Source of the DNA: Thermoproteota archaeon
GTDB lineage: Archaea; Korarchaeota; JAOZGF01; JAOZFZ01
DNA length: 62,419 bases
Direction of reading: 5' to 3'
Assembly (NCBI GenBank): GCA_027492035.1
Contig: JAOZFT010000008.1
Span: 1-62,419, forward strand
Both the position numbers and the translations under genes were made by a program. Below the pieces are notes generated by a model, which was not told where the DNA came from, did no database searches, and was given only the letters and a program-made list of their open reading frames with translations. Shown here one piece after another: positions 1 through 62,419 of this stretch; positions within the stretch are counted from its first letter, which is position 1, and each line of letters opens with the position of its first letter.

Positions 1-2
1 TA

Positions 3-392
3 GGAACAGTTATAAACCCTAAATTAGCTGAGGGACAAATCCACGGAGGATTTGCAATGGGTTTAAGCATGGCTTTACTTGAAGACACTGTTTACGACGC
101 TGAAACAGGGGATCTTCTTAACAAAGGATTTCTGACGGACTATAAAGTACCCACTGCCACTGAGCTACCTTCCATAGAAAACTTTAAAATATTTTTTGCC
201 CACACAAGCGAGCCAACAGGCCCTTTTGGGGCAAAAGGGTTAGGAGAAGGGGCAACAAACCCTGTAGCTGCAGCAGTAACAAATGCAATATATAACGCTA
301 TAGGAATTAGGTTTTATGAATTACCAATAACCCCTGAAAAAATAGTTGAGGCTTTAAAGAGGAAGGAGGGAGAAAACAATGGATATAAATAA
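3..392 (+). CDS. Xanthine dehydrogenase/CoxL-family molybdopterin-binding large subunit, C-terminal part (5' truncated by window)
   Basis: Frame is open from base 3: GTVINPKLAEGQIHGGFAMGL...DYKVPT...GPFGAKGLGE...NAIYNAIG..ELPITPEKI, the canonical C-terminus of Mo-hydroxylase large subunits. Confidence 0.93.
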   Translation, partial: GTVINPKLAEGQIHGGFAMGLSMALLEDTVYDAETGDLLNKGFLTDYKVPTATELPSIENFKIFFAHTSEPTGPFGAKGLGEGATNPVAAAVTNAIYNAIGIRFYELPITPEKIVEALKRKEGENNGYK

Positions 393-1284
393 GATTAACA
401 CAAGGATTTTACCTGTTAAGTTCCAATACTTAGCTCCAAAAACATTGGAGGAAGTTATTTCATTTCTTGCGGAACATGGCGAAGAAACAAAGGTTTTAGC
501 CGGGGGAACGGATTTATTGGTTAAAATGAAACAAAGGTTAATTGAACCAACCTACATCCTTAACATTAAAGAAATAAAAGAGTTGAGTTTCATCAAAAGT
601 AACGGAAACAGCTTAAACATAGGAGCAACTACTAAACTAAACGAATTAGAGAATTCAAGGATTATAAAGGAGAAATTCATTGCGTTACATGAAGCAGTAA
701 AGGCGATGGGATCTGTTCAAATCAGAAACATGGGCACTGTTGGCGGAAATCTTTGCAACGCTTCCCCAGCTGCAGATTTAGCGCCTCCACTTTTAGTGTT
801 AAACTCAAAAGTCAAAGCCGTTAGCACGGAAGGTGAAAGGGAGATTCCTCTGAACAAGTTCTTCCTTGGACCAGGTAAGACATCTCTAAAACCTAATGAG
901 CTATTGACTGAAATACAAATCCCTTACTTGCCGGAGGACACAGGCACTTCCTTCTTAAAAGTTGCCAGGACAAGCATGGACCTAGCCAAAGTTAATGTTG
1001 CAACAGTTTTGAAACTTAAAAACGGAAAGGTTGAAAATTGTAGAATAGCTTTAGGCTCTGTAGCCCCCACACCGTTAAGGGTTTGTGAAGCTGAAAAAGT
1101 TTTGCTGAATTCTGAATTCACAGCTGAAAAAGTTGAAGAAACAGCTGAAAAGGCAAGTCAAGAGATAAAGCCAATAACTGATGTTAGGTCGACAGCTGAA
1201 TACAGGAAAGAAGTTTCAAAAATTTTGGTTAGGAGAGCTTTACAGAAAGCATATGAAAGAATAAAGGTGAGGGAATGTGGGTAA
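379..1284 (+). CDS. Mo-hydroxylase FAD-binding medium subunit (CoxM/XdhB-like)
   Basis: LAGGTDLLV, QIRNMGTVGGNLCNASPAAD and DVRSTAEYR motifs; overlaps the upstream large subunit. Confidence 0.94.
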   Translation: MDINKINTRILPVKFQYLAPKTLEEVISFLAEHGEETKVLAGGTDLLVKMKQRLIEPTYILNIKEIKELSFIKSNGNSLNIGATTKLNELENSRIIKEKFIALHEAVKAMGSVQIRNMGTVGGNLCNASPAADLAPPLLVLNSKVKAVSTEGEREIPLNKFFLGPGKTSLKPNELLTEIQIPYLPEDTGTSFLKVARTSMDLAKVNVATVLKLKNGKVENCRIALGSVAPTPLRVCEAEKVLLNSEFTAEKVEETAEKASQEIKPITDVRSTAEYRKEVSKILVRRALQKAYERIKVRECG

Positions 1285-1750
1285 AAAAATCAGTTTCATC
1301 CTTAATGGAGTGAAGAGGGAAGTTTATGTTGAACCAAATGAGTTACTACTAAACGTTTTAAGAGAAAAAATGGGGTTGACAGGAACTAAGTATGGTTGCG
1401 GAATAGGGGAATGCGGCGCATGCACAGTGCTTTTAAACGGAAACCCTGTGTTGTCCTGTTTAACTTTAGCCATGGATGTAGATGGGAAAGAGCTTGTAAC
1501 AATTGAAGGATTAGCTCAAGAAGAGCTTCAAATAATTCAGAGAACCTTTTTAGAGGAAGGAGCTGTTCAATGTGGCTTTTGCACACCTGGAATCATAATA
1601 ATGGCAAAATCGCTTCTGAAAAACAAAACAAACCCTACAGAAGAGGAGATAAGGGAGTATTTGAAAGGTAACCTTTGCAGATGCACAGGGTATGTGAATA
1701 TAGTGAAATCTATAAAGAGGGCTGCTGGAAAGGCTTGTAAAAAATGTTAA
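1277..1750 (+). CDS. Mo-hydroxylase (2Fe-2S) small subunit (CoxS/XdhC-like)
   Basis: GCGIGECGACTV, QCGFCTPG and GNLCRCTGY motifs. Confidence 0.95.
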   Translation: MGKKISFILNGVKREVYVEPNELLLNVLREKMGLTGTKYGCGIGECGACTVLLNGNPVLSCLTLAMDVDGKELVTIEGLAQEELQIIQRTFLEEGAVQCGFCTPGIIIMAKSLLKNKTNPTEEEIREYLKGNLCRCTGYVNIVKSIKRAAGKACKKC

Positions 1751-2976
1751 AGTCCTGAAGCGGCTGAGTTAATAGCCCACTCAATCTGTTTAGACAGTAT
1801 TTCAGGCAATCCTTCCACTTTTACTTTCATGAAGCCTCTTACAAGAACTGAAGCTGCTTCTTTCCTTGTTAAACCCTTCGAAGTTAAATAGAATATTTCA
1901 TCTTCTTTGAGTTTCCCAACTGCCGCTTCGTGGGTTAATTCCACGTCGTCACTTTCAGACCTTAAAACAGGGATTGTGGATATTTTAGAGTTTTTTGAAA
2001 GCATTAAACCGTTACATTCAATATGTCCCTTGGTTTTAGGTGATTTAGCTATTATTTCACCCCTAGTTACTACTTCAGCTTCATCTTTTGTTATCACTCT
2101 TGAAATTATTTCTGCAGATGTTCCTTCTGCCTCTAAAAAAACTGTCCCGCCAACGTCCATGTTCGATTTTTTCTTGGATACAATAACCGAAGATAGATGC
2201 ACCTTAGCGTTTCTTCCCTTCAGAAAAATTTCAGGTGCTGTTTGAAGAGATGAAACAGGTGTTAAATTGATGTAGTGAATAATTAATTGTCCATTTTCTT
2301 CAACTAAAGCTCCTGTACGGGGTCTAACATGTGTTTCAGGGTTCCATGAGTGAATCATGGTGTAAGTTACTTTAGCCCTCCTTTTAACATAGATTTCAGT
2401 TACTCCAGCATGTAACCCTACTGACTCAGGCATAACTAAACAACCTGTAATGACATGAATTTCAGAGTTTTCTTCTGCAATAATCATGTTGTGAGGAGCC
2501 TGTACCGAGTTTGGAGAGGACATAAAGAAACAAGTCTGGACTGGGTACTTAATTCTTTCACCCTGCAAAGCTATGTTTACGTAACCTGCCTTACCTTTCA
2601 AAGCAGCAACTGCAGTATACTTATCTTTGTCGACAGGAACCAGTTTGTGGAAGTAATCTTTTATTACCCCCTCCTGGAAAGCTTTGTTTAAAGAAAGAAC
2701 TTTTAGTCCTGGTTGGGAAGAAGAAGCTTTACCAACTATTTCATCCAGTTGATAATAAGTGCCTGACCTCTTTTTTTCCTCTAGGTCTACACCTACCTTT
2801 TCCAGTAGATTTCTACTTCCTTGAAGTAATTTTAAAGGTTTATTAACAGGTTTCGGTGACTGAAAAACTGAAACATCTAGGTCTAAACCATATTTTGCGG
2901 GTTTATTTAAGGCTTTCTCAGCTTTTCTTCTAAATCCTTCAACACTTGTAGTATTCACATTTAACACATTCTTCAA
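1747..2976 (-). CDS. sufB: SufB/SufD-family Fe-S cluster assembly scaffold (SmsB-type)
   Basis: GHIECNGLML, LTHEAAVGKL..DEIFYL..KGL...EA...LVRGF motifs; coupled to sufC. Exact start uncertain. Confidence 0.92.
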   Translation of the reverse strand: MKNVLNVNTTSVEGFRRKAEKALNKPAKYGLDLDVSVFQSPKPVNKPLKLLQGSRNLLEKVGVDLEEKKRSGTYYQLDEIVGKASSSQPGLKVLSLNKAFQEGVIKDYFHKLVPVDKDKYTAVAALKGKAGYVNIALQGERIKYPVQTCFFMSSPNSVQAPHNMIIAEENSEIHVITGCLVMPESVGLHAGVTEIYVKRRAKVTYTMIHSWNPETHVRPRTGALVEENGQLIIHYINLTPVSSLQTAPEIFLKGRNAKVHLSSVIVSKKKSNMDVGGTVFLEAEGTSAEIISRVITKDEAEVVTRGEIIAKSPKTKGHIECNGLMLSKNSKISTIPVLRSESDDVELTHEAAVGKLKEDEIFYLTSKGLTRKEAASVLVRGFMKVKVEGLPEILSKQIEWAINSAASGL

Positions 2977-3694
2977 ACCCCTTTTTCCGTATATTTTTCA
3001 ATATTATTTCCGGGTTTCCGTAACATTTTACTGTGCCTTTTAACATTACATAGGCTCTATTTGCTTCAATGTAGTCAGCAATATATCCCGTATGAGTCAC
3101 TACTATTGCAGAATTTTTCCTGCGTTTCCCATCTAAATTTAAAAGTTTTCTAAGCATTTTCCCAATCAAGGAAATGTTTTCAACGTCTACACCTGAGTCT
3201 GGTTCATCAATCAATGCTAGCTTAGGTTTTTTAACGAATAGAAGGAACAATTCAGCTTTTTTCATTTCTCCACCGCTAAAACCTACATTTAAGTCACGTT
3301 TCAGTAAATGGTTTACTCCCATTTCATTAATTACTTCTTCCAGCTTTTCAAAGCCTCTTCCAGACTTAGAAATTACGAGTTTAATAAGTTCTTGAAAAGT
3401 AACCCCCTTTATTTTTGGAGGAATTTGAAAAGCTGCAGAAATCCCCTTAGAGACTCTTTTCTCAGGTGAAAGAGCTGTTATGTCTTCATTGTTGAAGAAA
3501 ATTTTCCCCCTAACCACTTTATATTTAGGGTTTCCGATTATGGTTTGGATAAGTGAGGATTTACCTGAACCGTTTGGTCCAAGTAGAAGTATTCTTTCAC
3601 CAACTCCTATACTCAAATTCACGTTTTTCAATACTTTTTTTCCATCAACTTCAACACTTAGATCCATTACTCTTAAGAGAGCCAATTCAAACAC
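2939..3694 (-). CDS. sufC: SufC-family ABC ATPase (SmsC-type, C-terminal CxxC)
   Basis: Walker A GPNGSGKS, RDLNVGFSGGEMKK, DEPDSGVD; C-terminal ECVKC as in archaeal SufC/SmsC. Confidence 0.93.
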   Translation of the reverse strand: MFELALLRVMDLSVEVDGKKVLKNVNLSIGVGERILLLGPNGSGKSSLIQTIIGNPKYKVVRGKIFFNNEDITALSPEKRVSKGISAAFQIPPKIKGVTFQELIKLVISKSGRGFEKLEEVINEMGVNHLLKRDLNVGFSGGEMKKAELFLLFVKKPKLALIDEPDSGVDVENISLIGKMLRKLLNLDGKRRKNSAIVVTHTGYIADYIEANRAYVMLKGTVKCYGNPEIILKNIRKKGFEECVKCEYYKC

Positions 3695-4100
3695 CTACGA
3701 TTTTGCAGAAAACATAAAGAAATTTTTCATGGGAAACTGCGGAAATACCTAGAATTTTTCCGAACGTTTTCCATCTATATAAGTTGGTTATAAAAATTTA
3801 TAGAAAGAGATTTATGGGGGGAAGCAGAAATTTATTGTTTAAAAATTTTTAGGGTGAAAGTAAACCTTTTTTCAGCACCCCATGACATATAGAAAAAGTT
3901 TTGCAGCCGCCTGAGAACTTTGGACAACTACCAAAAATTTCCATCATTGAGCAAGGATTTGCCATCTTAACCGCTGTTCATCTTTCTCTCAAAAGCGATT
4001 CTAGCTTTAATGCATTAAAAATTTAAAAAGGGGAGAGATGCTTGTAGAGAAAACTGATACTATTAATTTCTTCACAACTTAAAAGGAAAGGATGATATAA

Positions 4101-5501
4101 ATGGCAATAAAAGAGAGGAACTGGTTTAAAACAAGAAAGGGGGTTATTTTGTCCTTGGTTTTAATTGTTGCTGTCCTTGCTTCATTAATCATTTTCTTTT
4201 ACACTTACTCGAAACCCCGTGAAGGAATTCAAGTAAATCCCTCTTACACCGTGTCTACTGTCCAGGGAGGATATGTGTTTATTGATTTAAGTATTATAGC
4301 GCCCCAAAACCAGCCACTTAAAAACGTTAACGTCACAGTTACCGACAAACCAGAGAATTGGAACGTAACACAAGTTAAACCAAGTTTCTTTAAGGAGATA
4401 ACTCGCAGCAACGTTTCAAATATTGCACTTTTAGTTTCTAGAAACGCGACACTAGGCATTCAAAACGTTTCAATAAAAGTTTCGGGATTTATTGGAAGTA
4501 AACTCGCAAGTAAATCCTTGATTTTCGAAATAAAGGTGAACCCATTAAGTTTTAGTGAAAAATATGTAAGTGGAGTAGAGCTTCTTCTACCTTCGAAATG
4601 GAAAATAGATAGTTTTGGGAATGTGTTAAAAGGATATTTAGTGTCTTACGGAAGCCAAAATCTACCACTATATTACAAATTGGAATGGGAACCCCTTGAT
4701 AAGTTAGGGAACCTTTCTTTAAAGGAGTATGCAGTAAGGAAAGTTATTGAGGGAAAATACCAAGTGGTAAGTTCCGAAAACGTAAATGTAAGTAAACACT
4801 CAGCCATAAGGCTTTTCTTTAAAAGGAAGGGTAAAATAGGAATTCTTGATTTCTGGTTTTCACAAGTTACAGACAGAGCTTATAAAATGGAGGTAACAAC
4901 CCTTTACACATATAAAACCTACTTACCTTTACAAATTACTCCCTGGCTTCCTTATTTTGAAACAGTTACGGATTACAGTTACTACAGAAACAAAGCCTCA
5001 AACTACTCCTTATTCGTTCCACTTTACTGGAACACTACCCTTGAAGAAAGAACAACGATGAAAGAAACTAACTTGTCAACCCTTTTCACTTATGAAGACA
5101 GAGTTGGAGGAGTTATTGAAGAATTTTATGTTCATGAAATGGATAATGTAAAATTTGAAGTAGGGATCCTTCCTCCCAAAATTAATCAAACAAATATTTT
5201 TGAGGACTGGAGTGGAAAACTTTCTTATCAATTAACTCAACAAGGTTATAAAATAGAGGAAGTTACAGACATAAAAACTTCAGAAACAAAATGGCGTTCC
5301 CCTGTAATTTGGAGAGGCTTCACGATGAAAAAGGGAGATATAGAGACAGTTTATATAATGTTTACAGTTTACAGCCTCAACAACGGCCACCCTTATTACG
5401 GTTATTTAAATCTTTACTCTGAACTTGAAAACATGAGAAATCAGGCTTTTTATTTATTCAACAAGGTGATTTATTCATTTGAGACTCAACCCCGCACTTA
5501 A
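4101..5501 (+). CDS. Membrane-anchored extracellular protein: N-terminal TM, Ig-like domain, two possible PsbP/DcrB-like domains
   Basis: Basic N-terminus plus hydrophobic helix; beta-rich segment with N-x-S/T sequons; two segments starting LLLPSKWK and YSLFVPLYWN. Confidence 0.7.
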   Translation: MAIKERNWFKTRKGVILSLVLIVAVLASLIIFFYTYSKPREGIQVNPSYTVSTVQGGYVFIDLSIIAPQNQPLKNVNVTVTDKPENWNVTQVKPSFFKEITRSNVSNIALLVSRNATLGIQNVSIKVSGFIGSKLASKSLIFEIKVNPLSFSEKYVSGVELLLPSKWKIDSFGNVLKGYLVSYGSQNLPLYYKLEWEPLDKLGNLSLKEYAVRKVIEGKYQVVSSENVNVSKHSAIRLFFKRKGKIGILDFWFSQVTDRAYKMEVTTLYTYKTYLPLQITPWLPYFETVTDYSYYRNKASNYSLFVPLYWNTTLEERTTMKETNLSTLFTYEDRVGGVIEEFYVHEMDNVKFEVGILPPKINQTNIFEDWSGKLSYQLTQQGYKIEEVTDIKTSETKWRSPVIWRGFTMKKGDIETVYIMFTVYSLNNGHPYYGYLNLYSELENMRNQAFYLFNKVIYSFETQPRT

Positions 5502-5549
5502 TTACTTTCCTCTCCTTTTCAAAAAACTATGGACAAACAGTTTCTAAGC

Positions 5550-5798
5550 TTATTTTATAGCTATGCAGCTGATGGTTTCAATTACACCGGGGAGCTGTCT
5601 AAGACGGAAAATTACTTCACGGAAGTCAGCTAACTTTTCTGTGTCTACACATAAAATCACATCGTAGGGTCCTGTGAATTCGTAAATGAAGGGTTCACCC
5701 TTTATTTCAAGTATGCTTCGCCCCAGTATCTCTTTAGCATTTTTAATTACGTCTACTTCCTTTCCAGGAATTGTTTTGATAAGTATTAATGATAACAA
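5550..5798 (-). CDS. Stand-alone Lrp/AsnC ligand-binding (RAM) domain protein
   Basis: LILIKTIPGKE...FTGPYDVIL...LRQLPGVIETIS pattern; no HTH. Confidence 0.85.
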   Translation of the reverse strand: MLSLILIKTIPGKEVDVIKNAKEILGRSILEIKGEPFIYEFTGPYDVILCVDTEKLADFREVIFRLRQLPGVIETISCIAIK

Positions 5799-6279
5799 AT
5801 TTCATCCCCTTCAAACTTACTTTAAAATTTCTTTTTCCCTTTACCTGTCTATCTAAAAATTTTGTGTTACAGGAACCCTTTTATTTAAAAATTAACTTTG
5901 CGCATGCAAAATTCCGTGTTTTTGTTTTTTTTAAAAGGAATAGGAAAAGAAGCCCCTTACATTTTTAACAAACGTTACTAGAAACCTGTTTCTGCAGGAA
6001 CCGAAAGTTTCTGTTTTGAAATTTAATTTATGTTATTAGAAAGATGAAAGAACAGTAACCAATAAAATTTTTTTAATTTTTTTCCAAAAAAATAAGAGAA
6101 GGATCTGTTTTCAAATTTTTTTTTAAAAGAATAACGAAAAAACTTGTTTTTTCGAGTATTTCTTGAATAAAGGTTATTTATAAAGGAAGAGAACGAGGCA
6201 ATACATAAGGAAACTGAAAAATTTCTTCAGTATTCCATGGAAAGAATCTCTTGTTTAGGTTTCTGGAAGGTGTTGAATT

Positions 6280-7620
6280 TTGAGTCAGATGAAGAGAAAG
6301 GTTATTTTACTCGGTGCAGCTGGGAGAGACTTTCATAATTTCAACATGTTCTTTCGTGGAAACCCTAACTATGAAGTGGTTTGTTTCACAGCTACGCAGA
6401 TTCCTTTTATAACTGGTAGAAAGTATCCTCCTGAACTTTCAGGCCCCCTATACCCAAAAGGGGTACCTATTTTTGATGAAAGAGATTTACCTAAACTTAT
6501 AAAAAAGTTCGATGTAGAGCTTGTGGTTTTCAGTTACAGTGACGTCTCAAACCAGTACGTAATGGAAAGAGCAGCTATTGCAATGGCTAACGGAGCAAGT
6601 TACATGTTACTTGGCCCAAAAGACACTATGCTTAAATCAAACAAGCCAGTAATTTCAGTCTGCGCTGTAAGGACAGGTTCTGGAAAAAGTCCAACAACAA
6701 GAAAAATAGGGAAATACTTACTAAGTAAAGGAATAAAAGTAGCAGTGATTCGGCATCCGATGCCCTACGGCAATTTATCAGAACAGATAATGGAGAAGTT
6801 TGAAACTGTTGATGACTTAGACAGGTACAAATGTACAGTTGAGGAAAGGGAGGATTATGAGCATTTAATAAAGGCAGGGTTACCTGTTTACGCCGGGGTA
6901 GATTATGAAAAAATACTCCGTACAGCTGAAAAAGACGCAGAAATAATTATTTGGGATGGCGGCAACAACGATTACCCCTTCATAAAACCTGACTTAAGCA
7001 TAGTAGTCACAGACCCCCACCGAGCAGGACATGAATTAACTTACTACCCAGGAAACGTTAACTTCCTTATGGCCGACGTAATAATAATCAATAAAGTTGA
7101 CACTGCTGAAAAAGAAAAAATTGAACTTTTGCGAAAACACATTAAGCAATTTAACCCTAGGGCAATGGTGATTGAGACAACTTGCCCTGTAACAACAAAC
7201 AAACCTGAACTAATAAAAAATAAGAGGGTGGTTGTGGTGGAGGATGGCCCAACAGTTACTCATGGGGGAATGAAAATAGGGGCAGGGTATTTGGCTGCTG
7301 AAAAATATGGTGCAAAAGAAATAGTTGACCCCAGACCATTTGCAGTGGGAACCATAAAGGAAACCTATAAGAAGTATCCTCATTTAGAAAAGGTTTTACC
7401 TGCAATGGGTTACAGTAAAAAACAAATAAATGAGTTAGAGCAAACACTTAACAAAGCTGACTGCGACACAGTGGTTACTGGCACTCCCATAGATTTAAGT
7501 TTAATCATAAAAATAAATAAACCTATAGTCCATGTTGTTTACGGAATAAAGGAGGTTAGGGAAGGAGAACTTACCAGGATAATCGATGAGTTCTTAGATA
7601 AAAAACAAATAAGAAAATAA
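6280..7620 (+). CDS. arcE: Arginine synthetase ArcE-like protein (COG2403 'predicted GTPase'/cDPG-synthetase-like family)
   Basis: GAAGRDFHNFN, FTATQIP, AVRTGSGKS P-loop, RHPMPYG, WDGGNND, EDGPTVTHGGM, LPAMGY; matches my recollection of the Thermococcus kodakarensis ArcE family. Confidence 0.8.
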   Translation: MSQMKRKVILLGAAGRDFHNFNMFFRGNPNYEVVCFTATQIPFITGRKYPPELSGPLYPKGVPIFDERDLPKLIKKFDVELVVFSYSDVSNQYVMERAAIAMANGASYMLLGPKDTMLKSNKPVISVCAVRTGSGKSPTTRKIGKYLLSKGIKVAVIRHPMPYGNLSEQIMEKFETVDDLDRYKCTVEEREDYEHLIKAGLPVYAGVDYEKILRTAEKDAEIIIWDGGNNDYPFIKPDLSIVVTDPHRAGHELTYYPGNVNFLMADVIIINKVDTAEKEKIELLRKHIKQFNPRAMVIETTCPVTTNKPELIKNKRVVVVEDGPTVTHGGMKIGAGYLAAEKYGAKEIVDPRPFAVGTIKETYKKYPHLEKVLPAMGYSKKQINELEQTLNKADCDTVVTGTPIDLSLIIKINKPIVHVVYGIKEVREGELTRIIDEFLDKKQIRK

Positions 7621-7773
7621 ATTTCTACAACAAGAAGTAGGCTCCCTCCTCCATCACCAAAAGGGAAGTAAATATTTTAAAAGTTAAAAAATTTTTTAAA
7701 AACTTAGAAGAGAATACCTTTAAATTTTTTAGAAAAAAAGGGAAAGTTGTCATGTTGAACGAGGGTGTAAAAA

Positions 7774-8079
7774 ATGCCAAGTTACGCAATCAAAAAGATA
7801 GGTTTGTTCTCTGTGTTTAAATTCGGTTTAGTTTATGGGATAATTGTAGGTATAATTACAGCTGCTTTAACAGCGCTTTTCATTTCCTTCACACCAATTC
7901 CGCCAACTGCAAGGCCATTCATTAGAAACTTGCCTTTCAGTACAGCTTATGGCATAATAGGCAGTTTAATCATGGGAGTAATTTATGGAATAGTTTCGGC
8001 AATAGGGCTCGTTATTGCTGCTGCCATTTACAACTTAATAGCGGCATTAACTAAGGGGATAGAGATAGAGTTAGAATAA
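7774..8079 (+). CDS. Small two-TM membrane protein (DUF3566-like)
   Basis: IKKIG..SVFK...; two hydrophobic helices; C-terminal YNLIA...GIEIELE. Confidence 0.7.
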   Translation: MPSYAIKKIGLFSVFKFGLVYGIIVGIITAALTALFISFTPIPPTARPFIRNLPFSTAYGIIGSLIMGVIYGIVSAIGLVIAAAIYNLIAALTKGIEIELE

Positions 8080-8122
8080 GGAAAACCGTTTCTTCCCCCT
8101 TCTTTCTCAAGAAGAAAAGTGA

Positions 8123-8596
8123 GTGAAAGTGTCCATTATTAATCCAGAGGATGTATTAAAAGAAATCGGTTTAGAACTGCCTGAAACAGCGAAACCCGTA
8201 GGGTCTTACACATTAGCTGTGAAAACAGGCAACTTGGTTTTTGTTTCAGGGCAGTTACCCTTCTCACAGGGGAGACTGAAGTTTAAAGGCAAAGTTGGGA
8301 AAGAAGTATCTCTAGAGGAGGGGTGCAAAGCAGCTGAAACATGTGCATTAAACATTTTGTCTGCTGTCAAATGGTTAATAAGTGATTTAAGAAAGGTTTC
8401 TAGGGTTGTTCAATTGGTAGGTTACATAAACAGTAGTGAGGAATTCACTGACCAATCTAAAGTTTTGAACTGTGCATCTAACCTGTTTAAAAAAGTTTTC
8501 GGTGAAAAAGGAGTTCATTCAAGGGTAGCTGTTGGAGTGAATACACTACCCCTGAATGCACCTTTAGAATTGTCTGCAATATTTGAAGTGAAGTAA
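8123..8596 (+). CDS. RidA/YjgF-family (Rid1-like) protein
   Basis: PVGSY, FVSGQLP, GVHSRVAVGV..LPLNAPLEL. Confidence 0.9.
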   Translation: MKVSIINPEDVLKEIGLELPETAKPVGSYTLAVKTGNLVFVSGQLPFSQGRLKFKGKVGKEVSLEEGCKAAETCALNILSAVKWLISDLRKVSRVVQLVGYINSSEEFTDQSKVLNCASNLFKKVFGEKGVHSRVAVGVNTLPLNAPLELSAIFEVK

Positions 8597-8622
8597 AAAT
8601 TTAATATGAGGAAAGGGGAGGC

Positions 8623-9429
8623 TTGCTCAACAACGCCTTAAATATTTGGAAAGAAATAATTGACTTCCTGAACAAATATTTCATAGAACCTATAATTTAC
8701 AGAAAAGGGGAATACAACATCTACAACACATTAACCTACTCAGTAACAGCTTTACTTTCACTTATACTCTTGTACCGTTTTTTGAAAGAGAAAATCGATT
8801 TCAACCTAAACTTTTTCCTTTCCTTAACCCCCTTCATTTTTTTAGGGAGCAGTTTAAGGGTTTTAGATGATGCTTCCTTGGTGAAAACTTGGCTCTTCGT
8901 CACTCCTATGATTTACATCCTTGTTTTCCTGATATGGTTCATTTCCCTTTACTTTTTCTGGTTGAAACTTGACAAACTGAATTTGCATGTCGCTTTCGGT
9001 TTTTCACTGCTTCTTTACCCGGTTTACTTCCTGAAACAGCTTAATCCACACCATTTAGGTTTGATACTTTATGTCTCCCTTCTTACCTTGCTCTTCATAG
9101 TTTTATTCTCTGTCCCACGTTTACTTTACAGAAAAGTTCTCTTAAACCCATCTGAATGGTTAACTCTTTTCTCCCAAACCTACGACGGCTTCATAACTTT
9201 CCTAGGTGTGACTTTTTACGGGTATTTGGAGGAACATGTTCTACCCCGCTTCATTTTCAATTACTTACCGACTTCAACCTTCATTTTTTTAAAAGCAGCA
9301 GTGACACTTGCAGTGATCTATTTTTTGAGAGAGTACGGTAAACAGGGAAAGTTTCTTCTTGCCGCAATATTCGTTCTTGGTTTAGCTACAGGCACGCGCA
9401 ACTTTCTTCGAATTTTATTTGCTGTGTAG
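8623..9429 (+). CDS. DUF63-family archaeal multi-pass membrane protein
   Basis: YNIYNTLTY, GSSLRVLDD, FVTP.IY, DG..TF.G, Y.EEHVLP, LGLATGTRN.LR. Confidence 0.85.
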   Translation: MLNNALNIWKEIIDFLNKYFIEPIIYRKGEYNIYNTLTYSVTALLSLILLYRFLKEKIDFNLNFFLSLTPFIFLGSSLRVLDDASLVKTWLFVTPMIYILVFLIWFISLYFFWLKLDKLNLHVAFGFSLLLYPVYFLKQLNPHHLGLILYVSLLTLLFIVLFSVPRLLYRKVLLNPSEWLTLFSQTYDGFITFLGVTFYGYLEEHVLPRFIFNYLPTSTFIFLKAAVTLAVIYFLREYGKQGKFLLAAIFVLGLATGTRNFLRILFAV

Positions 9430-9716
9430 ACCCTAAATACTTCATAAAGCCTTGAAAAAATAATTTAACAAGGGATAATGAATTATTCCGTTTCCTCAAA
9501 AAGAGAAAAAACAAGTAAATTGGTCAAAGGTTATTTAAAGACCGTAAAGACATCAAAGACAAGTTTCCACCTTTATAAGTTTAAATGTAACTCAAGAAAT
9601 ATAACTTAAACAGTTAAATATCGTAAAAAACTATAGAGACATAAGGGAATAAAAAGGTTTTCTTAAGAAAAGAGCTTTAATTTTATTTTCTTGGTTTAAA
9701 GGAAGGAGGTGTTTTA

Positions 9717-11474
9717 TTGCCGAAGTATACTGGAGGAGAAATTCTAGTCAAATGTTTATTAAAGGAGAAAGTTAAATTTGTTTTCGGCATACCTGGAGAC
9801 CAGCTTAACCCTTTCACAGACGCTATTTACAGGATAGGTTCAAAAGAAGGAATGCAATTCATAATGACAAGGCATGAACAAGCAGCAGCTCACATGGCTG
9901 ATGCTTACTCAAGAGTTACGGGTGAACCTGGAGTATGTACCGGCACAGTAGGGCCCGGTGCAGCTGATCTAGTGCCTGGGGTCTATGTAGCATACGCTGA
10001 CAGTATACCCTTAATTGTAATAACTGCACAAAACCAAACATGGAAATCTTACCCTGACCACGGATCCACTCAGGCCTTGAACCAGAAAAAATTGTTTGAG
10101 GCAATAACAAAGTGGAACGTTGTAGTGAATAGGGTTGAGAGGATACCTGAACTTGTAGAAAGAGGTTTCAGGGTTGCTTTAAGTGGTAAACCAGGGCCTG
10201 TCCATTTAGATTTCCCCGTTGACATCTTTTTTGAAGAAGTTGAAATAGATGAAGACGAGTTCCTGAGACCAAGTCAGTACAGAGCTGTTGAGCCGCCAGC
10301 TGGGGATTTAAAACTTGTTAAAGAAGCAGCTGAAATGCTGATTAAAGCAAAGCTTCCGTTAATTCACGTAGGTAGGGGATTATTGGCTTCAAATGCTTCT
10401 AAAGAATTAATACAATTGGCTGAGTATATTTCAGCACCTGTAACCACGACAGTGGCTGCCAAGGGAGCCATACCTGAAGACCACCCTTTATGTTTGATAT
10501 CTGACGGCTTCGGTGCTTTAGCGGCTCAAAACGATTCAGATGCAGTTTTACTTGTAGGTTCAAAACTTGGAGACTTGGATTTCTGGGGGAAACCACCAGG
10601 CTGGAGTGACCCTTCTGAACAAAAGTTTATTCAAATTGACATTTCACCTGAAATGATAGGTTTAAACAGGAGGGTTGATTTAGCAATTGTCGGAGATGCA
10701 AAAAAGGTTTTAGATTCCCTCTTAAATGAAATAAAGAAGAGGTCACCTAAGATCGAAAGGGATTTAAGTGAATACAAAGAAGCGCAGAGAAACTGGTTAA
10801 AAGAGTTTAGAGAAAAGGCTAAATCAAACAGGAAACCAATCCATCCCCTAAGACTAATCAAGGAAGTTAGGGGCTTTTTTCCAAGAGATGCTATCTCCTG
10901 CATTGATGGAGGAAACACAGCTGTCTGGGCCCACTACCTAAACAGGATATATGAACCTAGAAGCTTTCTTTGGGCAGCTGATTCAGGCCATTTAGGGACG
11001 GGGTTACCATTCGCTATCGGAGCTAAGTTAGCGAACCCTGAGAAACAAGTTTACTTAATAACTGGCGATGGAGCTTTCATGTTCAATATTCAAGAACTTG
11101 AAACAGCTGTAAGGTTGAAAACAAACATAGTGGTCATAGTTGCTAATGACTCAGCTTGGGGAATGATTAAAGGGTCCCAAATGCTTCAATTCAATAAAAG
11201 ATACATAGGAGTTGATTTTTCAGACGTAAGGTATGACAAAGTTGCACAGGCAATGAACTGTTACGGTGAAAGAGTTGAAGACCCAGAAGAAATAAAACCC
11301 GCCCTAGAAAGGGCTGTTTCTTCAAACAAGCCAGCTGTTCTAGACGTGAAAATAGACCGTGAAACAAACCTAAACCCACCGGATTTAGTTACTTTAGCTG
11401 CAATTTGGCTTGAAGGATGTGAACACCCAAAAAGAGAAGTTACAAAGGAAAAGTTAGAGAAAACAGTTGTTTAA
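9717..11474 (+). CDS. Thiamine-pyrophosphate-dependent enzyme (acetolactate synthase-like superfamily)
   Basis: FGIPG, RHEQAAAHMADAY, PGPVHLDFP, TPP motif GDGAF...ND..WGMI. Confidence 0.93.
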   Translation: MPKYTGGEILVKCLLKEKVKFVFGIPGDQLNPFTDAIYRIGSKEGMQFIMTRHEQAAAHMADAYSRVTGEPGVCTGTVGPGAADLVPGVYVAYADSIPLIVITAQNQTWKSYPDHGSTQALNQKKLFEAITKWNVVVNRVERIPELVERGFRVALSGKPGPVHLDFPVDIFFEEVEIDEDEFLRPSQYRAVEPPAGDLKLVKEAAEMLIKAKLPLIHVGRGLLASNASKELIQLAEYISAPVTTTVAAKGAIPEDHPLCLISDGFGALAAQNDSDAVLLVGSKLGDLDFWGKPPGWSDPSEQKFIQIDISPEMIGLNRRVDLAIVGDAKKVLDSLLNEIKKRSPKIERDLSEYKEAQRNWLKEFREKAKSNRKPIHPLRLIKEVRGFFPRDAISCIDGGNTAVWAHYLNRIYEPRSFLWAADSGHLGTGLPFAIGAKLANPEKQVYLITGDGAFMFNIQELETAVRLKTNIVVIVANDSAWGMIKGSQMLQFNKRYIGVDFSDVRYDKVAQAMNCYGERVEDPEEIKPALERAVSSNKPAVLDVKIDRETNLNPPDLVTLAAIWLEGCEHPKREVTKEKLEKTVV

Positions 11475-11711
11475 TGCCAAAAAAAAGAAAGGAAGAAATC
11501 CAACTCTCTTCCTTCCATAAATCCAGCACCTAATAGAGGAAGTTTTAAAATTAAATTTTTAATTAAAAAGGGTTTAATTCATGTGAAAAAGATGCTACGA
11601 AATCTTAACTTTTCCATATCAACTACTTTATGTTTTTTACAAGGCAGAAAATAAAAAACAAAGCCAGTAAAAGTTAAGAGCAAATTTCTTGCTTAAGGGA
11701 GGTTTTGAAAA

Positions 11712-12242
11712 ATGAGAACAGCTTTATTAGTGATTGACATGTTGAAAGAATTCGTTTATGGCAGATTAGGTTTTGAAAATGCGAGAAAGGTAGTTCCAAA
11801 CATTGTTAAGTTGGTGAAGGAAGCAAGAAAGAGAAAAATCCATATTTTCTTTATTTGTGACTCTCATAAACAAGAGGATTATGAATTAAAGATATGGGGG
11901 CCCCATGCCTTAGAGGGGAGTGAGGAAGCTCAACTAATTCCTCAACTAAAACCTGAGGAAGGGGAGGGAATAATCAAGAAAAATACCTACGACGGCTTCT
12001 TTAAAACCAGTTTAGAAAAGGAACTTAAAAAGAAAAGAGTTTCTGAAGTTATTTTAGCAGGGATAATGAGTGACATCTGTGTCCAGCACACTGCAGCTGG
12101 TGCGTTTTTTCGAGAGTTTAAGGTAGTTATTGTTAAGGACGCTGTTGCAGCTTTAACAAAGGAGAGAAATGATGCAGCATTAAATTACATGAAAAAGAAC
12201 TATGGGGCTAAAATAGTTTCTTTAAATGATTTATTTAAGTAA
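11712..12242 (+). CDS. pncA: Isochorismatase-family cysteine hydrolase, probable nicotinamidase
   Basis: LLVIDM, DSH, WGPHA, K..YDGF, DICVQHT catalytic triad; adjacent to pncB. Confidence 0.85.
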   Translation: MRTALLVIDMLKEFVYGRLGFENARKVVPNIVKLVKEARKRKIHIFFICDSHKQEDYELKIWGPHALEGSEEAQLIPQLKPEEGEGIIKKNTYDGFFKTSLEKELKKKRVSEVILAGIMSDICVQHTAAGAFFREFKVVIVKDAVAALTKERNDAALNYMKKNYGAKIVSLNDLFK

Positions 12243-12333
12243 CAAAGGGAATCAGGGAAAAGAATTGAAAATCATTTAAAAGTTGTCGAAAAAGAAATTT
12301 TTCAAATATTTGGAAAAAGAGGGTGTGAACAAA

Positions 12334-13539
12334 ATGAACTTTCTTCACGTTGCTACAGACTCTGAAGTGAAGAAATGTAAAACAACCGATATCTATTTTT
12401 TAAGAACCTATAAAATCCTTGAAAAAAGGGGGTTAAGCAGAAAAAGGGTTACTATGGAGTTTACGGCAGAGAGTTTACCTAACGAGTGGGAATGGGGTGT
12501 CTTGACAGGGACAAATGAATTCATTAAACTCTTTGAAAAAGTACCTGTTGACTTGTACATGTTTAAAGAGGGAACAGTGTTTAAGCCTAAAGATGAAAAC
12601 GGAGTTAGAGCTCCTGTTGCCTTTATTGAAGGCCCCTACAAAGAGTTTTGCATGTTTGAAACACCAGCTTTAGGGTTAATTTGCCAAAGCACAGGGGTTT
12701 CAACAGCTGCAGCCCATATAAAAGTTAAAGCATGGAACAAAGTTTTATTAGCTTTCGGGGCCAGGAGGATGCATCCAGCAATTTCTCCAATGCTTGATTG
12801 GGCAGCTTATGTTGGAGGCTTTGATGCTGTATCTACAATAAAGGGGGCTGAGTTAATAGGTCAAAAACCGGTTGGAACAATGCCTCACGCACTTGTTCTT
12901 GTTTTCGGTGAACAAACTGAGGCGTGGAAGGCTTTTGATGAAGTTGTAGAACCTGAAACACCTAGAATAATGCTTGTGGATACGTTGTTTGACGAAAAAA
13001 CAGAATCTATTTTGGCGGCTGAAACTTTAAAAGATAAACTTTATGGAGTCAGGCTTGATACTCCCTCATCAAGGAAGGGAGAAATGGGTGAAATAATTGA
13101 GGAAGTAAGATGGGAACTGAACATTAGAGGGTTTAAACACGTCAAAATTTTTGTTTCAGGAGGGATAAACGAAAAAAATATTGACGAATTGATTCAGGCG
13201 GGTGCAGACGGCTTCGGTATAGGTACAAGTTTAAGTAATGCACCAACTGTTAACTTTGCAGCTGATATTGTACGTGTAGATGATAAGCCCTTTGCAAAAA
13301 GGGGAAAGTTTTCTGGAAAGAAGCAAGTTTGGAGATGTGAGAAATGTTTCAATTTTAAAGTTACTTCCTGGGGAGTAAAGGAACAAAAGTGTAGTAAGTG
13401 CGGTGGAGAAATGACTCCTTTGCTTGAGAAGGTTATTGAGAAGGGAGAAATTAAGATTAAGCTTCCAAATGCTTCCAGGGCTAGGGATTATGTGATAAAG
13501 CAACTTGAGAAAATTAAGCAATTGGGATTGGGTAAATAA
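12334..13539 (+). CDS. pncB: Nicotinate phosphoribosyltransferase (archaeal type with C-terminal Zn ribbon)
   Basis: TDIYF, FGARRMHP, GTMPHA, GVRLDTP, FVSGG, GFGIGT; CxxC...CxxC at C-terminus. ATG 12334 follows GAGGGTG (track start 12283). Confidence 0.94.
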   Translation: MNFLHVATDSEVKKCKTTDIYFLRTYKILEKRGLSRKRVTMEFTAESLPNEWEWGVLTGTNEFIKLFEKVPVDLYMFKEGTVFKPKDENGVRAPVAFIEGPYKEFCMFETPALGLICQSTGVSTAAAHIKVKAWNKVLLAFGARRMHPAISPMLDWAAYVGGFDAVSTIKGAELIGQKPVGTMPHALVLVFGEQTEAWKAFDEVVEPETPRIMLVDTLFDEKTESILAAETLKDKLYGVRLDTPSSRKGEMGEIIEEVRWELNIRGFKHVKIFVSGGINEKNIDELIQAGADGFGIGTSLSNAPTVNFAADIVRVDDKPFAKRGKFSGKKQVWRCEKCFNFKVTSWGVKEQKCSKCGGEMTPLLEKVIEKGEIKIKLPNASRARDYVIKQLEKIKQLGLGK

Positions 13540-13680
13540 CTTTATTGATTTTTTGTTCAAGAAACAAGGAAGAGCTGTGAAGTAAATTGAAAGTAGATTA
13601 AGATTTCTTTCCTAAAACTAAGAATTTTTGAGGAAAGAGTTGTTTAGGAAGCTGGATTTTTAGGTTCCCGTAAAGCTTCG

Positions 13681-14958
13681 TTAACTCTTTGTCCTGCTCC
13701 TAATTTCTTGCAATATTTTTTTAGCGTTATCAACTCTAACTTTAACTTTTCTTTTAATCATTAACTCAGCAACTGAGTCTATTTCTTCCCCAACTGCCCC
13801 AGCCATGGCTGCAATGTTTTTGGCGTGAAGTACCATGTGTCCCTTTTGAATACCTTCTGTTGCTAAAGCTTTTAAAGCTGCCAAGTTCTGAACTAAACCT
13901 ACAGCCCCCATTATTTCTGCAAGTTCCCTAGCATTTTTAATTCCAAGAATTTTTAGGCTTAATTGAGCTAAAGGGTTTATTTTAGTTGCACCTCCCACTA
14001 TACCGACAGGCATAGGTATTTCAATGCTTCCAACTAGGTCTCCTTCGCTGTTTTTCTCCCATACACTTAAGGAGGTGTATTTACCTGTTTTCGCTGCGTA
14101 AGAGTGAGCCCCTGCTTCAATTGCCCTTGTGTCTTGGCCCGTAGCTAAAGCTACAGCTATTACACCGTTCATAATTCCTTTGTTATGAGTTGCAGCCCTG
14201 TAAGGGTCAGCTTCAGCGAAAGCATAGGCTGAAACTATTCCATCAACTACTTCTTCCCCTCCTAATGCTTCTTTACGTACAACAGTTTTTGCTCTAACAA
14301 CTCTACGGTCAGCTAAGTTTGACACTATCCTTAAATAAACTTTCCCCCCTGTTATTTTTTCAATGTAGGGAGCTACTGCTTCAGCCATTGTGTTTACTGC
14401 ATTAGCTCCCATTGCGTCTTTAACATCAACCAGTAAATGTATAATAACCATTTTACCCTTTAAACTATCCAGAATCCTGACTTCAACATCTTTAGCTCCT
14501 CCCCCAAGCTTAACAAGTACCGGATCTTGTTTATTTGCTAGATCAAGTATTTCTTGTTTCTGGTTAAGAATTTCAAACCTAGCAGAGCCAGGACACTCCA
14601 CGTTCACAAGTTGAATCTGAGCAATCATTACAGGTTCTGTGCTGTTTGTGAAGACACCTCCTCCGCTTCTAGTCATTTTAGCTGCGTTACTAGCTGCTGC
14701 AACAACTGAAGGTTCCTCGATAACCATTGGAATCAAGTAATCTTTACCGTTTATCAAAAAATTTGTAGCTATACCGAAAGGAAGTTCAAAAGTACCTATA
14801 ACGTTTTCAATCATCCTGTTAGCTGTTTCTAAACCAAGTCTACCGGTTTCCTTCAACAATTTAATTTCTTCTTCACTTAAACCTGCAAATTCCTTAACTT
14901 TTTCTATTCTATCTTTTAAACTAAGTTTATAGAAGCCTGGAATTCTTGAATTCAACAC
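13681..14958 (-). CDS. mvaA: Hydroxymethylglutaryl-CoA reductase, class II
   Basis: [49 protein letters not shown]: class II signatures. Confidence 0.95.
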
Positions 14959-15357
14959 TTCTCAACCTCAAAGAAGAAGATGTAACTATCAAATTTTTTC
15001 AAAAAATAATTTTTTAAATGTGCACCTACATAAGCAATTAAAACCCTTTTTTGTTTAAAGGAGGAGTAAACGTTTAAAATACATGTTGTAAATACAAAAG
15101 AAAACCTGCGTAAGTTTTTACCTTAGATTTCTTGAAAAGAAAAAAGCCAAGATAAGGTACCTGGTTAGTTTCAGCTTAATTTTACTTTCAACTTTAACCT
15201 TTAAGAAATTTCCTATGACTTACCCCTGTCTTCCTCTTTTAAAAACTAAAAAGAGGTTGGAGAATGAATAAAGTACTTTTAATAGTAAAACTTTAAAAAG
15301 TAATATATCTCAGTAAAATCTACCAAGGTACACCAAAAAAGTGAGGCGGAAAAATAA

Positions 15358-16314
15358 ATGAGGAAACAGTTGAAGGCAATGTTTATTTTTCTCCTAATTG
15401 TTTTAGTCACTGCAACAATTTTACAAACCCGTTTCTCAAAGAAGGAAAAAAGCCAAGTGAGAATGGCCGTTGAATTAAATGACCACGCTGCAGCAGCTTA
15501 TGTAGCTTTAGACAAGGGATGGTTTAGTAAAAAGGGAATTAACGTTTCAGCTTTCCAAACCTACTTAACAGGTTTGCAGCTTTCCGCTGCCTTAACCAGA
15601 GGAGACATAGATGCAGGCTGGGTTTGTTTACCTCCAGCTATATTAGCTATATCCAAGGGGGTGCCTGTTAAAATAGTGGCTTTAACACATAAATACGGTT
15701 ATTGCTTAGTTGTTAGTCCGGAAATAAAAGAAATTAAGGACTTAAATGGGAAAAGGATAGGTTTGTGTAGAGAGGGAACCCCGACAGATATTCTTTTTCA
15801 TGTATTAATCAAAAAGTACAATATTTCAGACGTCCAAATTCTCCGCATGAACCCTTTACATCAACTTAACGCAATAGTTTCTGGGAGTGTAGATGCTGTT
15901 TTCTGTCCAGAACATTATGCTTCAGTAATTGAATCAAAAGGGTTTAGGGTGTTAGTTGAATCCAGAGATTTATGGAGCAACTGGCCTGGAAGCGTATTGG
16001 TTGTAAAGAAAAAGTTTTTAGAAGAGAAACCTGGTTTGGTTAAGGAAATAGTGGAAGTTACAGTTGAAGCAACAAATTGGATCAATATGAACAGAAACGG
16101 AGCAGCGTTAATTTTAAGCAAGCCAGAGTACCTAAAAACCAACGCTTCCATAATAACCAGATCTATGAGTAGGTTGAAATACACTAACGACCTAAACTTA
16201 AGTTCCATACAAAAAGTAATTGATTACATGACTAAATTAGGGTACATAGGCGAAGGAGTGAAGGCAGAAGATATAGTGGATACAAGTTTTCTTAACCAAA
16301 TTAGGGAGGGGTGA
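15358..16314 (+). CDS. ABC transporter substrate-binding protein (NitT/TauT/SsuA family)
   Basis: N-terminal TM; YVALDKGWF, L..GDID, DLNGKRIG, G.VDA; first gene of an ABC operon. Confidence 0.88.
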   Translation: MRKQLKAMFIFLLIVLVTATILQTRFSKKEKSQVRMAVELNDHAAAAYVALDKGWFSKKGINVSAFQTYLTGLQLSAALTRGDIDAGWVCLPPAILAISKGVPVKIVALTHKYGYCLVVSPEIKEIKDLNGKRIGLCREGTPTDILFHVLIKKYNISDVQILRMNPLHQLNAIVSGSVDAVFCPEHYASVIESKGFRVLVESRDLWSNWPGSVLVVKKKFLEEKPGLVKEIVEVTVEATNWINMNRNGAALILSKPEYLKTNASIITRSMSRLKYTNDLNLSSIQKVIDYMTKLGYIGEGVKAEDIVDTSFLNQIREG

Positions 16315-16320
16315 AGAGGG

Positions 16321-17076
16321 ATGAAGGGGAAAGATAGGTTTATTCCTTTAATTTCTTTACTACTCCTTGGTTTAAGTTGGGAAATAATAAGTGATTTAAA
16401 CCTTGCTCCTTCCTTTCTTTTCCCCTCTTTAACAAAAACACTATGGAAAATGTTCCAGTTACTTCAAACAGGCGAACTTGTCAAAGATTTCATTAAAAGC
16501 TTAGTGAGGGTTCTAATTGGATTCACCCTAGGTTCAGCTGTTGGGGTGGTTGTGGGGATACTTGTTGGTTTAAATGAAACTCTTTACAAGTTTCTGAACC
16601 CTATTTTTACACTTTTCTATGCAATACCAGCACTCGGTTGGGCACCTATCTTCATGATCTGGATAGGCTTAGGAGACACACTTCCCATATCTCTTATTTT
16701 TATCTGTTCATTCTTTCCACTACTTTACAACACAGTTACTGGAATAAGGTCTGTCAGTAAGGATTTAATTGAGGCTGCAAGGACACTAGGTGCTTCACCT
16801 TTACAAGTTCTAACCACAATCATGCTTCCACAAGCTGCATTGAACATTTTCACCGGTTTACGTTTAGAAGCAGGCATGGCTTGGAGGGTTGTAATAGCAG
16901 CTGAAATGATAGCCGTACCCACTGGAGTAGGGGCCCTAGCTATTAAAGCTGAAAGTTTATTGCAAGTGGATACCATATTTGTTTGTTTAATGGTTCTAGC
17001 TTTAACGTGTTTCCTTTTCGACAAAGGGTTTGAATTCCTTGAACATAAAACTCAAAGGTGGAGAGAGATTGACTGA
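16321..17076 (+). CDS. ABC transporter permease (SsuC/TauC family)
   Basis: SLVRVLIGF, IPALGWAP, EAA loop EAARTLGAS, AWRVVIAAEM. Confidence 0.92.
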   Translation: MKGKDRFIPLISLLLLGLSWEIISDLNLAPSFLFPSLTKTLWKMFQLLQTGELVKDFIKSLVRVLIGFTLGSAVGVVVGILVGLNETLYKFLNPIFTLFYAIPALGWAPIFMIWIGLGDTLPISLIFICSFFPLLYNTVTGIRSVSKDLIEAARTLGASPLQVLTTIMLPQAALNIFTGLRLEAGMAWRVVIAAEMIAVPTGVGALAIKAESLLQVDTIFVCLMVLALTCFLFDKGFEFLEHKTQRWREID

Positions 17077-18118
17077 AATTAAACTTGAGAACATCAGCAA
17101 CAGTTATATTCTTCGAAACGTAAGCTTAACTGTGCATAATAAAGAATTTTTTGTCCTCTTAGGCCCAACAGGAGCCGGGAAAACAACATTGTTAAATGTC
17201 ATAGCAGGCTTAACTAATTATGAAGGTAGAGTGTACTTTGATGGAGAAAGTGTAGACAAATTACCCCCTCACAAAAGACAAATAGGGTATGTCTTCCAAA
17301 ATTTAGCTTTATTTCCTCATTTAGACGTTTCTCAAAACATAGCCTACGGTTTAAAGGTGCGTAAAGAGGGAAGGGAAAAAATTAGTCAAGTAACTAAAGA
17401 AATGATTAAATTGATGAAGCTTAAAGGGTTGGAGCATCGTTTCCCAAACAGTTTAAGCGGTGGAGAAAGGCAGAGGGTAGCTTTAGCAAGAGCCTTAGCT
17501 ATAAAACCTAAAATTCTGCTTTTAGATGAACCACTAAATAATTTGGATGAAAGAACAAGGAAATACCTTAGGCTAGAGTTCAAATACCTACAAAGGAAAC
17601 TGGGAATAACAACAATTTTCGTCACTCACGACCTCAAAGAAGCTCAAGAAATAGGGGATAGGATAGGTGTGATTTTTAAGGGGGAGCTGCAACAAACAGG
17701 AAAAGTTAAAAAAGTTGTTTCAAACCCGAAAAATAAAGAAATAGCTGAATTTCTAGGTTCAGACAACATTTTAACCTGTGAGAAAATTAATGCTTTGAGG
17801 AAGGGACTAATTGAAGCTTTATGTCAAGACTTGAAACTGGTAATACCCTACGAGAAAGAAAGAATTGGAAAAATAATTATTTCGCCAAGAGAAATCTATA
17901 TCTCAACCTACAATATACCTGGACCAAAAATAAACATTTTCAGGGGAATAGTTACAGAAATAAACCATGTAACTGACTCAGTAGCTAAAGTAAAGGTTAA
18001 GGTGGGGAGGACGGAGTTAACGGCTGAAACCGCCTCAGAAATAATTGAAAACCTAAAACTTGGCAGAGGAAGCAGAGTCTACGCTAAAATAAAGCTTAAA
18101 GGAATAAGAGCAATTTAA
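17030..18118 (+). CDS. ABC transporter ATPase with C-terminal TOBE domain (ModC/WtpC/PotA-like)
   Basis: GPTGAGKT, LSGGERQR, LLLDEP; C-terminal N.F.G.V..I...V.V...L.A......L.LG..VYA.IK. The real start may be the TTG near 17069. Confidence 0.92.
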   Translation: MNSLNIKLKGGERLTEIKLENISNSYILRNVSLTVHNKEFFVLLGPTGAGKTTLLNVIAGLTNYEGRVYFDGESVDKLPPHKRQIGYVFQNLALFPHLDVSQNIAYGLKVRKEGREKISQVTKEMIKLMKLKGLEHRFPNSLSGGERQRVALARALAIKPKILLLDEPLNNLDERTRKYLRLEFKYLQRKLGITTIFVTHDLKEAQEIGDRIGVIFKGELQQTGKVKKVVSNPKNKEIAEFLGSDNILTCEKINALRKGLIEALCQDLKLVIPYEKERIGKIIISPREIYISTYNIPGPKINIFRGIVTEINHVTDSVAKVKVKVGRTELTAETASEIIENLKLGRGSRVYAKIKLKGIRAI

Positions 18119-18143
18119 TTTTTTCAAAAGAGGGCTTAACAAA

Positions 18144-18869
18144 TTGTACAAAAGGGTATATGAGTTTTTTAAAAGAATAGTCGAGAGGGAGCAATTACTT
18201 CAAGAAAAGATTTCATGTGAAATACTTATTCCACCCCCTAAACTTCCTTCCAAAGAGTATGCCTTAGAAAAAGGGAGGGAAGTTATTTTACAATGCAGAT
18301 TCAGGAATTCAATAGGGCAAGCCTTCACAAGCAAACCTAAAGAGTACAAAGGGAAAATAAAAGATGTCCTAAAAATGGTTTTTGGAAAAGAAAGCGAGAA
18401 AGCAATTTTCTTTTCAGTTTTAAACGCAGTTTTTAGGGAGTTAGGTTTCATAGAAGGAACTGTTCACTGCAAAGGAGTTGAAGCTGAACTTTGTGGGGTA
18501 AAAATGGCTGATTACGCTTCAAAAAAATTCAGTAAAGTGAAGATAGTGCATATAGGTTACCAACCAGGCCATATAAAGGCTTTGATAAATAAATTCGGGG
18601 AAGAAAATGTTCTAGTCACAGATTTAAACCCTGAAAACATAGGGAAAAGTAAGTTCGGTACAAAAATAATCGATGGATCATTAAATAAACAAGTAATTAC
18701 GGGTGCAGGAATAGTTTTTGTCACAGGCAGCACTATCATAAACAACACTTTACCCGAAATTCTGAAATACTGTAAAATTAAAGGAATTGAAGTTTTGATG
18801 TACGGCGTAACAGGTAAAGCAGCTGCCAAAATATTAAATATAAAAAATTTTTGTCCATATGGACATTAA
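18144..18869 (+). CDS. DUF364 (Rossmann-like) family protein
   Basis: GQAFT, LNAV, HC, IG(Y)QP, VTGSTIINNTL, C-terminal CPYG. Confidence 0.8.
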   Translation: MYKRVYEFFKRIVEREQLLQEKISCEILIPPPKLPSKEYALEKGREVILQCRFRNSIGQAFTSKPKEYKGKIKDVLKMVFGKESEKAIFFSVLNAVFRELGFIEGTVHCKGVEAELCGVKMADYASKKFSKVKIVHIGYQPGHIKALINKFGEENVLVTDLNPENIGKSKFGTKIIDGSLNKQVITGAGIVFVTGSTIINNTLPEILKYCKIKGIEVLMYGVTGKAAAKILNIKNFCPYGH

Positions 18870-19087
18870 AAGAATAAAAATGCAGATTCCATAAATTTTA
18901 GAGAAAGTACATGGAGGAAAACTTAACTATCTAAGTAAAGACAAACACTGAAAATTGAAAAAAGACATGGAAGTTTACTTAAAAAACTAGTTTTAACCAC
19001 ATTAATATTCATGGAAACATTTATTGTGAGAGGCAGAAAACTGCAAGGTAAAAGGAGTTCCTTAGAAAAAATGAAGAAGGCGAGAAG

Positions 19088-19309
19088 ATGTACCCTTCCC
19101 TACAGAAAATTGTTGTAGACAAAGAAATTAAGTTAAAAGACCTCCTTTTAAAACTAGGGAAAGAATACTTATACTCCTATGAAAGGAACACTTTAGGGGT
19201 TTATGTAAAAAATAGAGCAGTATATCCTTCAATGATTTTGAAACCCGGCGATGAAGTAATTATTTATCCTGTAATAGCTGGAGGGACAGGGTCAGGAATA
19301 AGTTGCTAG
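19088..19309 (+). CDS. MoaD/ThiS/SAMP ubiquitin-like protein with C-terminal extension (possibly damaged)
   Basis: LKDLL..LG, VYV.N, LKPGDEVIIYPVIAGG followed by TGSGISC*. Confidence 0.75.
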   Translation: MYPSLQKIVVDKEIKLKDLLLKLGKEYLYSYERNTLGVYVKNRAVYPSMILKPGDEVIIYPVIAGGTGSGISC

Positions 19310-19479
19310 ATAAATTAAGCAAGGTAATATTGAGCTTGTAGGAATTAGTAGAGAGTTTAGGGTTCCAGAAAACGAAGTGGGAGGGCTATTTAAAGGAAAA
19401 AGTTGCCTTAGTACTGCGACTATTTACACAAGAGCTTCATCACACTCCAAGAAAGCAACTTAGATAAGTAACATCTTTT

Positions 19480-19870
19480 GCTGAAAAATTATACGGAACG
19501 ATGAGTCACAAGGAAAAGAGGTTGCACTTAGATTCAAATTAGGAAGAAAATTAAAAATATCCTTTTAGGAAGATAAAGAATAGGGCTGCATAGGTGGAGT
19601 TTCCGTAAATTTCAGTTCATTACAGAATATAGGCTGAATTAAATGGAATTTTTATAATTCATGTTAATACTAAGGATACTTCTACTTACTGCCCCGATAC
19701 GTGGGGCAAAAACTAAGCCTGAATGGACAATATAGAGTTCAAAAATGCAGAAGATTTAGATTATAAGCGGATAGAAACGTTATAGGAGCTTAAAACATTA
19801 GATTAGAACGAATAAATGTGAGGGGCACAATTCCCTGCGAAAACCCATTACTGAACCTGAGGCGGGAAGG
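19480..19870 (+). mobile_element. tnpB: Decayed IS200/IS605-family tnpB remnant (3' part)
   Basis: Across frameshifts and stops: LHRWSFRKFQFITEYR / AELNGIFIIHVNTKDTSTYCP / LSLNGQYRVQKC..*ADRNVIGA*NIRL. This is the TnpB RuvC-II downstream region, Zn ribbon and DRD..GA.NI motif. Not in the ORF track. Confidence 0.85.
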
Positions 19871-20319
19871 CTCTCCGCTACAAACAATATCAAAAAGTTA
19901 TAGAGTATCGGAAACTCGAACAGTTAATCAGCAACATGGAATTTGACACGGAAAAAGTAAACTTTTTAAAAAATAAAAATTTAAAAGCAAAAGGTTTACT
20001 TAATTAGATATACTAAAGTTGCTTTTAACAAAGTTAGGCGAGCAATTGTAGTTTAAGAGGGTAAATGAGTCTAAAGCCAAAAGTTTTTATTTTTTGGCAT
20101 AAGTGGAAATCTTCAAAAAATTTTTCTGTGACATATTTGTTTTAAGGGGGTTCCTATTTTATTCGTGTTCAGCCTCCTATATCCTTTCTAGGCCTTCGTT
20201 AATATTTTAAAACTAGATTTCTATTTTTGTTTTCTTTCTTAGGTTAAAAGGTTGTTTTCTTTCATTTTCTAAATAAAATAAAAGATAATTTTAAATGATG
20301 TAACTTATTAAAAGATAAG

Positions 20320-21822
20320 GTGATGGCGCCGAAGGTGGATAAAATGAAAGAAGAATCGGAAAGCGAACTTGAAACCACTGTAGGAACATCTGAGGCTATT
20401 CAATCCCTTAAAAAATTAACGGAGAACTTCTTTGTAAGAAAAATTCTGCGAAGTTTAACTTCTTACTGTGAAAGGGACAAAGCTAACCGTTTAGAGGTCG
20501 CTCTTGAACTTTACACAGGTGTTAGAAAGGATGCTTGCTTCAAATGCAAAACAGCCGAAAAACTTCTTAAACCTGTGATTGAAAAATCAGCTAAAACTTT
20601 CGGTGTAACTCCTGAAGGTTTGAAAGAGAAATTCAAAGAAGCTTACTGGAGACGTGGATTAGTTAATGTTATTAAAGGAATTAGTTTCTTCGGTGTACAA
20701 AGACCTTTTGTCCCTGGAGCTCCCTTCCAAGTAGTCTGGAACATAACTAAAGCATGTAACTTAAGGTGTAAACATTGTTATGAGAAAGCAGGGAAACCTG
20801 CATCTGACGAATTAAACACTGAAGAAGCAATCAAGGGAATTGATATTTTGGCTGATGCAGGGGTAGTCATTCTAGCATTTTCAGGGGGTGAACCCACAGT
20901 CAGACCTGATATTTTGAAACTTGTAAGGCATGCTTCAGAAAGGGAAATTTATGTTGCAATGGCTACAAACGGAACTCTGCTTTCAAAAAAGAGAGTTAAT
21001 GAACTAAAAGAAGCAGGTTTACAGTTTGTGCAAATAAGTCTCGACGGAAGCACATCTGAAACCCATGACAGTTTCAGAGGAACCCTTGGAACCTTTGAAA
21101 AAACAGTTCAAGGAATAAAAAACTGTGTAGAGCAGGGATTATTTGTTGAAATAGCCACTACAGTTACCAAACACAACCTTGCAGAAGTTCCAAGTTTAAT
21201 AGAATTAGCTGAGAAATTGGGGGTAAACTGGTTCATGCATTACAACTTTGTTCCTGTAGGTAGAGGAAAAGAAATAGTAGCACTTGATTTATCCCCTGAA
21301 GAAAGAGAGCAACTGTTAAAAACTTTATGGGAAGAAATGAAGAAAAGGAAAATAGAGGTGCTTTCAACAGCTCCCCAGTTTTCAATGGTTGCCCTAATGA
21401 TGGAAGGGGCAGACAGTTCAGAGTTAGTTATGCCAACCCATTTCTACAACCCTCACCTAGGAGGACAACTGAAAAATTTAGCTGAGTTTATAGGGGGATG
21501 TGGTGCAGGCAGGTTTTATATTTCAATAGAACCAAACGGGGACATGTACCCCTGTGTTTTCTTCCCCCACGAACAAGAAGTAAAAATTGGGAACTTGTTG
21601 AAAGACGACTTTGAAGATCTGTGGAGGAACTCTCCAATACTTAAGACATTAAGAAATAAAGACATACTTTATGAGAACTGTGGATCCTGCGTGTACAGAT
21701 ATGTTTGTGGAGGATGTAGAGCTAGGGCATACAATTACTTCCATGACCTAAAAGCACCTGATCCAGGTTGTACATTAAATAAGGAGCACTACAGGAGATT
21801 AGTTACGCAAATAAATGCTTAA
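20320..21822 (+). CDS. gms: Radical SAM/SPASM enzyme, probable GMGT (H-shaped tetraether) synthase Gms-like
   Basis: CNLRCKHC, FSGGEP, SPASM CGAG..ISIEPNG..YPC...CGSC....CGGCRARA...DPGC; about 130-aa N-terminal extension with C..CxxC. Gms call rests on architecture plus operon context with a grs-like gene. Confidence 0.65.
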   Translation: MMAPKVDKMKEESESELETTVGTSEAIQSLKKLTENFFVRKILRSLTSYCERDKANRLEVALELYTGVRKDACFKCKTAEKLLKPVIEKSAKTFGVTPEGLKEKFKEAYWRRGLVNVIKGISFFGVQRPFVPGAPFQVVWNITKACNLRCKHCYEKAGKPASDELNTEEAIKGIDILADAGVVILAFSGGEPTVRPDILKLVRHASEREIYVAMATNGTLLSKKRVNELKEAGLQFVQISLDGSTSETHDSFRGTLGTFEKTVQGIKNCVEQGLFVEIATTVTKHNLAEVPSLIELAEKLGVNWFMHYNFVPVGRGKEIVALDLSPEEREQLLKTLWEEMKKRKIEVLSTAPQFSMVALMMEGADSSELVMPTHFYNPHLGGQLKNLAEFIGGCGAGRFYISIEPNGDMYPCVFFPHEQEVKIGNLLKDDFEDLWRNSPILKTLRNKDILYENCGSCVYRYVCGGCRARAYNYFHDLKAPDPGCTLNKEHYRRLVTQINA

Positions 21823-21876
21823 AAACGAGGAAACCCTTTCTCTTCCATTAAAAAAGAGGAGGAAGATGAATGAGAG

Positions 21877-23286
21877 ATGAAGATATTATTTATTGTTCCT
21901 AACTCAACATATGCCTTAAGAAACGTTTTAAATGTGACAGGTCCTCCCCTAGGTATAGGGTACTTAGCTTCTTATGTTAGAAGCGAAAACAGTTTTAAAC
22001 CATATATCTTAGACGCATTAACTCTCAATTTTAGAGTAAAGGACGTTTTGAAAGAAGTGGAGAAAATTAACCCTGACGTGGTAGGCTTAAGCATTAATTT
22101 CACCCCCTCAATATATGACGGTTATGAATTAGCTGAAGCAATAAAGGAATTCAATCCAGGAACAACTGTAGTAGCAGGGGGTTTACATGTCACCTTTACC
22201 CCCACGGAAACATTAAACTCTTCAAAAGCAATTGATGTAGTGGTTAGGGGAGAGGGTGAAGAAACACTCCTTGAACTTTTAAAGAAACTGAAACAGAACG
22301 AGCCATTAAACAGTGTTGAAGGAATATCTTATAGGGATGGGAATCAAGTAAAGAACAACCCAAACAGACCATTAATAAAAAACCTTGACACTTTACCTTT
22401 TCCAGCTTACGATTTAATGCCTATGGAAAAGTACAGAATGGGTAAAACAAGGTTCAGCACGATAATTACAAGTAGGGGATGCCCCTTTAAATGCATTTTT
22501 TGTTCATCCTCAAGGCTTTACGGCAGCACATGGAGGGTCAGAAGCCCTGAAAACGTCGTTAAAGAACTTGAAATGTTAAATAGGGAGTATAAAATTAATG
22601 AAGTGGAGTTTATAGATGACAATTTCACTTTAAACCCGAAAAGAGCAATTAAAATAGCTGAATTAATAAAAGAGAAAGCTTTGAGTATTTCATGGTCATG
22701 TTCATCAAGGGTAGACACTATTGTGAGGTTCCCTGAAATCCTTAAAAAAATTAAAGAGGCAGGATGCCATACAATCTATGTAGGGGTAGAATCTGGAGTT
22801 CAAAGAATCCTCAACATAGCAAATAAAGGAACAACTGTTAAACAAATTGAAAAAGCTTTCAAATTTATTAGAGAAGCAGGTTTAAAAGTTGTAGGCAGTT
22901 TCATGATCGGTTTCCCTACAGAAAGGGTAGAAGATGTTAAGAAAACAATAAATTTCGCAAAAAAACTTAGACCTGACATTGCACAGTTTTCAATTGTCAC
23001 CCCTTACCCAGGGACTCCCTTGTTTGATAAAGTAAGGGCTGAAAAAAAAATTTTAACATTAGACTGGAGAAAATATGATGTGTTAAACCCTGTAATAAAA
23101 CTAGATGAAATAACACCTGAAGCCTTAACCAACTTACTAAAACAAGCTTACATAAGTTTTTACGGTAGATTTTCATTCTTGGTTGAACAAATAAAGAATA
23201 AAAATTTCTTTCTTTTGAAAAAGGGGATTGGAGCTTTCTTCCAGTATTTACGAAACAAGATCTTGAAGAAAAACATGTTGTTTTAG
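21877..23286 (+). CDS. gmm: Cobalamin-dependent (class B) radical SAM methyltransferase, probable GMGT methylase Gmm-like
   Basis: B12-binding domain (PPLGIGYLAS, GGLHVTF, VVRGEGE), SRGCPFKCIFC, FIDDNF, GVESG, TPYPGT. Family is certain; the Gmm assignment is contextual. Confidence 0.55.
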   Translation: MKILFIVPNSTYALRNVLNVTGPPLGIGYLASYVRSENSFKPYILDALTLNFRVKDVLKEVEKINPDVVGLSINFTPSIYDGYELAEAIKEFNPGTTVVAGGLHVTFTPTETLNSSKAIDVVVRGEGEETLLELLKKLKQNEPLNSVEGISYRDGNQVKNNPNRPLIKNLDTLPFPAYDLMPMEKYRMGKTRFSTIITSRGCPFKCIFCSSSRLYGSTWRVRSPENVVKELEMLNREYKINEVEFIDDNFTLNPKRAIKIAELIKEKALSISWSCSSRVDTIVRFPEILKKIKEAGCHTIYVGVESGVQRILNIANKGTTVKQIEKAFKFIREAGLKVVGSFMIGFPTERVEDVKKTINFAKKLRPDIAQFSIVTPYPGTPLFDKVRAEKKILTLDWRKYDVLNPVIKLDEITPEALTNLLKQAYISFYGRFSFLVEQIKNKNFFLLKKGIGAFFQYLRNKILKKNMLF

Positions 23287-23306
23287 TCTTGGGGGCAGGA
23301 AAAGAA

Positions 23307-24857
23307 ATGAAAGGATATGAAATAGTTTTAACAGGAGACAGGACAATGATGAGCGATTACGGAGGAGGACTTTTTCTAGGTTTCATTTCAACAGGGCCCT
23401 CAAAAGGGTTCATTCCCACACCCTTACTTTTCAAGTTTGTTTTTAAACCAGTACCTGTAATTGACGGCGGAAGAGCTTTACTTGCACCCCATGGTTTAAG
23501 AAGGATAGAGGCTGCTTTACTTGAGAACGGTTTTAGTGAAGATGAAGTAGTTATTTCACCCCCTGAAGCTTTACATGAAACAATAGGGTCCTCCACCAAA
23601 ATAATAGGTATCCACTCTCACGACCACTTAGGAAGGGGACCAGCCACCACCACAATGTCGGGAGAAACAGGCATAATACATGAAGAACCTTTATCAGCTT
23701 ACGGTTTCAGGAAACTTGTCACAAGCAAAATAATACAGAAGACAAGGAAAAAAGGCGCTGTAGTTGTTGCTGGAGGCCCAGGAGCTTGGCAATTCAGAAA
23801 GGAAGACATGGGAAGACTGGGTGTAGACCTTGTCGTTTGCGGTGAAGGGGAAAAATACGTACCGAAAATTTTCAAGGAAATAATTGAAGGGGAAAAATTT
23901 GAGAAACCGGCAATACTTCATGTTCCAGTTGAAGAAATACCTAAACCTGAAGAAATACCTGCTTTGAAAGGTGCAACAATAGGTGGGTTAATTGAAGTGT
24001 CAAGAGGATGTGGTAGAGGATGTAGTTTCTGTAGAGCCAACTTAAGACCCTTAAGGCATAGACCACTTGAGGAAATAAAGAAAGATGTTGAGATAAATGT
24101 GAAGTATGGACAGAGAGGAGTATGTCTCCATTCAGAAGACATTTTTAGGTATGGTTCAACCCCCTTCCAAGTATCACATAAAAAAGTTGTTAAGCTATTT
24201 AAAACAGTTGAAGCAGTTGAAGGAGCGAAAGTAAATAGCTTCAGCCACGCAAACCTTTCATCGATAGCAGCCTATCCAGAAACAGTTGAAGCAGTAGCTG
24301 AAATAATAGGAACAAGCAAAGAGAAATGGATAGGATATGAAACAGGGATTGAAACAGGAAGTTCACGGTTGATAGAGAAACACATGAAACATAAACCATA
24401 CCCCTTCAAACCATCAGAATGGAAAGAAGTTGTGGAGGAAGCATTTGCAGTAAGCATAGAGAACGGCTTAATTCCAGCAGCAACGTTAATAGTTAATTTG
24501 CCAGGAGAAGAAGAAAAGGATGTAGTTGAAACAGTTGAGTTAATAGAGAACCTGAAAAACTACAAAAGCCTAATAGTTCCTCTGCTTTACGTAAACCCAT
24601 TTAACCCGTTAGATAAAAGAATAAAATTTGTTGAGGACTCAAAACCTTACCACTGGGAACTATACAAAGTTATATGGGAACACAATATGAAATGGGTTTC
24701 TGCTTTAGTTAAGGAATACACAAGAGAAAACAAGTTGTCTTCAAAGATTTTCCTAAAGTTTCTGATACTAGCCATAGAGAAATTCTTTAACAGAAAAGCA
24801 ACTGAATTCATAGAGGAAAGAATGCTTCAACAAAAAAAGGCATGTATTCCAAGGTAA
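23307..24857 (+). CDS. grs: GDGT ring synthase Grs-like B12-binding radical SAM enzyme
   Basis: IVLTGDRTMMSDY, GRA..APHGLRRIEA.L, HD.LG.GP, GGPGAWQ, EVSRGCGRGCSFC, HSEDIFRYG, GIETGS: the Grs family pattern as I recall it. ATG 23307 (track start 23289). Confidence 0.8.
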   Translation: MKGYEIVLTGDRTMMSDYGGGLFLGFISTGPSKGFIPTPLLFKFVFKPVPVIDGGRALLAPHGLRRIEAALLENGFSEDEVVISPPEALHETIGSSTKIIGIHSHDHLGRGPATTTMSGETGIIHEEPLSAYGFRKLVTSKIIQKTRKKGAVVVAGGPGAWQFRKEDMGRLGVDLVVCGEGEKYVPKIFKEIIEGEKFEKPAILHVPVEEIPKPEEIPALKGATIGGLIEVSRGCGRGCSFCRANLRPLRHRPLEEIKKDVEINVKYGQRGVCLHSEDIFRYGSTPFQVSHKKVVKLFKTVEAVEGAKVNSFSHANLSSIAAYPETVEAVAEIIGTSKEKWIGYETGIETGSSRLIEKHMKHKPYPFKPSEWKEVVEEAFAVSIENGLIPAATLIVNLPGEEEKDVVETVELIENLKNYKSLIVPLLYVNPFNPLDKRIKFVEDSKPYHWELYKVIWEHNMKWVSALVKEYTRENKLSSKIFLKFLILAIEKFFNRKATEFIEERMLQQKKACIPR

Positions 24858-25112
24858 GAACAAAAACAGAGGGCTTCAACACTGCCATAAAAGGAATATA
24901 AAAGGATAACTCTTTCTCTACTCTTTTCCTAGAAAAAATTATTTAAGAAAGGAACCCTCCCCTTTTAAGAAAAAAATAAAGCGTTACTTTTTAAAAATTC
25001 ATAAAATAAAGTTTTCCAGACGAAATATTGCGTAAAGTTAAGTAAATAGAAGAAACAAAAACCCTTTATAGATTTTCTTTTCCTTAAAAGGTTTTCTCTT
25101 AAATAGAGAAAG

Positions 25113-25349
25113 GTGGAAAAATTGGCTATACCTGGCTATGTAGAGTATAAGAGAAGAGAATTTTGTAACGACATAAAATGCCCTATACAGTTAACCTTAA
25201 ACAAAGAAAAACCTGGCTCTGAAAAATATGAAAAGATAAGAGAAACATGCAGAACAGACTGTAAATTTACAGCCTGGCAATTCCATCACTGGCTAATAGA
25301 TAAAGGCTACTTGATAATTAAACCTATTAAAAATGAAGGGGGTGTTTAG
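25113..25349 (+). CDS. Small Cys/His-rich hypothetical protein, 2 bp upstream of lsrF
   Basis: FCNDIKC...CRTDC..TAWQFHHWL; its 3' end contains the RBS of the next gene. Confidence 0.75.
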   Translation: MEKLAIPGYVEYKRREFCNDIKCPIQLTLNKEKPGSEKYEKIRETCRTDCKFTAWQFHHWLIDKGYLIIKPIKNEGGV

Positions 25350-25351
25350 AA

Positions 25352-26140
25352 ATGGAGTGGGGTATGAAAAATAGGCTTTCAAGACTCATACAAAAAGATG
25401 GTAGAGCACTTTTCCTTCCAATAGACCATGGATATTTTCAAGGCCCTGTTCATAAGTTAGAAGAACCTGGCAAAACAGTAGAACCCCTCCTTCCATATGC
25501 AGACGGGATCATGCTCACACGGGGGGTTCTCCGCTCATGCATAAAACCCTCTATTTCAAAACCAGTTATTTTAAGAGTTTCAGGTGGAACAAGCATAATA
25601 GGAGAAGATTTATCCAACGAAGAAATAACTACTTCAGTGAAAGAAGCCATTAAACTCAACGCCAGCGCAGTTTCTGCTTCAATTTATGTAGGAAGCAAAT
25701 ACGAACATCAGACACTTATGAGTTTATCAAAATTGGTAAACGAGTGTGAGGAGTACGGCATACCTGTAATGGCTGTTACAGCAGTAGGTAGAGAACTTGA
25801 AAAACGTGAAGCAAGATATCTAGCTTTAAGTTGCAGAATAGCAGCTGAACTAGGTGCAAGAGTAGTAAAAACATATTATTGCAGAGAAAACTTTGAAAAA
25901 GTAGTTAAGGGTTGCCCAGTTCCTGTTGTAATTGCAGGAGGCCCAAAAGTTGAGTCAGAATTCGAGGTTTTCAGTTTTGTTTATGACGCTTTACAAAAAG
26001 GGGCGATAGGAGTAAATCTGGGCCGGAACATTTGGCAAAACAATTACCCTGTAGCCATGATTAAAGCAATTAGAGCAATTATACATGAAGATGCAACACC
26101 TAAGGAAGCTCAGCAAGTATTTGAAGAAGAGAAGAAATAA
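25352..26140 (+). CDS. lsrF: LsrF-like thiolase / class I aldolase (DhnA family)
   Basis: WGMKNRLSR, DHGYFQGP, TRGVLR, RIAAELGA.VVKTYY, CPVPVVIAGGPK, GRNIWQ. Confidence 0.88.
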   Translation: MEWGMKNRLSRLIQKDGRALFLPIDHGYFQGPVHKLEEPGKTVEPLLPYADGIMLTRGVLRSCIKPSISKPVILRVSGGTSIIGEDLSNEEITTSVKEAIKLNASAVSASIYVGSKYEHQTLMSLSKLVNECEEYGIPVMAVTAVGRELEKREARYLALSCRIAAELGARVVKTYYCRENFEKVVKGCPVPVVIAGGPKVESEFEVFSFVYDALQKGAIGVNLGRNIWQNNYPVAMIKAIRAIIHEDATPKEAQQVFEEEKK

Positions 26141-26273
26141 TTGAAATGAAAATTCATCAACATAAGAAAAACACTTCTTTAAAAAAGGAATTCAAGAAGC
26201 CTTAAAAAACCTTTTTTCTGAACCCTTTTAAAGCTTTTAAGAATAAAGGATCAAATTTAAGAGGAAATTTTTC

Positions 26274-27299
26274 ATGAAAGTTGCAATGTATTATAACAAC
26301 AACGACGTACGTTTAGAGGAGTTACCTAAACCCAAAATAGGGCCTGAAGAAATTTTAGTGAAGGTAATGGCTTGTGGGATATGTGGCAGTGACGTTTTAG
26401 AATGGTACAGAATTAAAAGAGCCCCTTTGGTGCTTGGCCACGAAGCCACAGGTGAAATAGTTGAAGTAGGTGAGAAAGTCCGTAAATACAAAGCTGGACA
26501 AAGAGTGTTTGTTTCCCACCACGTACCTTGCGGAAAATGCCGTTACTGCTTAAGGGGACATGAAACAGCCTGTGAAACACTTCACACAACCAATTACTAC
26601 CCTGGAGGCTTCTCTCAATACATTAAGGTGCCGAAAATAAACGTTGAGAAGGGGGTTTACCCCTTGCCTAACAGTTTATCATTTGAAGAAGGAACATTTA
26701 TCGAACCTTTAGGTTGTGTTGTAAGGGGACAAAGACTAGCAAATGTACAGAAAGGAGATACAGTAATTGTTTTAGGTAGTGGAGTTTCAGGGATTCTTCA
26801 TATTCAATTAGCTAAATTTTTAGGGGCTGAAAAAGTAATTGCAACAGACATAAACGATTACAGGTTAAGAGCTGCGAAAAGATTTGGAGCTGATGAAGTA
26901 ATTCACGCAAAAGAGAAAGTGCCTGAAAAAATTCTTCAATTAAATGGAGGTAAACTTGCTGACAAGGTGATAGTTTGTACTGGAGCTGAATCTGCAAGTA
27001 AACAGGCCTTACAATGCGTAGATAGGGGAGGAACTATTCTTTTCTTTGCTGTTCCAGAACCATGGGTAAATATTCAAGTACCTATCACCAAGTTTTGGCG
27101 TAACGAAGTGACCATCATGACTTCCTATGGTGCAGCACCTAGAGATTTAGAAGAATCGTTAAAGTTGCTGTCTAAGCATAAAATAAATGTAAGAGACATG
27201 ATAACACACCGTCTAAGTTTAAAAGAAGCAAATTTAGGGTTTAAATTAGTTACCGCTGCTAATCAATCCTTAAAAGTAATTATTGAACCGCAGAAATGA
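26274..27299 (+). CDS. Zinc-dependent (MDR) sugar/alcohol dehydrogenase
   Basis: CGICGSD, GHE, structural Zn CGKCRYC...C, GSGVSG Rossmann motif. Confidence 0.93.
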   Translation: MKVAMYYNNNDVRLEELPKPKIGPEEILVKVMACGICGSDVLEWYRIKRAPLVLGHEATGEIVEVGEKVRKYKAGQRVFVSHHVPCGKCRYCLRGHETACETLHTTNYYPGGFSQYIKVPKINVEKGVYPLPNSLSFEEGTFIEPLGCVVRGQRLANVQKGDTVIVLGSGVSGILHIQLAKFLGAEKVIATDINDYRLRAAKRFGADEVIHAKEKVPEKILQLNGGKLADKVIVCTGAESASKQALQCVDRGGTILFFAVPEPWVNIQVPITKFWRNEVTIMTSYGAAPRDLEESLKLLSKHKINVRDMITHRLSLKEANLGFKLVTAANQSLKVIIEPQK

Positions 27300-27895
27300 G
27301 GCTGTAATACTTAACTGAAAGGGAGACACGTTAAGTTTGGATAGTTGGCTACCACATTTTTGAGAAAAAGTATTATTAATGGTGCCTTTTTTAAAGCATC
27401 ATTAAAACTTTGAAAGCCAAATAAGAGGCATACAGTAGTACAGATAGACAAATTAGCAATCCTATGTGTTTTATAACAGTTAACTTAAACAAATTTAACA
27501 CCTCTCAAAAAATTTTTTAAATTAATAAACCATAAAAAATAATTCTAAGGCTGTATTATCTAAAGAAGGGATTTCTATTTAAATTTAGCAGCTTATTTCC
27601 ATTAAATTTTTCCGTTCAAGCAATTTTAACGACTTAAAGTATATATTCCAGGTAAATAATAGATGTACGTCATTTTTCAATTGTAAAAAAAGAAAAAATT
27701 TTGATTAATTTTTTAGTTAATTTTTCAAGAAGAATAGAAGTTATTAAATGGGGGAGAGTACAATTTGAGAAGGATCATCTCCGATAATTTTCAATATCCT
27801 CTAAACTATCCTGTAACATTCACTATAGTCTAAACCTGTGAGAAACACAGAAAAAACAGAAGAAAGTAGGAGGGAAAGTGAAAATTGTGGAAAAT

Positions 27896-28417
27896 TTATT
27901 TTATTATTTCTAATTTAGTTATTCTTAGGTAACCTTTATCTTCCAGGTCCAGAATTCTGTCAAGAATTGTTGACATCGGGGTTTCTAAAGCATTGGAAGC
28001 TTCTATTAAGTTTATTTCGTTCTTATCGCTTAAGTAGGCAGATATGAGTAGATCGATTTCAGAGGGATTTTCTCCTTCCTCCTCCTTATTTGTGTACTCA
28101 TAATTAATTTTTAAATGAGGTGCAATTGCAAGGAATTCTGATTCTGAGTGGTAATAAAATAAGGCTATCAATAGACTTGAAATAAGCCCCAAGATTAAAA
28201 GGGCGTAAATTTGCCATGTAAATGCGTAATTAAGCATGGAAAGAGAGATTATTAGCGTTAAAATGAAAGTGAAAGTCCCTATTTCGAAACTTGAAATAAA
28301 GCATCTTTTTCTTCTCTTGTTATAAATTTCTTTAATTTGTTTGTTAACCATGGTTAGGTACTTCCTTCGGAGGATTTCCTCCATTTTAATGCATCTCTTT
28401 AGGTAGAGGGGCAACAA
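27896..28417 (-). CDS. Two-TM membrane protein with C-terminal winged-helix-like segment
   Basis: Two hydrophobic helices, then INLIEASNALETPMSTILDRILDLEDKGYLRI. Probable start at MEEIL (28384). Confidence 0.65.
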   Translation of the reverse strand: MLPLYLKRCIKMEEILRRKYLTMVNKQIKEIYNKRRKRCFISSFEIGTFTFILTLIISLSMLNYAFTWQIYALLILGLISSLLIALFYYHSESEFLAIAPHLKINYEYTNKEEEGENPSEIDLLISAYLSDKNEINLIEASNALETPMSTILDRILDLEDKGYLRITKLEIIK

Positions 28418-28693
28418 TAAATTCTTCCTAAATGAAAAATTTTCAACATTAAAAAGGGCTATCTTGGATTATTGAGGGAAGTTGATCCTTAAATTTAAAT
28501 TTTACGTTTTTTAAAAAGCTCAGAAGAAAGTAGAGCTGATTTTCAGGACTTAAAGTAAGTATTTTAGGTAAATAAAGAATGTCTTCTTGTTTTTATTTTT
28601 AAGCAGCTGTCCAAAAATTCAAGAAAGTAACCTAAGAAAGTATGAATTATAAAAGGGTTAAATGTTAAAAAAAATATTTTCTTTACTAAAACT

Positions 28694-31600
28694 TCATTTA
28701 TTTCCTGTAAGATATTGTTGATAAGTTTGAGTTTTTAACCCCATTGCCTCAGCTATTTTCGTCACAGGAGAATTAACTAAAATAACTTGTTTAGCTTTCA
28801 CCTTTGAAGCTGCAATTAAGGCGCTGAGCTGCTCCGGGTTAAACCCTTCTCTTCGAAGGTAGTAAAGTAAAGCTGCATCTACACCTGAGAAGGGTATAAC
28901 TTGCACTAAACCGCCTGAAACCAGTTCATCTAGAACTGTTTTGAGGCTGCGATCCTTTAAAGCCTCAATAAGAGTGTACTCTGAAATAACTAAATTTGAA
29001 GTTTGTTCCAGGAAAGAAGCGAGAAGCTGCATGACATGAAGATTTTTTAGGGATTGATAATCTATCACTGTAAATTTCTTCCTCCTTTTCAAGGCAAAAA
29101 GGGATAATGGAGCTATTAAAGGAAAAACTGCAGCGAACGATGCATAAACTACAGGTTTTATAGCGGGTTGATGCACTGCAGCTGAAGCCAAGCCAATAGG
29201 TAAAGTGGGGGAGGGGGAAGGAATAGGAGAGGTAATGGGGGAAGGAGTGGGAGAGGGGGAAGGAGTAGGAGAAAAAGGAGGGGGGGTATAGGGAGGAGGT
29301 GGGGTAGCTGGGGAAGGTGAAGGGATAGTGGGGGTAGGAGTTTTTGGAGGCGGCGAGGTGAGAGGAGGTGGAGGGACAGGTGGAGTTGTTTTTATACAGG
29401 TGATTTGAGGTTCCTTTACGACTCCACTTAAGAAATAAGTGTTTTTAATTACTTCATGTAAAGATACAGATGTTCCATGAATTAAGGGTTGAACAGTGTA
29501 GTTTACAAGTGCGTAATAAATTGGGGTGTAATTGGTTGGGGTTATGTCGGAGTAAGTGTTAGAGTACCATTTTTCTCCAGGTTTAATTAACACGTTTGGG
29601 TTCTCTTGAAAAATTAACCTGCCTGAAATATTTTTTTCCCTTACGGAAACTTCACTTATATTGTATGAAATTTCTTCAGCTGTGTTTATTACTGAAACGT
29701 TAACTTCCCACCCATTACTTATTTTCTTTTTAGTTAAGCATATGTCAGCGGGACCTACTGCCTTAACGGATTTAATTCTTTCTCCAAGTAAGGTTTCATT
29801 GTTTCTGTAACTCAAATAAGCTGCAGGTAAGGTTGCGTTGAAGGAGGGGGTGAGAATTAGGTTTAAAGTTAATGATTCACTACTTCCCTTCTTTGACGAA
29901 GCCATACTCCAATTAATTTGGTGAGTAGTGTAAGAAAGAACCCCTTTCGTGACAGTTGCTGAAGCAATTTTCACCCAGGAGGGGAACTCTTTGAAGTAAC
30001 TAACATTTTCAATGTCTTGGAAGGTATTAATTTCCACGTTTAATTGACCTTTCCTCTCTTCTCCACAAATTGATGGAGAGAAAGAAAGGAATTCATAAAC
30101 ATTTAGAGGAACTACTGCATATTTAGGGTCGATTTGATATTTCCACCTAACATAATCGCCTGGCCTCAAATTATTAATGTGGAGAGGAGGAGGTACTGGC
30201 GTGTTTGAGGGGGAGGGGTAGTCGAGGTAAAAAGTTACGCCGGTATTGTTAATTTTTACCCATATGTCTGAAAGCGTGTCATTCGTCGGGTTCGAAACTG
30301 TTAAGAAACCGAAAAGTTTGGAGATGTGGAAGGAACCGTCTGGGTAAAAGGTTGCATCCAAATATTCTCTGATTTCCAAGTGGAGGTAGTTGTTTGGGGA
30401 TCCTTTAACTGAAGGAATAAACATGAAAGAAAGTGTGGCAGGCAAAATAAAAAACAAGACTTTATATAACACTTTACATTTCCCTTTTCTTCTCCTTAAT
30501 TGCTTTAAAGAAATTAAAAATAGGGAAAGAGAAAGTGGGAAAATGGTTTCAGTTAACTGCATAAATTTCCTTTCTTCATGTGTCATTTCTTTAACTTCTT
30601 CTTCAATTTTAGGGTCTAAACCTACTTCATAAGCCTTTAAGGTGAAGTATTGTGAGGGACAGGTTGAGGCAGTTAATGTGTAGTTTATGACTTTGAAATT
30701 GTTGGGGTAGGTGTTACCTAAAAAGGAAATGTTCCAGTAATAAATTGTTCCGTCTGTAGTGGATAGGCTTCCGTTATAGTTAGGTTGAGGGTTAACGACA
30801 AGGAAGCCTGAAGGCGCAAAATCGTAAACTACAGCGTTGTAAAGGGGGGTGCCAGCGAAGTTAGTTATGTTCAATGAAACATTGTAACTGCAAGGGTTCA
30901 CTCCTTCCTTCACTGACTTCTTAACACTTAAATTGTAGAGTATTTGTTGAATTCGGTAATTTAAACTGAACTCCGAAGTTCCGTTCCCGGGCAAAGTAGC
31001 TGTGGAAGTCACCCAATCCCCAACTTCAACTCCTTTACCTGTAACGTTTATTTCACAGTTGAAAGAGTTATTGGAGGGGTAAGTTGTACAGTTCCCTAAA
31101 TAAATTAATCCTTCACCGTGGTAAGGAGAAGCGTCGTTTGTGACGCCTGGGTTTGGATTATTTGAACCATTAAATGTGGAGAGATAGAATTCAATGGTTG
31201 AGTTAGCGAAAACAGATTGCGAGGGATAAAGACCAACAAATCCTTTCACATACAGAAAGTTTTTACTTAAATAAATAGATGAAATGTTTGGAAAGTCCAT
31301 GCCGTTGTTAGGTTGACTTGTATTTAGTAACCCGTCATTGTTTGTGACACCGTCTCCTTTAACGCTTCCAGATGAATCGTCACATAAATCTATACCGAGG
31401 CCTGTGTTATTGTAGAAGGCGTTACGGGTTATTGTTACATTGAAGCTGTTCCCGTAACTTGAAATTCTCCAATTAGAAACTATTAAACCAACTAGGTTGT
31501 CATGTAAAACATTGTTCTCCACTCTTACATTTCTGCAGCCCCTGTCAACTAAAACTCCGTAACCTGAACTGTTAACGACGGTGTTGTTTAAAAAGTAAAC

Positions 31601-34600
31601 ATTTCTTAAATTTCCCAGTAATTCAACAGCCCCACCGTCTAAACGGGAAGTGTCAGCTTCACAGTCCCTAATAAGGTTGTACTCTACAGTTACATTGTTT
31701 CCTTGTAAAAGGTCAATAGCTTCACTTGTTTTACTTGAACCCATGTTAGCTTCAAATAATTCACAATACTTAACTTCTAAATTGTTTCCTCCCCCTCTCA
31801 CTAAACCCCAGGAGGAGTAGCCAATATAGGACCCTGTAACTTTTATGTTTTGGTTGTTGACATAAATTATTTCACGTGAAGCACTTGGTTGCCCTGGATA
31901 ACTACCATCTGCCCTAACACCTAGTAAACATCCTTTAATCTGAGACCCTGCTCCATTTAAATAAATTAAACTTGTTACTCCAGTGAAACCGTAAACTGAA
32001 ACGTTTACAAGTAAAAAGTTAGCTCCATCCACTCTTAAACCATAGGAACCTGAAACGTCTATGTTGATTTCTATTTCAGGTTTACTGTAAAAGGGAAGTT
32101 TTTCCTCATCCCCTGTATTTGGTTCAACGTCCCCTCCTATACCTACGGTTCCTCCACTGCCAATTACTCCTTTATTGGTATCCACCCAGTTAAACAATGA
32201 ATTAAACACTGTACCATTAACCACTGTCCCTGAATCTTCAACGTAAGGGAGCCCCCCAACAGTTGAGTTAAGATTTATTCTCCACCATTTATGCTGGATA
32301 TCCTGGACAACGTTAGGGTTCACCATCATCACAAACCAGCTTCTGTCAGGGCCGGTTATAGCGTTAGAATTGATTATGAATTGTCTAAAAGACCCTTGAA
32401 CTGTCCTTGGCTCTGTTGGAGAATCATCAGCATCTCTAGTGTTCACTATCACGTCAAAACTAAAACCAAAATCCACATTTGGTATATAGCATTTAGTGGC
32501 GTTAATAAAAGATACATGCTCATAATGGTTGAAAGATGCGTTTACACTGGAGGAGTTCCAGTAATCACTTACTTCAGGGTCAACCCCGCCAAATTCTGAG
32601 CCGCAATTCAATGTTGAACCTGTGTAATTGCATCCGTAGGTTTGTTCAGCCCAAACATAGGTTTGATCATAGCCTGAATTGTAGCCGTTATTTGCAGGGG
32701 CAGGTTTTACATCTCTCGAATTCACAGTCACAAAGTAGACTCCAGTTTTTTTAACAAAAACAATGTAGTAACCTGTTGAATTAGTGGTTGCATTATAAAC
32801 ATTTACATCTCCGCCGTCAAGTGTTCCGTCTCCATCATCTACGAAAACCCTTACTTCAACACCAGATTTACCCTCGTCACCGGGTTCAAAAGGGTCTCCC
32901 CTGGAGTCAGAGTCCTCAAAAACCCTGCCCTCAATCTGGCAAAGGACAGTGAAGTTAGTTTCATCTATGTTGAAATACGTTGTGTAGTTTTCAGGGTCCG
33001 TAGGTCTCCCAGGGATATGGATTAAACCGTTCTTTGAAGGATCAATTGTAGAGGTTGACAAATCTTTAGCGTAAACTTTAACCTCCCATTCTCCGCATGG
33101 ATCAGAGGGTTTTATTACGTAAACGTTACTGTTTGTGAATACGCCATCTCCTGCTGTCACGTCTCCATGCGTGCCGTCATCATATAGAGTCGCAGTAGTT
33201 TTAATATTTCCTTCGGAATCAATAACTTCAGCTATTATACTTCTAGTAGGAGCTGCATCAACCGCAGCTGTAACATTAACAACATCTCCATAAGTGTAGT
33301 TCCCTTTTGGAGAGGTTAGGTTAACACCAAACCCCTCAGCCATAGCAGCTTGAAGAGTTGCGGTAACTGGGCACCAAACAACGTCGTCAATATATACCCA
33401 AGTTTTATAGTAAGGGTCATAATATGTGTGAAGGTTAAAGTAAACCCTTAAGGTTTGGCCTGCATAAGGAGATAAACTGTAGAGATAAGTTAACCAGCCT
33501 GAATCAGCGTAATAACCATAACTCCAACCTGGGTTTGGGTTGTATCCTGAAATCAATGTAGCCAACACCGTGTTGCTTGTATCTCTTAATGTCACTGTTA
33601 AGTAGTCATAGTATGCTGAGTCCCAACTTTCAACGCGGTAAGAGAAATATAGGTTTCCACCATCCGAAGGAACAGTAAATTGGTAGTATGCCCAAGTGTT
33701 TTCACCATTAGGTGTCAAATCTTCATCATTGTCTCTGTAACCCATCAAGAGAGAGTAATTTCCAGTGTAGGGGGCTCCGCTGTCTATTATTGGTGAAGGG
33801 GAACCATAATTGTCGTATACAGTATATGGCCCTCTTGGACTAGCTTCTATTTGTGAATTAATGTTAGGTGGGTTTCTGCCATAAACCCAATAAGAAAGAC
33901 TTCCTGATTCCAGACCTGTATTTAAAGTGTCAAGGCTTGTTTTCGCTCCATTTTCCAGTATGTCAAAGTAAATGTAATAAGTTGTTGCTGAAGGTAGGTT
34001 TTTATCTAAAATGAACCTTACAGTTCCTACTCCGTTACTTACGGGTATGTATTCTTGGGAAGGCACCAAGTTGCCTTCATCATTAATTACCCTTACCGAA
34101 TTCGGGTCAAAAGTCCCTGTTATGTTAAGTCTACTAAGCAAATTACTAAAGTTAACATAAACTGTTATCACGTGGTTTTGCTGCGTTGAAGGTATTGACA
34201 CAGGCACTCTGTAGTGCCAGTCTTCACCGTTGTTAGGACCATCAGGGTCCCACCATTCCGGGACATTGTAGAGGATGTAATAGTACCTGTTTGGGTCGTC
34301 ATAAAAAATTACTTCATTCCCTTCCTGAACCCAAATTTTTATTTCTTCTACTACGTTACCAACTTTTTTAAAAACCTTGAACGCCTGTGCACCCCTCGGT
34401 AGGTAAGCTTTTAACCTAACCCATTTATTCCTTGTTTTGTTTTCAAGAATCACTGTGACTTTCTTGTTAAGAAGGTCTATTACTTGGTGAACCTTAATTT
34501 CTCTCTTCCCCATTATTAATTTTTCAATTAGTAGATTGCAGTTGCTTGGAACAAAGATTGATCCGTTAAATATTTTTATCCTTGCTCTCCCAATTAGGAG

Positions 34601-36706
34601 GTGCGTTCCGTAACTTTTTAGGAGGGTGAGGTTTAGGATGCCTTGTGTAGTGTTTAAAAGTGTAACTTGCCATATTGCATTAATGCCTGAAGCGTTAAGT
34701 TTATTTATGAGCTTAAGTGAAGCATGTTTTTCTACTTTCAGTTTTTGAATTTTCCTAGGTTTTGAGACAACACCACCAATAATAGATGTTATTACGCCAT
34801 TTTCTTTCTTATCTAAGTCCCCATATTTCCCATCTGTTAAATTCACTTTGATCGATGAACTATTTATTTTAAAGAACCTTACAATGCTTAAATTCCTTTT
34901 TTTAGGGTCGTAAACTTTAACTCCGGAAATGTTTAATGGGAAATTTATTAGTAAAGAGACATTACCCCCCCTCTTCATTTTTACAATTAACTTAAATAAG
35001 CCTAAAGGGAACTCCTCCTTTCCCCAAGTTAAATTTGTTAATGAGTAGTTTAAGTGTTTAAGGGAGAGGATTGTTCCCTCCAAGGCTTTAAATTGGACAA
35101 GGTGCCCTTTAATACGTGGTTTTGTGGTTTTGGGTTTAAGTTCTAGAACCTCCAGCGAAGTTACTCTTGAGACCGTACAACCTTTTCTACTTACATTTAC
35201 TAGGATTAGGTAGCTTCCAGGTTTGAGTTTGCCAAGTTTTAAAGAAAAACTGCCGTTAGTAAGAAATTTTCCTCTCTTAATTATTAAATTTTCCTCCTTT
35301 TCTTTAACAAAATAGGTTACGTCGAGTTTCAGGGGTTTATTTGTTGAAACAAACCCCTTAAGAGTAACTGATTTATTCTTCGGAACACTTAATTTCTTTG
35401 GTAAAAAGAAAGTGAAGTTACACGGCGTAGTTGGGGGACGAGACTTGACAATCAACGTAGTTTTGAGTGAAGATTTTAGAGAGAACCAGCTTGAATTAAT
35501 TAATAAAGTGTAGTTTCCAGTTGTTAAATTTATTTTAAAAACAGCTTCCCCGTTTAAGGTTTCCCCCTTTAACTTATATTCCTTATTTTTGTTGTAGATT
35601 AAAACTGAAACGTTTGCTTTATCTACTAAACCTGAAGAAACTCTTTGAACAATTACTTTTAAAGTTTCTTCACCTGTGAACATTTTTTCCGGTAAATGGA
35701 CGTAAGTTTTTAATATATCCACAGTAAATTGTACGGAGCAATTTTTTCTCTTCTTCTCACTTAAAGCTTCAGCGTAAACACGGTATTTCCCAAGAGAAAC
35801 TGAACTGTTTAAGTTATAAAGGGAGTAATACGTTAGGTTTGTTAATTTAATGGGTTTTACGTTTATTTCTCTTCCATCAGGGGTTTTAATTTTAATAAGT
35901 AGTTTGTAAACTTCTTTTGTGGAGTTAATTAATAGTTTAACTGTTTCCCCAGGTGAATACGTTAGTTTATTTGTTTTTATTGTGAGTTTAAATGGTTTGG
36001 GAGGTTGCTTTGTTTGGTTAAGTGACGCATTAATACTTGCGGAAAAACTTCCCTTTATTCCCCTTTCATCAATTACTTCCCCGGTGAGGTGGTAATAATT
36101 GTCAGTTAAATTATTTAATAACAAGAAGGTTTCTCCATTCTCTATTTCCAGACTAAAGGATTTCTTTTGAGATTTGGAAGTTAAGGTTAGGTTTATTTTT
36201 CCGTTAACTTTTTCCTGGGTTAAATAGTCTTCAGCAAAGAATTTAACAAGCCAGGCAATAACGTTTTTCCGTGAAACTTTGACCTTGGCTTTTAGGGAAG
36301 TTATTGTGAAGGAAGTTGAAGTTAACTCCTCTTCCCCTATTTTTAAAGTTGCAGCATATCTTCCTAAAACTATATTTGATGAGAAATTTGTAACTGCCTC
36401 AAAAAGTGTTTCATTTATTTCTTTCAAGCATAAAATAAACGATTTGTTCAGCGGAGAAACTATTTCAATGTAACTCTCGTTTAAGGTTTTATTTTCCATG
36501 TTTAAAAGATAAGTTAGGTTTCCTGAAACGAATACCCTTATTTCGTCGAAGGGGTTGTAGAAACGTTTTTCAGGGTAAATTTCCAAGTTAATTATGGGTT
36601 GAGAGTAACTTAAATTGTTAATTAAAGAAATGAGAAGTATGGAGACAAGGAGAGAATGAACAATTCTTTTCTGTATTTTTTTGAGTTTAGAAACGTGAAT
36701 AAACAA
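28694..36706 (-). CDS. Giant (2670 aa) multidomain cell-surface protein, apparent polyprotein
   Basis: Signal peptide; MG2/Ig-like repeats; choice-of-anchor-U-like segment (LTDG..GD.D...NGVI); WW..WHYR module; LYDDGTHGD..AGDGVFT; SdrD-B-like GRVFED; parallel beta-helix; DUF11-like domain; TM-basic-TM; paralog of the 742-aa protein; Pro-rich stalk; TM; PIN-like tail. Confidence 0.85.
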   Translation of the reverse strand: MFIHVSKLKKIQKRIVHSLLVSILLISLINNLSYSQPIINLEIYPEKRFYNPFDEIRVFVSGNLTYLLNMENKTLNESYIEIVSPLNKSFILCLKEINETLFEAVTNFSSNIVLGRYAATLKIGEEELTSTSFTITSLKAKVKVSRKNVIAWLVKFFAEDYLTQEKVNGKINLTLTSKSQKKSFSLEIENGETFLLLNNLTDNYYHLTGEVIDERGIKGSFSASINASLNQTKQPPKPFKLTIKTNKLTYSPGETVKLLINSTKEVYKLLIKIKTPDGREINVKPIKLTNLTYYSLYNLNSSVSLGKYRVYAEALSEKKRKNCSVQFTVDILKTYVHLPEKMFTGEETLKVIVQRVSSGLVDKANVSVLIYNKNKEYKLKGETLNGEAVFKINLTTGNYTLLINSSWFSLKSSLKTTLIVKSRPPTTPCNFTFFLPKKLSVPKNKSVTLKGFVSTNKPLKLDVTYFVKEKEENLIIKRGKFLTNGSFSLKLGKLKPGSYLILVNVSRKGCTVSRVTSLEVLELKPKTTKPRIKGHLVQFKALEGTILSLKHLNYSLTNLTWGKEEFPLGLFKLIVKMKRGGNVSLLINFPLNISGVKVYDPKKRNLSIVRFFKINSSSIKVNLTDGKYGDLDKKENGVITSIIGGVVSKPRKIQKLKVEKHASLKLINKLNASGINAIWQVTLLNTTQGILNLTLLKSYGTHLLIGRARIKIFNGSIFVPSNCNLLIEKLIMGKREIKVHQVIDLLNKKVTVILENKTRNKWVRLKAYLPRGAQAFKVFKKVGNVVEEIKIWVQEGNEVIFYDDPNRYYYILYNVPEWWDPDGPNNGEDWHYRVPVSIPSTQQNHVITVYVNFSNLLSRLNITGTFDPNSVRVINDEGNLVPSQEYIPVSNGVGTVRFILDKNLPSATTYYIYFDILENGAKTSLDTLNTGLESGSLSYWVYGRNPPNINSQIEASPRGPYTVYDNYGSPSPIIDSGAPYTGNYSLLMGYRDNDEDLTPNGENTWAYYQFTVPSDGGNLYFSYRVESWDSAYYDYLTVTLRDTSNTVLATLISGYNPNPGWSYGYYADSGWLTYLYSLSPYAGQTLRVYFNLHTYYDPYYKTWVYIDDVVWCPVTATLQAAMAEGFGVNLTSPKGNYTYGDVVNVTAAVDAAPTRSIIAEVIDSEGNIKTTATLYDDGTHGDVTAGDGVFTNSNVYVIKPSDPCGEWEVKVYAKDLSTSTIDPSKNGLIHIPGRPTDPENYTTYFNIDETNFTVLCQIEGRVFEDSDSRGDPFEPGDEGKSGVEVRVFVDDGDGTLDGGDVNVYNATTNSTGYYIVFVKKTGVYFVTVNSRDVKPAPANNGYNSGYDQTYVWAEQTYGCNYTGSTLNCGSEFGGVDPEVSDYWNSSSVNASFNHYEHVSFINATKCYIPNVDFGFSFDVIVNTRDADDSPTEPRTVQGSFRQFIINSNAITGPDRSWFVMMVNPNVVQDIQHKWWRINLNSTVGGLPYVEDSGTVVNGTVFNSLFNWVDTNKGVIGSGGTVGIGGDVEPNTGDEEKLPFYSKPEIEINIDVSGSYGLRVDGANFLLVNVSVYGFTGVTSLIYLNGAGSQIKGCLLGVRADGSYPGQPSASREIIYVNNQNIKVTGSYIGYSSWGLVRGGGNNLEVKYCELFEANMGSSKTSEAIDLLQGNNVTVEYNLIRDCEADTSRLDGGAVELLGNLRNVYFLNNTVVNSSGYGVLVDRGCRNVRVENNVLHDNLVGLIVSNWRISSYGNSFNVTITRNAFYNNTGLGIDLCDDSSGSVKGDGVTNNDGLLNTSQPNNGMDFPNISSIYLSKNFLYVKGFVGLYPSQSVFANSTIEFYLSTFNGSNNPNPGVTNDASPYHGEGLIYLGNCTTYPSNNSFNCEINVTGKGVEVGDWVTSTATLPGNGTSEFSLNYRIQQILYNLSVKKSVKEGVNPCSYNVSLNITNFAGTPLYNAVVYDFAPSGFLVVNPQPNYNGSLSTTDGTIYYWNISFLGNTYPNNFKVINYTLTASTCPSQYFTLKAYEVGLDPKIEEEVKEMTHEERKFMQLTETIFPLSLSLFLISLKQLRRRKGKCKVLYKVLFFILPATLSFMFIPSVKGSPNNYLHLEIREYLDATFYPDGSFHISKLFGFLTVSNPTNDTLSDIWVKINNTGVTFYLDYPSPSNTPVPPPLHINNLRPGDYVRWKYQIDPKYAVVPLNVYEFLSFSPSICGEERKGQLNVEINTFQDIENVSYFKEFPSWVKIASATVTKGVLSYTTHQINWSMASSKKGSSESLTLNLILTPSFNATLPAAYLSYRNNETLLGERIKSVKAVGPADICLTKKKISNGWEVNVSVINTAEEISYNISEVSVREKNISGRLIFQENPNVLIKPGEKWYSNTYSDITPTNYTPIYYALVNYTVQPLIHGTSVSLHEVIKNTYFLSGVVKEPQITCIKTTPPVPPPPLTSPPPKTPTPTIPSPSPATPPPPYTPPPFSPTPSPSPTPSPITSPIPSPSPTLPIGLASAAVHQPAIKPVVYASFAAVFPLIAPLSLFALKRRKKFTVIDYQSLKNLHVMQLLASFLEQTSNLVISEYTLIEALKDRSLKTVLDELVSGGLVQVIPFSGVDAALLYYLRREGFNPEQLSALIAASKVKAKQVILVNSPVTKIAEAMGLKTQTYQQYLTGNK
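29205..29385 (-). repeat. Low-complexity Pro/Ser/Thr-rich stalk-coding tract
   Basis: G/A-rich + strand tract encoding TTPPVPPPPLTSPPPKTPTPTIPSPSPATPPPPYTPPPFSPTPSPSPTPSP... Confidence 0.9.
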
Positions 36707-36764
36707 CTAAACCTCCTTTTTTACTTATCCATTGCTTTTTAGAAAATTGTCTCTTTTTATTTAT

Positions 36765-37520
36765 TTATAGTTTTTTTAAGATTTTTCTGTAAATAAGTAG
36801 AGTTATTCCAGTTAGGAGTATTGTGCACCAAAAAAGGATATAGCCTTGTAAAGGCAAGAGTGGGAAGGGGAATTTACTGAATTCACAGTTCACTTTAATT
36901 CTTTCACCAGGTTCAAAATTGGTTATTTTTAAAGTGCCACCGTGAACTAATTGCTTGGAGCTGTAAGTGAAATGGTACCCCCTCGGTAGGTGAAGAATAA
37001 TTTCCCCATTTTTTATTTCTGAAGAAAAGGGCCCTATTTCAAAATTTAACTCGTTAAAAATTAATCCTTCAGCCACTATCCCCCTAACCATCAACGTTAC
37101 TTGGAAGGGGTATTCTCCGTTAGGTTCTATTGGGTCCCAAAGGGAATACCTTACCGCAACATTTCCTTTGCTACGTAAAACAATTGCTTCCTTTTCCTGT
37201 TTTGTTTCTGGGTTTTCAGCTGAAACCTTTTTAACTGTTAAACTGCTTCCCTTGATGAAGGGACTTAATGTGAAACCTGTTTCTTTACATGAAATATTTA
37301 TTATGCCATAACCTGGAACCACGTGCACGTTTGCAGTGTTTTTGTAGACACCGTAAAAAATGATTTGGGCTGAATTGTTTTCGAAAAAGAAAATATTGAT
37401 GCTTAATTTTTCGATTTTTAAGGGGTTAAGTTCATTTTGTGAAAAACTAGTCTGGGGAATTAGAAGCAATAAAAAAAGTAGGGTGGAGAAGGTGGCAACC
37501 CCTATTTTTCCCCTTTTCAC
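36765..37520 (-). CDS. Secreted beta-rich protein with C-terminal TM anchor (accessory gene of surface locus)
   Basis: Signal peptide, single beta-sandwich-like body, C-terminal TM plus RKILKKL; lies between the two large surface genes. Confidence 0.8.
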   Translation of the reverse strand: MKRGKIGVATFSTLLFLLLLIPQTSFSQNELNPLKIEKLSINIFFFENNSAQIIFYGVYKNTANVHVVPGYGIINISCKETGFTLSPFIKGSSLTVKKVSAENPETKQEKEAIVLRSKGNVAVRYSLWDPIEPNGEYPFQVTLMVRGIVAEGLIFNELNFEIGPFSSEIKNGEIILHLPRGYHFTYSSKQLVHGGTLKITNFEPGERIKVNCEFSKFPFPLLPLQGYILFWCTILLTGITLLIYRKILKKL

Positions 37521-37537
37521 TTACCTCTTCCTCTTCC

Positions 37538-39745
37538 TTATTCAGTTAAAGATTCCTTGCCACCCTTTTTATTTTTCAGTTTCAGTGGAAATAGGGCGGA
37601 GACAAAGACAGCTGCACCTAAGGTAGCAAGTAAATATTCGAAAGTCACTGTCCCTGATGACAGGCTTGTTTCAGGCTGGAAAATCGCTAAAGCATTTAAT
37701 GTATGCCTGGGATCCACCCCAACAATGAAAAGGTCAAGCGCTTTATAGACTCCTGTGCCGCTTACATTGTAGTAAATTATTACAGGATTTGTAACATTTA
37801 TTCCAAGATTTGTATAGAACCCCTTTGCTGAAACAACAACTTTACCTCCCTCGGTTGAGTTCAGGGAGTCCTGAATAAAGGTTACTGTGAAATTGGTTTC
37901 TGAAGATAAGCCGCTATTTACTGTGAAGTTTGCTCCTTCGTTGTAATTTGTGCCATTAATATTTACCGCTGAGTTGCTTACAGGGTATACAGTCCATGTT
38001 CTTTGGGTTCCGTCAGTTAAAGTCACGTTAACATTTTCTTGGTTAGATGACCCTGTTCCATTGAACCATTCAGCGAAACCATGTTGAGGAGCAGGCATTG
38101 GGTAAATATCCCAAACGTAGCCTCCACTGTAACCTGTAGGGGTTGTTTTTCTGGAGTAGTCAGGTGGACTGTTCGCGTCAGCATCGTTAGCTAACATGCT
38201 TAAGGGTTTAAAGATCATTCCACCTTCCGTAGCTGGAGGATCAGGGTTGAAATTGGTCGGAACCAAATCGTAAACTGAAACGTATGGAGATGTCCACTGC
38301 CCTAAATTATGTACTTCAATTAATATGTTGTATTTATTTGGTGTGGAGGGGTCAGATCTAACTTCCTTGACAGCCTTGATTAAATACCCTTTAACAACCC
38401 AAACTTTTTCAATTACTAAGTAGGTTGAGTTACCGTCAGGTTTTTCACTATTCCTTGTATAGTTGTAAACCCACCAGCCTTTCTGTTGATCTTTAGCTAT
38501 CCTGAATTTATCAATAACCCAAATTTTAGGTACTCCATTATAGGTAAAGTTAAGGCCTCCATCTGAGTAGTTTCCTAAAGGTTCAACAGTTGCTATTGGG
38601 TCTCCCGTAACAGAATGGCTAGAACCGCTTACTAATGTAGAGTCAGGTGTGTCCCCTTGGGTTGCCCAAGTTGTCATGTTGTAAAGTTCATACTTGAAAG
38701 TTGCGCTTGTACTGTAGAAAATATTTGTTTCATTCCATGTATTAGTTGCATAAGTGCCTTGTTCCTTTCTTGCCTCAATATCCGCTTGCCCAATTGAGAA
38801 AATGTACCCTAAAGTTGTGTTTGTGAATGTTTTTTGGGCTGTGAAGTAGACATAAACTCTGCCTATTTCTATTTTGGTAGTTTGTCCCCCTACTTCGCTT
38901 AGGTCAGGGGTTCCTTGCACCTGAAAGTTCCTTATTGTACCACTTGCACCGCTGTTTAAGGTGAACCAGTTGTCAGGCCAGTCACCGTTGCTTGTCCAGT
39001 TTAATCTTTTATTGTCTGATGTTAAACCTGTGTTTCCAACTGTAGCTGTTCCTGCACTTGTGAATTGGGGGTTATTGGCAACGGCGTTGCTCCAGCCATC
39101 GTTGCTTGTCCCGTCAGCTGGTAGGATTTTTCTCACCCTGAAATTAACAGTGTACCATAAATTGTTGGTGATGGTTAAGTTTATTGTTAAAGTTTGACTT
39201 TGCCCATCCACTATTTTGTTGGGTGAAACTTTTTCACTCACAGTTATAGGGGGGCATTGGGGTTGGTTTCCACCTGTCCAGGTGACAGTGTACCAAAGAA
39301 CAACTCGGTCTCCACTTCTTAATTCAGTTACATGGACCCATTTATCGGCTTGGTTGTTAGGGAATTTACTTTTTATCTCTGAAGGAACATTTCCAGCAAG
39401 AATTTCACTTACGTCTGCATATGTTGGTTTTTCGTAAGGTATTGTCCAGGTGTATGTGTAAGTTGAGTTTTCATTTATTGGGATCCATATGTCTGAAACT
39501 GTTTCCCCTGTGTTGCTGTTCCAAATTGTTATGTTCCCTGAGACGTTCCATGCTCTGCAGTGAGTATTTACTCCATCTGTCTCAATTGTAGCATTAAGGT
39601 ACTCTGTAACATTCACAAGTAGGGGTGCATCTGGTAATCCATAAGCTTTAAAGCTTAAAGGAGCCGTTGAGGGAGTGTAGAAGAGAAATACTAGAAACAA
39701 TGTTGAAACAAGCATCACTTTAATTTTTGTATTTGATGCTCCCAT
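37538..39745 (-). CDS. Secreted, N-glycosylation-sequon-rich surface protein with DUF11-like domain and C-terminal TM (MJ1393/AF2028-like from memory)
   Basis: Signal peptide, many N-x-S/T sequons, IKAVKEV...VHNLG...VYDLVP...FIVGVDP, C-terminal TM plus basic tail. ATG 39745 follows GAGGTG (track start 39766). Confidence 0.85.
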   Translation of the reverse strand: MGASNTKIKVMLVSTLFLVFLFYTPSTAPLSFKAYGLPDAPLLVNVTEYLNATIETDGVNTHCRAWNVSGNITIWNSNTGETVSDIWIPINENSTYTYTWTIPYEKPTYADVSEILAGNVPSEIKSKFPNNQADKWVHVTELRSGDRVVLWYTVTWTGGNQPQCPPITVSEKVSPNKIVDGQSQTLTINLTITNNLWYTVNFRVRKILPADGTSNDGWSNAVANNPQFTSAGTATVGNTGLTSDNKRLNWTSNGDWPDNWFTLNSGASGTIRNFQVQGTPDLSEVGGQTTKIEIGRVYVYFTAQKTFTNTTLGYIFSIGQADIEARKEQGTYATNTWNETNIFYSTSATFKYELYNMTTWATQGDTPDSTLVSGSSHSVTGDPIATVEPLGNYSDGGLNFTYNGVPKIWVIDKFRIAKDQQKGWWVYNYTRNSEKPDGNSTYLVIEKVWVVKGYLIKAVKEVRSDPSTPNKYNILIEVHNLGQWTSPYVSVYDLVPTNFNPDPPATEGGMIFKPLSMLANDADANSPPDYSRKTTPTGYSGGYVWDIYPMPAPQHGFAEWFNGTGSSNQENVNVTLTDGTQRTWTVYPVSNSAVNINGTNYNEGANFTVNSGLSSETNFTVTFIQDSLNSTEGGKVVVSAKGFYTNLGINVTNPVIIYYNVSGTGVYKALDLFIVGVDPRHTLNALAIFQPETSLSSGTVTFEYLLATLGAAVFVSALFPLKLKNKKGGKESLTE

Positions 39746-40070
39746 AAAAAAAGCACCTCTCAACATGTTTTTGTTTAAACGTTTTTCAATTTTTCAAAGA
39801 AAAGATTTTGGAAAAAGAATTCTGGAAACTATTTAAATTTTTTCCTTTAATTAGCTCTGTCGACGGACTAAAAAAAGGACTTTAAGTACTTATTTTATGT
39901 ATTTTCTGTCTTCACATAACTTTTGTTACCTCTAAAGGGAACAGACACAGTTCTCGTTTTTTAAGCGGATTTCATAATGCAAAAAAATTTAAAAAGAATT
40001 TACATATTTTCAAAAATGTTTTATTAAATATATTCATTTTCAAATTTTTGTCTTGAAGGAGTGGAAGAAA

Positions 40071-41411
40071 ATGGATAAAAGCGTCAAACCCAAGATTGTT
40101 ACTGAACCCCCAGGGCCTAAATCTAAAAAATTAATGGAGGACAGGGAAGCCTTTGTTCCCAGGGGAGTTTATGCTGTCACCCCTATTTTCGTTAAGAAGG
40201 CTGAAGGAGCTGTTGTACAAGATGTTGATGGAAACATTTACTTAGATTTTTCGGGAGGAATAGGTGTTTTAAACGCTGGCCACTGCCCACCAAAAGTGGT
40301 TGAAGCAATAAAGAAGCAGGCAGAGAAGTTTCTACACACTTGTTTCCATGTGTTAGGTTATGAGAAATATGTTAGGTTAGCTGAAGAATTAACCAAAATT
40401 GCTCCAGGAAATTACCCAAAGAAAGCATTTTTCCTCAACAGTGGAGCTGAAGCCGTCGAAAACGCTGTTAAAATAGCCATTTATTACACAGGGAGACCTG
40501 TAGTTATAGCTTTTGAAAATGCTTTCCATGGAAGAACCAGGTTAACTATGGCTTTAACAAGTAAGGTTAGGCCTTACAAGTTCGGTTTCTTAGCTTTTTC
40601 ACCCAATATTGAAAGGTTTCCTTACCCTTACTGTTACAGGTGCCCGTTTGGTTTGAATTACCCGGAATGTGGGCTTCATTGCTTAAGTTATTTGGAAAGA
40701 GGCTTTGTGACGAGGATTGACCCTCAAGAAACAGCTGCTATATTAATTGAACCTGTTCAAGGGGAGGGAGGATTCATTGTTCCTCCCAAAGATTATCTTA
40801 AAGGGTTAAGAGAGATAAGTGAGGAAAACAATATCCTTTTCATTGACGATGAAGTTCAGAGTGGAATGGGAAGAACAGGTAAAATGTTTGCTATCGAGCA
40901 CTTCAATGTGGAACCAGACTTAATAACTGTTGCTAAGTCAATAGCTGCAGGTTTACCTTTGGCAGGAGTTATTGGGGAGAAAGAGATCATGGATGCTCCT
41001 CATGAAGGGGGGTTAGGAGGAACCTTTGGAGGAAACCCTGTTGCTTGTGCAGCAGCTTTAGAAGCCATAAAAATAATTAAAGAAAGTCTTGGAAAAGCTG
41101 ATAAATTAGAGAAAATAATAGATTCAAGATTAAGAGAAATGAAGGAGAAATATGAATTAGTTGGGGATGTACGTGGATTAGGCCCAATGGCTGCGTTAGA
41201 ACTTGTCAAAAATAGGAAGACGAAGGAACCTGCCAAAAAAGAAACAAAAGAAGTAATTAAGAAATGCTATAAGAGAGGGTTGATAATTCTTAGCTGCGGC
41301 ATTTACGGAAACGTTTTAAGGATACTTGCACCATTAATAATTTCAGAGGATCAATTAAATCAAGGTTTAGACATTATGGAAGAGAGTATAAAGGAAATGT
41401 CCAGAACTTAA
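40071..41411 (+). CDS. gabT: 4-aminobutyrate--2-oxoglutarate transaminase (class III PLP aminotransferase)
   Basis: DFSGGIGV, NSGAEAVENAVKIA, FHGRT, EPVQGEGG, DEVQSG.GRTG, AKS, GGTFGGNP. Confidence 0.88.
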   Translation: MDKSVKPKIVTEPPGPKSKKLMEDREAFVPRGVYAVTPIFVKKAEGAVVQDVDGNIYLDFSGGIGVLNAGHCPPKVVEAIKKQAEKFLHTCFHVLGYEKYVRLAEELTKIAPGNYPKKAFFLNSGAEAVENAVKIAIYYTGRPVVIAFENAFHGRTRLTMALTSKVRPYKFGFLAFSPNIERFPYPYCYRCPFGLNYPECGLHCLSYLERGFVTRIDPQETAAILIEPVQGEGGFIVPPKDYLKGLREISEENNILFIDDEVQSGMGRTGKMFAIEHFNVEPDLITVAKSIAAGLPLAGVIGEKEIMDAPHEGGLGGTFGGNPVACAAALEAIKIIKESLGKADKLEKIIDSRLREMKEKYELVGDVRGLGPMAALELVKNRKTKEPAKKETKEVIKKCYKRGLIILSCGIYGNVLRILAPLIISEDQLNQGLDIMEESIKEMSRT

Positions 41412-41950
41412 TTTTTCAAGAAGCCTTTGTTCAGCTCCTTTAGAATAATTTGGCATAAGGCATTACCGAACCCTTTCCTTTTAATGAATTCCACTTCAAC
41501 GTTACTTTTAGGTAAAAGTGTTTTTATCCAGGTTTTCCACAGTGATTCACAAGCTATACAGGCTTGGTCTATCCTTTCTAAACCTGCTTTCTTCACTCCC
41601 TCAAAAGCTGGGCACCTGTAAATTTTTACTTCTGCTGAACCGTTTCTGAAACAGTGTTCCTCTTTCAATCCTTCACCGAAGAAAATTTCAGAGTAAGTAA
41701 GTATGATTTTTAAAGCGTCAAGGAAGTCGTCTGCCTCTTTCTTGCCTAGAAATTTGAGAATAGTCTTCATTTCTATTTTTCCAAACGAAGCCCTAACTTT
41801 TCTGTTTAATTCAATAGCTTTATTTATTCCGTTTTCTAAGTAAATCTTCAGAAACCATTGGCCATCCCATGCAAGAAGAAGCCTCCTTAAAATTTTAAGT
41901 TTAATTTCAGGTGGAACAAAGTATTTTTCAACATCCACTTTTAGGCTCAT
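41408..41950 (-). CDS. DUF6125 / ATC-hydrolase-like (V4R-like) protein
   Basis: DGQWF...G...AIELN, C(P), AC, C-terminal C pattern. Confidence 0.7.
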   Translation of the reverse strand: MSLKVDVEKYFVPPEIKLKILRRLLLAWDGQWFLKIYLENGINKAIELNRKVRASFGKIEMKTILKFLGKKEADDFLDALKIILTYSEIFFGEGLKEEHCFRNGSAEVKIYRCPAFEGVKKAGLERIDQACIACESLWKTWIKTLLPKSNVEVEFIKRKGFGNALCQIILKELNKGFLKN

Positions 41951-42297
41951 CCCTTCACATGCGTTATTTTAGTTCTTAAGTTTTCCAAATGTTTTAAAAT
42001 GAAAATTTAACTGATTCATTTAAAGTTTTTTGTTACTATAAATAATCGTTACTTTTAGGTTTTGAATCTTTTTGTTAAGGGGGAGGTTAAGGTATAATGG
42101 AACCCTCTTGAAAATAATAGAGGCTTCTCCAAAAGTTTAATTTTGCCTAAATTATTAACAGGTTGTAAAATTTCTTGCCGTTATTTAGCTTAGTTTGAAA
42201 CAGAAAAGTTTGTTAACGCTCAAGAAAAAGCATGAAAAAGTTGTTTTTAATAACAGAAGAGATGTCTTCTTGAGAAAGTCAATTCATGAGTGATGTT

Positions 42298-43695
42298 TTA
42301 GGGAAGCATACCTGGGTTCATTATGTTATATGGGTCCAGAACCTTTTTGATTTTCTTTAGAATGTTTAAGCTTTCACCGAGTTCTGTAATTAACAAGTCC
42401 TTAGCATCTACTTTTACACCCATTCCGTGAGAAAGGGAACCGCCGAACTTTAACCCGGCACTGTACATCTCTTTCACCGCTTCAGTGTACTTCAACCTGT
42501 TTTTCTCATCATGAACCCTATAGAAGAAATCTATGTATGTTGGGTTTAGCTTTAAAATTAAGGCGCCTAAAGGCTCAATTTCATATTTACTTAGTACCCT
42601 GTAAAAACTGTTCAATGCTTCATTAACCTTACCCAGTGGTATGCACATATCAATAGCTCCCCACCCGCCTTTACCTGTTCCAGCTATGGCTGAATAGAAA
42701 TCGGCACCGTAACCTGAAATAAATTGAATTACTCTTTTGTTTATTTCATACCCATTTTGTTTGTGGCATATATTAAGTATTTTCTGTCTCAACAGGGTAC
42801 ATATTTCCTTTGGACCCTCAAAATCTGTCAGTAAAAGGGCATCTGCGTCGGGTATGGCGGGGCCATACTTCATCTTTTTATGGGTGGAGATCGCTACCTT
42901 GTCCCAAATAGTGAGGCATGTTACGGGTATGTTCTTCCTTTTGATTTCAATTGCTACTTTCAAGGCATTATCAACTTTATTGAATGCTACAAGGACTGAT
43001 TCCGATGCTTCTGGTTTTGGATATAATTTCATTGTTGCCTCCACTATTACGCCTAACACACCGAAGCTGCCAACGAAAAGCCATTTAAGAGGCGGGCCTG
43101 TAGAGGTCTTCTCTGTTTTGCCTGCAACACCACCACCAACTTTAATGATTTCTCCATCAGGTAAAACAACTTTTAGGCTTGAAACCCGGTCGCCAAGGGA
43201 GCCTTGAACCATTTGTCTCCCGTCAATTCCACCAGAAGCTATGCTTCCCCCTATTGTAGCGGCGTATCTGCTAGCAGGGAAGTGGGGAGGGAGAAACCCT
43301 TTTTTCTCGACTTCATAAGCAAGTTTTGAACAGGTAATCCCTGCTTCACAAGTCACGTGCATATTCTCTGTATCTATCTCAATAATTTTGTCTAATTTCC
43401 TTAAATCCATTACTACTCCGCCAAATTTAGGTATTGCTCCTCCACTAATGCCTGTTAACCCGCCAACAGGTGTTAAAGGTATCCTGTTGGTATTTGCGAC
43501 TTTTACAACTTCAGAAATTTGGCTACTTTTTTCAGGAAGCACAACTACTTCAGGCATAGTCTTTGGTGAAGGTTTATAGAAGTCACTAGCGTAACTGATT
43601 AGATGAAAATCCCTTGTTAAAACGTTTCTTTTACCGCAAATTTCGATTAATTGAGATATTACATTTTCATTAACATGGTTATATCTCATTTTCAC
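42298..43695 (-). CDS. FAD-binding oxidoreductase (GlcD / D-lactate dehydrogenase / ADHAPS family)
   Basis: GGLTGISGG, ATIGGSIA, LKVVLPDG, GSFGVLGVI, SHGMG, K..LDP.NIMNPG. Confidence 0.92.
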   Translation of the reverse strand: MKMRYNHVNENVISQLIEICGKRNVLTRDFHLISYASDFYKPSPKTMPEVVVLPEKSSQISEVVKVANTNRIPLTPVGGLTGISGGAIPKFGGVVMDLRKLDKIIEIDTENMHVTCEAGITCSKLAYEVEKKGFLPPHFPASRYAATIGGSIASGGIDGRQMVQGSLGDRVSSLKVVLPDGEIIKVGGGVAGKTEKTSTGPPLKWLFVGSFGVLGVIVEATMKLYPKPEASESVLVAFNKVDNALKVAIEIKRKNIPVTCLTIWDKVAISTHKKMKYGPAIPDADALLLTDFEGPKEICTLLRQKILNICHKQNGYEINKRVIQFISGYGADFYSAIAGTGKGGWGAIDMCIPLGKVNEALNSFYRVLSKYEIEPLGALILKLNPTYIDFFYRVHDEKNRLKYTEAVKEMYSAGLKFGGSLSHGMGVKVDAKDLLITELGESLNILKKIKKVLDPYNIMNPGMLP

Positions 43696-43772
43696 CCTTT
43701 CCCCTGAATAAAATATTTCACCTTTACATTATCCCAAAAAAATTTAAAATATAACGAAATATTTAAACTAAA

Positions 43773-44990
43773 ATGATAAAAAAACCACTGTTACAGTTAC
43801 AAGTGTTTAAAATGAACAAAGGCATTTTAGAGCAGCTTGACACATGTTACTCTTGTAGATGCGGGAAATGTCTTGACTCTTGCCCAGTATATGATGTTTT
43901 AAGGTTTGAATCTGTTAGTCCACGGGGAAAAGTGAAGACAATTTATTCTTATTTACAAGGGGAAATAAAGGATTCACAGGAGTTTATGGAATACTTGGCT
44001 TACTGTACACTTTGCGGTGCATGTGAAGTAACTTGTGGCGTAAACAATTTAGTTCCTGGTCCTAAAGTAAGTGTAAAAGACATAGTTAATGTTACACGGG
44101 GAGAACTTGTCTCTAAAGGATTTAGGTATTTTCCATATGAAAAAATAGTTTCCTCAACCGTTAAAGAGGGGAACCCTTTTGGAAGACCTAACAAAGAAAG
44201 AAACTGGGTTTTAAACCATGTTAAACAAAACATTAAAGCAGAATTTCTTTTCTGGATTGGATGCACATCTACTTTTTATGCTAGAGATTCTGTATTGTCC
44301 ACTATTAAATTATTTGACGTATTTGGTTTAAACTTTACAGTTCTAGGGTCGAAGGAGAAATGCTGCGGTTTACCTCTTCACCAACTTGGCTACTTTCATG
44401 AATTAGAGAAAATAATTAGCGATAACATTGAAAAAATAAAAGAATTAGATGTAGATTTCCTGGTTAGTAACTGCCCAGGTTGTATAAATTTTATCAGAAA
44501 TTATTACAAAGAATTTCAAGGAGAGCTTCCGTTCAAAGTTGTTCACACTTCTGAATACATTTCAAAAAACTTGGACAAGCTAAACTTGGACAAGTTAAAT
44601 TTACCGAGTAAAAAGAAACTAAACATTACTTTTCATGACCCATGCCATCTAGCCAGAGGTCTTGGCGTAACGGAAGAGCCTAGAATGGTTCTGAAAAACA
44701 TTCCAGGCGTAGACATAATTGAAACGCCTAGGAACAAGTTAGATACATGGTGCTGCGGAGGCAGTTTAAGATTAAGTCTTCCTCACACATCCACTACAAT
44801 AGCTGCGAAACGTATACTTCAAATACCCGAAAAAGTAAACTATATCGTTACTTCTTGCCCTACTTGTAAGATAAATTTAAGAGATGGAGCAGTAGTTGCC
44901 ACAACCAAGTACGGAGCAAAGGAAATAAAGGTTCTAGATCTTGTTGATTTATTAGCTGAGCTTTATTTGACAAACAATAAAATACTCTGA
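43773..44990 (+). CDS. (Fe-S)-binding protein with two CCG domains (GlcF/HdrD-like)
   Basis: CRCGKCLDSCP, CTLCGACEVTC, EKCCG...CPGC, HDPCHL, WCCG...SCPTC. Confidence 0.92.
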   Translation: MIKKPLLQLQVFKMNKGILEQLDTCYSCRCGKCLDSCPVYDVLRFESVSPRGKVKTIYSYLQGEIKDSQEFMEYLAYCTLCGACEVTCGVNNLVPGPKVSVKDIVNVTRGELVSKGFRYFPYEKIVSSTVKEGNPFGRPNKERNWVLNHVKQNIKAEFLFWIGCTSTFYARDSVLSTIKLFDVFGLNFTVLGSKEKCCGLPLHQLGYFHELEKIISDNIEKIKELDVDFLVSNCPGCINFIRNYYKEFQGELPFKVVHTSEYISKNLDKLNLDKLNLPSKKKLNITFHDPCHLARGLGVTEEPRMVLKNIPGVDIIETPRNKLDTWCCGGSLRLSLPHTSTTIAAKRILQIPEKVNYIVTSCPTCKINLRDGAVVATTKYGAKEIKVLDLVDLLAELYLTNNKIL

Positions 44991-44999
44991 AAATTGTAC

Positions 45000-45270
45000 C
45001 TGGCTCCTTACAAAAGCTTTATTGTTACAGTGTTCTTTGTTAGGTTGTATGGTTTCTGATCAGGTGTATATAAGGCGGCCTTGAACTTCTTCGCTGCTGC
45101 TATGTAAAGGGAATCATAAACTGTTACGTTTTAAGGTTAAAGCTAGTTCAGTGGCTTCATTGCAAAGTTCACAGGTTACAAGAATACTTAATCCTTCCCA
45201 AGTTTCCGTTAAATCTTAAGCAGCTGAATTTGCCTCTTCCTCCTTCAAATCTTTACGTAATTTAACGCGT
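45000..45270 (-). pseudogene. vapC: VapC/PIN toxin remnant
   Basis: Minus-strand translation ...LKEEEANSAA*DL...EATELALTLK/VTVYDSLYIAAAKKFKAALYTPDQK matches the PIN C-terminal YD..Y.A.A....L.T.D pattern, with a stop and a frameshift. Confidence 0.8.
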
Positions 45271-46037
45271 TAATACCTATGAGAAATGAAACTGCTTCGC
45301 AAGGCAAGCTACACCTATACCAGCGATAGCAACCATTAGATACAGGCATGAAATCACATCTTGAGGTTGTATTCACAGAGTTCAGCTATGTTTCAAGTAA
45401 GTGAACAGAACTGGGGCAATCGTTTACCTGTCTACAATTAGTAGTGACAATAAAAAATCTCTTAGAAGTTAGGCTGGGAAAGCTTGTTTAGAAAGATGGT
45501 GAATGGATCCCACTGGTAGAATTAAAGGTGTTAGCACAGTTACTTTTTCAATATTTGAGGATAACGGTTTGGGGATGACGGGAGGCATTGATACCATGAT
45601 GCCTGATGAAATTTGTTAAGAAGTAGTGAATGGGATTTTTGACGGAAGTTGGCTATGAACCTGTGGAAGATGCTATATTGTTAAAAAGACTGAGAAACTT
45701 ACCTTAACGTGCAGGTATAGACCTATTGAACTTTGCTGGATGACATGGCTTATCCAGCCTGAAGGAAGAAAAATGATAACCGAAAAATATTCAAGCCTTT
45801 TTTAAAAAATTAACCTGAGCCCGATTAGCATCAATTGCGTGAACAACTGATAAAAGATTTAAAGTACAATGTTTCAGTTGCCTCGGTGCGGCATTACCTT
45901 AAACTACTAACCAAAGATTATTCCCAACTTATTTTCTGATTCTTATTTTAGTGACTTTCAACACCCTTAGTTTTTTACGTATTTTTTATATTATTGAATA
46001 AATAAATTTATGATATTCAAGTAATAGTAGATATGTT

Positions 46038-46142
46038 ATGAAATGCCTGGAAAATGGGGTCTTCGCAAAGACAACACTAAAACCTCTCGGCTCTGTGTTC
46101 AATTTAGATAGTGAAAAAGAGGTGAAAATAAGAATCGTTTAA
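46038..46142 (+). pseudogene. AF2212/DUF104-like antitoxin remnant
   Basis: 34-codon ORF MKCLENGVFAKTTLKPLGSVFNLDSEKEVKIRIV resembles the ENGV.KPL...L....V.I.I pattern. Confidence 0.5.
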
Positions 46143-46722
46143 CAAAATGTTATTATGATAACATATCACCTTTAGATAAAACCCCTATCACACTCATAAT
46201 TCTGAGGAAAAAAATATTTTAAGTCACCCGCAACTCATCAAATACTGGATACTTGCTAAGCACTCCCTTATCCATTGCTTAAATTTAATTTACGTTTCTT
46301 ATACCGCTTTAATACATAAAGAAAAAATATCCCAAATTACCAAATCTTAACCTAAACTCTCGTAAATTTATGAAACTGTCATTTTTTACCTTTCTTTTTC
46401 TTGTGTTTTCTTGTCACTTTTAAACAAGAAACCTTACCAAATAAGAGCTTAGGTTATTTCTAAATAATAGAAATTGTTTCATTATGAAATATCTTAGTTC
46501 TTGCCTCCACTTGCATCCTATACTTTTTTCTTTAAAGTTCCTTTGGATACACATGGTGAATATTGATAATATTGTACACAATCAATTATACATATTTGTG
46601 AAATGTTTTATAAAACGTTTTCCTTTTACCCTTAAAATTTTTTGGTTCTGAGTCTTTAAAAACTTTTAAAGTTTTTAACGCCTCCTTTAATTTTTATTGT
46701 TCCTTCCCTGTTTAAGCCTTGG

Positions 46723-47835
46723 TTGCAGAAGCTTTTTAAATGCTTCTGCCCTTTCTTTTCAACAGGAAAAAGTGTGGTGAAAAGTTTGGGCAAAGTAGCT
46801 TTGGATGCAGCAACTCCTAAACATGCAATTTTAGCTTCTATACTTTACAATGAATTAAAGAAAAGAGGGTATGAAGTTGAAGTATTGGCTAGGGAGGAAA
46901 CCCAAACACTGGATTTACTGAAACTTTTCAAAATACCTTACTTAGAAACTGGGAAATACGGAGGAGCAACTTTGGAAGGGAAACTTGAAGCGACTATTCA
47001 GCAAGAAATAAAAATTTTAAATCATTTTAAAAGGGAAGGCAAACCTGATGTGTTTTGGACACATGGAAACGTAAGCGGTGTAAGGGTTGCGTACGGGTTA
47101 GGGATTCCAATAGTTTACAATAATGACACGTTACATAATGAACCAGTGGTTAAATTAACAGTTCCGCTTACAACTAAATTAGTGATTCCTGAAGCTTACA
47201 AAAAGAGGGAATGGAGCAGATACGGAATAGATCTGAAAGAAATCATAAGATTTAAAGGGACAGAGGAAGTGGCTTGGGTGAAAAATCTTAAAATTAACAA
47301 AGAAGAAATTTTTAGGGAGGCGAAAGTTAAAACAGGGAAATTGGTTGTGGTGAGAGGATCTGAACACATGGCTTGCTACTCCAGCAAGGAAACTTTAAAT
47401 CTACGGAAAATATTGAGGGAACTAAGTAGAGAAGCTACGGTGATGTTTCTGCCAAGGTACAAGGGTGAAGAAAAATTAAGTGAAGGAATTAAGAACGTAA
47501 CTGTTCCGAAAAAAACAGTTTTTGCAGCTGGATTTGTTGGAGCAGCTGACTTAGTGGTGGGTTCAGGAGGAACGATATGTAAAGAAGCAACTCTTCAGGG
47601 GACACCAACAATCAGTTTCCATTTTGAAGATGCAGTAACGAAGTACCTTGAAAGGAAAAATTTCCCTATATGGTATATTCCTACAATTAATGAAGTAATA
47701 AAAAAATCGGAAAAGATACTTAGAGACCCTGAAAAATACAGGGTGGATACATCAAAGAAGTTAAAAAGAATGGAGTCACCTGTGCCTGCTGTGTTGAAAA
47801 GCATCGAATCAGTTAGTGAGAAGCTGCAAACTTAA
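46723..47835 (+). CDS. DUF354-family glycosyltransferase-fold protein
   Basis: LDAATPKHA, G.YGG.TLEGKL, RVAYGLGIP, F.GTEEVAW, GSGGTI.KEA...GTP.IS. True start probably near 46777. Confidence 0.85.
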   Translation: MQKLFKCFCPFFSTGKSVVKSLGKVALDAATPKHAILASILYNELKKRGYEVEVLAREETQTLDLLKLFKIPYLETGKYGGATLEGKLEATIQQEIKILNHFKREGKPDVFWTHGNVSGVRVAYGLGIPIVYNNDTLHNEPVVKLTVPLTTKLVIPEAYKKREWSRYGIDLKEIIRFKGTEEVAWVKNLKINKEEIFREAKVKTGKLVVVRGSEHMACYSSKETLNLRKILRELSREATVMFLPRYKGEEKLSEGIKNVTVPKKTVFAAGFVGAADLVVGSGGTICKEATLQGTPTISFHFEDAVTKYLERKNFPIWYIPTINEVIKKSEKILRDPEKYRVDTSKKLKRMESPVPAVLKSIESVSEKLQT

Positions 47836-47999
47836 TTTTCCAATTAGCAATTTCTTAAGTTTTTACCTACTTCTCTATTTTCTTCCTTGTTTTCTTCAGG
47901 TTTTAATGCTTCAATATAAAGTAAAAGCTTTAAAAACCTTTTTGAGGAAAAACGCGGGAAAGAAATGTTTTATAGAAACTCCTATAGAGACCCCTTCCG

Positions 48000-48030
48000 A
48001 AAAATTTAAATATTTTTGTAATATCACAAA
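48000..48030 (+). promoter_or_regulatory. Candidate BRE/TATA box with adjacent palindromic operator
   Basis: ccgaaaaaTTTAAATA followed by the imperfect palindrome TTTGTAATATCACAAA (48015-48030), upstream of the ArsR-like gene. Confidence 0.45.
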
Positions 48031-48112
48031 GAATTTTATAATAATTAGAGAGAAAGACGAAGTCAAGGTTAATGAAGTAGGGTTTGTTAGAATTCATCGA
48101 GAATGGTTTTTA

Positions 48113-48490
48113 ATGTGTAGAAACAAATGTAGGGAAGGTTATAGGGAATCAAATGGTTTTTGGAAGTACTTTAGGGCTCTTCATTGCCCAATAAGGTGGG
48201 TAATTATCCACCTTGTAAGTAATGGAGATAAAAGCACAAGTGAAATTTTTGAAGGGTTAAGGGAGAGGGGAGAAGTGCTTTCACGATCTGGACTTTATTA
48301 TCACCTTTCTGAATTGGAGAATGCAGGTATAATTGAAGTTGCTAAGTACAGAGAAGTTGGGGGAGGGGCACCTGAAAAGGTTTGGCGGCTGAAAACAAAA
48401 GAAATCAGGATTAATTTATTAACTGACTTAAAGGAGGGTAAAAGAGTGAATGAAAAAAGAAAAAGCTGTAGAGGTTTCAAGTCTCACTAA
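48113..48490 (+). CDS. ArsR-type winged-helix transcriptional regulator
   Basis: FRALHCPIRW.II..., LSRSGLYYHLSELENAGII, GGAPEKVWRL. ATG 48113 is more plausible than the track start 47816. Confidence 0.85.
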   Translation: MCRNKCREGYRESNGFWKYFRALHCPIRWVIIHLVSNGDKSTSEIFEGLRERGEVLSRSGLYYHLSELENAGIIEVAKYREVGGGAPEKVWRLKTKEIRINLLTDLKEGKRVNEKRKSCRGFKSH

Positions 48491-49379
48491 GTGTTTTGGT
48501 GAATTAGTGGCTGTTGACCATGTAAAATTTGAAGTTGAAAAAGGTGAATTTTTTGGTTTTTTAGGACCAAATGGTGCAGGCAAAACAACCACTATTAGAA
48601 TACTTACTGGAGTCATTAAACCTGATGAAGGAAATGTTCAAGTTTTAGGTTACGATGTTTTAGAGAACAGTATTGAAGCTAAACAGTTAATGGGTGTTGT
48701 TCCTGAAATGGCTAATGCTTACTTAGATCTTTCAGCTTGGAATAACCTCATGTTAGTTGGGGCTTTGTATGGTGTCCCTAAAGAGTTGAGAAAAGAGAGA
48801 GCAAGTAAACTTCTTAAAGAGTTTAAGTTGTATGAAAGAAGAAACTGTTTAGTTAAAGGTTTTTCAAAAGGGATGAAACAGAAGCTGCTGCTTTGCATGG
48901 CTTTAATAAATGAACCTGAAATTCTTTTTTTGGATGAACCTACTTCAGGTTTAGACGTGGAAAGCCGAAGATTAATAATAGAAGTTATTCAGAAACTTAA
49001 CAAGGAAGGGAAAACTGTTTTTTTAACAACCCACAACATTGAAGAAGCTAACCAGCTTTGTGACAGGGTGGCAATTATCAACCGTGGCAGAATTGCAGCT
49101 GTTGATAGGCCGGAGAAACTTAGGTTGAAAAGCAGTGGGTTACAGTCAATAGAAGTTAGTTTCGACAGAAAAGTTGATGTTGAGGAGGTTTTAGAAATTG
49201 AAGGAGTTAATAAAGCCAGGAAAATGGGTGACAAAATAAAAATTTACATTGACGACCCAGATGCAGCAATAAATGAATTAGTTGATTTTGCACGTTCAAA
49301 AAAACTTAAAATTGTTTCCCTTAACACACTTGCACCTAGCTTGGAAGACGTGTTTCTCAAACTTATTAAGGAAAACTGA
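48450..49379 (+). CDS. ABC-2 exporter ATPase (DrrA-like)
   Basis: GPNGAGKTT, FSKGMKQK, LDEPTSGLD, TTH, C-terminal PSLEDVF. Confidence 0.93.
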   Translation: MKKEKAVEVSSLTKCFGELVAVDHVKFEVEKGEFFGFLGPNGAGKTTTIRILTGVIKPDEGNVQVLGYDVLENSIEAKQLMGVVPEMANAYLDLSAWNNLMLVGALYGVPKELRKERASKLLKEFKLYERRNCLVKGFSKGMKQKLLLCMALINEPEILFLDEPTSGLDVESRRLIIEVIQKLNKEGKTVFLTTHNIEEANQLCDRVAIINRGRIAAVDRPEKLRLKSSGLQSIEVSFDRKVDVEEVLEIEGVNKARKMGDKIKIYIDDPDAAINELVDFARSKKLKIVSLNTLAPSLEDVFLKLIKEN

Positions 49380-49391
49380 AGGGGTAAAACA

Positions 49392-50147
49392 TTGAAAAGG
49401 AAACCGTATTTGAATCAGTTCAAAAGATCTTTAGCAATAGCGGAAAAGAATATACGAATTTATTACTATAAAGGACCAGTTATTATTTTCGGGGTTTTAA
49501 TTCCTTTATTTCTTTTCCTTTCTTTCTACATTGGAAGAAACATACCTATTAAGGCTCTTATACCCGGGTTGCTTGGCATGACAACCTTTTTCACATCCAC
49601 TTCAGTAGGGCCAGCTATTGTTCCTTGGGAAGCTAGGGCAAAAACATTGGAGAGACTTATTTCATCTCCTGTCTCTATCTGGACTATTTTTCTGGGTGAC
49701 GTTATTTCCTCTTTTCTTTTCGGCATTCTTGTGTCAACAATTCCTGTTTTTGTTGGGTTATTGCTCGGAGTCAAAGTTTTAAATCCTTTCACGCTAATTT
49801 TCGGGGTTGTTCTCGCAGCTTTCTGTTTTGCTTCTTTTAGTGTATTGTTGTCCTCTTACCCTCCTTCAAACGTACCGGCTAGTTCAATGATGCTGTCTTC
49901 CTTAGTTAAGTTCCCACTTATTTTTGTAAGCGGAGTTTTTATTCCAATAAAGAATCTGCCCTTAATAGGAAAAATTGTTTCTTCAGTTTCCCCTTTAACT
50001 TACTTTACAGAACTGGCAAGGTATTCCCTTCAAGGCAGTTGCTTCTTCCCTGTTGAAATAGATTTTTTAGCTTTAATGTTTTTCAATGTTTTATTCTTTG
50101 TTGCTGCTGTGAAAATCCATGAACGTACTTTGCCTCAGAGACTATAA
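49392..50147 (+). CDS. ABC-2 type exporter permease
   Basis: Six TM; TLERL..SP, P.IF.SGVF.PI..LP, SPLTY. Confidence 0.9.
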   Translation: MKRKPYLNQFKRSLAIAEKNIRIYYYKGPVIIFGVLIPLFLFLSFYIGRNIPIKALIPGLLGMTTFFTSTSVGPAIVPWEARAKTLERLISSPVSIWTIFLGDVISSFLFGILVSTIPVFVGLLLGVKVLNPFTLIFGVVLAAFCFASFSVLLSSYPPSNVPASSMMLSSLVKFPLIFVSGVFIPIKNLPLIGKIVSSVSPLTYFTELARYSLQGSCFFPVEIDFLALMFFNVLFFVAAVKIHERTLPQRL

Positions 50148-50232
50148 ACTTCAAGAACAGAACCAAAACTTAGAAAGGCTAACAAATTCAGAAAGAAAAT
50201 TTTATAAGTTCAAGAATAATTTTCCTGAAATC

Positions 50233-50802
50233 ATGAATTTTACACCTTTCATTGTTTCTTTTATGCTTGTGTCTATTACGGAGTTAGGAGATAAAACCCA
50301 ATTCGCAGTTATTAATCTTTCTTCGAAGTTAAAAACTTCCTCTGTTTTTCTGGGGGCTATGTCGGCTTTTTCAGCTGTAACTTTGTTTTCAATGTTTATT
50401 GGTGGAGTGTTAACTTTTGTAATTCCCATGTTTTGGGTAAATCTTTTTTCAGGTTTAATTTTCCTGGTTTTCGGATTTTACATCATTTACAGCCTTGCAC
50501 TTAAAAAATCTAGGTGGCAGTTTGAAGTAGAGAAAACGAGAGGTGGTATTTTTTCATCTTTCACTTTGGTTACGTTGATGGAGTTAGGGGATAAAACCCA
50601 ATTTGCTGTAATTGCTCTTTCTATGAAATACAGTTCTTTATTAGCCGTTTACATCGGTTCAATCCTTGCTTTCCTTTCCGTTACAGCATTTGGTGTAATA
50701 ATAGGTTCTGCTTTAAAGAAGTACTTACAGTTTAAATATGTTCAATTAATTAACGGCTTCATTTTTGTACTTTTAGGGGTTACTCTTTTAATTGAAGCAT
50801 AA
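50233..50802 (+). CDS. TMEM165/GDT1 (UPF0016) Mn2+/Ca2+ transporter
   Basis: Two ELGDKTQ motifs. ATG 50233 likely (track start 50119). Confidence 0.93.
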   Translation: MNFTPFIVSFMLVSITELGDKTQFAVINLSSKLKTSSVFLGAMSAFSAVTLFSMFIGGVLTFVIPMFWVNLFSGLIFLVFGFYIIYSLALKKSRWQFEVEKTRGGIFSSFTLVTLMELGDKTQFAVIALSMKYSSLLAVYIGSILAFLSVTAFGVIIGSALKKYLQFKYVQLINGFIFVLLGVTLLIEA

Positions 50803-50837
50803 ATTATTTTTTTTAAAGTTTAAGAGAGGCCTGGTTC

Positions 50838-52028
50838 TTAAATCACTTTCTCTCTCCTTAGTTTTTCTATTTCCTTTTTTGAGTAACCTAAAAGTTTATT
50901 CAGAACTTCTTCCGTATGTTCACCAAGTAATGGAGGATATTTACTTATTTTAAGAGGTGTTTCAGAAAATTTTATCGGGGTGCCTACCATTTCCAGTTCA
51001 CCGATTTTAGGATGTTTCACTTTAACAAGCATTTCCCTATGTAGGACTTGAGGATCCTTAAATATTTCTTCCATTTTGTAAACTGGTCCACATGGAATTT
51101 TGGCTTTGTTTAAAATATTTATCCATTCATCTCTGTTTCTTCCTTGAAACAATTTCTCCAGTAAAGGTATTAACTTATTCTTGTTTTCAACTCTTCCACT
51201 GTTTGTTCTGAATTCAGGTTTATTAGCTAAATCTTTTAAACCTACTGTTTCACAAAAGACACGCCAAAAATTATCATTTCCAATTGCTAAAACCATGTAT
51301 TTACTGTCTTTTGTTTTGAAGCATTGGTAGGGAACAATGTTAGGGTGAGCTGAACCCATAGGTTTAGGGGATTTTCCTGTAGCGAAATAGTTTTGAGCCA
51401 TGTAAGTCATCCAAGAAACAGATGTGTCAAACAGTGATAAATCAAGATATTGACCCTTCCCTGTTTTCTCCCTCAGCCACAAAGCTGAAATAATGGCTAT
51501 TGCCGCATACATTCCTGTACCTAAGTCAGTTATAGCCACTCCTATCCTTACGGGAGGCCTTTCAGGTTCACCTGTTATCCCCATAAAGCCACCCATGCCT
51601 TGTATAATTATGTCGTAAGCTGTTCTGTTGCTGTAGGGCCCTGTTTGACCGAAACCTGAAATTGAACAATAAACAATTCTTGGGTTAACTTGTTTAATTG
51701 ATTCATAGTTTATACCTAATTTCGCAGCCACTCCAGGTCTGAAATTTTCCAAGAAAACATCTGATTTTTCAGCTAGTTTGTAAAGGATCTCCTTTCCCTT
51801 TTCACTTTTCAAATTCAAAGTTACACTTTTCTTTCCCCTATTAACTGAAAGGTAGTAAGCGCTTTCCCCATTAATGAAAGGAGGGCCCCAAGCTCTTGTG
51901 TCATCTCCCACACCTGGTTTTTCAACCTTTATTACTTCAGCCCCTAGATCTGCAAGTATCATTGAACAGAAAGGACCGGCTAAAACCCTACTTACATCCA
52001 AAACCCTAATTTTTTCTAAAGGAAGCAT
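50838..52028 (-). CDS. Family III CoA-transferase (CaiB/BaiF/Frc)
   Basis: LAGPF...LADLGAEVIKVE, NRGKKS, ENFRPG, SISGFGQTGP, AYD, PP.LGEHT. Confidence 0.95.
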   Translation of the reverse strand: MLPLEKIRVLDVSRVLAGPFCSMILADLGAEVIKVEKPGVGDDTRAWGPPFINGESAYYLSVNRGKKSVTLNLKSEKGKEILYKLAEKSDVFLENFRPGVAAKLGINYESIKQVNPRIVYCSISGFGQTGPYSNRTAYDIIIQGMGGFMGITGEPERPPVRIGVAITDLGTGMYAAIAIISALWLREKTGKGQYLDLSLFDTSVSWMTYMAQNYFATGKSPKPMGSAHPNIVPYQCFKTKDSKYMVLAIGNDNFWRVFCETVGLKDLANKPEFRTNSGRVENKNKLIPLLEKLFQGRNRDEWINILNKAKIPCGPVYKMEEIFKDPQVLHREMLVKVKHPKIGELEMVGTPIKFSETPLKISKYPPLLGEHTEEVLNKLLGYSKKEIEKLRREKVI

Positions 52029-52135
52029 ACACTTTCACCTTTTAAAAAGGAACTATTGGAAAGGGTTTTTCAACTATAAATTTTTCAAAAATACAAATCT
52101 TTTCAAGGAGAAGATGTAACCACCAGAAAGGAAAT

Positions 52136-52954
52136 TTATTTTTCATCCCTCCGATGGATGGGTAAACCCCTTTCTTTTGGTCCCACGTAACGAATTTGTT
52201 TCAAAGGAACTTCTTTGAATGGTCTTCCATTAACTATTTCTTCGTAAGAGTGAGCTGCTATGCCTAAACCCCTCGATAAAACAAAGATGGCTCTTCCCAT
52301 TCTCCAATCGAAACCAAGTTCACAAGCCACTGCAGCCATTGCCCCGTCAATATTGAGAGGCAACTTCCTCCCTTTAATTTCTGCCAAAGCCTTCTCTACG
52401 TTTCTGGCTATTTCTAGGTATTCACCCTTTAACCCGCATTCTTGAGCTATTTGGAAAAGTTTCAGTACCCTAGGATCTTTGTCTGTGTGAAGTTTATGCC
52501 CAAAACCAGGAACACGGCCTTCTTTCTTCAAATACTTTAAAACAAATTCTTTAACTGCTTCCTCCATCCTTCCTTCCTTTTTAATTTCTTCTTTTAAGAT
52601 GTAAAAGAATTTCATCGCCCCTTCAATGGCTCCGCCGTGATATTTCCCTAAAGCATTCACCCCACTTGCTATAGCGTTTTGTAAACCAACCCCTCCTGAA
52701 GCAACATACCTTGCAGCTGCAACAGAAGGACAGAATAAACTGTGGTCACAGCCGGCAATTAATAAGGCATCAAGTATTTTTTTCCATTTCCTATTCGGCA
52801 GCTCCCCTTTAAAAATCAAATAAAAGGTTTCACCATAGGAAAGGTTTTCCATCAAGTCCTCTATTCTGTAACCTCTTACAAGAATTTTATTTTTTTCAAC
52901 ATATGTTATTGAAGTTTTCCAGTAGGATCCTTCTTCCTCCATTTCCCCCGACAC
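52136..52954 (-). CDS. Citryl-CoA lyase / short citrate-synthase-fold protein
   Basis: WKTSIT, RGY, DH, HGGA, PGFGH..H..DPR, LN(I)DG; about 270 aa. Confidence 0.88.
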   Translation of the reverse strand: MSGEMEEEGSYWKTSITYVEKNKILVRGYRIEDLMENLSYGETFYLIFKGELPNRKWKKILDALLIAGCDHSLFCPSVAAARYVASGGVGLQNAIASGVNALGKYHGGAIEGAMKFFYILKEEIKKEGRMEEAVKEFVLKYLKKEGRVPGFGHKLHTDKDPRVLKLFQIAQECGLKGEYLEIARNVEKALAEIKGRKLPLNIDGAMAAVACELGFDWRMGRAIFVLSRGLGIAAHSYEEIVNGRPFKEVPLKQIRYVGPKERGLPIHRRDEK

Positions 52955-53123
52955 CTATTTTTCACTCTTCATTAAAAGTAGACATGATTTTTTAAAAGAG
53001 GAGGGGTTTATTAACTTTCCCAAAAAATAAATTTAATTGGGATATAAATGGAAGAAACAATATTAACATTGATGGAGGAGGAAGATTTATTCTTAACATT
53101 AATCAGTCCAGAGGCAATTAAGG

Positions 53124-53549
53124 ATGCTGAAACTAAAGATAAACTAAAGATAAATAGTAGAAAGAGTAGATGACGCATTATCTGCAGAAACTGTAGCCAT
53201 AGCTAACAGCGGCTTCGTAGGGGTGGAACCTGAAATATTAGTACCTTCCCATGTGGTAAATCAGTTGAAACTACATAACATAAAGGAATTGGAAACTTAC
53301 ACAAAAATCACAGGAGACGGTAGGGAAATAAGATTTTTGAAATATAGGAACGCTGTCAAAGTCTATGTTGTTACCGGTGACAGGGTAGAGGGACCAATCA
53401 TCAACACCGTCCTGCTCTCAACCAGAGCCAAGTACACCTTGTTAAACGATAAACTTCTCAGCAAATTAAAAATAAATTCCTTTAGACTTTGGTGAAGGTA
53501 CCTGGTGCTTTAGAGATGAACCAGGAAAGAAAGAGAGAAGAAGCGTATG
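53124..53549 (+). pseudogene. Disrupted archaeal clan-AA aspartic-protease-like gene
   Basis: ATG 53124, then an 11-bp tandem duplication (aaactaaagat x2) with in-frame stops; ETVAIANSGFVGVEPEILVP...; a 3' frameshift separates LDFGEGTWCFRDEPGKKERRSV*. Confidence 0.7.
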
Positions 53550-53779
53550 AAACAAAGCAAAAATAAGAGATTCAAGTTACTCTTCCATTTTTAAACATCG
53601 CTTTTAAGGTAAGTTTTTGCCAGTAAATTGAAAAAAATTGTAAATAAGAAATAGGACATAGTTAGTTAAGTTTTCGGTTTTAGAATAAAATTACCAGGTG
53701 CACTATCCATCGAAACAGTTAATAAGCTAAAACCTACCAATACCTACGAGAATTCATCAGTTATGAACTCCCTGAACCT

Positions 53780-54148
53780 TTAACCGTGTTCATGGAATCT
53801 TTCTTTAGGTTCATAGGGCGTACTAACAAGTTCTCCTTTTATGAAACTCTGAACTATGTCTCTTATTTTGCCGGAAGCACCTGTAATAACCTGAATCCCC
53901 AACTTTTTAAACCAGTCCTTTGCCCTCCACCCTATTCCCCGTGCAATAATTACGTTAACTTTTTGTGAAAATAGGAAGTTAGGGATATCCCCTGGTGAAT
54001 GGGAGCCGAAAGGAGTTTTTATAGCTTTTACGTTTTTTATTTCAGATTTTTCAATGTCAACTATCGTGTAAAAAGGGGATCTCCCGAAATGTTCACCTAC
54101 AAAACTATCTAACCCTTTGTCATCGATTGAAGGTATTGCTATCCTCAT
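53780..54148 (-). CDS. NifB/NifX (FeMo-cofactor-binding) family protein
   Basis: MRIAIP, HFGRSP.Y, V..II..GIG..A. Confidence 0.9.
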   Translation of the reverse strand: MRIAIPSIDDKGLDSFVGEHFGRSPFYTIVDIEKSEIKNVKAIKTPFGSHSPGDIPNFLFSQKVNVIIARGIGWRAKDWFKKLGIQVITGASGKIRDIVQSFIKGELVSTPYEPKERFHEHG

Positions 54149-54396
54149 TTCTCATCGCCGTCTCCACAAAGAAATGTTTCTGAAAAAAAATTGTGTTTAA
54201 TCTCAAAATTCCCTTCTCCACCCCCTATAAAAATTTTACGATTCTAAATTTCTTTTGTTTAAATTTTTTGTTTCATTTTTCAAAATGAAATATTTCCATC
54301 CAGTAAACCTCAACATCAAAAACATTTTTTAAAACAAAGTAAATAAATAACAGTTTTTTACATTCACTTAATTTAAGGAAAGTTTGTGGAGGGAAA

Positions 54397-54894
54397 ATGA
54401 ACATAAAAAATTTCCAATCTTTTAAAAGGGGAAAGGAACAGCTTGAAAACTTCCTTAAAAAGAAAAAAGTGAAGTATAAAATAATAACTCTCACCGGTAG
54501 TACAAGAACGGTTCAAGAAGCAAGTAAGGAATTAAGTGTTGACTCCTCAGAAATAGTTAAAAGCTTGATTTTTATAACAGAGGAAGGTAAACCTGTCCTG
54601 TGTATAGTTAGGGGGGACAGGAAAGTTGATAGAAAGAAACTCAAAAAAATTTTAGGAACAAAAGATGTTAAATTAGCTTCTCCAAAAGAAGTTCTTGAAA
54701 TAACAGGTTTTGAAGTTGGTGGTGTACCACCTGTAGGCCTTAAAGGGCTGCACAAAATAATAATTGACAAGAACATAATGGAGAAGCCTGTAGTTTATGG
54801 TGGAGGAGGAGAGGGAAACCTCATCCTAGAAATAAACCCAGAAGACATAAAGAAACTTGTAAACGCAGAAATAACCGACATCTCCAAAAAATAA
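54397..54894 (+). CDS. YbaK/EbsC aminoacyl-tRNA deacylase family
   Basis: T.TV.EA, IVKSL, TGF.VGGVPP, GGG. Confidence 0.92.
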   Translation: MNIKNFQSFKRGKEQLENFLKKKKVKYKIITLTGSTRTVQEASKELSVDSSEIVKSLIFITEEGKPVLCIVRGDRKVDRKKLKKILGTKDVKLASPKEVLEITGFEVGGVPPVGLKGLHKIIIDKNIMEKPVVYGGGGEGNLILEINPEDIKKLVNAEITDISKK

Positions 54895-54909
54895 TTTTTC
54901 GAAGTAGAG

Positions 54910-55728
54910 GTGAGGGAGATTCAGGAGAAACAGGAATGGAGACTTATCCCCCTAAAAGAAAATAATGCGTTCATGAACATGGCCATTGACGAGGCAATAC
55001 TTAACCACGTGGTGAAGAAGAAATCCCCCAACACTTTAAGGTTTTATCGCTGGAACCCTTCAGCAGTCTCAATTGGTTTCTTTCAAAACGTGTACGAAGA
55101 AGTGAACATTGAACTCTGTAAAAAATTAAAAATCGATGTGGTGAGAAGAATAACGGGAGGAGGAGCTGTTTTCCACGACTACAACGGAGAAATAACTTAC
55201 AGCATAATCTACAACGAAAACAACCCTGAAATACCTAAAGAAATATCTAAAGCCTACTTCTTCACTTGTAAAGGAATAATTAACGCCCTCAAAAGGAAAG
55301 GATGGAAAGCAATATTTCAAACAGGAAAAATTCATTCATGTCCCAACATTGAATTACAAGGGTACAAAATTTCAGGAAACGCCCGTACACGAAAACATAG
55401 CGTTGTTTTGCAGCATGGAACTATTCTTTTAAAGGTTAGACCTGAAGTAATGTTTAATGTTTTGAAAAAACCGGTTCCTGGTGTAGAAAACCATGAAAAG
55501 GCTTTCCAGATAGCAAGTAAAAAAGTTAAGGGGGTAAATGATATAGTAGAGGATAAACTTAGTTTTGAAGAGCTTTACGAAGCATTGGTTTCAGGTTTTG
55601 AAGAAGCTCTAAACGTAAATTTCAGAACGGGAAACTTGGAAAAATCTGAACTTAAAGAAGCTGAAAAACTTGCAGTCAAAAAATACATGACGAAAAAGTG
55701 GCTAGTTAATAGAAAAGAAAGCAAGTAA
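54910..55728 (+). CDS. lplA: Lipoate-protein ligase A / LipM-family catalytic domain
   Basis: NMAIDEA, LRFYRW.P..VSIG.FQ, RR.TGGGAVFHD, KISGNA, LQHGT. Confidence 0.9.
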   Translation: MREIQEKQEWRLIPLKENNAFMNMAIDEAILNHVVKKKSPNTLRFYRWNPSAVSIGFFQNVYEEVNIELCKKLKIDVVRRITGGGAVFHDYNGEITYSIIYNENNPEIPKEISKAYFFTCKGIINALKRKGWKAIFQTGKIHSCPNIELQGYKISGNARTRKHSVVLQHGTILLKVRPEVMFNVLKKPVPGVENHEKAFQIASKKVKGVNDIVEDKLSFEELYEALVSGFEEALNVNFRTGNLEKSELKEAEKLAVKKYMTKKWLVNRKESK

Positions 55729-55774
55729 TTTTTCGTAAGCCTTAAAATCGTTCCTTACGTAACTGTTTATTTTG

Positions 55775-56581
55775 TTAAAGAAAATGCTCCAGGTTTTCTT
55801 TGCCCATAAAGTAACTCTTTAATTTATAGCAACCAACCAAACCAATTAGCCCCATAATTGCAACAATTGCTTCTACAAAGTACAGTCCTTTCAAAGTTTG
55901 AAGGTTAAAGCAGCTTTGAAGAAACGGAATCAAACCATCTACAGCTGTCTTGTATACAACAGCAACTAGAAAGAGTGAAAGTTTATTTTCATGTAAGGAA
56001 GCAGCTACAAGCAAAACAGAAAAAACATGGACGAAAATAGTGAATAATCTCTCAATTACAGGCGCCGGAATAAATAAACTGCTTACACTTAACTGTTTCA
56101 AAACAATAGCTCTTTGCGGCGCAGGCACCAAATTTAAAAGTTCAGGGTATAAAACAAAAACTAAAACGTTAATGAACGAAGAGAAACCGAGAAGTATGGC
56201 TTCCAAACAGCCGAAACCTAAACCAAAGGCTACAGCTTCCTCAAAAAACATGTCCTTCAACCTAAACTTCACCATCAACAAGTAAGGAAAAACGTTTTCC
56301 AAGATACCTGTCCTTAACCCAACATACAACCCGGTTAAGCCAATAACTAAAACCTGGTTTGAAAAGGTAGAAAACCATGAATAAATACCTTTAGTCACTG
56401 AAACATCCATTAAAGCCTTTATTGAAACAGCTGCAACCCACGCTATGAAACCAAACCCAAAAAATTTAAATGAAATGTCTTTTTCTTTCCACCAGTAAAT
56501 TAAAGGGAAGAAACCAACCAACATCATCCCTAAACCACTAAAAACCAAGAAGGGATTAATCAAGTTTCCCATGGCTTCCAC
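55775..56581 (-). CDS. YhfC-family intramembrane glutamic endopeptidase
   Basis: Multi-TM; G..E, FGLGFG..EA, ER....H motifs. Confidence 0.82.
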   Translation of the reverse strand: MEAMGNLINPFLVFSGLGMMLVGFFPLIYWWKEKDISFKFFGFGFIAWVAAVSIKALMDVSVTKGIYSWFSTFSNQVLVIGLTGLYVGLRTGILENVFPYLLMVKFRLKDMFFEEAVAFGLGFGCLEAILLGFSSFINVLVFVLYPELLNLVPAPQRAIVLKQLSVSSLFIPAPVIERLFTIFVHVFSVLLVAASLHENKLSLFLVAVVYKTAVDGLIPFLQSCFNLQTLKGLYFVEAIVAIMGLIGLVGCYKLKSYFMGKENLEHFL

Positions 56582-56850
56582 CTTTCCCTTATTGAAAAAA
56601 TAAGAAGCTGAAAAACACGTTAGAAAGAAAAGAAAAACTTTTTAAAAGTTTCTTTCCGTTTAAATACTTAAAAACTTTTGGTTAGGCCCTAAAACCCTTT
56701 TAGCTTTATAGAATTTTAAAAAAACTAAACCAACTAGGTAACATGTAACGTTTAAACTTTTATTACTAGCTCCTTTCCCCTCACTCTGCATCAGTTTTCA
56801 GCTTTTTTCCCTTTTAAAAACAGTTTCCAGATCCTAAAGGTAGATAAGCA

Positions 56851-57747
56851 ATGCTTATATTTATTTTCGGCTTCTTAGAAAATAATTCAGGAAAAACAAC
56901 TGTTGCAAGGGCTTTAATCAGTTGCTTGAAAGTGAGAGGGTTCAAAGTTTCAGGGTTTAAACCTTTATCAGGTCACAGTTTTTGGTGGCAGTATAATTCT
57001 TATCTTAAATGTGTGGAGAAAGGCAGTTTATTTAGTGAAGACGCTTACATCCTGTGGAAAACAATGAATGAAAAAATTCCTGTTGAAGTATTAAACCCTG
57101 CAGATGTTCTTCTTTCTGTTCCAAACCTTGAAAAACTCTACAGGTTCAAAAACTTCTCTTTGCTCTATAACTCTTCAACTATGAACTGGTTCGTTGCAGG
57201 AAGATTTACTTTCTTGGATGGAAAGAAGAAAAAAGATTTAATATACTACAACAAAAGAGAAAACCTATTAATTAAACCTGAAAAACTCATTGCTTCCTTA
57301 AAGAAAAGAAACACACTTCTCCCGGTTTCAAACCCTAAAGAATTCCTTGACCTCCACAGAAAATATTACAGAAAATCAGTTGAAACCTGTTTCCAAGAAA
57401 TCTCGAAAAAATTTAGTTTAATTGTTGCAGAAGGATTTAACGACGCTGTTTACCCATGGAAGGGAGTAGAAAAAGCAGGTTTAGTATTGGGGGTTTCACC
57501 AGGGTTTGTTTCAATTTTTGGAAACAAGGAATTCACTGAAGCTATCCATGCCAGAGGAAAATGGGAGTTAACAACTTCTGCAGATATAATTAACTTGATG
57601 AAACCTCTAAAAACAGTTAAGTTTCCCCATTTAACAAGTAAAGAAGTGGAAAGCGACGAAGCAATCCTTAAAAAAGCAGAAAAATCTTTGGAAGAAATCT
57701 TAAGCCACTTCCTTCAGATGGAAGATAGAGCCCAAGAACAATTCTAA
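56851..57747 (+). CDS. Archaeal P-loop NTPase (COG4028-like)
   Basis: G.LENNSGKT, FKP.SGHS.W.QY, G.L..ED, NP.D.L, EGFND...P. Confidence 0.8.
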   Translation: MLIFIFGFLENNSGKTTVARALISCLKVRGFKVSGFKPLSGHSFWWQYNSYLKCVEKGSLFSEDAYILWKTMNEKIPVEVLNPADVLLSVPNLEKLYRFKNFSLLYNSSTMNWFVAGRFTFLDGKKKKDLIYYNKRENLLIKPEKLIASLKKRNTLLPVSNPKEFLDLHRKYYRKSVETCFQEISKKFSLIVAEGFNDAVYPWKGVEKAGLVLGVSPGFVSIFGNKEFTEAIHARGKWELTTSADIINLMKPLKTVKFPHLTSKEVESDEAILKKAEKSLEEILSHFLQMEDRAQEQF

Positions 57748-58087
57748 AAATCAACGAATAACACTGAAACATAAAAAAGATTTTCAACGGATTTCTCCGT
57801 CGGAGATGCTTAATTGAATTTAACAAAAATTTTTACTTTCCTTTCAAACCAGTAGCAATTAAAAAAGTTTCTCATTCATAGCTACAGAAAAATTAAGGAA
57901 GTAAGGAAGGGAGGAAACAATTAAGGAAGCAACTAATAACTAAGTAAACAATAAATAAAGGTAAGACTTTTTAACTAAATTCTTCATTTTTCCCTTTCAT
58001 GTAAAAAACAATCCAAAACTGAGTTGTTACTTTGTTGTTGAGTAAATTTTTCTTTGGGAAAGTTCTGTAAGAGAGGTTGCTTTTGTT

Positions 58088-58708
58088 ATGGTTAAAGTTT
58101 CACCTGCTGGCTTAATTTATTTATATCCTGGTTTATTTTCCACTCCATACAAGCTAGGTTCTTCCTTAATAAAGTTTAATGACCCCCTAAAACCCGGTGT
58201 TTACTGGTCGGTTTCAGGTTTAAGGGAAAAAATGATCCTAGCCACTATTTTGGCTTTAACAGAAGACAACAAAGTTTTTCTGGTTTCCAAAGAAAGTAAA
58301 AAGTTAAGTAGAGGGGAGTATTACAGTAAAGACAGCAGAGTCGTTGAAATAGTCAAGAATGAAAACTTCAACTCAAGAATTTATGGTTTCATCTCTGAAC
58401 CTATTGAAAAATTAATCTTAAAAGAGAGCATTTCTTTAAGAATCGTTTCAAAAAGAGCTGTTCAGAAAGTCCCTAAGTTCACAAGTTTTATGGCGCAGGT
58501 TTTTAAAAGAGACATTGAACCTTTAGGTTTATTTAAACAAGAGAAACGTTTAGGTATAATCAAGAGACATGTCCCGGTTAAAGAAAAAATGAAGGGGTTA
58601 AGAAAAGAAGCTGAAAAACTCAGAAAAACAGTTTTAAGGTTTAGAAGGGAAGAACCTGAAAAATATAAGATTGCGGTGAAGAATATAATTGAAGGAATAG
58701 TGAGCTAA
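58088..58708 (+). CDS. Hypothetical basic protein
   Basis: 206-codon ORF with GAGG RBS and typical codon usage; no motif recognised. Confidence 0.7.
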   Translation: MVKVSPAGLIYLYPGLFSTPYKLGSSLIKFNDPLKPGVYWSVSGLREKMILATILALTEDNKVFLVSKESKKLSRGEYYSKDSRVVEIVKNENFNSRIYGFISEPIEKLILKESISLRIVSKRAVQKVPKFTSFMAQVFKRDIEPLGLFKQEKRLGIIKRHVPVKEKMKGLRKEAEKLRKTVLRFRREEPEKYKIAVKNIIEGIVS

Positions 58709-58752
58709 TTCCATTTTTCCAGTTGTAAAAACCCTATTTTGGTGGTTAAGTA

Positions 58753-59544
58753 GTGAACAAAACAATCATAACCCTAACTACTGATTTCTCGATTAAAAGC
58801 CCTTACCCTGCAGTTATGAAAGGAGTTATCCTTTCATTAAACCCTCAAACACAAGTCATTGATTTGACACATGAAATACCTAAATTCGACATTTTCACAG
58901 CATCTTTCATTCTGAGTTACGCAGTAACTTACTTTCCTAAAGGAACAATTCATGTATGCGTTGTCGACCCAGGAGTTGGAACAGAAAGGAAGGGAGTCAT
59001 TATTAAATGCCAAAAAGGATATTTGGTAGGCCCTGACAATGGATGCTTGTCCCTGGCAGCTGAAAAATTAAAACCTTTAAAGGTTTTCGAAATAATACCT
59101 GAAAAATTCAATATTTCATCCCAAACTTTTCATGGAAGAGATCTTTTCGCTCCAGCTGCCGCCTACATAAGTCTAAAAAAAGATTTAAATGAGTTCTGTA
59201 AACCTCTCACCCACTTCAACAAAATCAATTTCCCAAAGCCTCACTTAACCAAGGAAGGAGTTAAAGGAGAAATCATATTTATTGATGATTTCGGAAACCT
59301 AGTCACCAATATTTCATTGTCTGAAATCAATGAAGCCGGTTTTAAATTGAAAGAAAAGGTTAAACTAAGATTTAAAGGGAAAACTTTCAAAACTAGGCTG
59401 CTGGAAACCTACGGCCAAGGCCGCAAGGGAGAGTTAATGCTTGTACTTAACAGCTTTAACTTATTTGAGATATCGGTAAGGGAAGGAAACGCCAAAGAAA
59501 AACTCGGTGCAGAAACAAAGAAGGTGATTGAAGTAATGAAGTAG
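58753..59544 (+). CDS. SAM hydroxide adenosyltransferase (DUF62, chlorinase/fluorinase family)
   Basis: ITLTTDF, VVDPGVGT.R, GPDNG, TFHGRD.FAP, ID.FGN..TN. Confidence 0.94.
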   Translation: MNKTIITLTTDFSIKSPYPAVMKGVILSLNPQTQVIDLTHEIPKFDIFTASFILSYAVTYFPKGTIHVCVVDPGVGTERKGVIIKCQKGYLVGPDNGCLSLAAEKLKPLKVFEIIPEKFNISSQTFHGRDLFAPAAAYISLKKDLNEFCKPLTHFNKINFPKPHLTKEGVKGEIIFIDDFGNLVTNISLSEINEAGFKLKEKVKLRFKGKTFKTRLLETYGQGRKGELMLVLNSFNLFEISVREGNAKEKLGAETKKVIEVMK

Positions 59545-59694
59545 CGTTCCCTTCTTGTTTTTAAACCATTACACAAATATGAATTACGGTTTCTGTAAAA
59601 CAAAAAAATTTAAAAAGGGTTCATTATTTAGATAAACTCTGCTTTTTTCCCTTTCTAGAAAGGGAAAGGAGGTGAAAAATTTTGGGCGATTTAG

Positions 59695-60474
59695 TTCCAG
59701 TACGGAATAGCACTTAAACCCTCCTTTTTTGATTCAGAAAACCTTCAATCTACACTTCACCTTTGCAAAAGACTCGGTTTCTCCTTAGCAGTGATTGATG
59801 CCGAATACAGTGACTACTGTTTAAATCCGACGTTCTTCCGCCAGTTAACAAATAAATTTTGTAGTAACAGCTTCTCTCTACTACCTACTATCCAAATAAA
59901 AAGGGAGAGACATAGAAAAATCCTTTCAGACTTTTTAGAAACAACAAAGAAGGTAGTTATTGTTCCTGGCAATAAAGTGTATCTGAGGGATAAAGAGAAG
60001 AATATGCCTTTCAGAAACGAAATGAAGAGATTAGTTGAAGAATTATCCCTTAACGGAACAAAAGTTTTTGTAGGTACAGAGAAAAACCTAAATTTGGTAA
60101 CTAAGCTGAAAAACAAAGAAAAAATTGTGCCCTTTGCTTTACTTAACCCAAATATTAAAAACGAAATAATTAAACTTAAGGAAAGCGGTTTCAAAGAAAC
60201 AGCCATCTACACACCATTCTACATCGTTGAAAAAGGAAATAAAACCCCTCAAAAACTGATTAAGTACGTTGAAAGAAGAGAAGCAGGCAAAAACATAAGT
60301 TTAAAAAATCTGAAAAGGCTGGTTCAGTCATACATTGTTGCAGGAACCCAAAAAGAAATAGTTTCGTCCATTAAAAAATTAAGCAAGTTATCAACCACGC
60401 TTGTTTTCCATCCCTTAAACCTAAACCCTTCAGAAGCAATTAAGGCACTGCAAAAAATAAGAAGTTTAATCTGA
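59695..60474 (+). CDS. Degenerate luciferase-like (LLM/Mer-type TIM barrel) protein, 5' end possibly frameshifted
   Basis: Frame is open from 59695 (FQYGIAL...KRLGFS) upstream of the track start; C-terminal VAGT.KEI...IK.L. The RBS GGAGGTGA and TTG at 59682 are in another frame. Confidence 0.5.
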   Translation, partial: FQYGIALKPSFFDSENLQSTLHLCKRLGFSLAVIDAEYSDYCLNPTFFRQLTNKFCSNSFSLLPTIQIKRERHRKILSDFLETTKKVVIVPGNKVYLRDKEKNMPFRNEMKRLVEELSLNGTKVFVGTEKNLNLVTKLKNKEKIVPFALLNPNIKNEIIKLKESGFKETAIYTPFYIVEKGNKTPQKLIKYVERREAGKNISLKNLKRLVQSYIVAGTQKEIVSSIKKLSKLSTTLVFHPLNLNPSEAIKALQKIRSLI

Positions 60475-60509
60475 AATCTTTTTTATTATTTCTTATTTGT
60501 GTATATGCC

Positions 60510-60665
60510 TTATAGCCCCCCTGTAAACAGGAACTGAACAGATCTACATGTTCCCTTCCCTGTCCTTCCGAACCCTTTCCTCGTAACTATTTCCCCGATT
60601 TCTCTAACTAGTTCCAAAGGGTTGAAAGGTTTGAAAACCGGTGAAAGAAACCTCTGGTACCCCAT
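60510..60665 (-). pseudogene. 5' fragment of an archaeal radical SAM gene (COG5014-like)
   Basis: ATG directly after the DUF362 stop: MGYQRFLSPVFKPFNPLELVREIGEIVTRKG, then a frameshifted VPVYRG; the CxxxCxxC region is missing. Confidence 0.5.
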
Positions 60666-60666
60666 T

Positions 60667-61461
60667 TTAATCTACCGTTACCACCTTTATTTTCTTTGGG
60701 TCAGCGACACCTAACCCTTTCATTTGGGCAAGTCTTAGATGTTTAATGGAGAGAGGGTTGTAACCTAGGTACTTTGCACCTACTGCGTCAGCAGCTACCA
60801 AGTCATTGGAGAAAATCATTAACCTCAGTTCTTTTGGCCTTGATTTCAGTTCTCCTCCTAAACCAGCAAGCCTTCCATCAATTACAGCTAAACTTGGTTT
60901 AAGGTAAAGGTTTATGTCGACTATGCATTCATTAATCCCTAACTTGTGGAAAACATTCTTCTTTGCAACCCCTGACCCCTTCCCTATTGTTGCCCCAAGC
61001 ATGTTCTTTAGGGAAAGGGTAACAGTGGTTATTGAGTGTTCTTTAAGAACAGGGACTGAAACTATATAAGAGTCTTTGAGTGTTAAGGGAAACTTAAACT
61101 CTTTTAACACTATTGTTTCAGGTAGTTTCTTTATTTCATATCTGTCCTTGTTTAGGTCAACTAAACTTACTCCATATAATTCAGCTAGTTTCAAGTAACC
61201 CAGGGATTTATAGGCATTTTTTGTTTCACACCATCCTGACCCTTCAGCTATAACTACTTCGTAACCTTTAATGTAATGTTTAACCAAGGCTTCAACTGTT
61301 TCACTTGGTGTAGTTGTGGGTGGTGGTTCGGTGTTGATAAGGTTAGGCTTTAACACAACCTTCCTCTTAGATGGTTCATTAAAATAACTTAATCCTTTAG
61401 ATACCATTAACCGTGGATCATTTCCCCTAACTACTACTACCTTTGACATTTCCTGCATCAA
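60667..61461 (-). CDS. DUF362-family protein
   Basis: VVLKPNL, TT, IAEG, VPVLK.H....TLSLKNM.G, D.VA.D. Confidence 0.9.
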   Translation of the reverse strand: MMQEMSKVVVVRGNDPRLMVSKGLSYFNEPSKRKVVLKPNLINTEPPPTTTPSETVEALVKHYIKGYEVVIAEGSGWCETKNAYKSLGYLKLAELYGVSLVDLNKDRYEIKKLPETIVLKEFKFPLTLKDSYIVSVPVLKEHSITTVTLSLKNMLGATIGKGSGVAKKNVFHKLGINECIVDINLYLKPSLAVIDGRLAGLGGELKSRPKELRLMIFSNDLVAADAVGAKYLGYNPLSIKHLRLAQMKGLGVADPKKIKVVTVD

Positions 61462-61704
61462 TTATACATTCCTCAACCTTCACCTTTAAACTTTTTTAAG
61501 GGATTGCCACCTACATCTAGCAAAGTAATTTAACTCGGATTCTCTGAAAAGGTAAAACCACCGGCTAAAAATCTGCAAAACATAAAATTAAAAATTTCAG
61601 CATCGAATATCACATCTCTAGTTCGTGATCATTGCTTTATCGCAAACAGGGATGTAGGAGAAAAGCTGGGAATTTTATTAAAGAGTAGGTTATCTTAAAA
61701 AGCG

Positions 61705-62100
61705 GGTGAGGGAGAAGTTTTACTGTATTACTTGTGGAAAGTCGATGTCACCTACAACGAGGGCTGCTAAATGCTCCTATTGCGGTAAGATGAAGAAGAT
61801 GAATTATATTTGGCCGGATGGACATTGTACATGTGAGAATTTGTAAGCTTTTCGTTCTCTAATAGAATTATTAGGAAGGTTTATGAATTTACTAGGGAGG
61901 TGGTTCTAGGAAGATAGGAATATCCTCTTGATAATGATATACGGGACCATGCATCTGGATGACTGGATGCTTCATCTTGTGAGTACCGTTTTACCGGCCG
62001 CTTTAAGATCGATAATTCCATATTTTATAAGGCTGTTGCAAGGGGGGAGAGGATTCACTTGGGATCATGTGGACTTTGAGGAACCTGTGGGGGCTGTATA
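61705..62100 (+). pseudogene. DUF5714-like Cys-rich protein pseudogene
   Basis: FYCITCGK...KCSYCGK....IWPDGHCTCENL*, later AVARGERIHLGSCGL*GTCG, with stops and frameshifts. Confidence 0.65.
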
Positions 62101-62173
62101 AGAATAAAGCATACAAAGGGAATTTTTAGAAAAATTTATAATAATTCTATTTAGAGAAGTTTTGTGATTATTC

Positions 62174-62419
62174 ATGTTTCGTATGAAATGTTCCATCCTA
62201 CTTTTATTGTTCATCATATTTACATCCCCAGTCCTAATTATGCATACAACTATAGGAGAAATGGTACCATCCTCAAACCCTGAATTCCACTTATCAGATC
62301 CTCCAAACTTGGAACTTACTATAGAAGTACCAGAGGAAACAGATTTCTGCATATCCAATAATTACACAATTAAAATAAGAAACGTTGGAGATGGAAACGC
62401 CACGGAAGTAGAGGTAAAC
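62174..62419 (+). CDS. Secreted DUF11-domain protein, N-terminus only (runs off window)
   Basis: Not in the track: MFRMKCSILLLLFIIFTSPVLI... signal peptide, then PNLELTIEVP....NYTIKIRNVGDGNATEVEVN. Confidence 0.8.
   Translation, partial: MFRMKCSILLLLFIIFTSPVLIMHTTIGEMVPSSNPEFHLSDPPNLELTIEVPEETDFCISNNYTIKIRNVGDGNATEVEVN

Follow-up and report, generated by a model that had tools for sequence, protein, structure and literature searches.

The locus described here, on the minus strand of a 62,419-nt stretch of korarchaeal DNA (the window), comprises four genes in one operon, A-B-giant::X-D. Their products are uncharacterised cell-surface proteins anchored in the membrane, and the operon is common to several groups of heat-loving archaea. 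In its largest ORF (2670 aa), two ancestral genes have been fused, one for a giant protein (residues 1–2032) and one for a protein that we call X (residues ~2077–2670). Gene A encodes a paralog of X that joins a domain like the mu-homology domain (MHD) and a domain ending in VGxDP in one anchored chain. We lean towards the view that this operon encodes a membrane-anchored complex that holds the large, variable, glycosylated, adhesin-like giant on the cell.

An ORF check of the window recovered three co-oriented minus-strand ORFs of 742, 251, and 2670 aa, with intergenic gaps of 17 nt and 58 nt, just as the first-pass annotation of this DNA had described them. Shine-Dalgarno-like sequences (GAGG/GGAGGT) lie 5 nt upstream of the starts of the second and third ORFs. 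Gene D, the fourth member of the conserved cluster, is 276 nt downstream of the giant::X ORF. The features are:

37538..39766, minus strand: gene A, a secreted, sequon-rich, C-terminally anchored surface protein (742 aa, 22 N-X-S/T)
38474..39631, minus strand: A residues 46–431, predicted MHD-like double beta-sandwich
37706..38470, minus strand: A residues 433–687, second beta-sandwich region, all-beta, with a DUF11-like sequence signature, ending in VGVDP
37709..37723, minus strand: VGVDP of A (V682–P686), 25 residues ahead of the TM
37583..37633, minus strand: C-terminal TM of A (residues 712–728), followed by a Lys-rich tail
36765..37520, minus strand: gene B, conserved partner of A (251 aa), with a signal peptide, an ectodomain of ~200 aa, and a C-terminal TM
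28694..36706, minus strand: giant::X ORF, 2670 aa, 82 sequons in the whole ORF
30611..36706, minus strand: giant part (ORF residues 1–2032), with signal peptide, Ig/MG2-like repeats, choice-of-anchor U and X domains, right-handed beta-helix, and a terminal domain ending in VGLDP
31508..31975, minus strand: right-handed beta-helix (residues 1578–1733; Pfam PF13229, E = 1e-8, above the cut-off)
30611..30625, minus strand: VGLDP (V2028–P2032), the end point of giant proteins in other archaea
30401..30610, minus strand: junction insert (residues 2033–2102), found in this genome only among those compared
29405..30400, minus strand: X ectodomain (ORF residues 2103–2434), predicted MHD-like fold, paralog of A residues 27–426
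29132..29344, minus strand: Pro/Thr/Ser-rich stalk (about residues 2455–2525), disordered (pLDDT <50)
29090..29140, minus strand: X TM helix (residues 2523–2539), from hydropathy scan and model
28697..29077, minus strand: predicted cytoplasmic PIN-fold domain (residues 2544–2670), catalytic acidic residues not conserved
27896..28417, minus strand: gene D, 173 aa (start uncertain), two TM segments and a C-terminal winged-helix-like domain

A simple hydropathy scan found hydrophobic segments at 15–31 (signal peptide) and 712–728 (C-terminal TM) of A and at 6–22 and 227–243 of B. The earlier claim that all three proteins have a signal peptide and a C-terminal TM holds by hydropathy for A and B, but the N-terminus of the giant is signal-peptide-like only by eye and falls below the hydropathy threshold. 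About 130 cytoplasmic residues after the last TM of the giant ORF (2523–2539) had been missed, as had further hydrophobic segments at 2055–2067 and 2083–2099. A and the giant have 30–31 sequons per 1000 residues, as compared to 0–8 in most large cytoplasmic-looking ORFs of this genome (G000; its relatives are numbered from G001, and more distant loci have L numbers). The signal peptides and TM segments, the sequon density, and the Beta_helix and choice-of-anchor U and X domains indicate that these are surface proteins.

The first-pass annotation had also noticed by eye that the N-terminal ~450 aa of A resemble the last extracellular part of the giant ORF (within what we call the X module). By BLASTP, A residues 20–258 match giant residues 2077–2267 (23% identity, E = 1e-5), and this cross-match recurs in 7 genomes. 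An HMM built from 9 korarchaeal modules matches 19 full-length distant homologs of A (E = 1e-14 to 4.6e-6). Finally, hhalign aligns A 27–426 with residues 20–332 of the module across 302 columns (probability 98.9%, E = 2.8e-17), so the paralogy is real and stronger than it had appeared by eye. We found 19 homologs of A at 43–99% identity, and 106 representatives at E ≤ 1e-3.

The predicted fold of the A and X ectodomains is like that of eukaryotic mu-homology domains (AP-1 to AP-4 mu, COPI delta, Syp1/FCHo, and SGIP1; Pfam Adap_comp_sub, PF00928). At 12–16% sequence identity, this is a resemblance of fold that does not imply descent from a common ancestor, and just 1 of 14 members matches Adap_comp_sub (E = 0.036, below the cut-off). 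Unlike the eukaryotic domains, those of A and X are extracellular behind a signal peptide, are prone to glycosylation, and lack an N-terminal longin domain. The AlphaFold folds rest on shallow alignments (18 and 14 rows), and the mean pLDDT for A is only 68.7.

The second sandwich region of A is tied to the giant by its last residues. Within VGxDP, G683, D685, and P686 do not vary across 27 diverse members of the A family, and we saw the motif by eye in 12/12 further distant members. The last 28 columns of this region match the C-terminal end of the giants (hhalign probability 79%, E = 1.6e-5), and there is a weak BLASTP match to giant residues 1927–1998 (E = 0.13). This region had been labelled DUF11-like, a label that our searches back only in part. 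The VG.DP motif is indeed present in both proteins (V682–P686 and V2028–P2032), but Pfam's DUF11 gives no significant match: none to A at E ≤ 0.1, and one to the module that is below the cut-off (E = 0.02). The neighbours by ESM features are DUF11 clusters, with a low score (0.82).

The same motif marks where the giant ends. All of 10 picked giant ORFs that lie beside A/B in distant loci stop at G[VIL]DP plus 0–2 residues, with no TM. In 10/10 korarchaeal giants, G[VIL]DP comes right before the first module residue aligned by BLASTP; the spacing is 1–8 residues in nine relatives, and only G000 has an insert of ~70 aa. The giant part is collinear with the giant ORFs of relatives, and G016 encodes a stand-alone X (858 aa) with its own signal peptide. 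Of the earlier interpretation, a "stalked membrane base" proved the best-founded part: X is a distinct ancestral protein with a stalk, a TM, and a cytoplasmic domain.

The junction insert is absent from 9/9 korarchaeal relatives aligned. It contains a charged linker, a 13-aa hydrophobic stretch (2055–2067), KQLRRRKGK, and a signal-peptide-like segment (2083–2099) ending in SVKG/S, and it looks like a relic of an anchor and of the downstream gene's signal peptide. The joint forms a hairpin, which leaves both parts outside the cell. It could also give two proteins, via cleavage by signal peptidase or via internal initiation at GTG 30475. If two products are made, then the "fusion" in G000 may be purely formal, and the docking model described below would be unchanged.

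A conserved Asp-Pro in a large secreted protein recalls FrpC. FrpC and other RTX proteins are reported to have an Asp-Pro "clip-and-link" self-processing module (PMC7078468, PMC7846742), which in FrpC is located after the Asp-Pro bond. The likenesses are a strictly conserved Asp-Pro at a defined place and an invariant Lys in the candidate partner domain (K334 of A, equivalent to K250 of X). In contrast, the giants of most lineages stop 0–2 residues after Asp-Pro, and we detected no such processing module.

B is a single-copy anchored protein that accompanies A in every lineage with the cluster. In an alignment of 19 B proteins, 10 residues are invariant, among them VPG and AEFS..LPLP..W ahead of the TM. 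We examined the order of these genes across genomes. Among 41 genomes (G000 plus 40 relatives), we found A in 21 and B likewise in 21. In the 19 relatives that have both, A always adjoins B (19/19); 13 relatives have A, B, and the module on one contig; and the order A-B-giant is kept in 10/10 fetched loci. Conserved co-occurrence of the three genes, which the first-pass annotation had anticipated, is thus borne out. In the Korarchaeia, the cluster keeps its order with gene D included.

More distantly, we considered 25 loci from Archaeoglobi, Methanococci, Methanoculleus/Methanogenium (Methanomicrobia-type), Hydrothermarchaeota, and Pyrohabitans MAGs. B adjoins A in 15 of these; the other 10 have no match to B, and some of them are cut by contig ends, while several Archaeoglobaceae loci have A without B. 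An X-like gene is present in 12/25, and 7 of the 12 lie outside the set used to build the profile. Four loci (L035, L036, L039, and L040) have the order A-B-giant-X, and in the first three of these, the stop codon of the giant overlaps the start codon of X by 4 nt.

The first-pass annotation had also likened the proteins to MJ1393–MJ1396 of Methanocaldococcus and AF2028 of Archaeoglobus, and homologous clusters do occur in both genera: several Archaeoglobus MAGs, as well as Methanocaldococcus sp. 28A and 16A, have the genes for A, B, and the giant in one place. In contrast to G000, the giant and X are separate there, or X was not found. The fetched flanks of two Methanocaldococcus loci contain no X gene, so X would not be the sole dock in those organisms. 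In sp. 28A and 16A, the cluster comes directly after a gene for an HMGL-like/LeuA_dimer synthase. We take cimA to be MJ1392, which would fit the cluster being MJ1393 onwards. Our literature searches found no paper that describes the gene cluster or names the MJ1393–MJ1396 or AF2028 proteins. These results support a conserved archaeal surface-protein system that is undescribed as far as those searches reach.

How might these proteins work together? We propose that X would be the membrane dock of the giant, whose end, closing with VGxDP, would bind the MHD-like ectodomain of X and perhaps that of A as well. A and B would be further platform subunits, under or within a separately encoded S-layer, and the PIN-fold tail, together with protein D, would make a cytoplasmic contact. 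Only the order and the fusion of the genes point to the docking; in particular, we read the giant::X fusion as a Rosetta-stone signal.

Bacterial LapA, with LapD/LapG, is a giant adhesin that is retained by a dedicated membrane protein with a cytoplasmic domain. The likeness would be a very large, repetitive adhesin that has no lipid anchor of its own and is held by a membrane protein. However, we detected no homology of any component, and the two systems differ in their envelope, in their domains, and in how the proteins are secreted (via Sec signal peptides here).

The first-pass annotation had instead proposed a surface filament or appendage, with A as the repeating subunit, the giant as the tip adhesin, X as the membrane base, and B as an assembly factor. 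The data would fit a head-to-tail version, in which A molecules could be chained, each docked on its neighbour, with X as the basal link and the giant as the outermost one. Also, A unites two domain types that are elsewhere split between the giant and X, and it is conserved and single-copy, whereas the length of the giant ranges from 978 to 3287 aa. But every A-family member inspected keeps its own TM anchor, ~25–35 residues after VGxDP, so a subunit would need to be cut free. We found no archaeosortase (Exosortase_EpsH profile) in G000, which is 93% complete. As had been noted before, no pilin, ATPase, or sortase gene lies near the locus, nor does an usher-like gene; the 12 neighbouring ORFs that we scanned are metabolic or regulatory. 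We consider a filament unlikely. The conserved surface cluster, the co-occurrence, and the stalked base of that proposal stand, while no test backs the filament, tip, and assembly-factor roles.

The PIN-fold tail beside a membrane-bound winged-helix protein could equally be a pointer to signalling. When the ectodomain of the giant touches a surface or another cell, this contact might be relayed through the TM of X to a cytoplasmic PIN domain that acts as an RNase or VapC-like effector, and the membrane-tethered D might pair with that domain or regulate it in the manner of VapBC. Gene D follows X in Korarchaeia (by BLASTP, 7 of 9 relatives' downstream ORFs match D at E ≤ 0.01), and in 6 distant loci the gene after X is D-like, with two TM segments. 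D itself has weak winged-helix matches, but these are all below Pfam's cut-offs (HTH_24, E = 0.015; HTH_39, E = 0.058), and the cytoplasmic part of the Archaeoglobi D-like proteins does not look like a winged helix by eye. Furthermore, X's tail has no match to Pfam's PIN and differs from PIN proteins (VapC toxins, SSO1118, AF0591, and Nob1) in being the membrane-tethered tail of a surface protein and in not conserving the four acidic catalytic residues. It has zero invariant columns: the first Asp is present in 11/14 sequences, and the second acidic position in 7/9 Korarchaeia and 0/5 others. The tail is also truncated in two relatives. Judging from these sequences, it is probably non-catalytic, and such an outside-in sensor seems improbable to us.

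A little less probable still is that A, perhaps with B, forms a lattice in the envelope, as a second S-layer or sheath component, and that the giant is an unrelated neighbouring adhesin. A is sequon-rich, all-beta, and C-terminally anchored, and its size is typical of archaeal S-layer proteins. SlaA/SlaB of the Sulfolobales form a two-gene S-layer operon; like these and the S_layer_N/S_layer_C proteins, A is secreted, prone to N-glycosylation, all-beta, and encoded with a membrane-anchored partner. However, A has no S_layer Pfam match, and G000 encodes a canonical S_layer_C protein elsewhere (882 aa, C9:349014-351662, E = 4.3e-24); such a protein is encoded in all 5 of the 5 cluster-bearing genomes tested, so A is probably not the S-layer protein. 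The cluster is also patchy rather than universal. B is found in only 19/75 and 13/30 genomes of two classes, and we did not find the cluster in G001, the nearest sampled relative (94% complete), which suggests that it is dispensable and perhaps transferred. And the paralogy with X and the VGxDP end common to A and the giant tie these genes together.

Least probable, we think, is that there is no complex and that these are independent surface proteins whose genes are kept together by co-regulation alone, with the likeness of A and X reflecting an old duplication without functional coupling: the docking is deduced from sequence, and surface-protein genes often cluster, but the genes keep this order in at least four archaeal classes, there are overlapping stop and start codons, the giant and X genes have actually fused, and A and the giants have a terminal motif in common.

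The window makes up contig C24 of a 1.87-Mb genome (G000, 93% complete). The first-pass annotation described three tightly spaced minus-strand genes (742, 251, and 2670 amino acids), and we found all three, with intergenic gaps of 17 and 58 nt. A fourth gene begins 276 nt past the 2670-aa ORF. The ORF calls are:

37538-39766, minus strand: A, the anchored surface protein (742 aa)
36765-37520, minus strand: B, its anchored partner (251 aa)
28694-36706, minus strand: giant::X ORF, a giant adhesin-like part joined to the X module (2670 aa)
27896-28417, minus strand: D, the fourth gene (173 aa)

The starts of B and of the 2670-aa ORF are preceded, 5 nt upstream, by GAGG and GGAGGT motifs. As proposed earlier, both A and B have a signal peptide and a C-terminal transmembrane (TM) segment, which is followed by basic residues. 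D has two TM segments according to a hydropathy scan, and its C-terminus matches winged helix weakly, under the Pfam cut-off. The giant ORF and A have 31 and 30 sequons per 1000 residues, B has 8, and D has 0; most of the cytoplasmic-looking large ORFs in this genome have 0-8. We found no NCBIfam match to A, B, or D, and a scan of the window for Rfam families and tRNAs found none.

The suspected paralogy between A and the last ectodomain of the giant ORF is real: BLASTP aligns residues 20-258 of A with residues 2077-2267 of the giant ORF (23% identity, E = 1e-5). When we searched the module against the related genomes, this cross-match recurred in seven of them. Profile-profile comparison aligned A 27-426 with module 20-332 over 302 columns (probability 98.9%, E = 2.8e-17), and an HMM built from nine korarchaeal module sequences found 19 full-length distant archaeal A-family proteins (E = 1e-14 to 4.6e-6). 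One lysine is invariant across both families (K250 in the module, K334 in A).

Searching for homologs of A gave 19 matches (E = 0 to 2.6e-145), and searching its profile against 1.84 billion representatives gave 106 proteins at E <= 1e-3. Members of the A family are homologous over their full length, and every sequence printed has the same architecture: a signal peptide, an N-terminal double sandwich, a second beta region, the GxDP motif, and a TM segment. The homologs bear the precomputed labels PF27409 and PF27408. We found no mention of either in the literature, and these Pfam entries may already describe the A-family domains. Some members have extra N-terminal domains: Laminin_G_3 in P0030 and P0066, and a NosD beta-helix in P0040. 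P0120 has, by eye, a subtilisin-like part with the motif GTSMATPH. The A scaffold seems to display differing heads.

A DUF11-like domain ending in VGxDP had been suggested for both A and the giant ORF. The motif is present, but neither A nor the window's module reaches the gathering score for DUF11 (PF01345). A had no match at E <= 0.1, and the module scored 15.6 bits (E = 0.02), below the cut-off of 24.6. Half of the module family (7/14) passes this cut-off via an extra inserted domain, which the window's genome lacks. For B, two of 19 family members match Ribophorin_I (best E = 0.0059) and one of 19 matches DUF2207 (E = 0.048), all short of the gathering scores; ESM-feature scores of 0.84-0.86 for Ribophorin I and DUF2207 are at the level of leads. 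A word-indexed homolog search with B found nothing beyond B's own 99% cluster, and such a search with the module, at "shorter" lengths, had no return.

The 2670-aa ORF is a fusion of what are two genes in other archaea. In four distant loci (L035, L036, L039, and L040), a gene that we call X directly follows the giant gene, and in three of these (L035, L036, and L039) its start overlaps the giant's stop by 4 nt; in Archaeoglobi loci, X follows B. The distant X proteins are 470-680 aa long and consist of a signal peptide, an ectodomain that begins with E[FY]R[DE]VxFYP[DN]G, a Pro/Thr-rich linker, one TM segment, and a cytoplasmic tail of ~100 aa. The window's ORF matches X collinearly over residues ~2077-2670, and a profile that includes five X proteins recovered seven further ones. 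The sequences show that giant and X are separate genes outside the Korarchaeia. In two Methanoculleus-type loci (L039:10700-12202 and L040:15635-17167), the segment of the X-like protein after the TM has, by eye, a PKD-like WHWDFGDG motif in place of the PIN-like tail.

Over its whole length except residues 2033-2102, the window's ORF is collinear with the other korarchaeal giants. These residues comprise a charged linker, a hydrophobic run of 13 residues, the basic sequence KQLRRRKGK, and a segment that resembles a signal peptide and ends in SVKG/S. From its sequence, the stretch looks like a C-terminal anchor and the next gene's signal peptide joined in frame; as a hairpin, such a joint would leave both halves extracellular in the predicted topology. 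The window may preserve an intermediate state. An exact search for the 36-base junction in metagenome contigs had no match, and a protein-level search for close relatives of this region also found none. In one relative (G016, contig C20), the giant part is missing and X is a free-standing protein of 858 aa with its own signal peptide.

A and the giants share the VGxDP motif. In A, G683, D685, and P686 are invariant across 27 diverse family members, and another 12 distant members that we displayed all have VGxDP, in each case 25-35 residues ahead of the TM. We selected ten giants beside A and B in distant loci; none has a TM segment, and all ten terminate 0-2 residues past [VIL]G[VIL]DP. (L038 has an eleventh large ORF, which is an anchored A paralog.) In all ten korarchaeal giants, the motif lies just ahead of the first module-aligned residue by BLASTP, with a gap of 1-8 residues in the nine relatives. 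The end of the giants' terminal domain (its last 28 columns) aligns with the VGxDP part of A (hhalign probability 79%, E = 1.6e-5). The bare motif G[VIL]DP occurs 27 times in the ORFs of this genome, so its value lies in its position and not in its mere presence; it is not found in the two other DUF11-bearing ORFs that we tested (C9:352034-354433 and C9:366540-368615).

We searched for the cluster in 41 genomes, namely the window's genome and 40 relatives. A and B were each found in 21 of 41 genomes and the module in 27 of 41 (E <= 0.01, counting weak matches). Every positive relative belongs to one family-level group, f3, in which A is found in 20 of 34 genomes, and the source of one A homolog names Candidatus Methanodesulfokora washburnensis. 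A from genomes of this other family is 45-53% identical to the window's A, and all three components are found there. None of the three is found in f2, f4, f5, or G001 (94% complete), the one remaining genome in the window's family. Judging from these gene contents, the absence from the closest sampled relative points to loss or lateral transfer of the cluster. As for co-occurrence of A, B, and the giant, which had been put forward as a check, A and B are adjacent in all 19 relatives in which both occur. In 13 relatives, a single contig carries A, B, and the module; in six others, a contig end falls between them. The order A-B-giant holds in 10/10 fetched loci, and a D-like ORF comes next in nine (detectable by BLASTP at E <= 0.01 in seven of the nine). 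In one relative, the A gene is split over two frames (G019:C5:83987-85937).

More broadly, when we scanned genomes with eight of the remoter A-family proteins, we obtained 25 loci, in which we called ORFs by a simple first-start rule. These are from Archaeoglobaceae/Archaeoglobus MAGs, Hydrothermarchaeota, Pyrohabitans, Methanothermococcus, Methanocaldococcus, Methanoculleus, and Methanogenium. B adjoins A in 15 of the 25 and is single-copy in five genomes tested. B is present in 19/75 genomes of the class of one Archaeoglobus genome and 13/30 for one Methanocaldococcus genome. The cluster is thus widespread but accessory. In Archaeoglobi (L029:14225-14767 and L025:1467-2015), the cytoplasmic part of the two-TM D-like protein resembles, by eye, the PIN-like tail of X and not a winged helix, so the fourth gene may not be one family.

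In predicted structures, A and X resemble the mu homology domain (MHD) of eukaryotic vesicle adaptors. The model of A (18 sequences, mean pLDDT 68.7) is all-beta, with Foldseek probability 1.0 and TMt 0.55-0.65. The model of the module (14 sequences, mean pLDDT 79.9, and >90 over the ectodomain) gave a Foldseek E of 4.5e-10. The predicted models have the nested double beta-sandwich of the mu-homology fold, and the tail is predicted to have a PIN fold. By sequence, membership in Adap_comp_sub (PF00928) is not supported: Pfam found no match in A or the window's module, and one of 14 module-family members matched at E = 0.036, under the cut-off. Profile searches of PDB sequences with alignments A1, A4, and A5 found nothing significant. 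The module has no Pfam match to PIN, and the four acidic active-site residues of PIN are not conserved: by alignment, not structure, the X tail has no invariant column and the acidic positions are partly kept. We treat both assignments as fold resemblance between predicted models and not as demonstrated homology. The eukaryotic MHD is cytosolic and lies at the C-terminus of the adaptor medium subunit, behind a longin domain, whereas the MHD-like copies in A and X lie after a signal peptide and before a TM anchor and are sequon-rich. We found no relevant literature on the mu homology domain or Adap_comp_sub in archaea ("mu" as a Greek letter is not searchable). A mu-homology fold outside eukaryotes, and external to the membrane, would be unexpected and, if confirmed by a solved structure, would bear on the origin of a eukaryotic trafficking domain. 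The membrane-tethered tail would be an unusual context for a PIN fold.

How very large adhesins are retained on archaeal cells that lack a wall polymer and an outer membrane is, to our knowledge, poorly understood. We interpret the gene order, the paralogy, the fusion, the terminal motif, and the predicted folds and topology as a docking complex, and we consider this reading as a whole somewhat better than an even bet. The fusion would mark a physical partnership between giant and X; in other archaea, the unanchored giant would be held by X, and perhaps also by A, via its VGxDP-ended domain. A and B would be further subunits of the platform, and the PIN-fold tail and D may form a cytoplasmic contact. 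The operon (A, B, a variable giant, X, and D) is a defined, widely conserved candidate system for holding giant adhesins. It predicts that the giant's VGxDP end docks on the MHD-like ectodomain and that the korarchaeal fusion represents this pair in tethered form. As cultured organisms such as Methanocaldococcus, Methanothermococcus, and Archaeoglobus have the operon, it is amenable to knock-outs, fractionation, and cryo-ET.

The locus had originally been read as a surface filament, which we consider unlikely. A and the giant ORF do share a paralogous region; the 12 ORFs scanned around the cluster are metabolic or regulatory (radical-SAM enzymes, an aldolase, a dehydrogenase, an aminotransferase, an FAD oxidase, a CCG/Fe-S protein, a DUF354 glycosyltransferase-like protein, and an ArsR-like protein), and they include no assembly ATPase, as had been stated, and no membrane platform gene of the kind found in type IV and other archaeal pilus systems. 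A sensor is unlikely to the same degree: X has a cytoplasmic tail, and this tail is truncated in G015 and G008.

A second lattice protein is a little less credible again. We rejected A as the S-layer protein itself because an S_layer_C gene is found elsewhere in the carriers (5/5 cluster-bearing genomes tested) and B is patchy. In the window's genome, this gene encodes a secreted protein of 882 aa (C9:349014-351662; Pfam E = 4.3e-24), and Pfam found no S_layer_C (PF05124) in A, B, or the giant. The gene lies in a second surface-protein region (C9:348900-368700, or L048), where a 799-aa DUF11/CARDB protein comes after this probable S-layer protein and a 691-aa DUF11/TRAP_beta-like protein lies further along.

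A more elaborate proposal, which we judge improbable when its parts are taken jointly, is that the MHD-like ectodomain docks peptides or strands and in this way captures the invariant VGxDP end. A bears both socket and plug, so copies of it could be strung head-to-tail between X, at the membrane, and the giant adhesin, which would form the tip. A would be released from its anchor by Asp-Pro scission, which might also lock the joints via the invariant lysine. If true, archaea would have a hitherto undescribed means of building a surface stalk with neither ATPase nor sortase, and the A/X family would give the mu-homology fold of eukaryotic vesicle adaptors its first prokaryotic example. In FrpC-type self-processing, a module directly follows the Asp-Pro bond; in contrast, the stand-alone giants (10/10) end 0-2 residues past DP. 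Finally, it is very unlikely that there is no complex at all; giant and X share one chain in the window. For the pair of A (46-705) and B (28-230), complex prediction from both alignments scored 0.00 against a mark of 0.32, which carries no weight either way.

We also rejected archaeosortase-type sorting (PGF-CTERM, PEP-CTERM). PF09721 has no match in the window's genome (93% complete), while the control, M. jannaschii, does match; also, GxDP is 25-35 residues before the TM and does not abut it as a sortase motif would.

We found no description of the cluster in the literature covered by our search, which did not extend to bioRxiv supplements and subscription journals. The MJ and AF locus tags retrieved only unrelated catalogue numbers, and passages from PMC5898192 and PMC4460559 do not mention the cluster.

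Elsewhere in the window, at 20320-24857 on the plus strand, three radical-SAM genes lie in a row (one SPASM-bearing, one B12-binding-bearing, and one plain). They look like a cofactor- or peptide-modification cluster that is unrelated to the A-B-giant operon.
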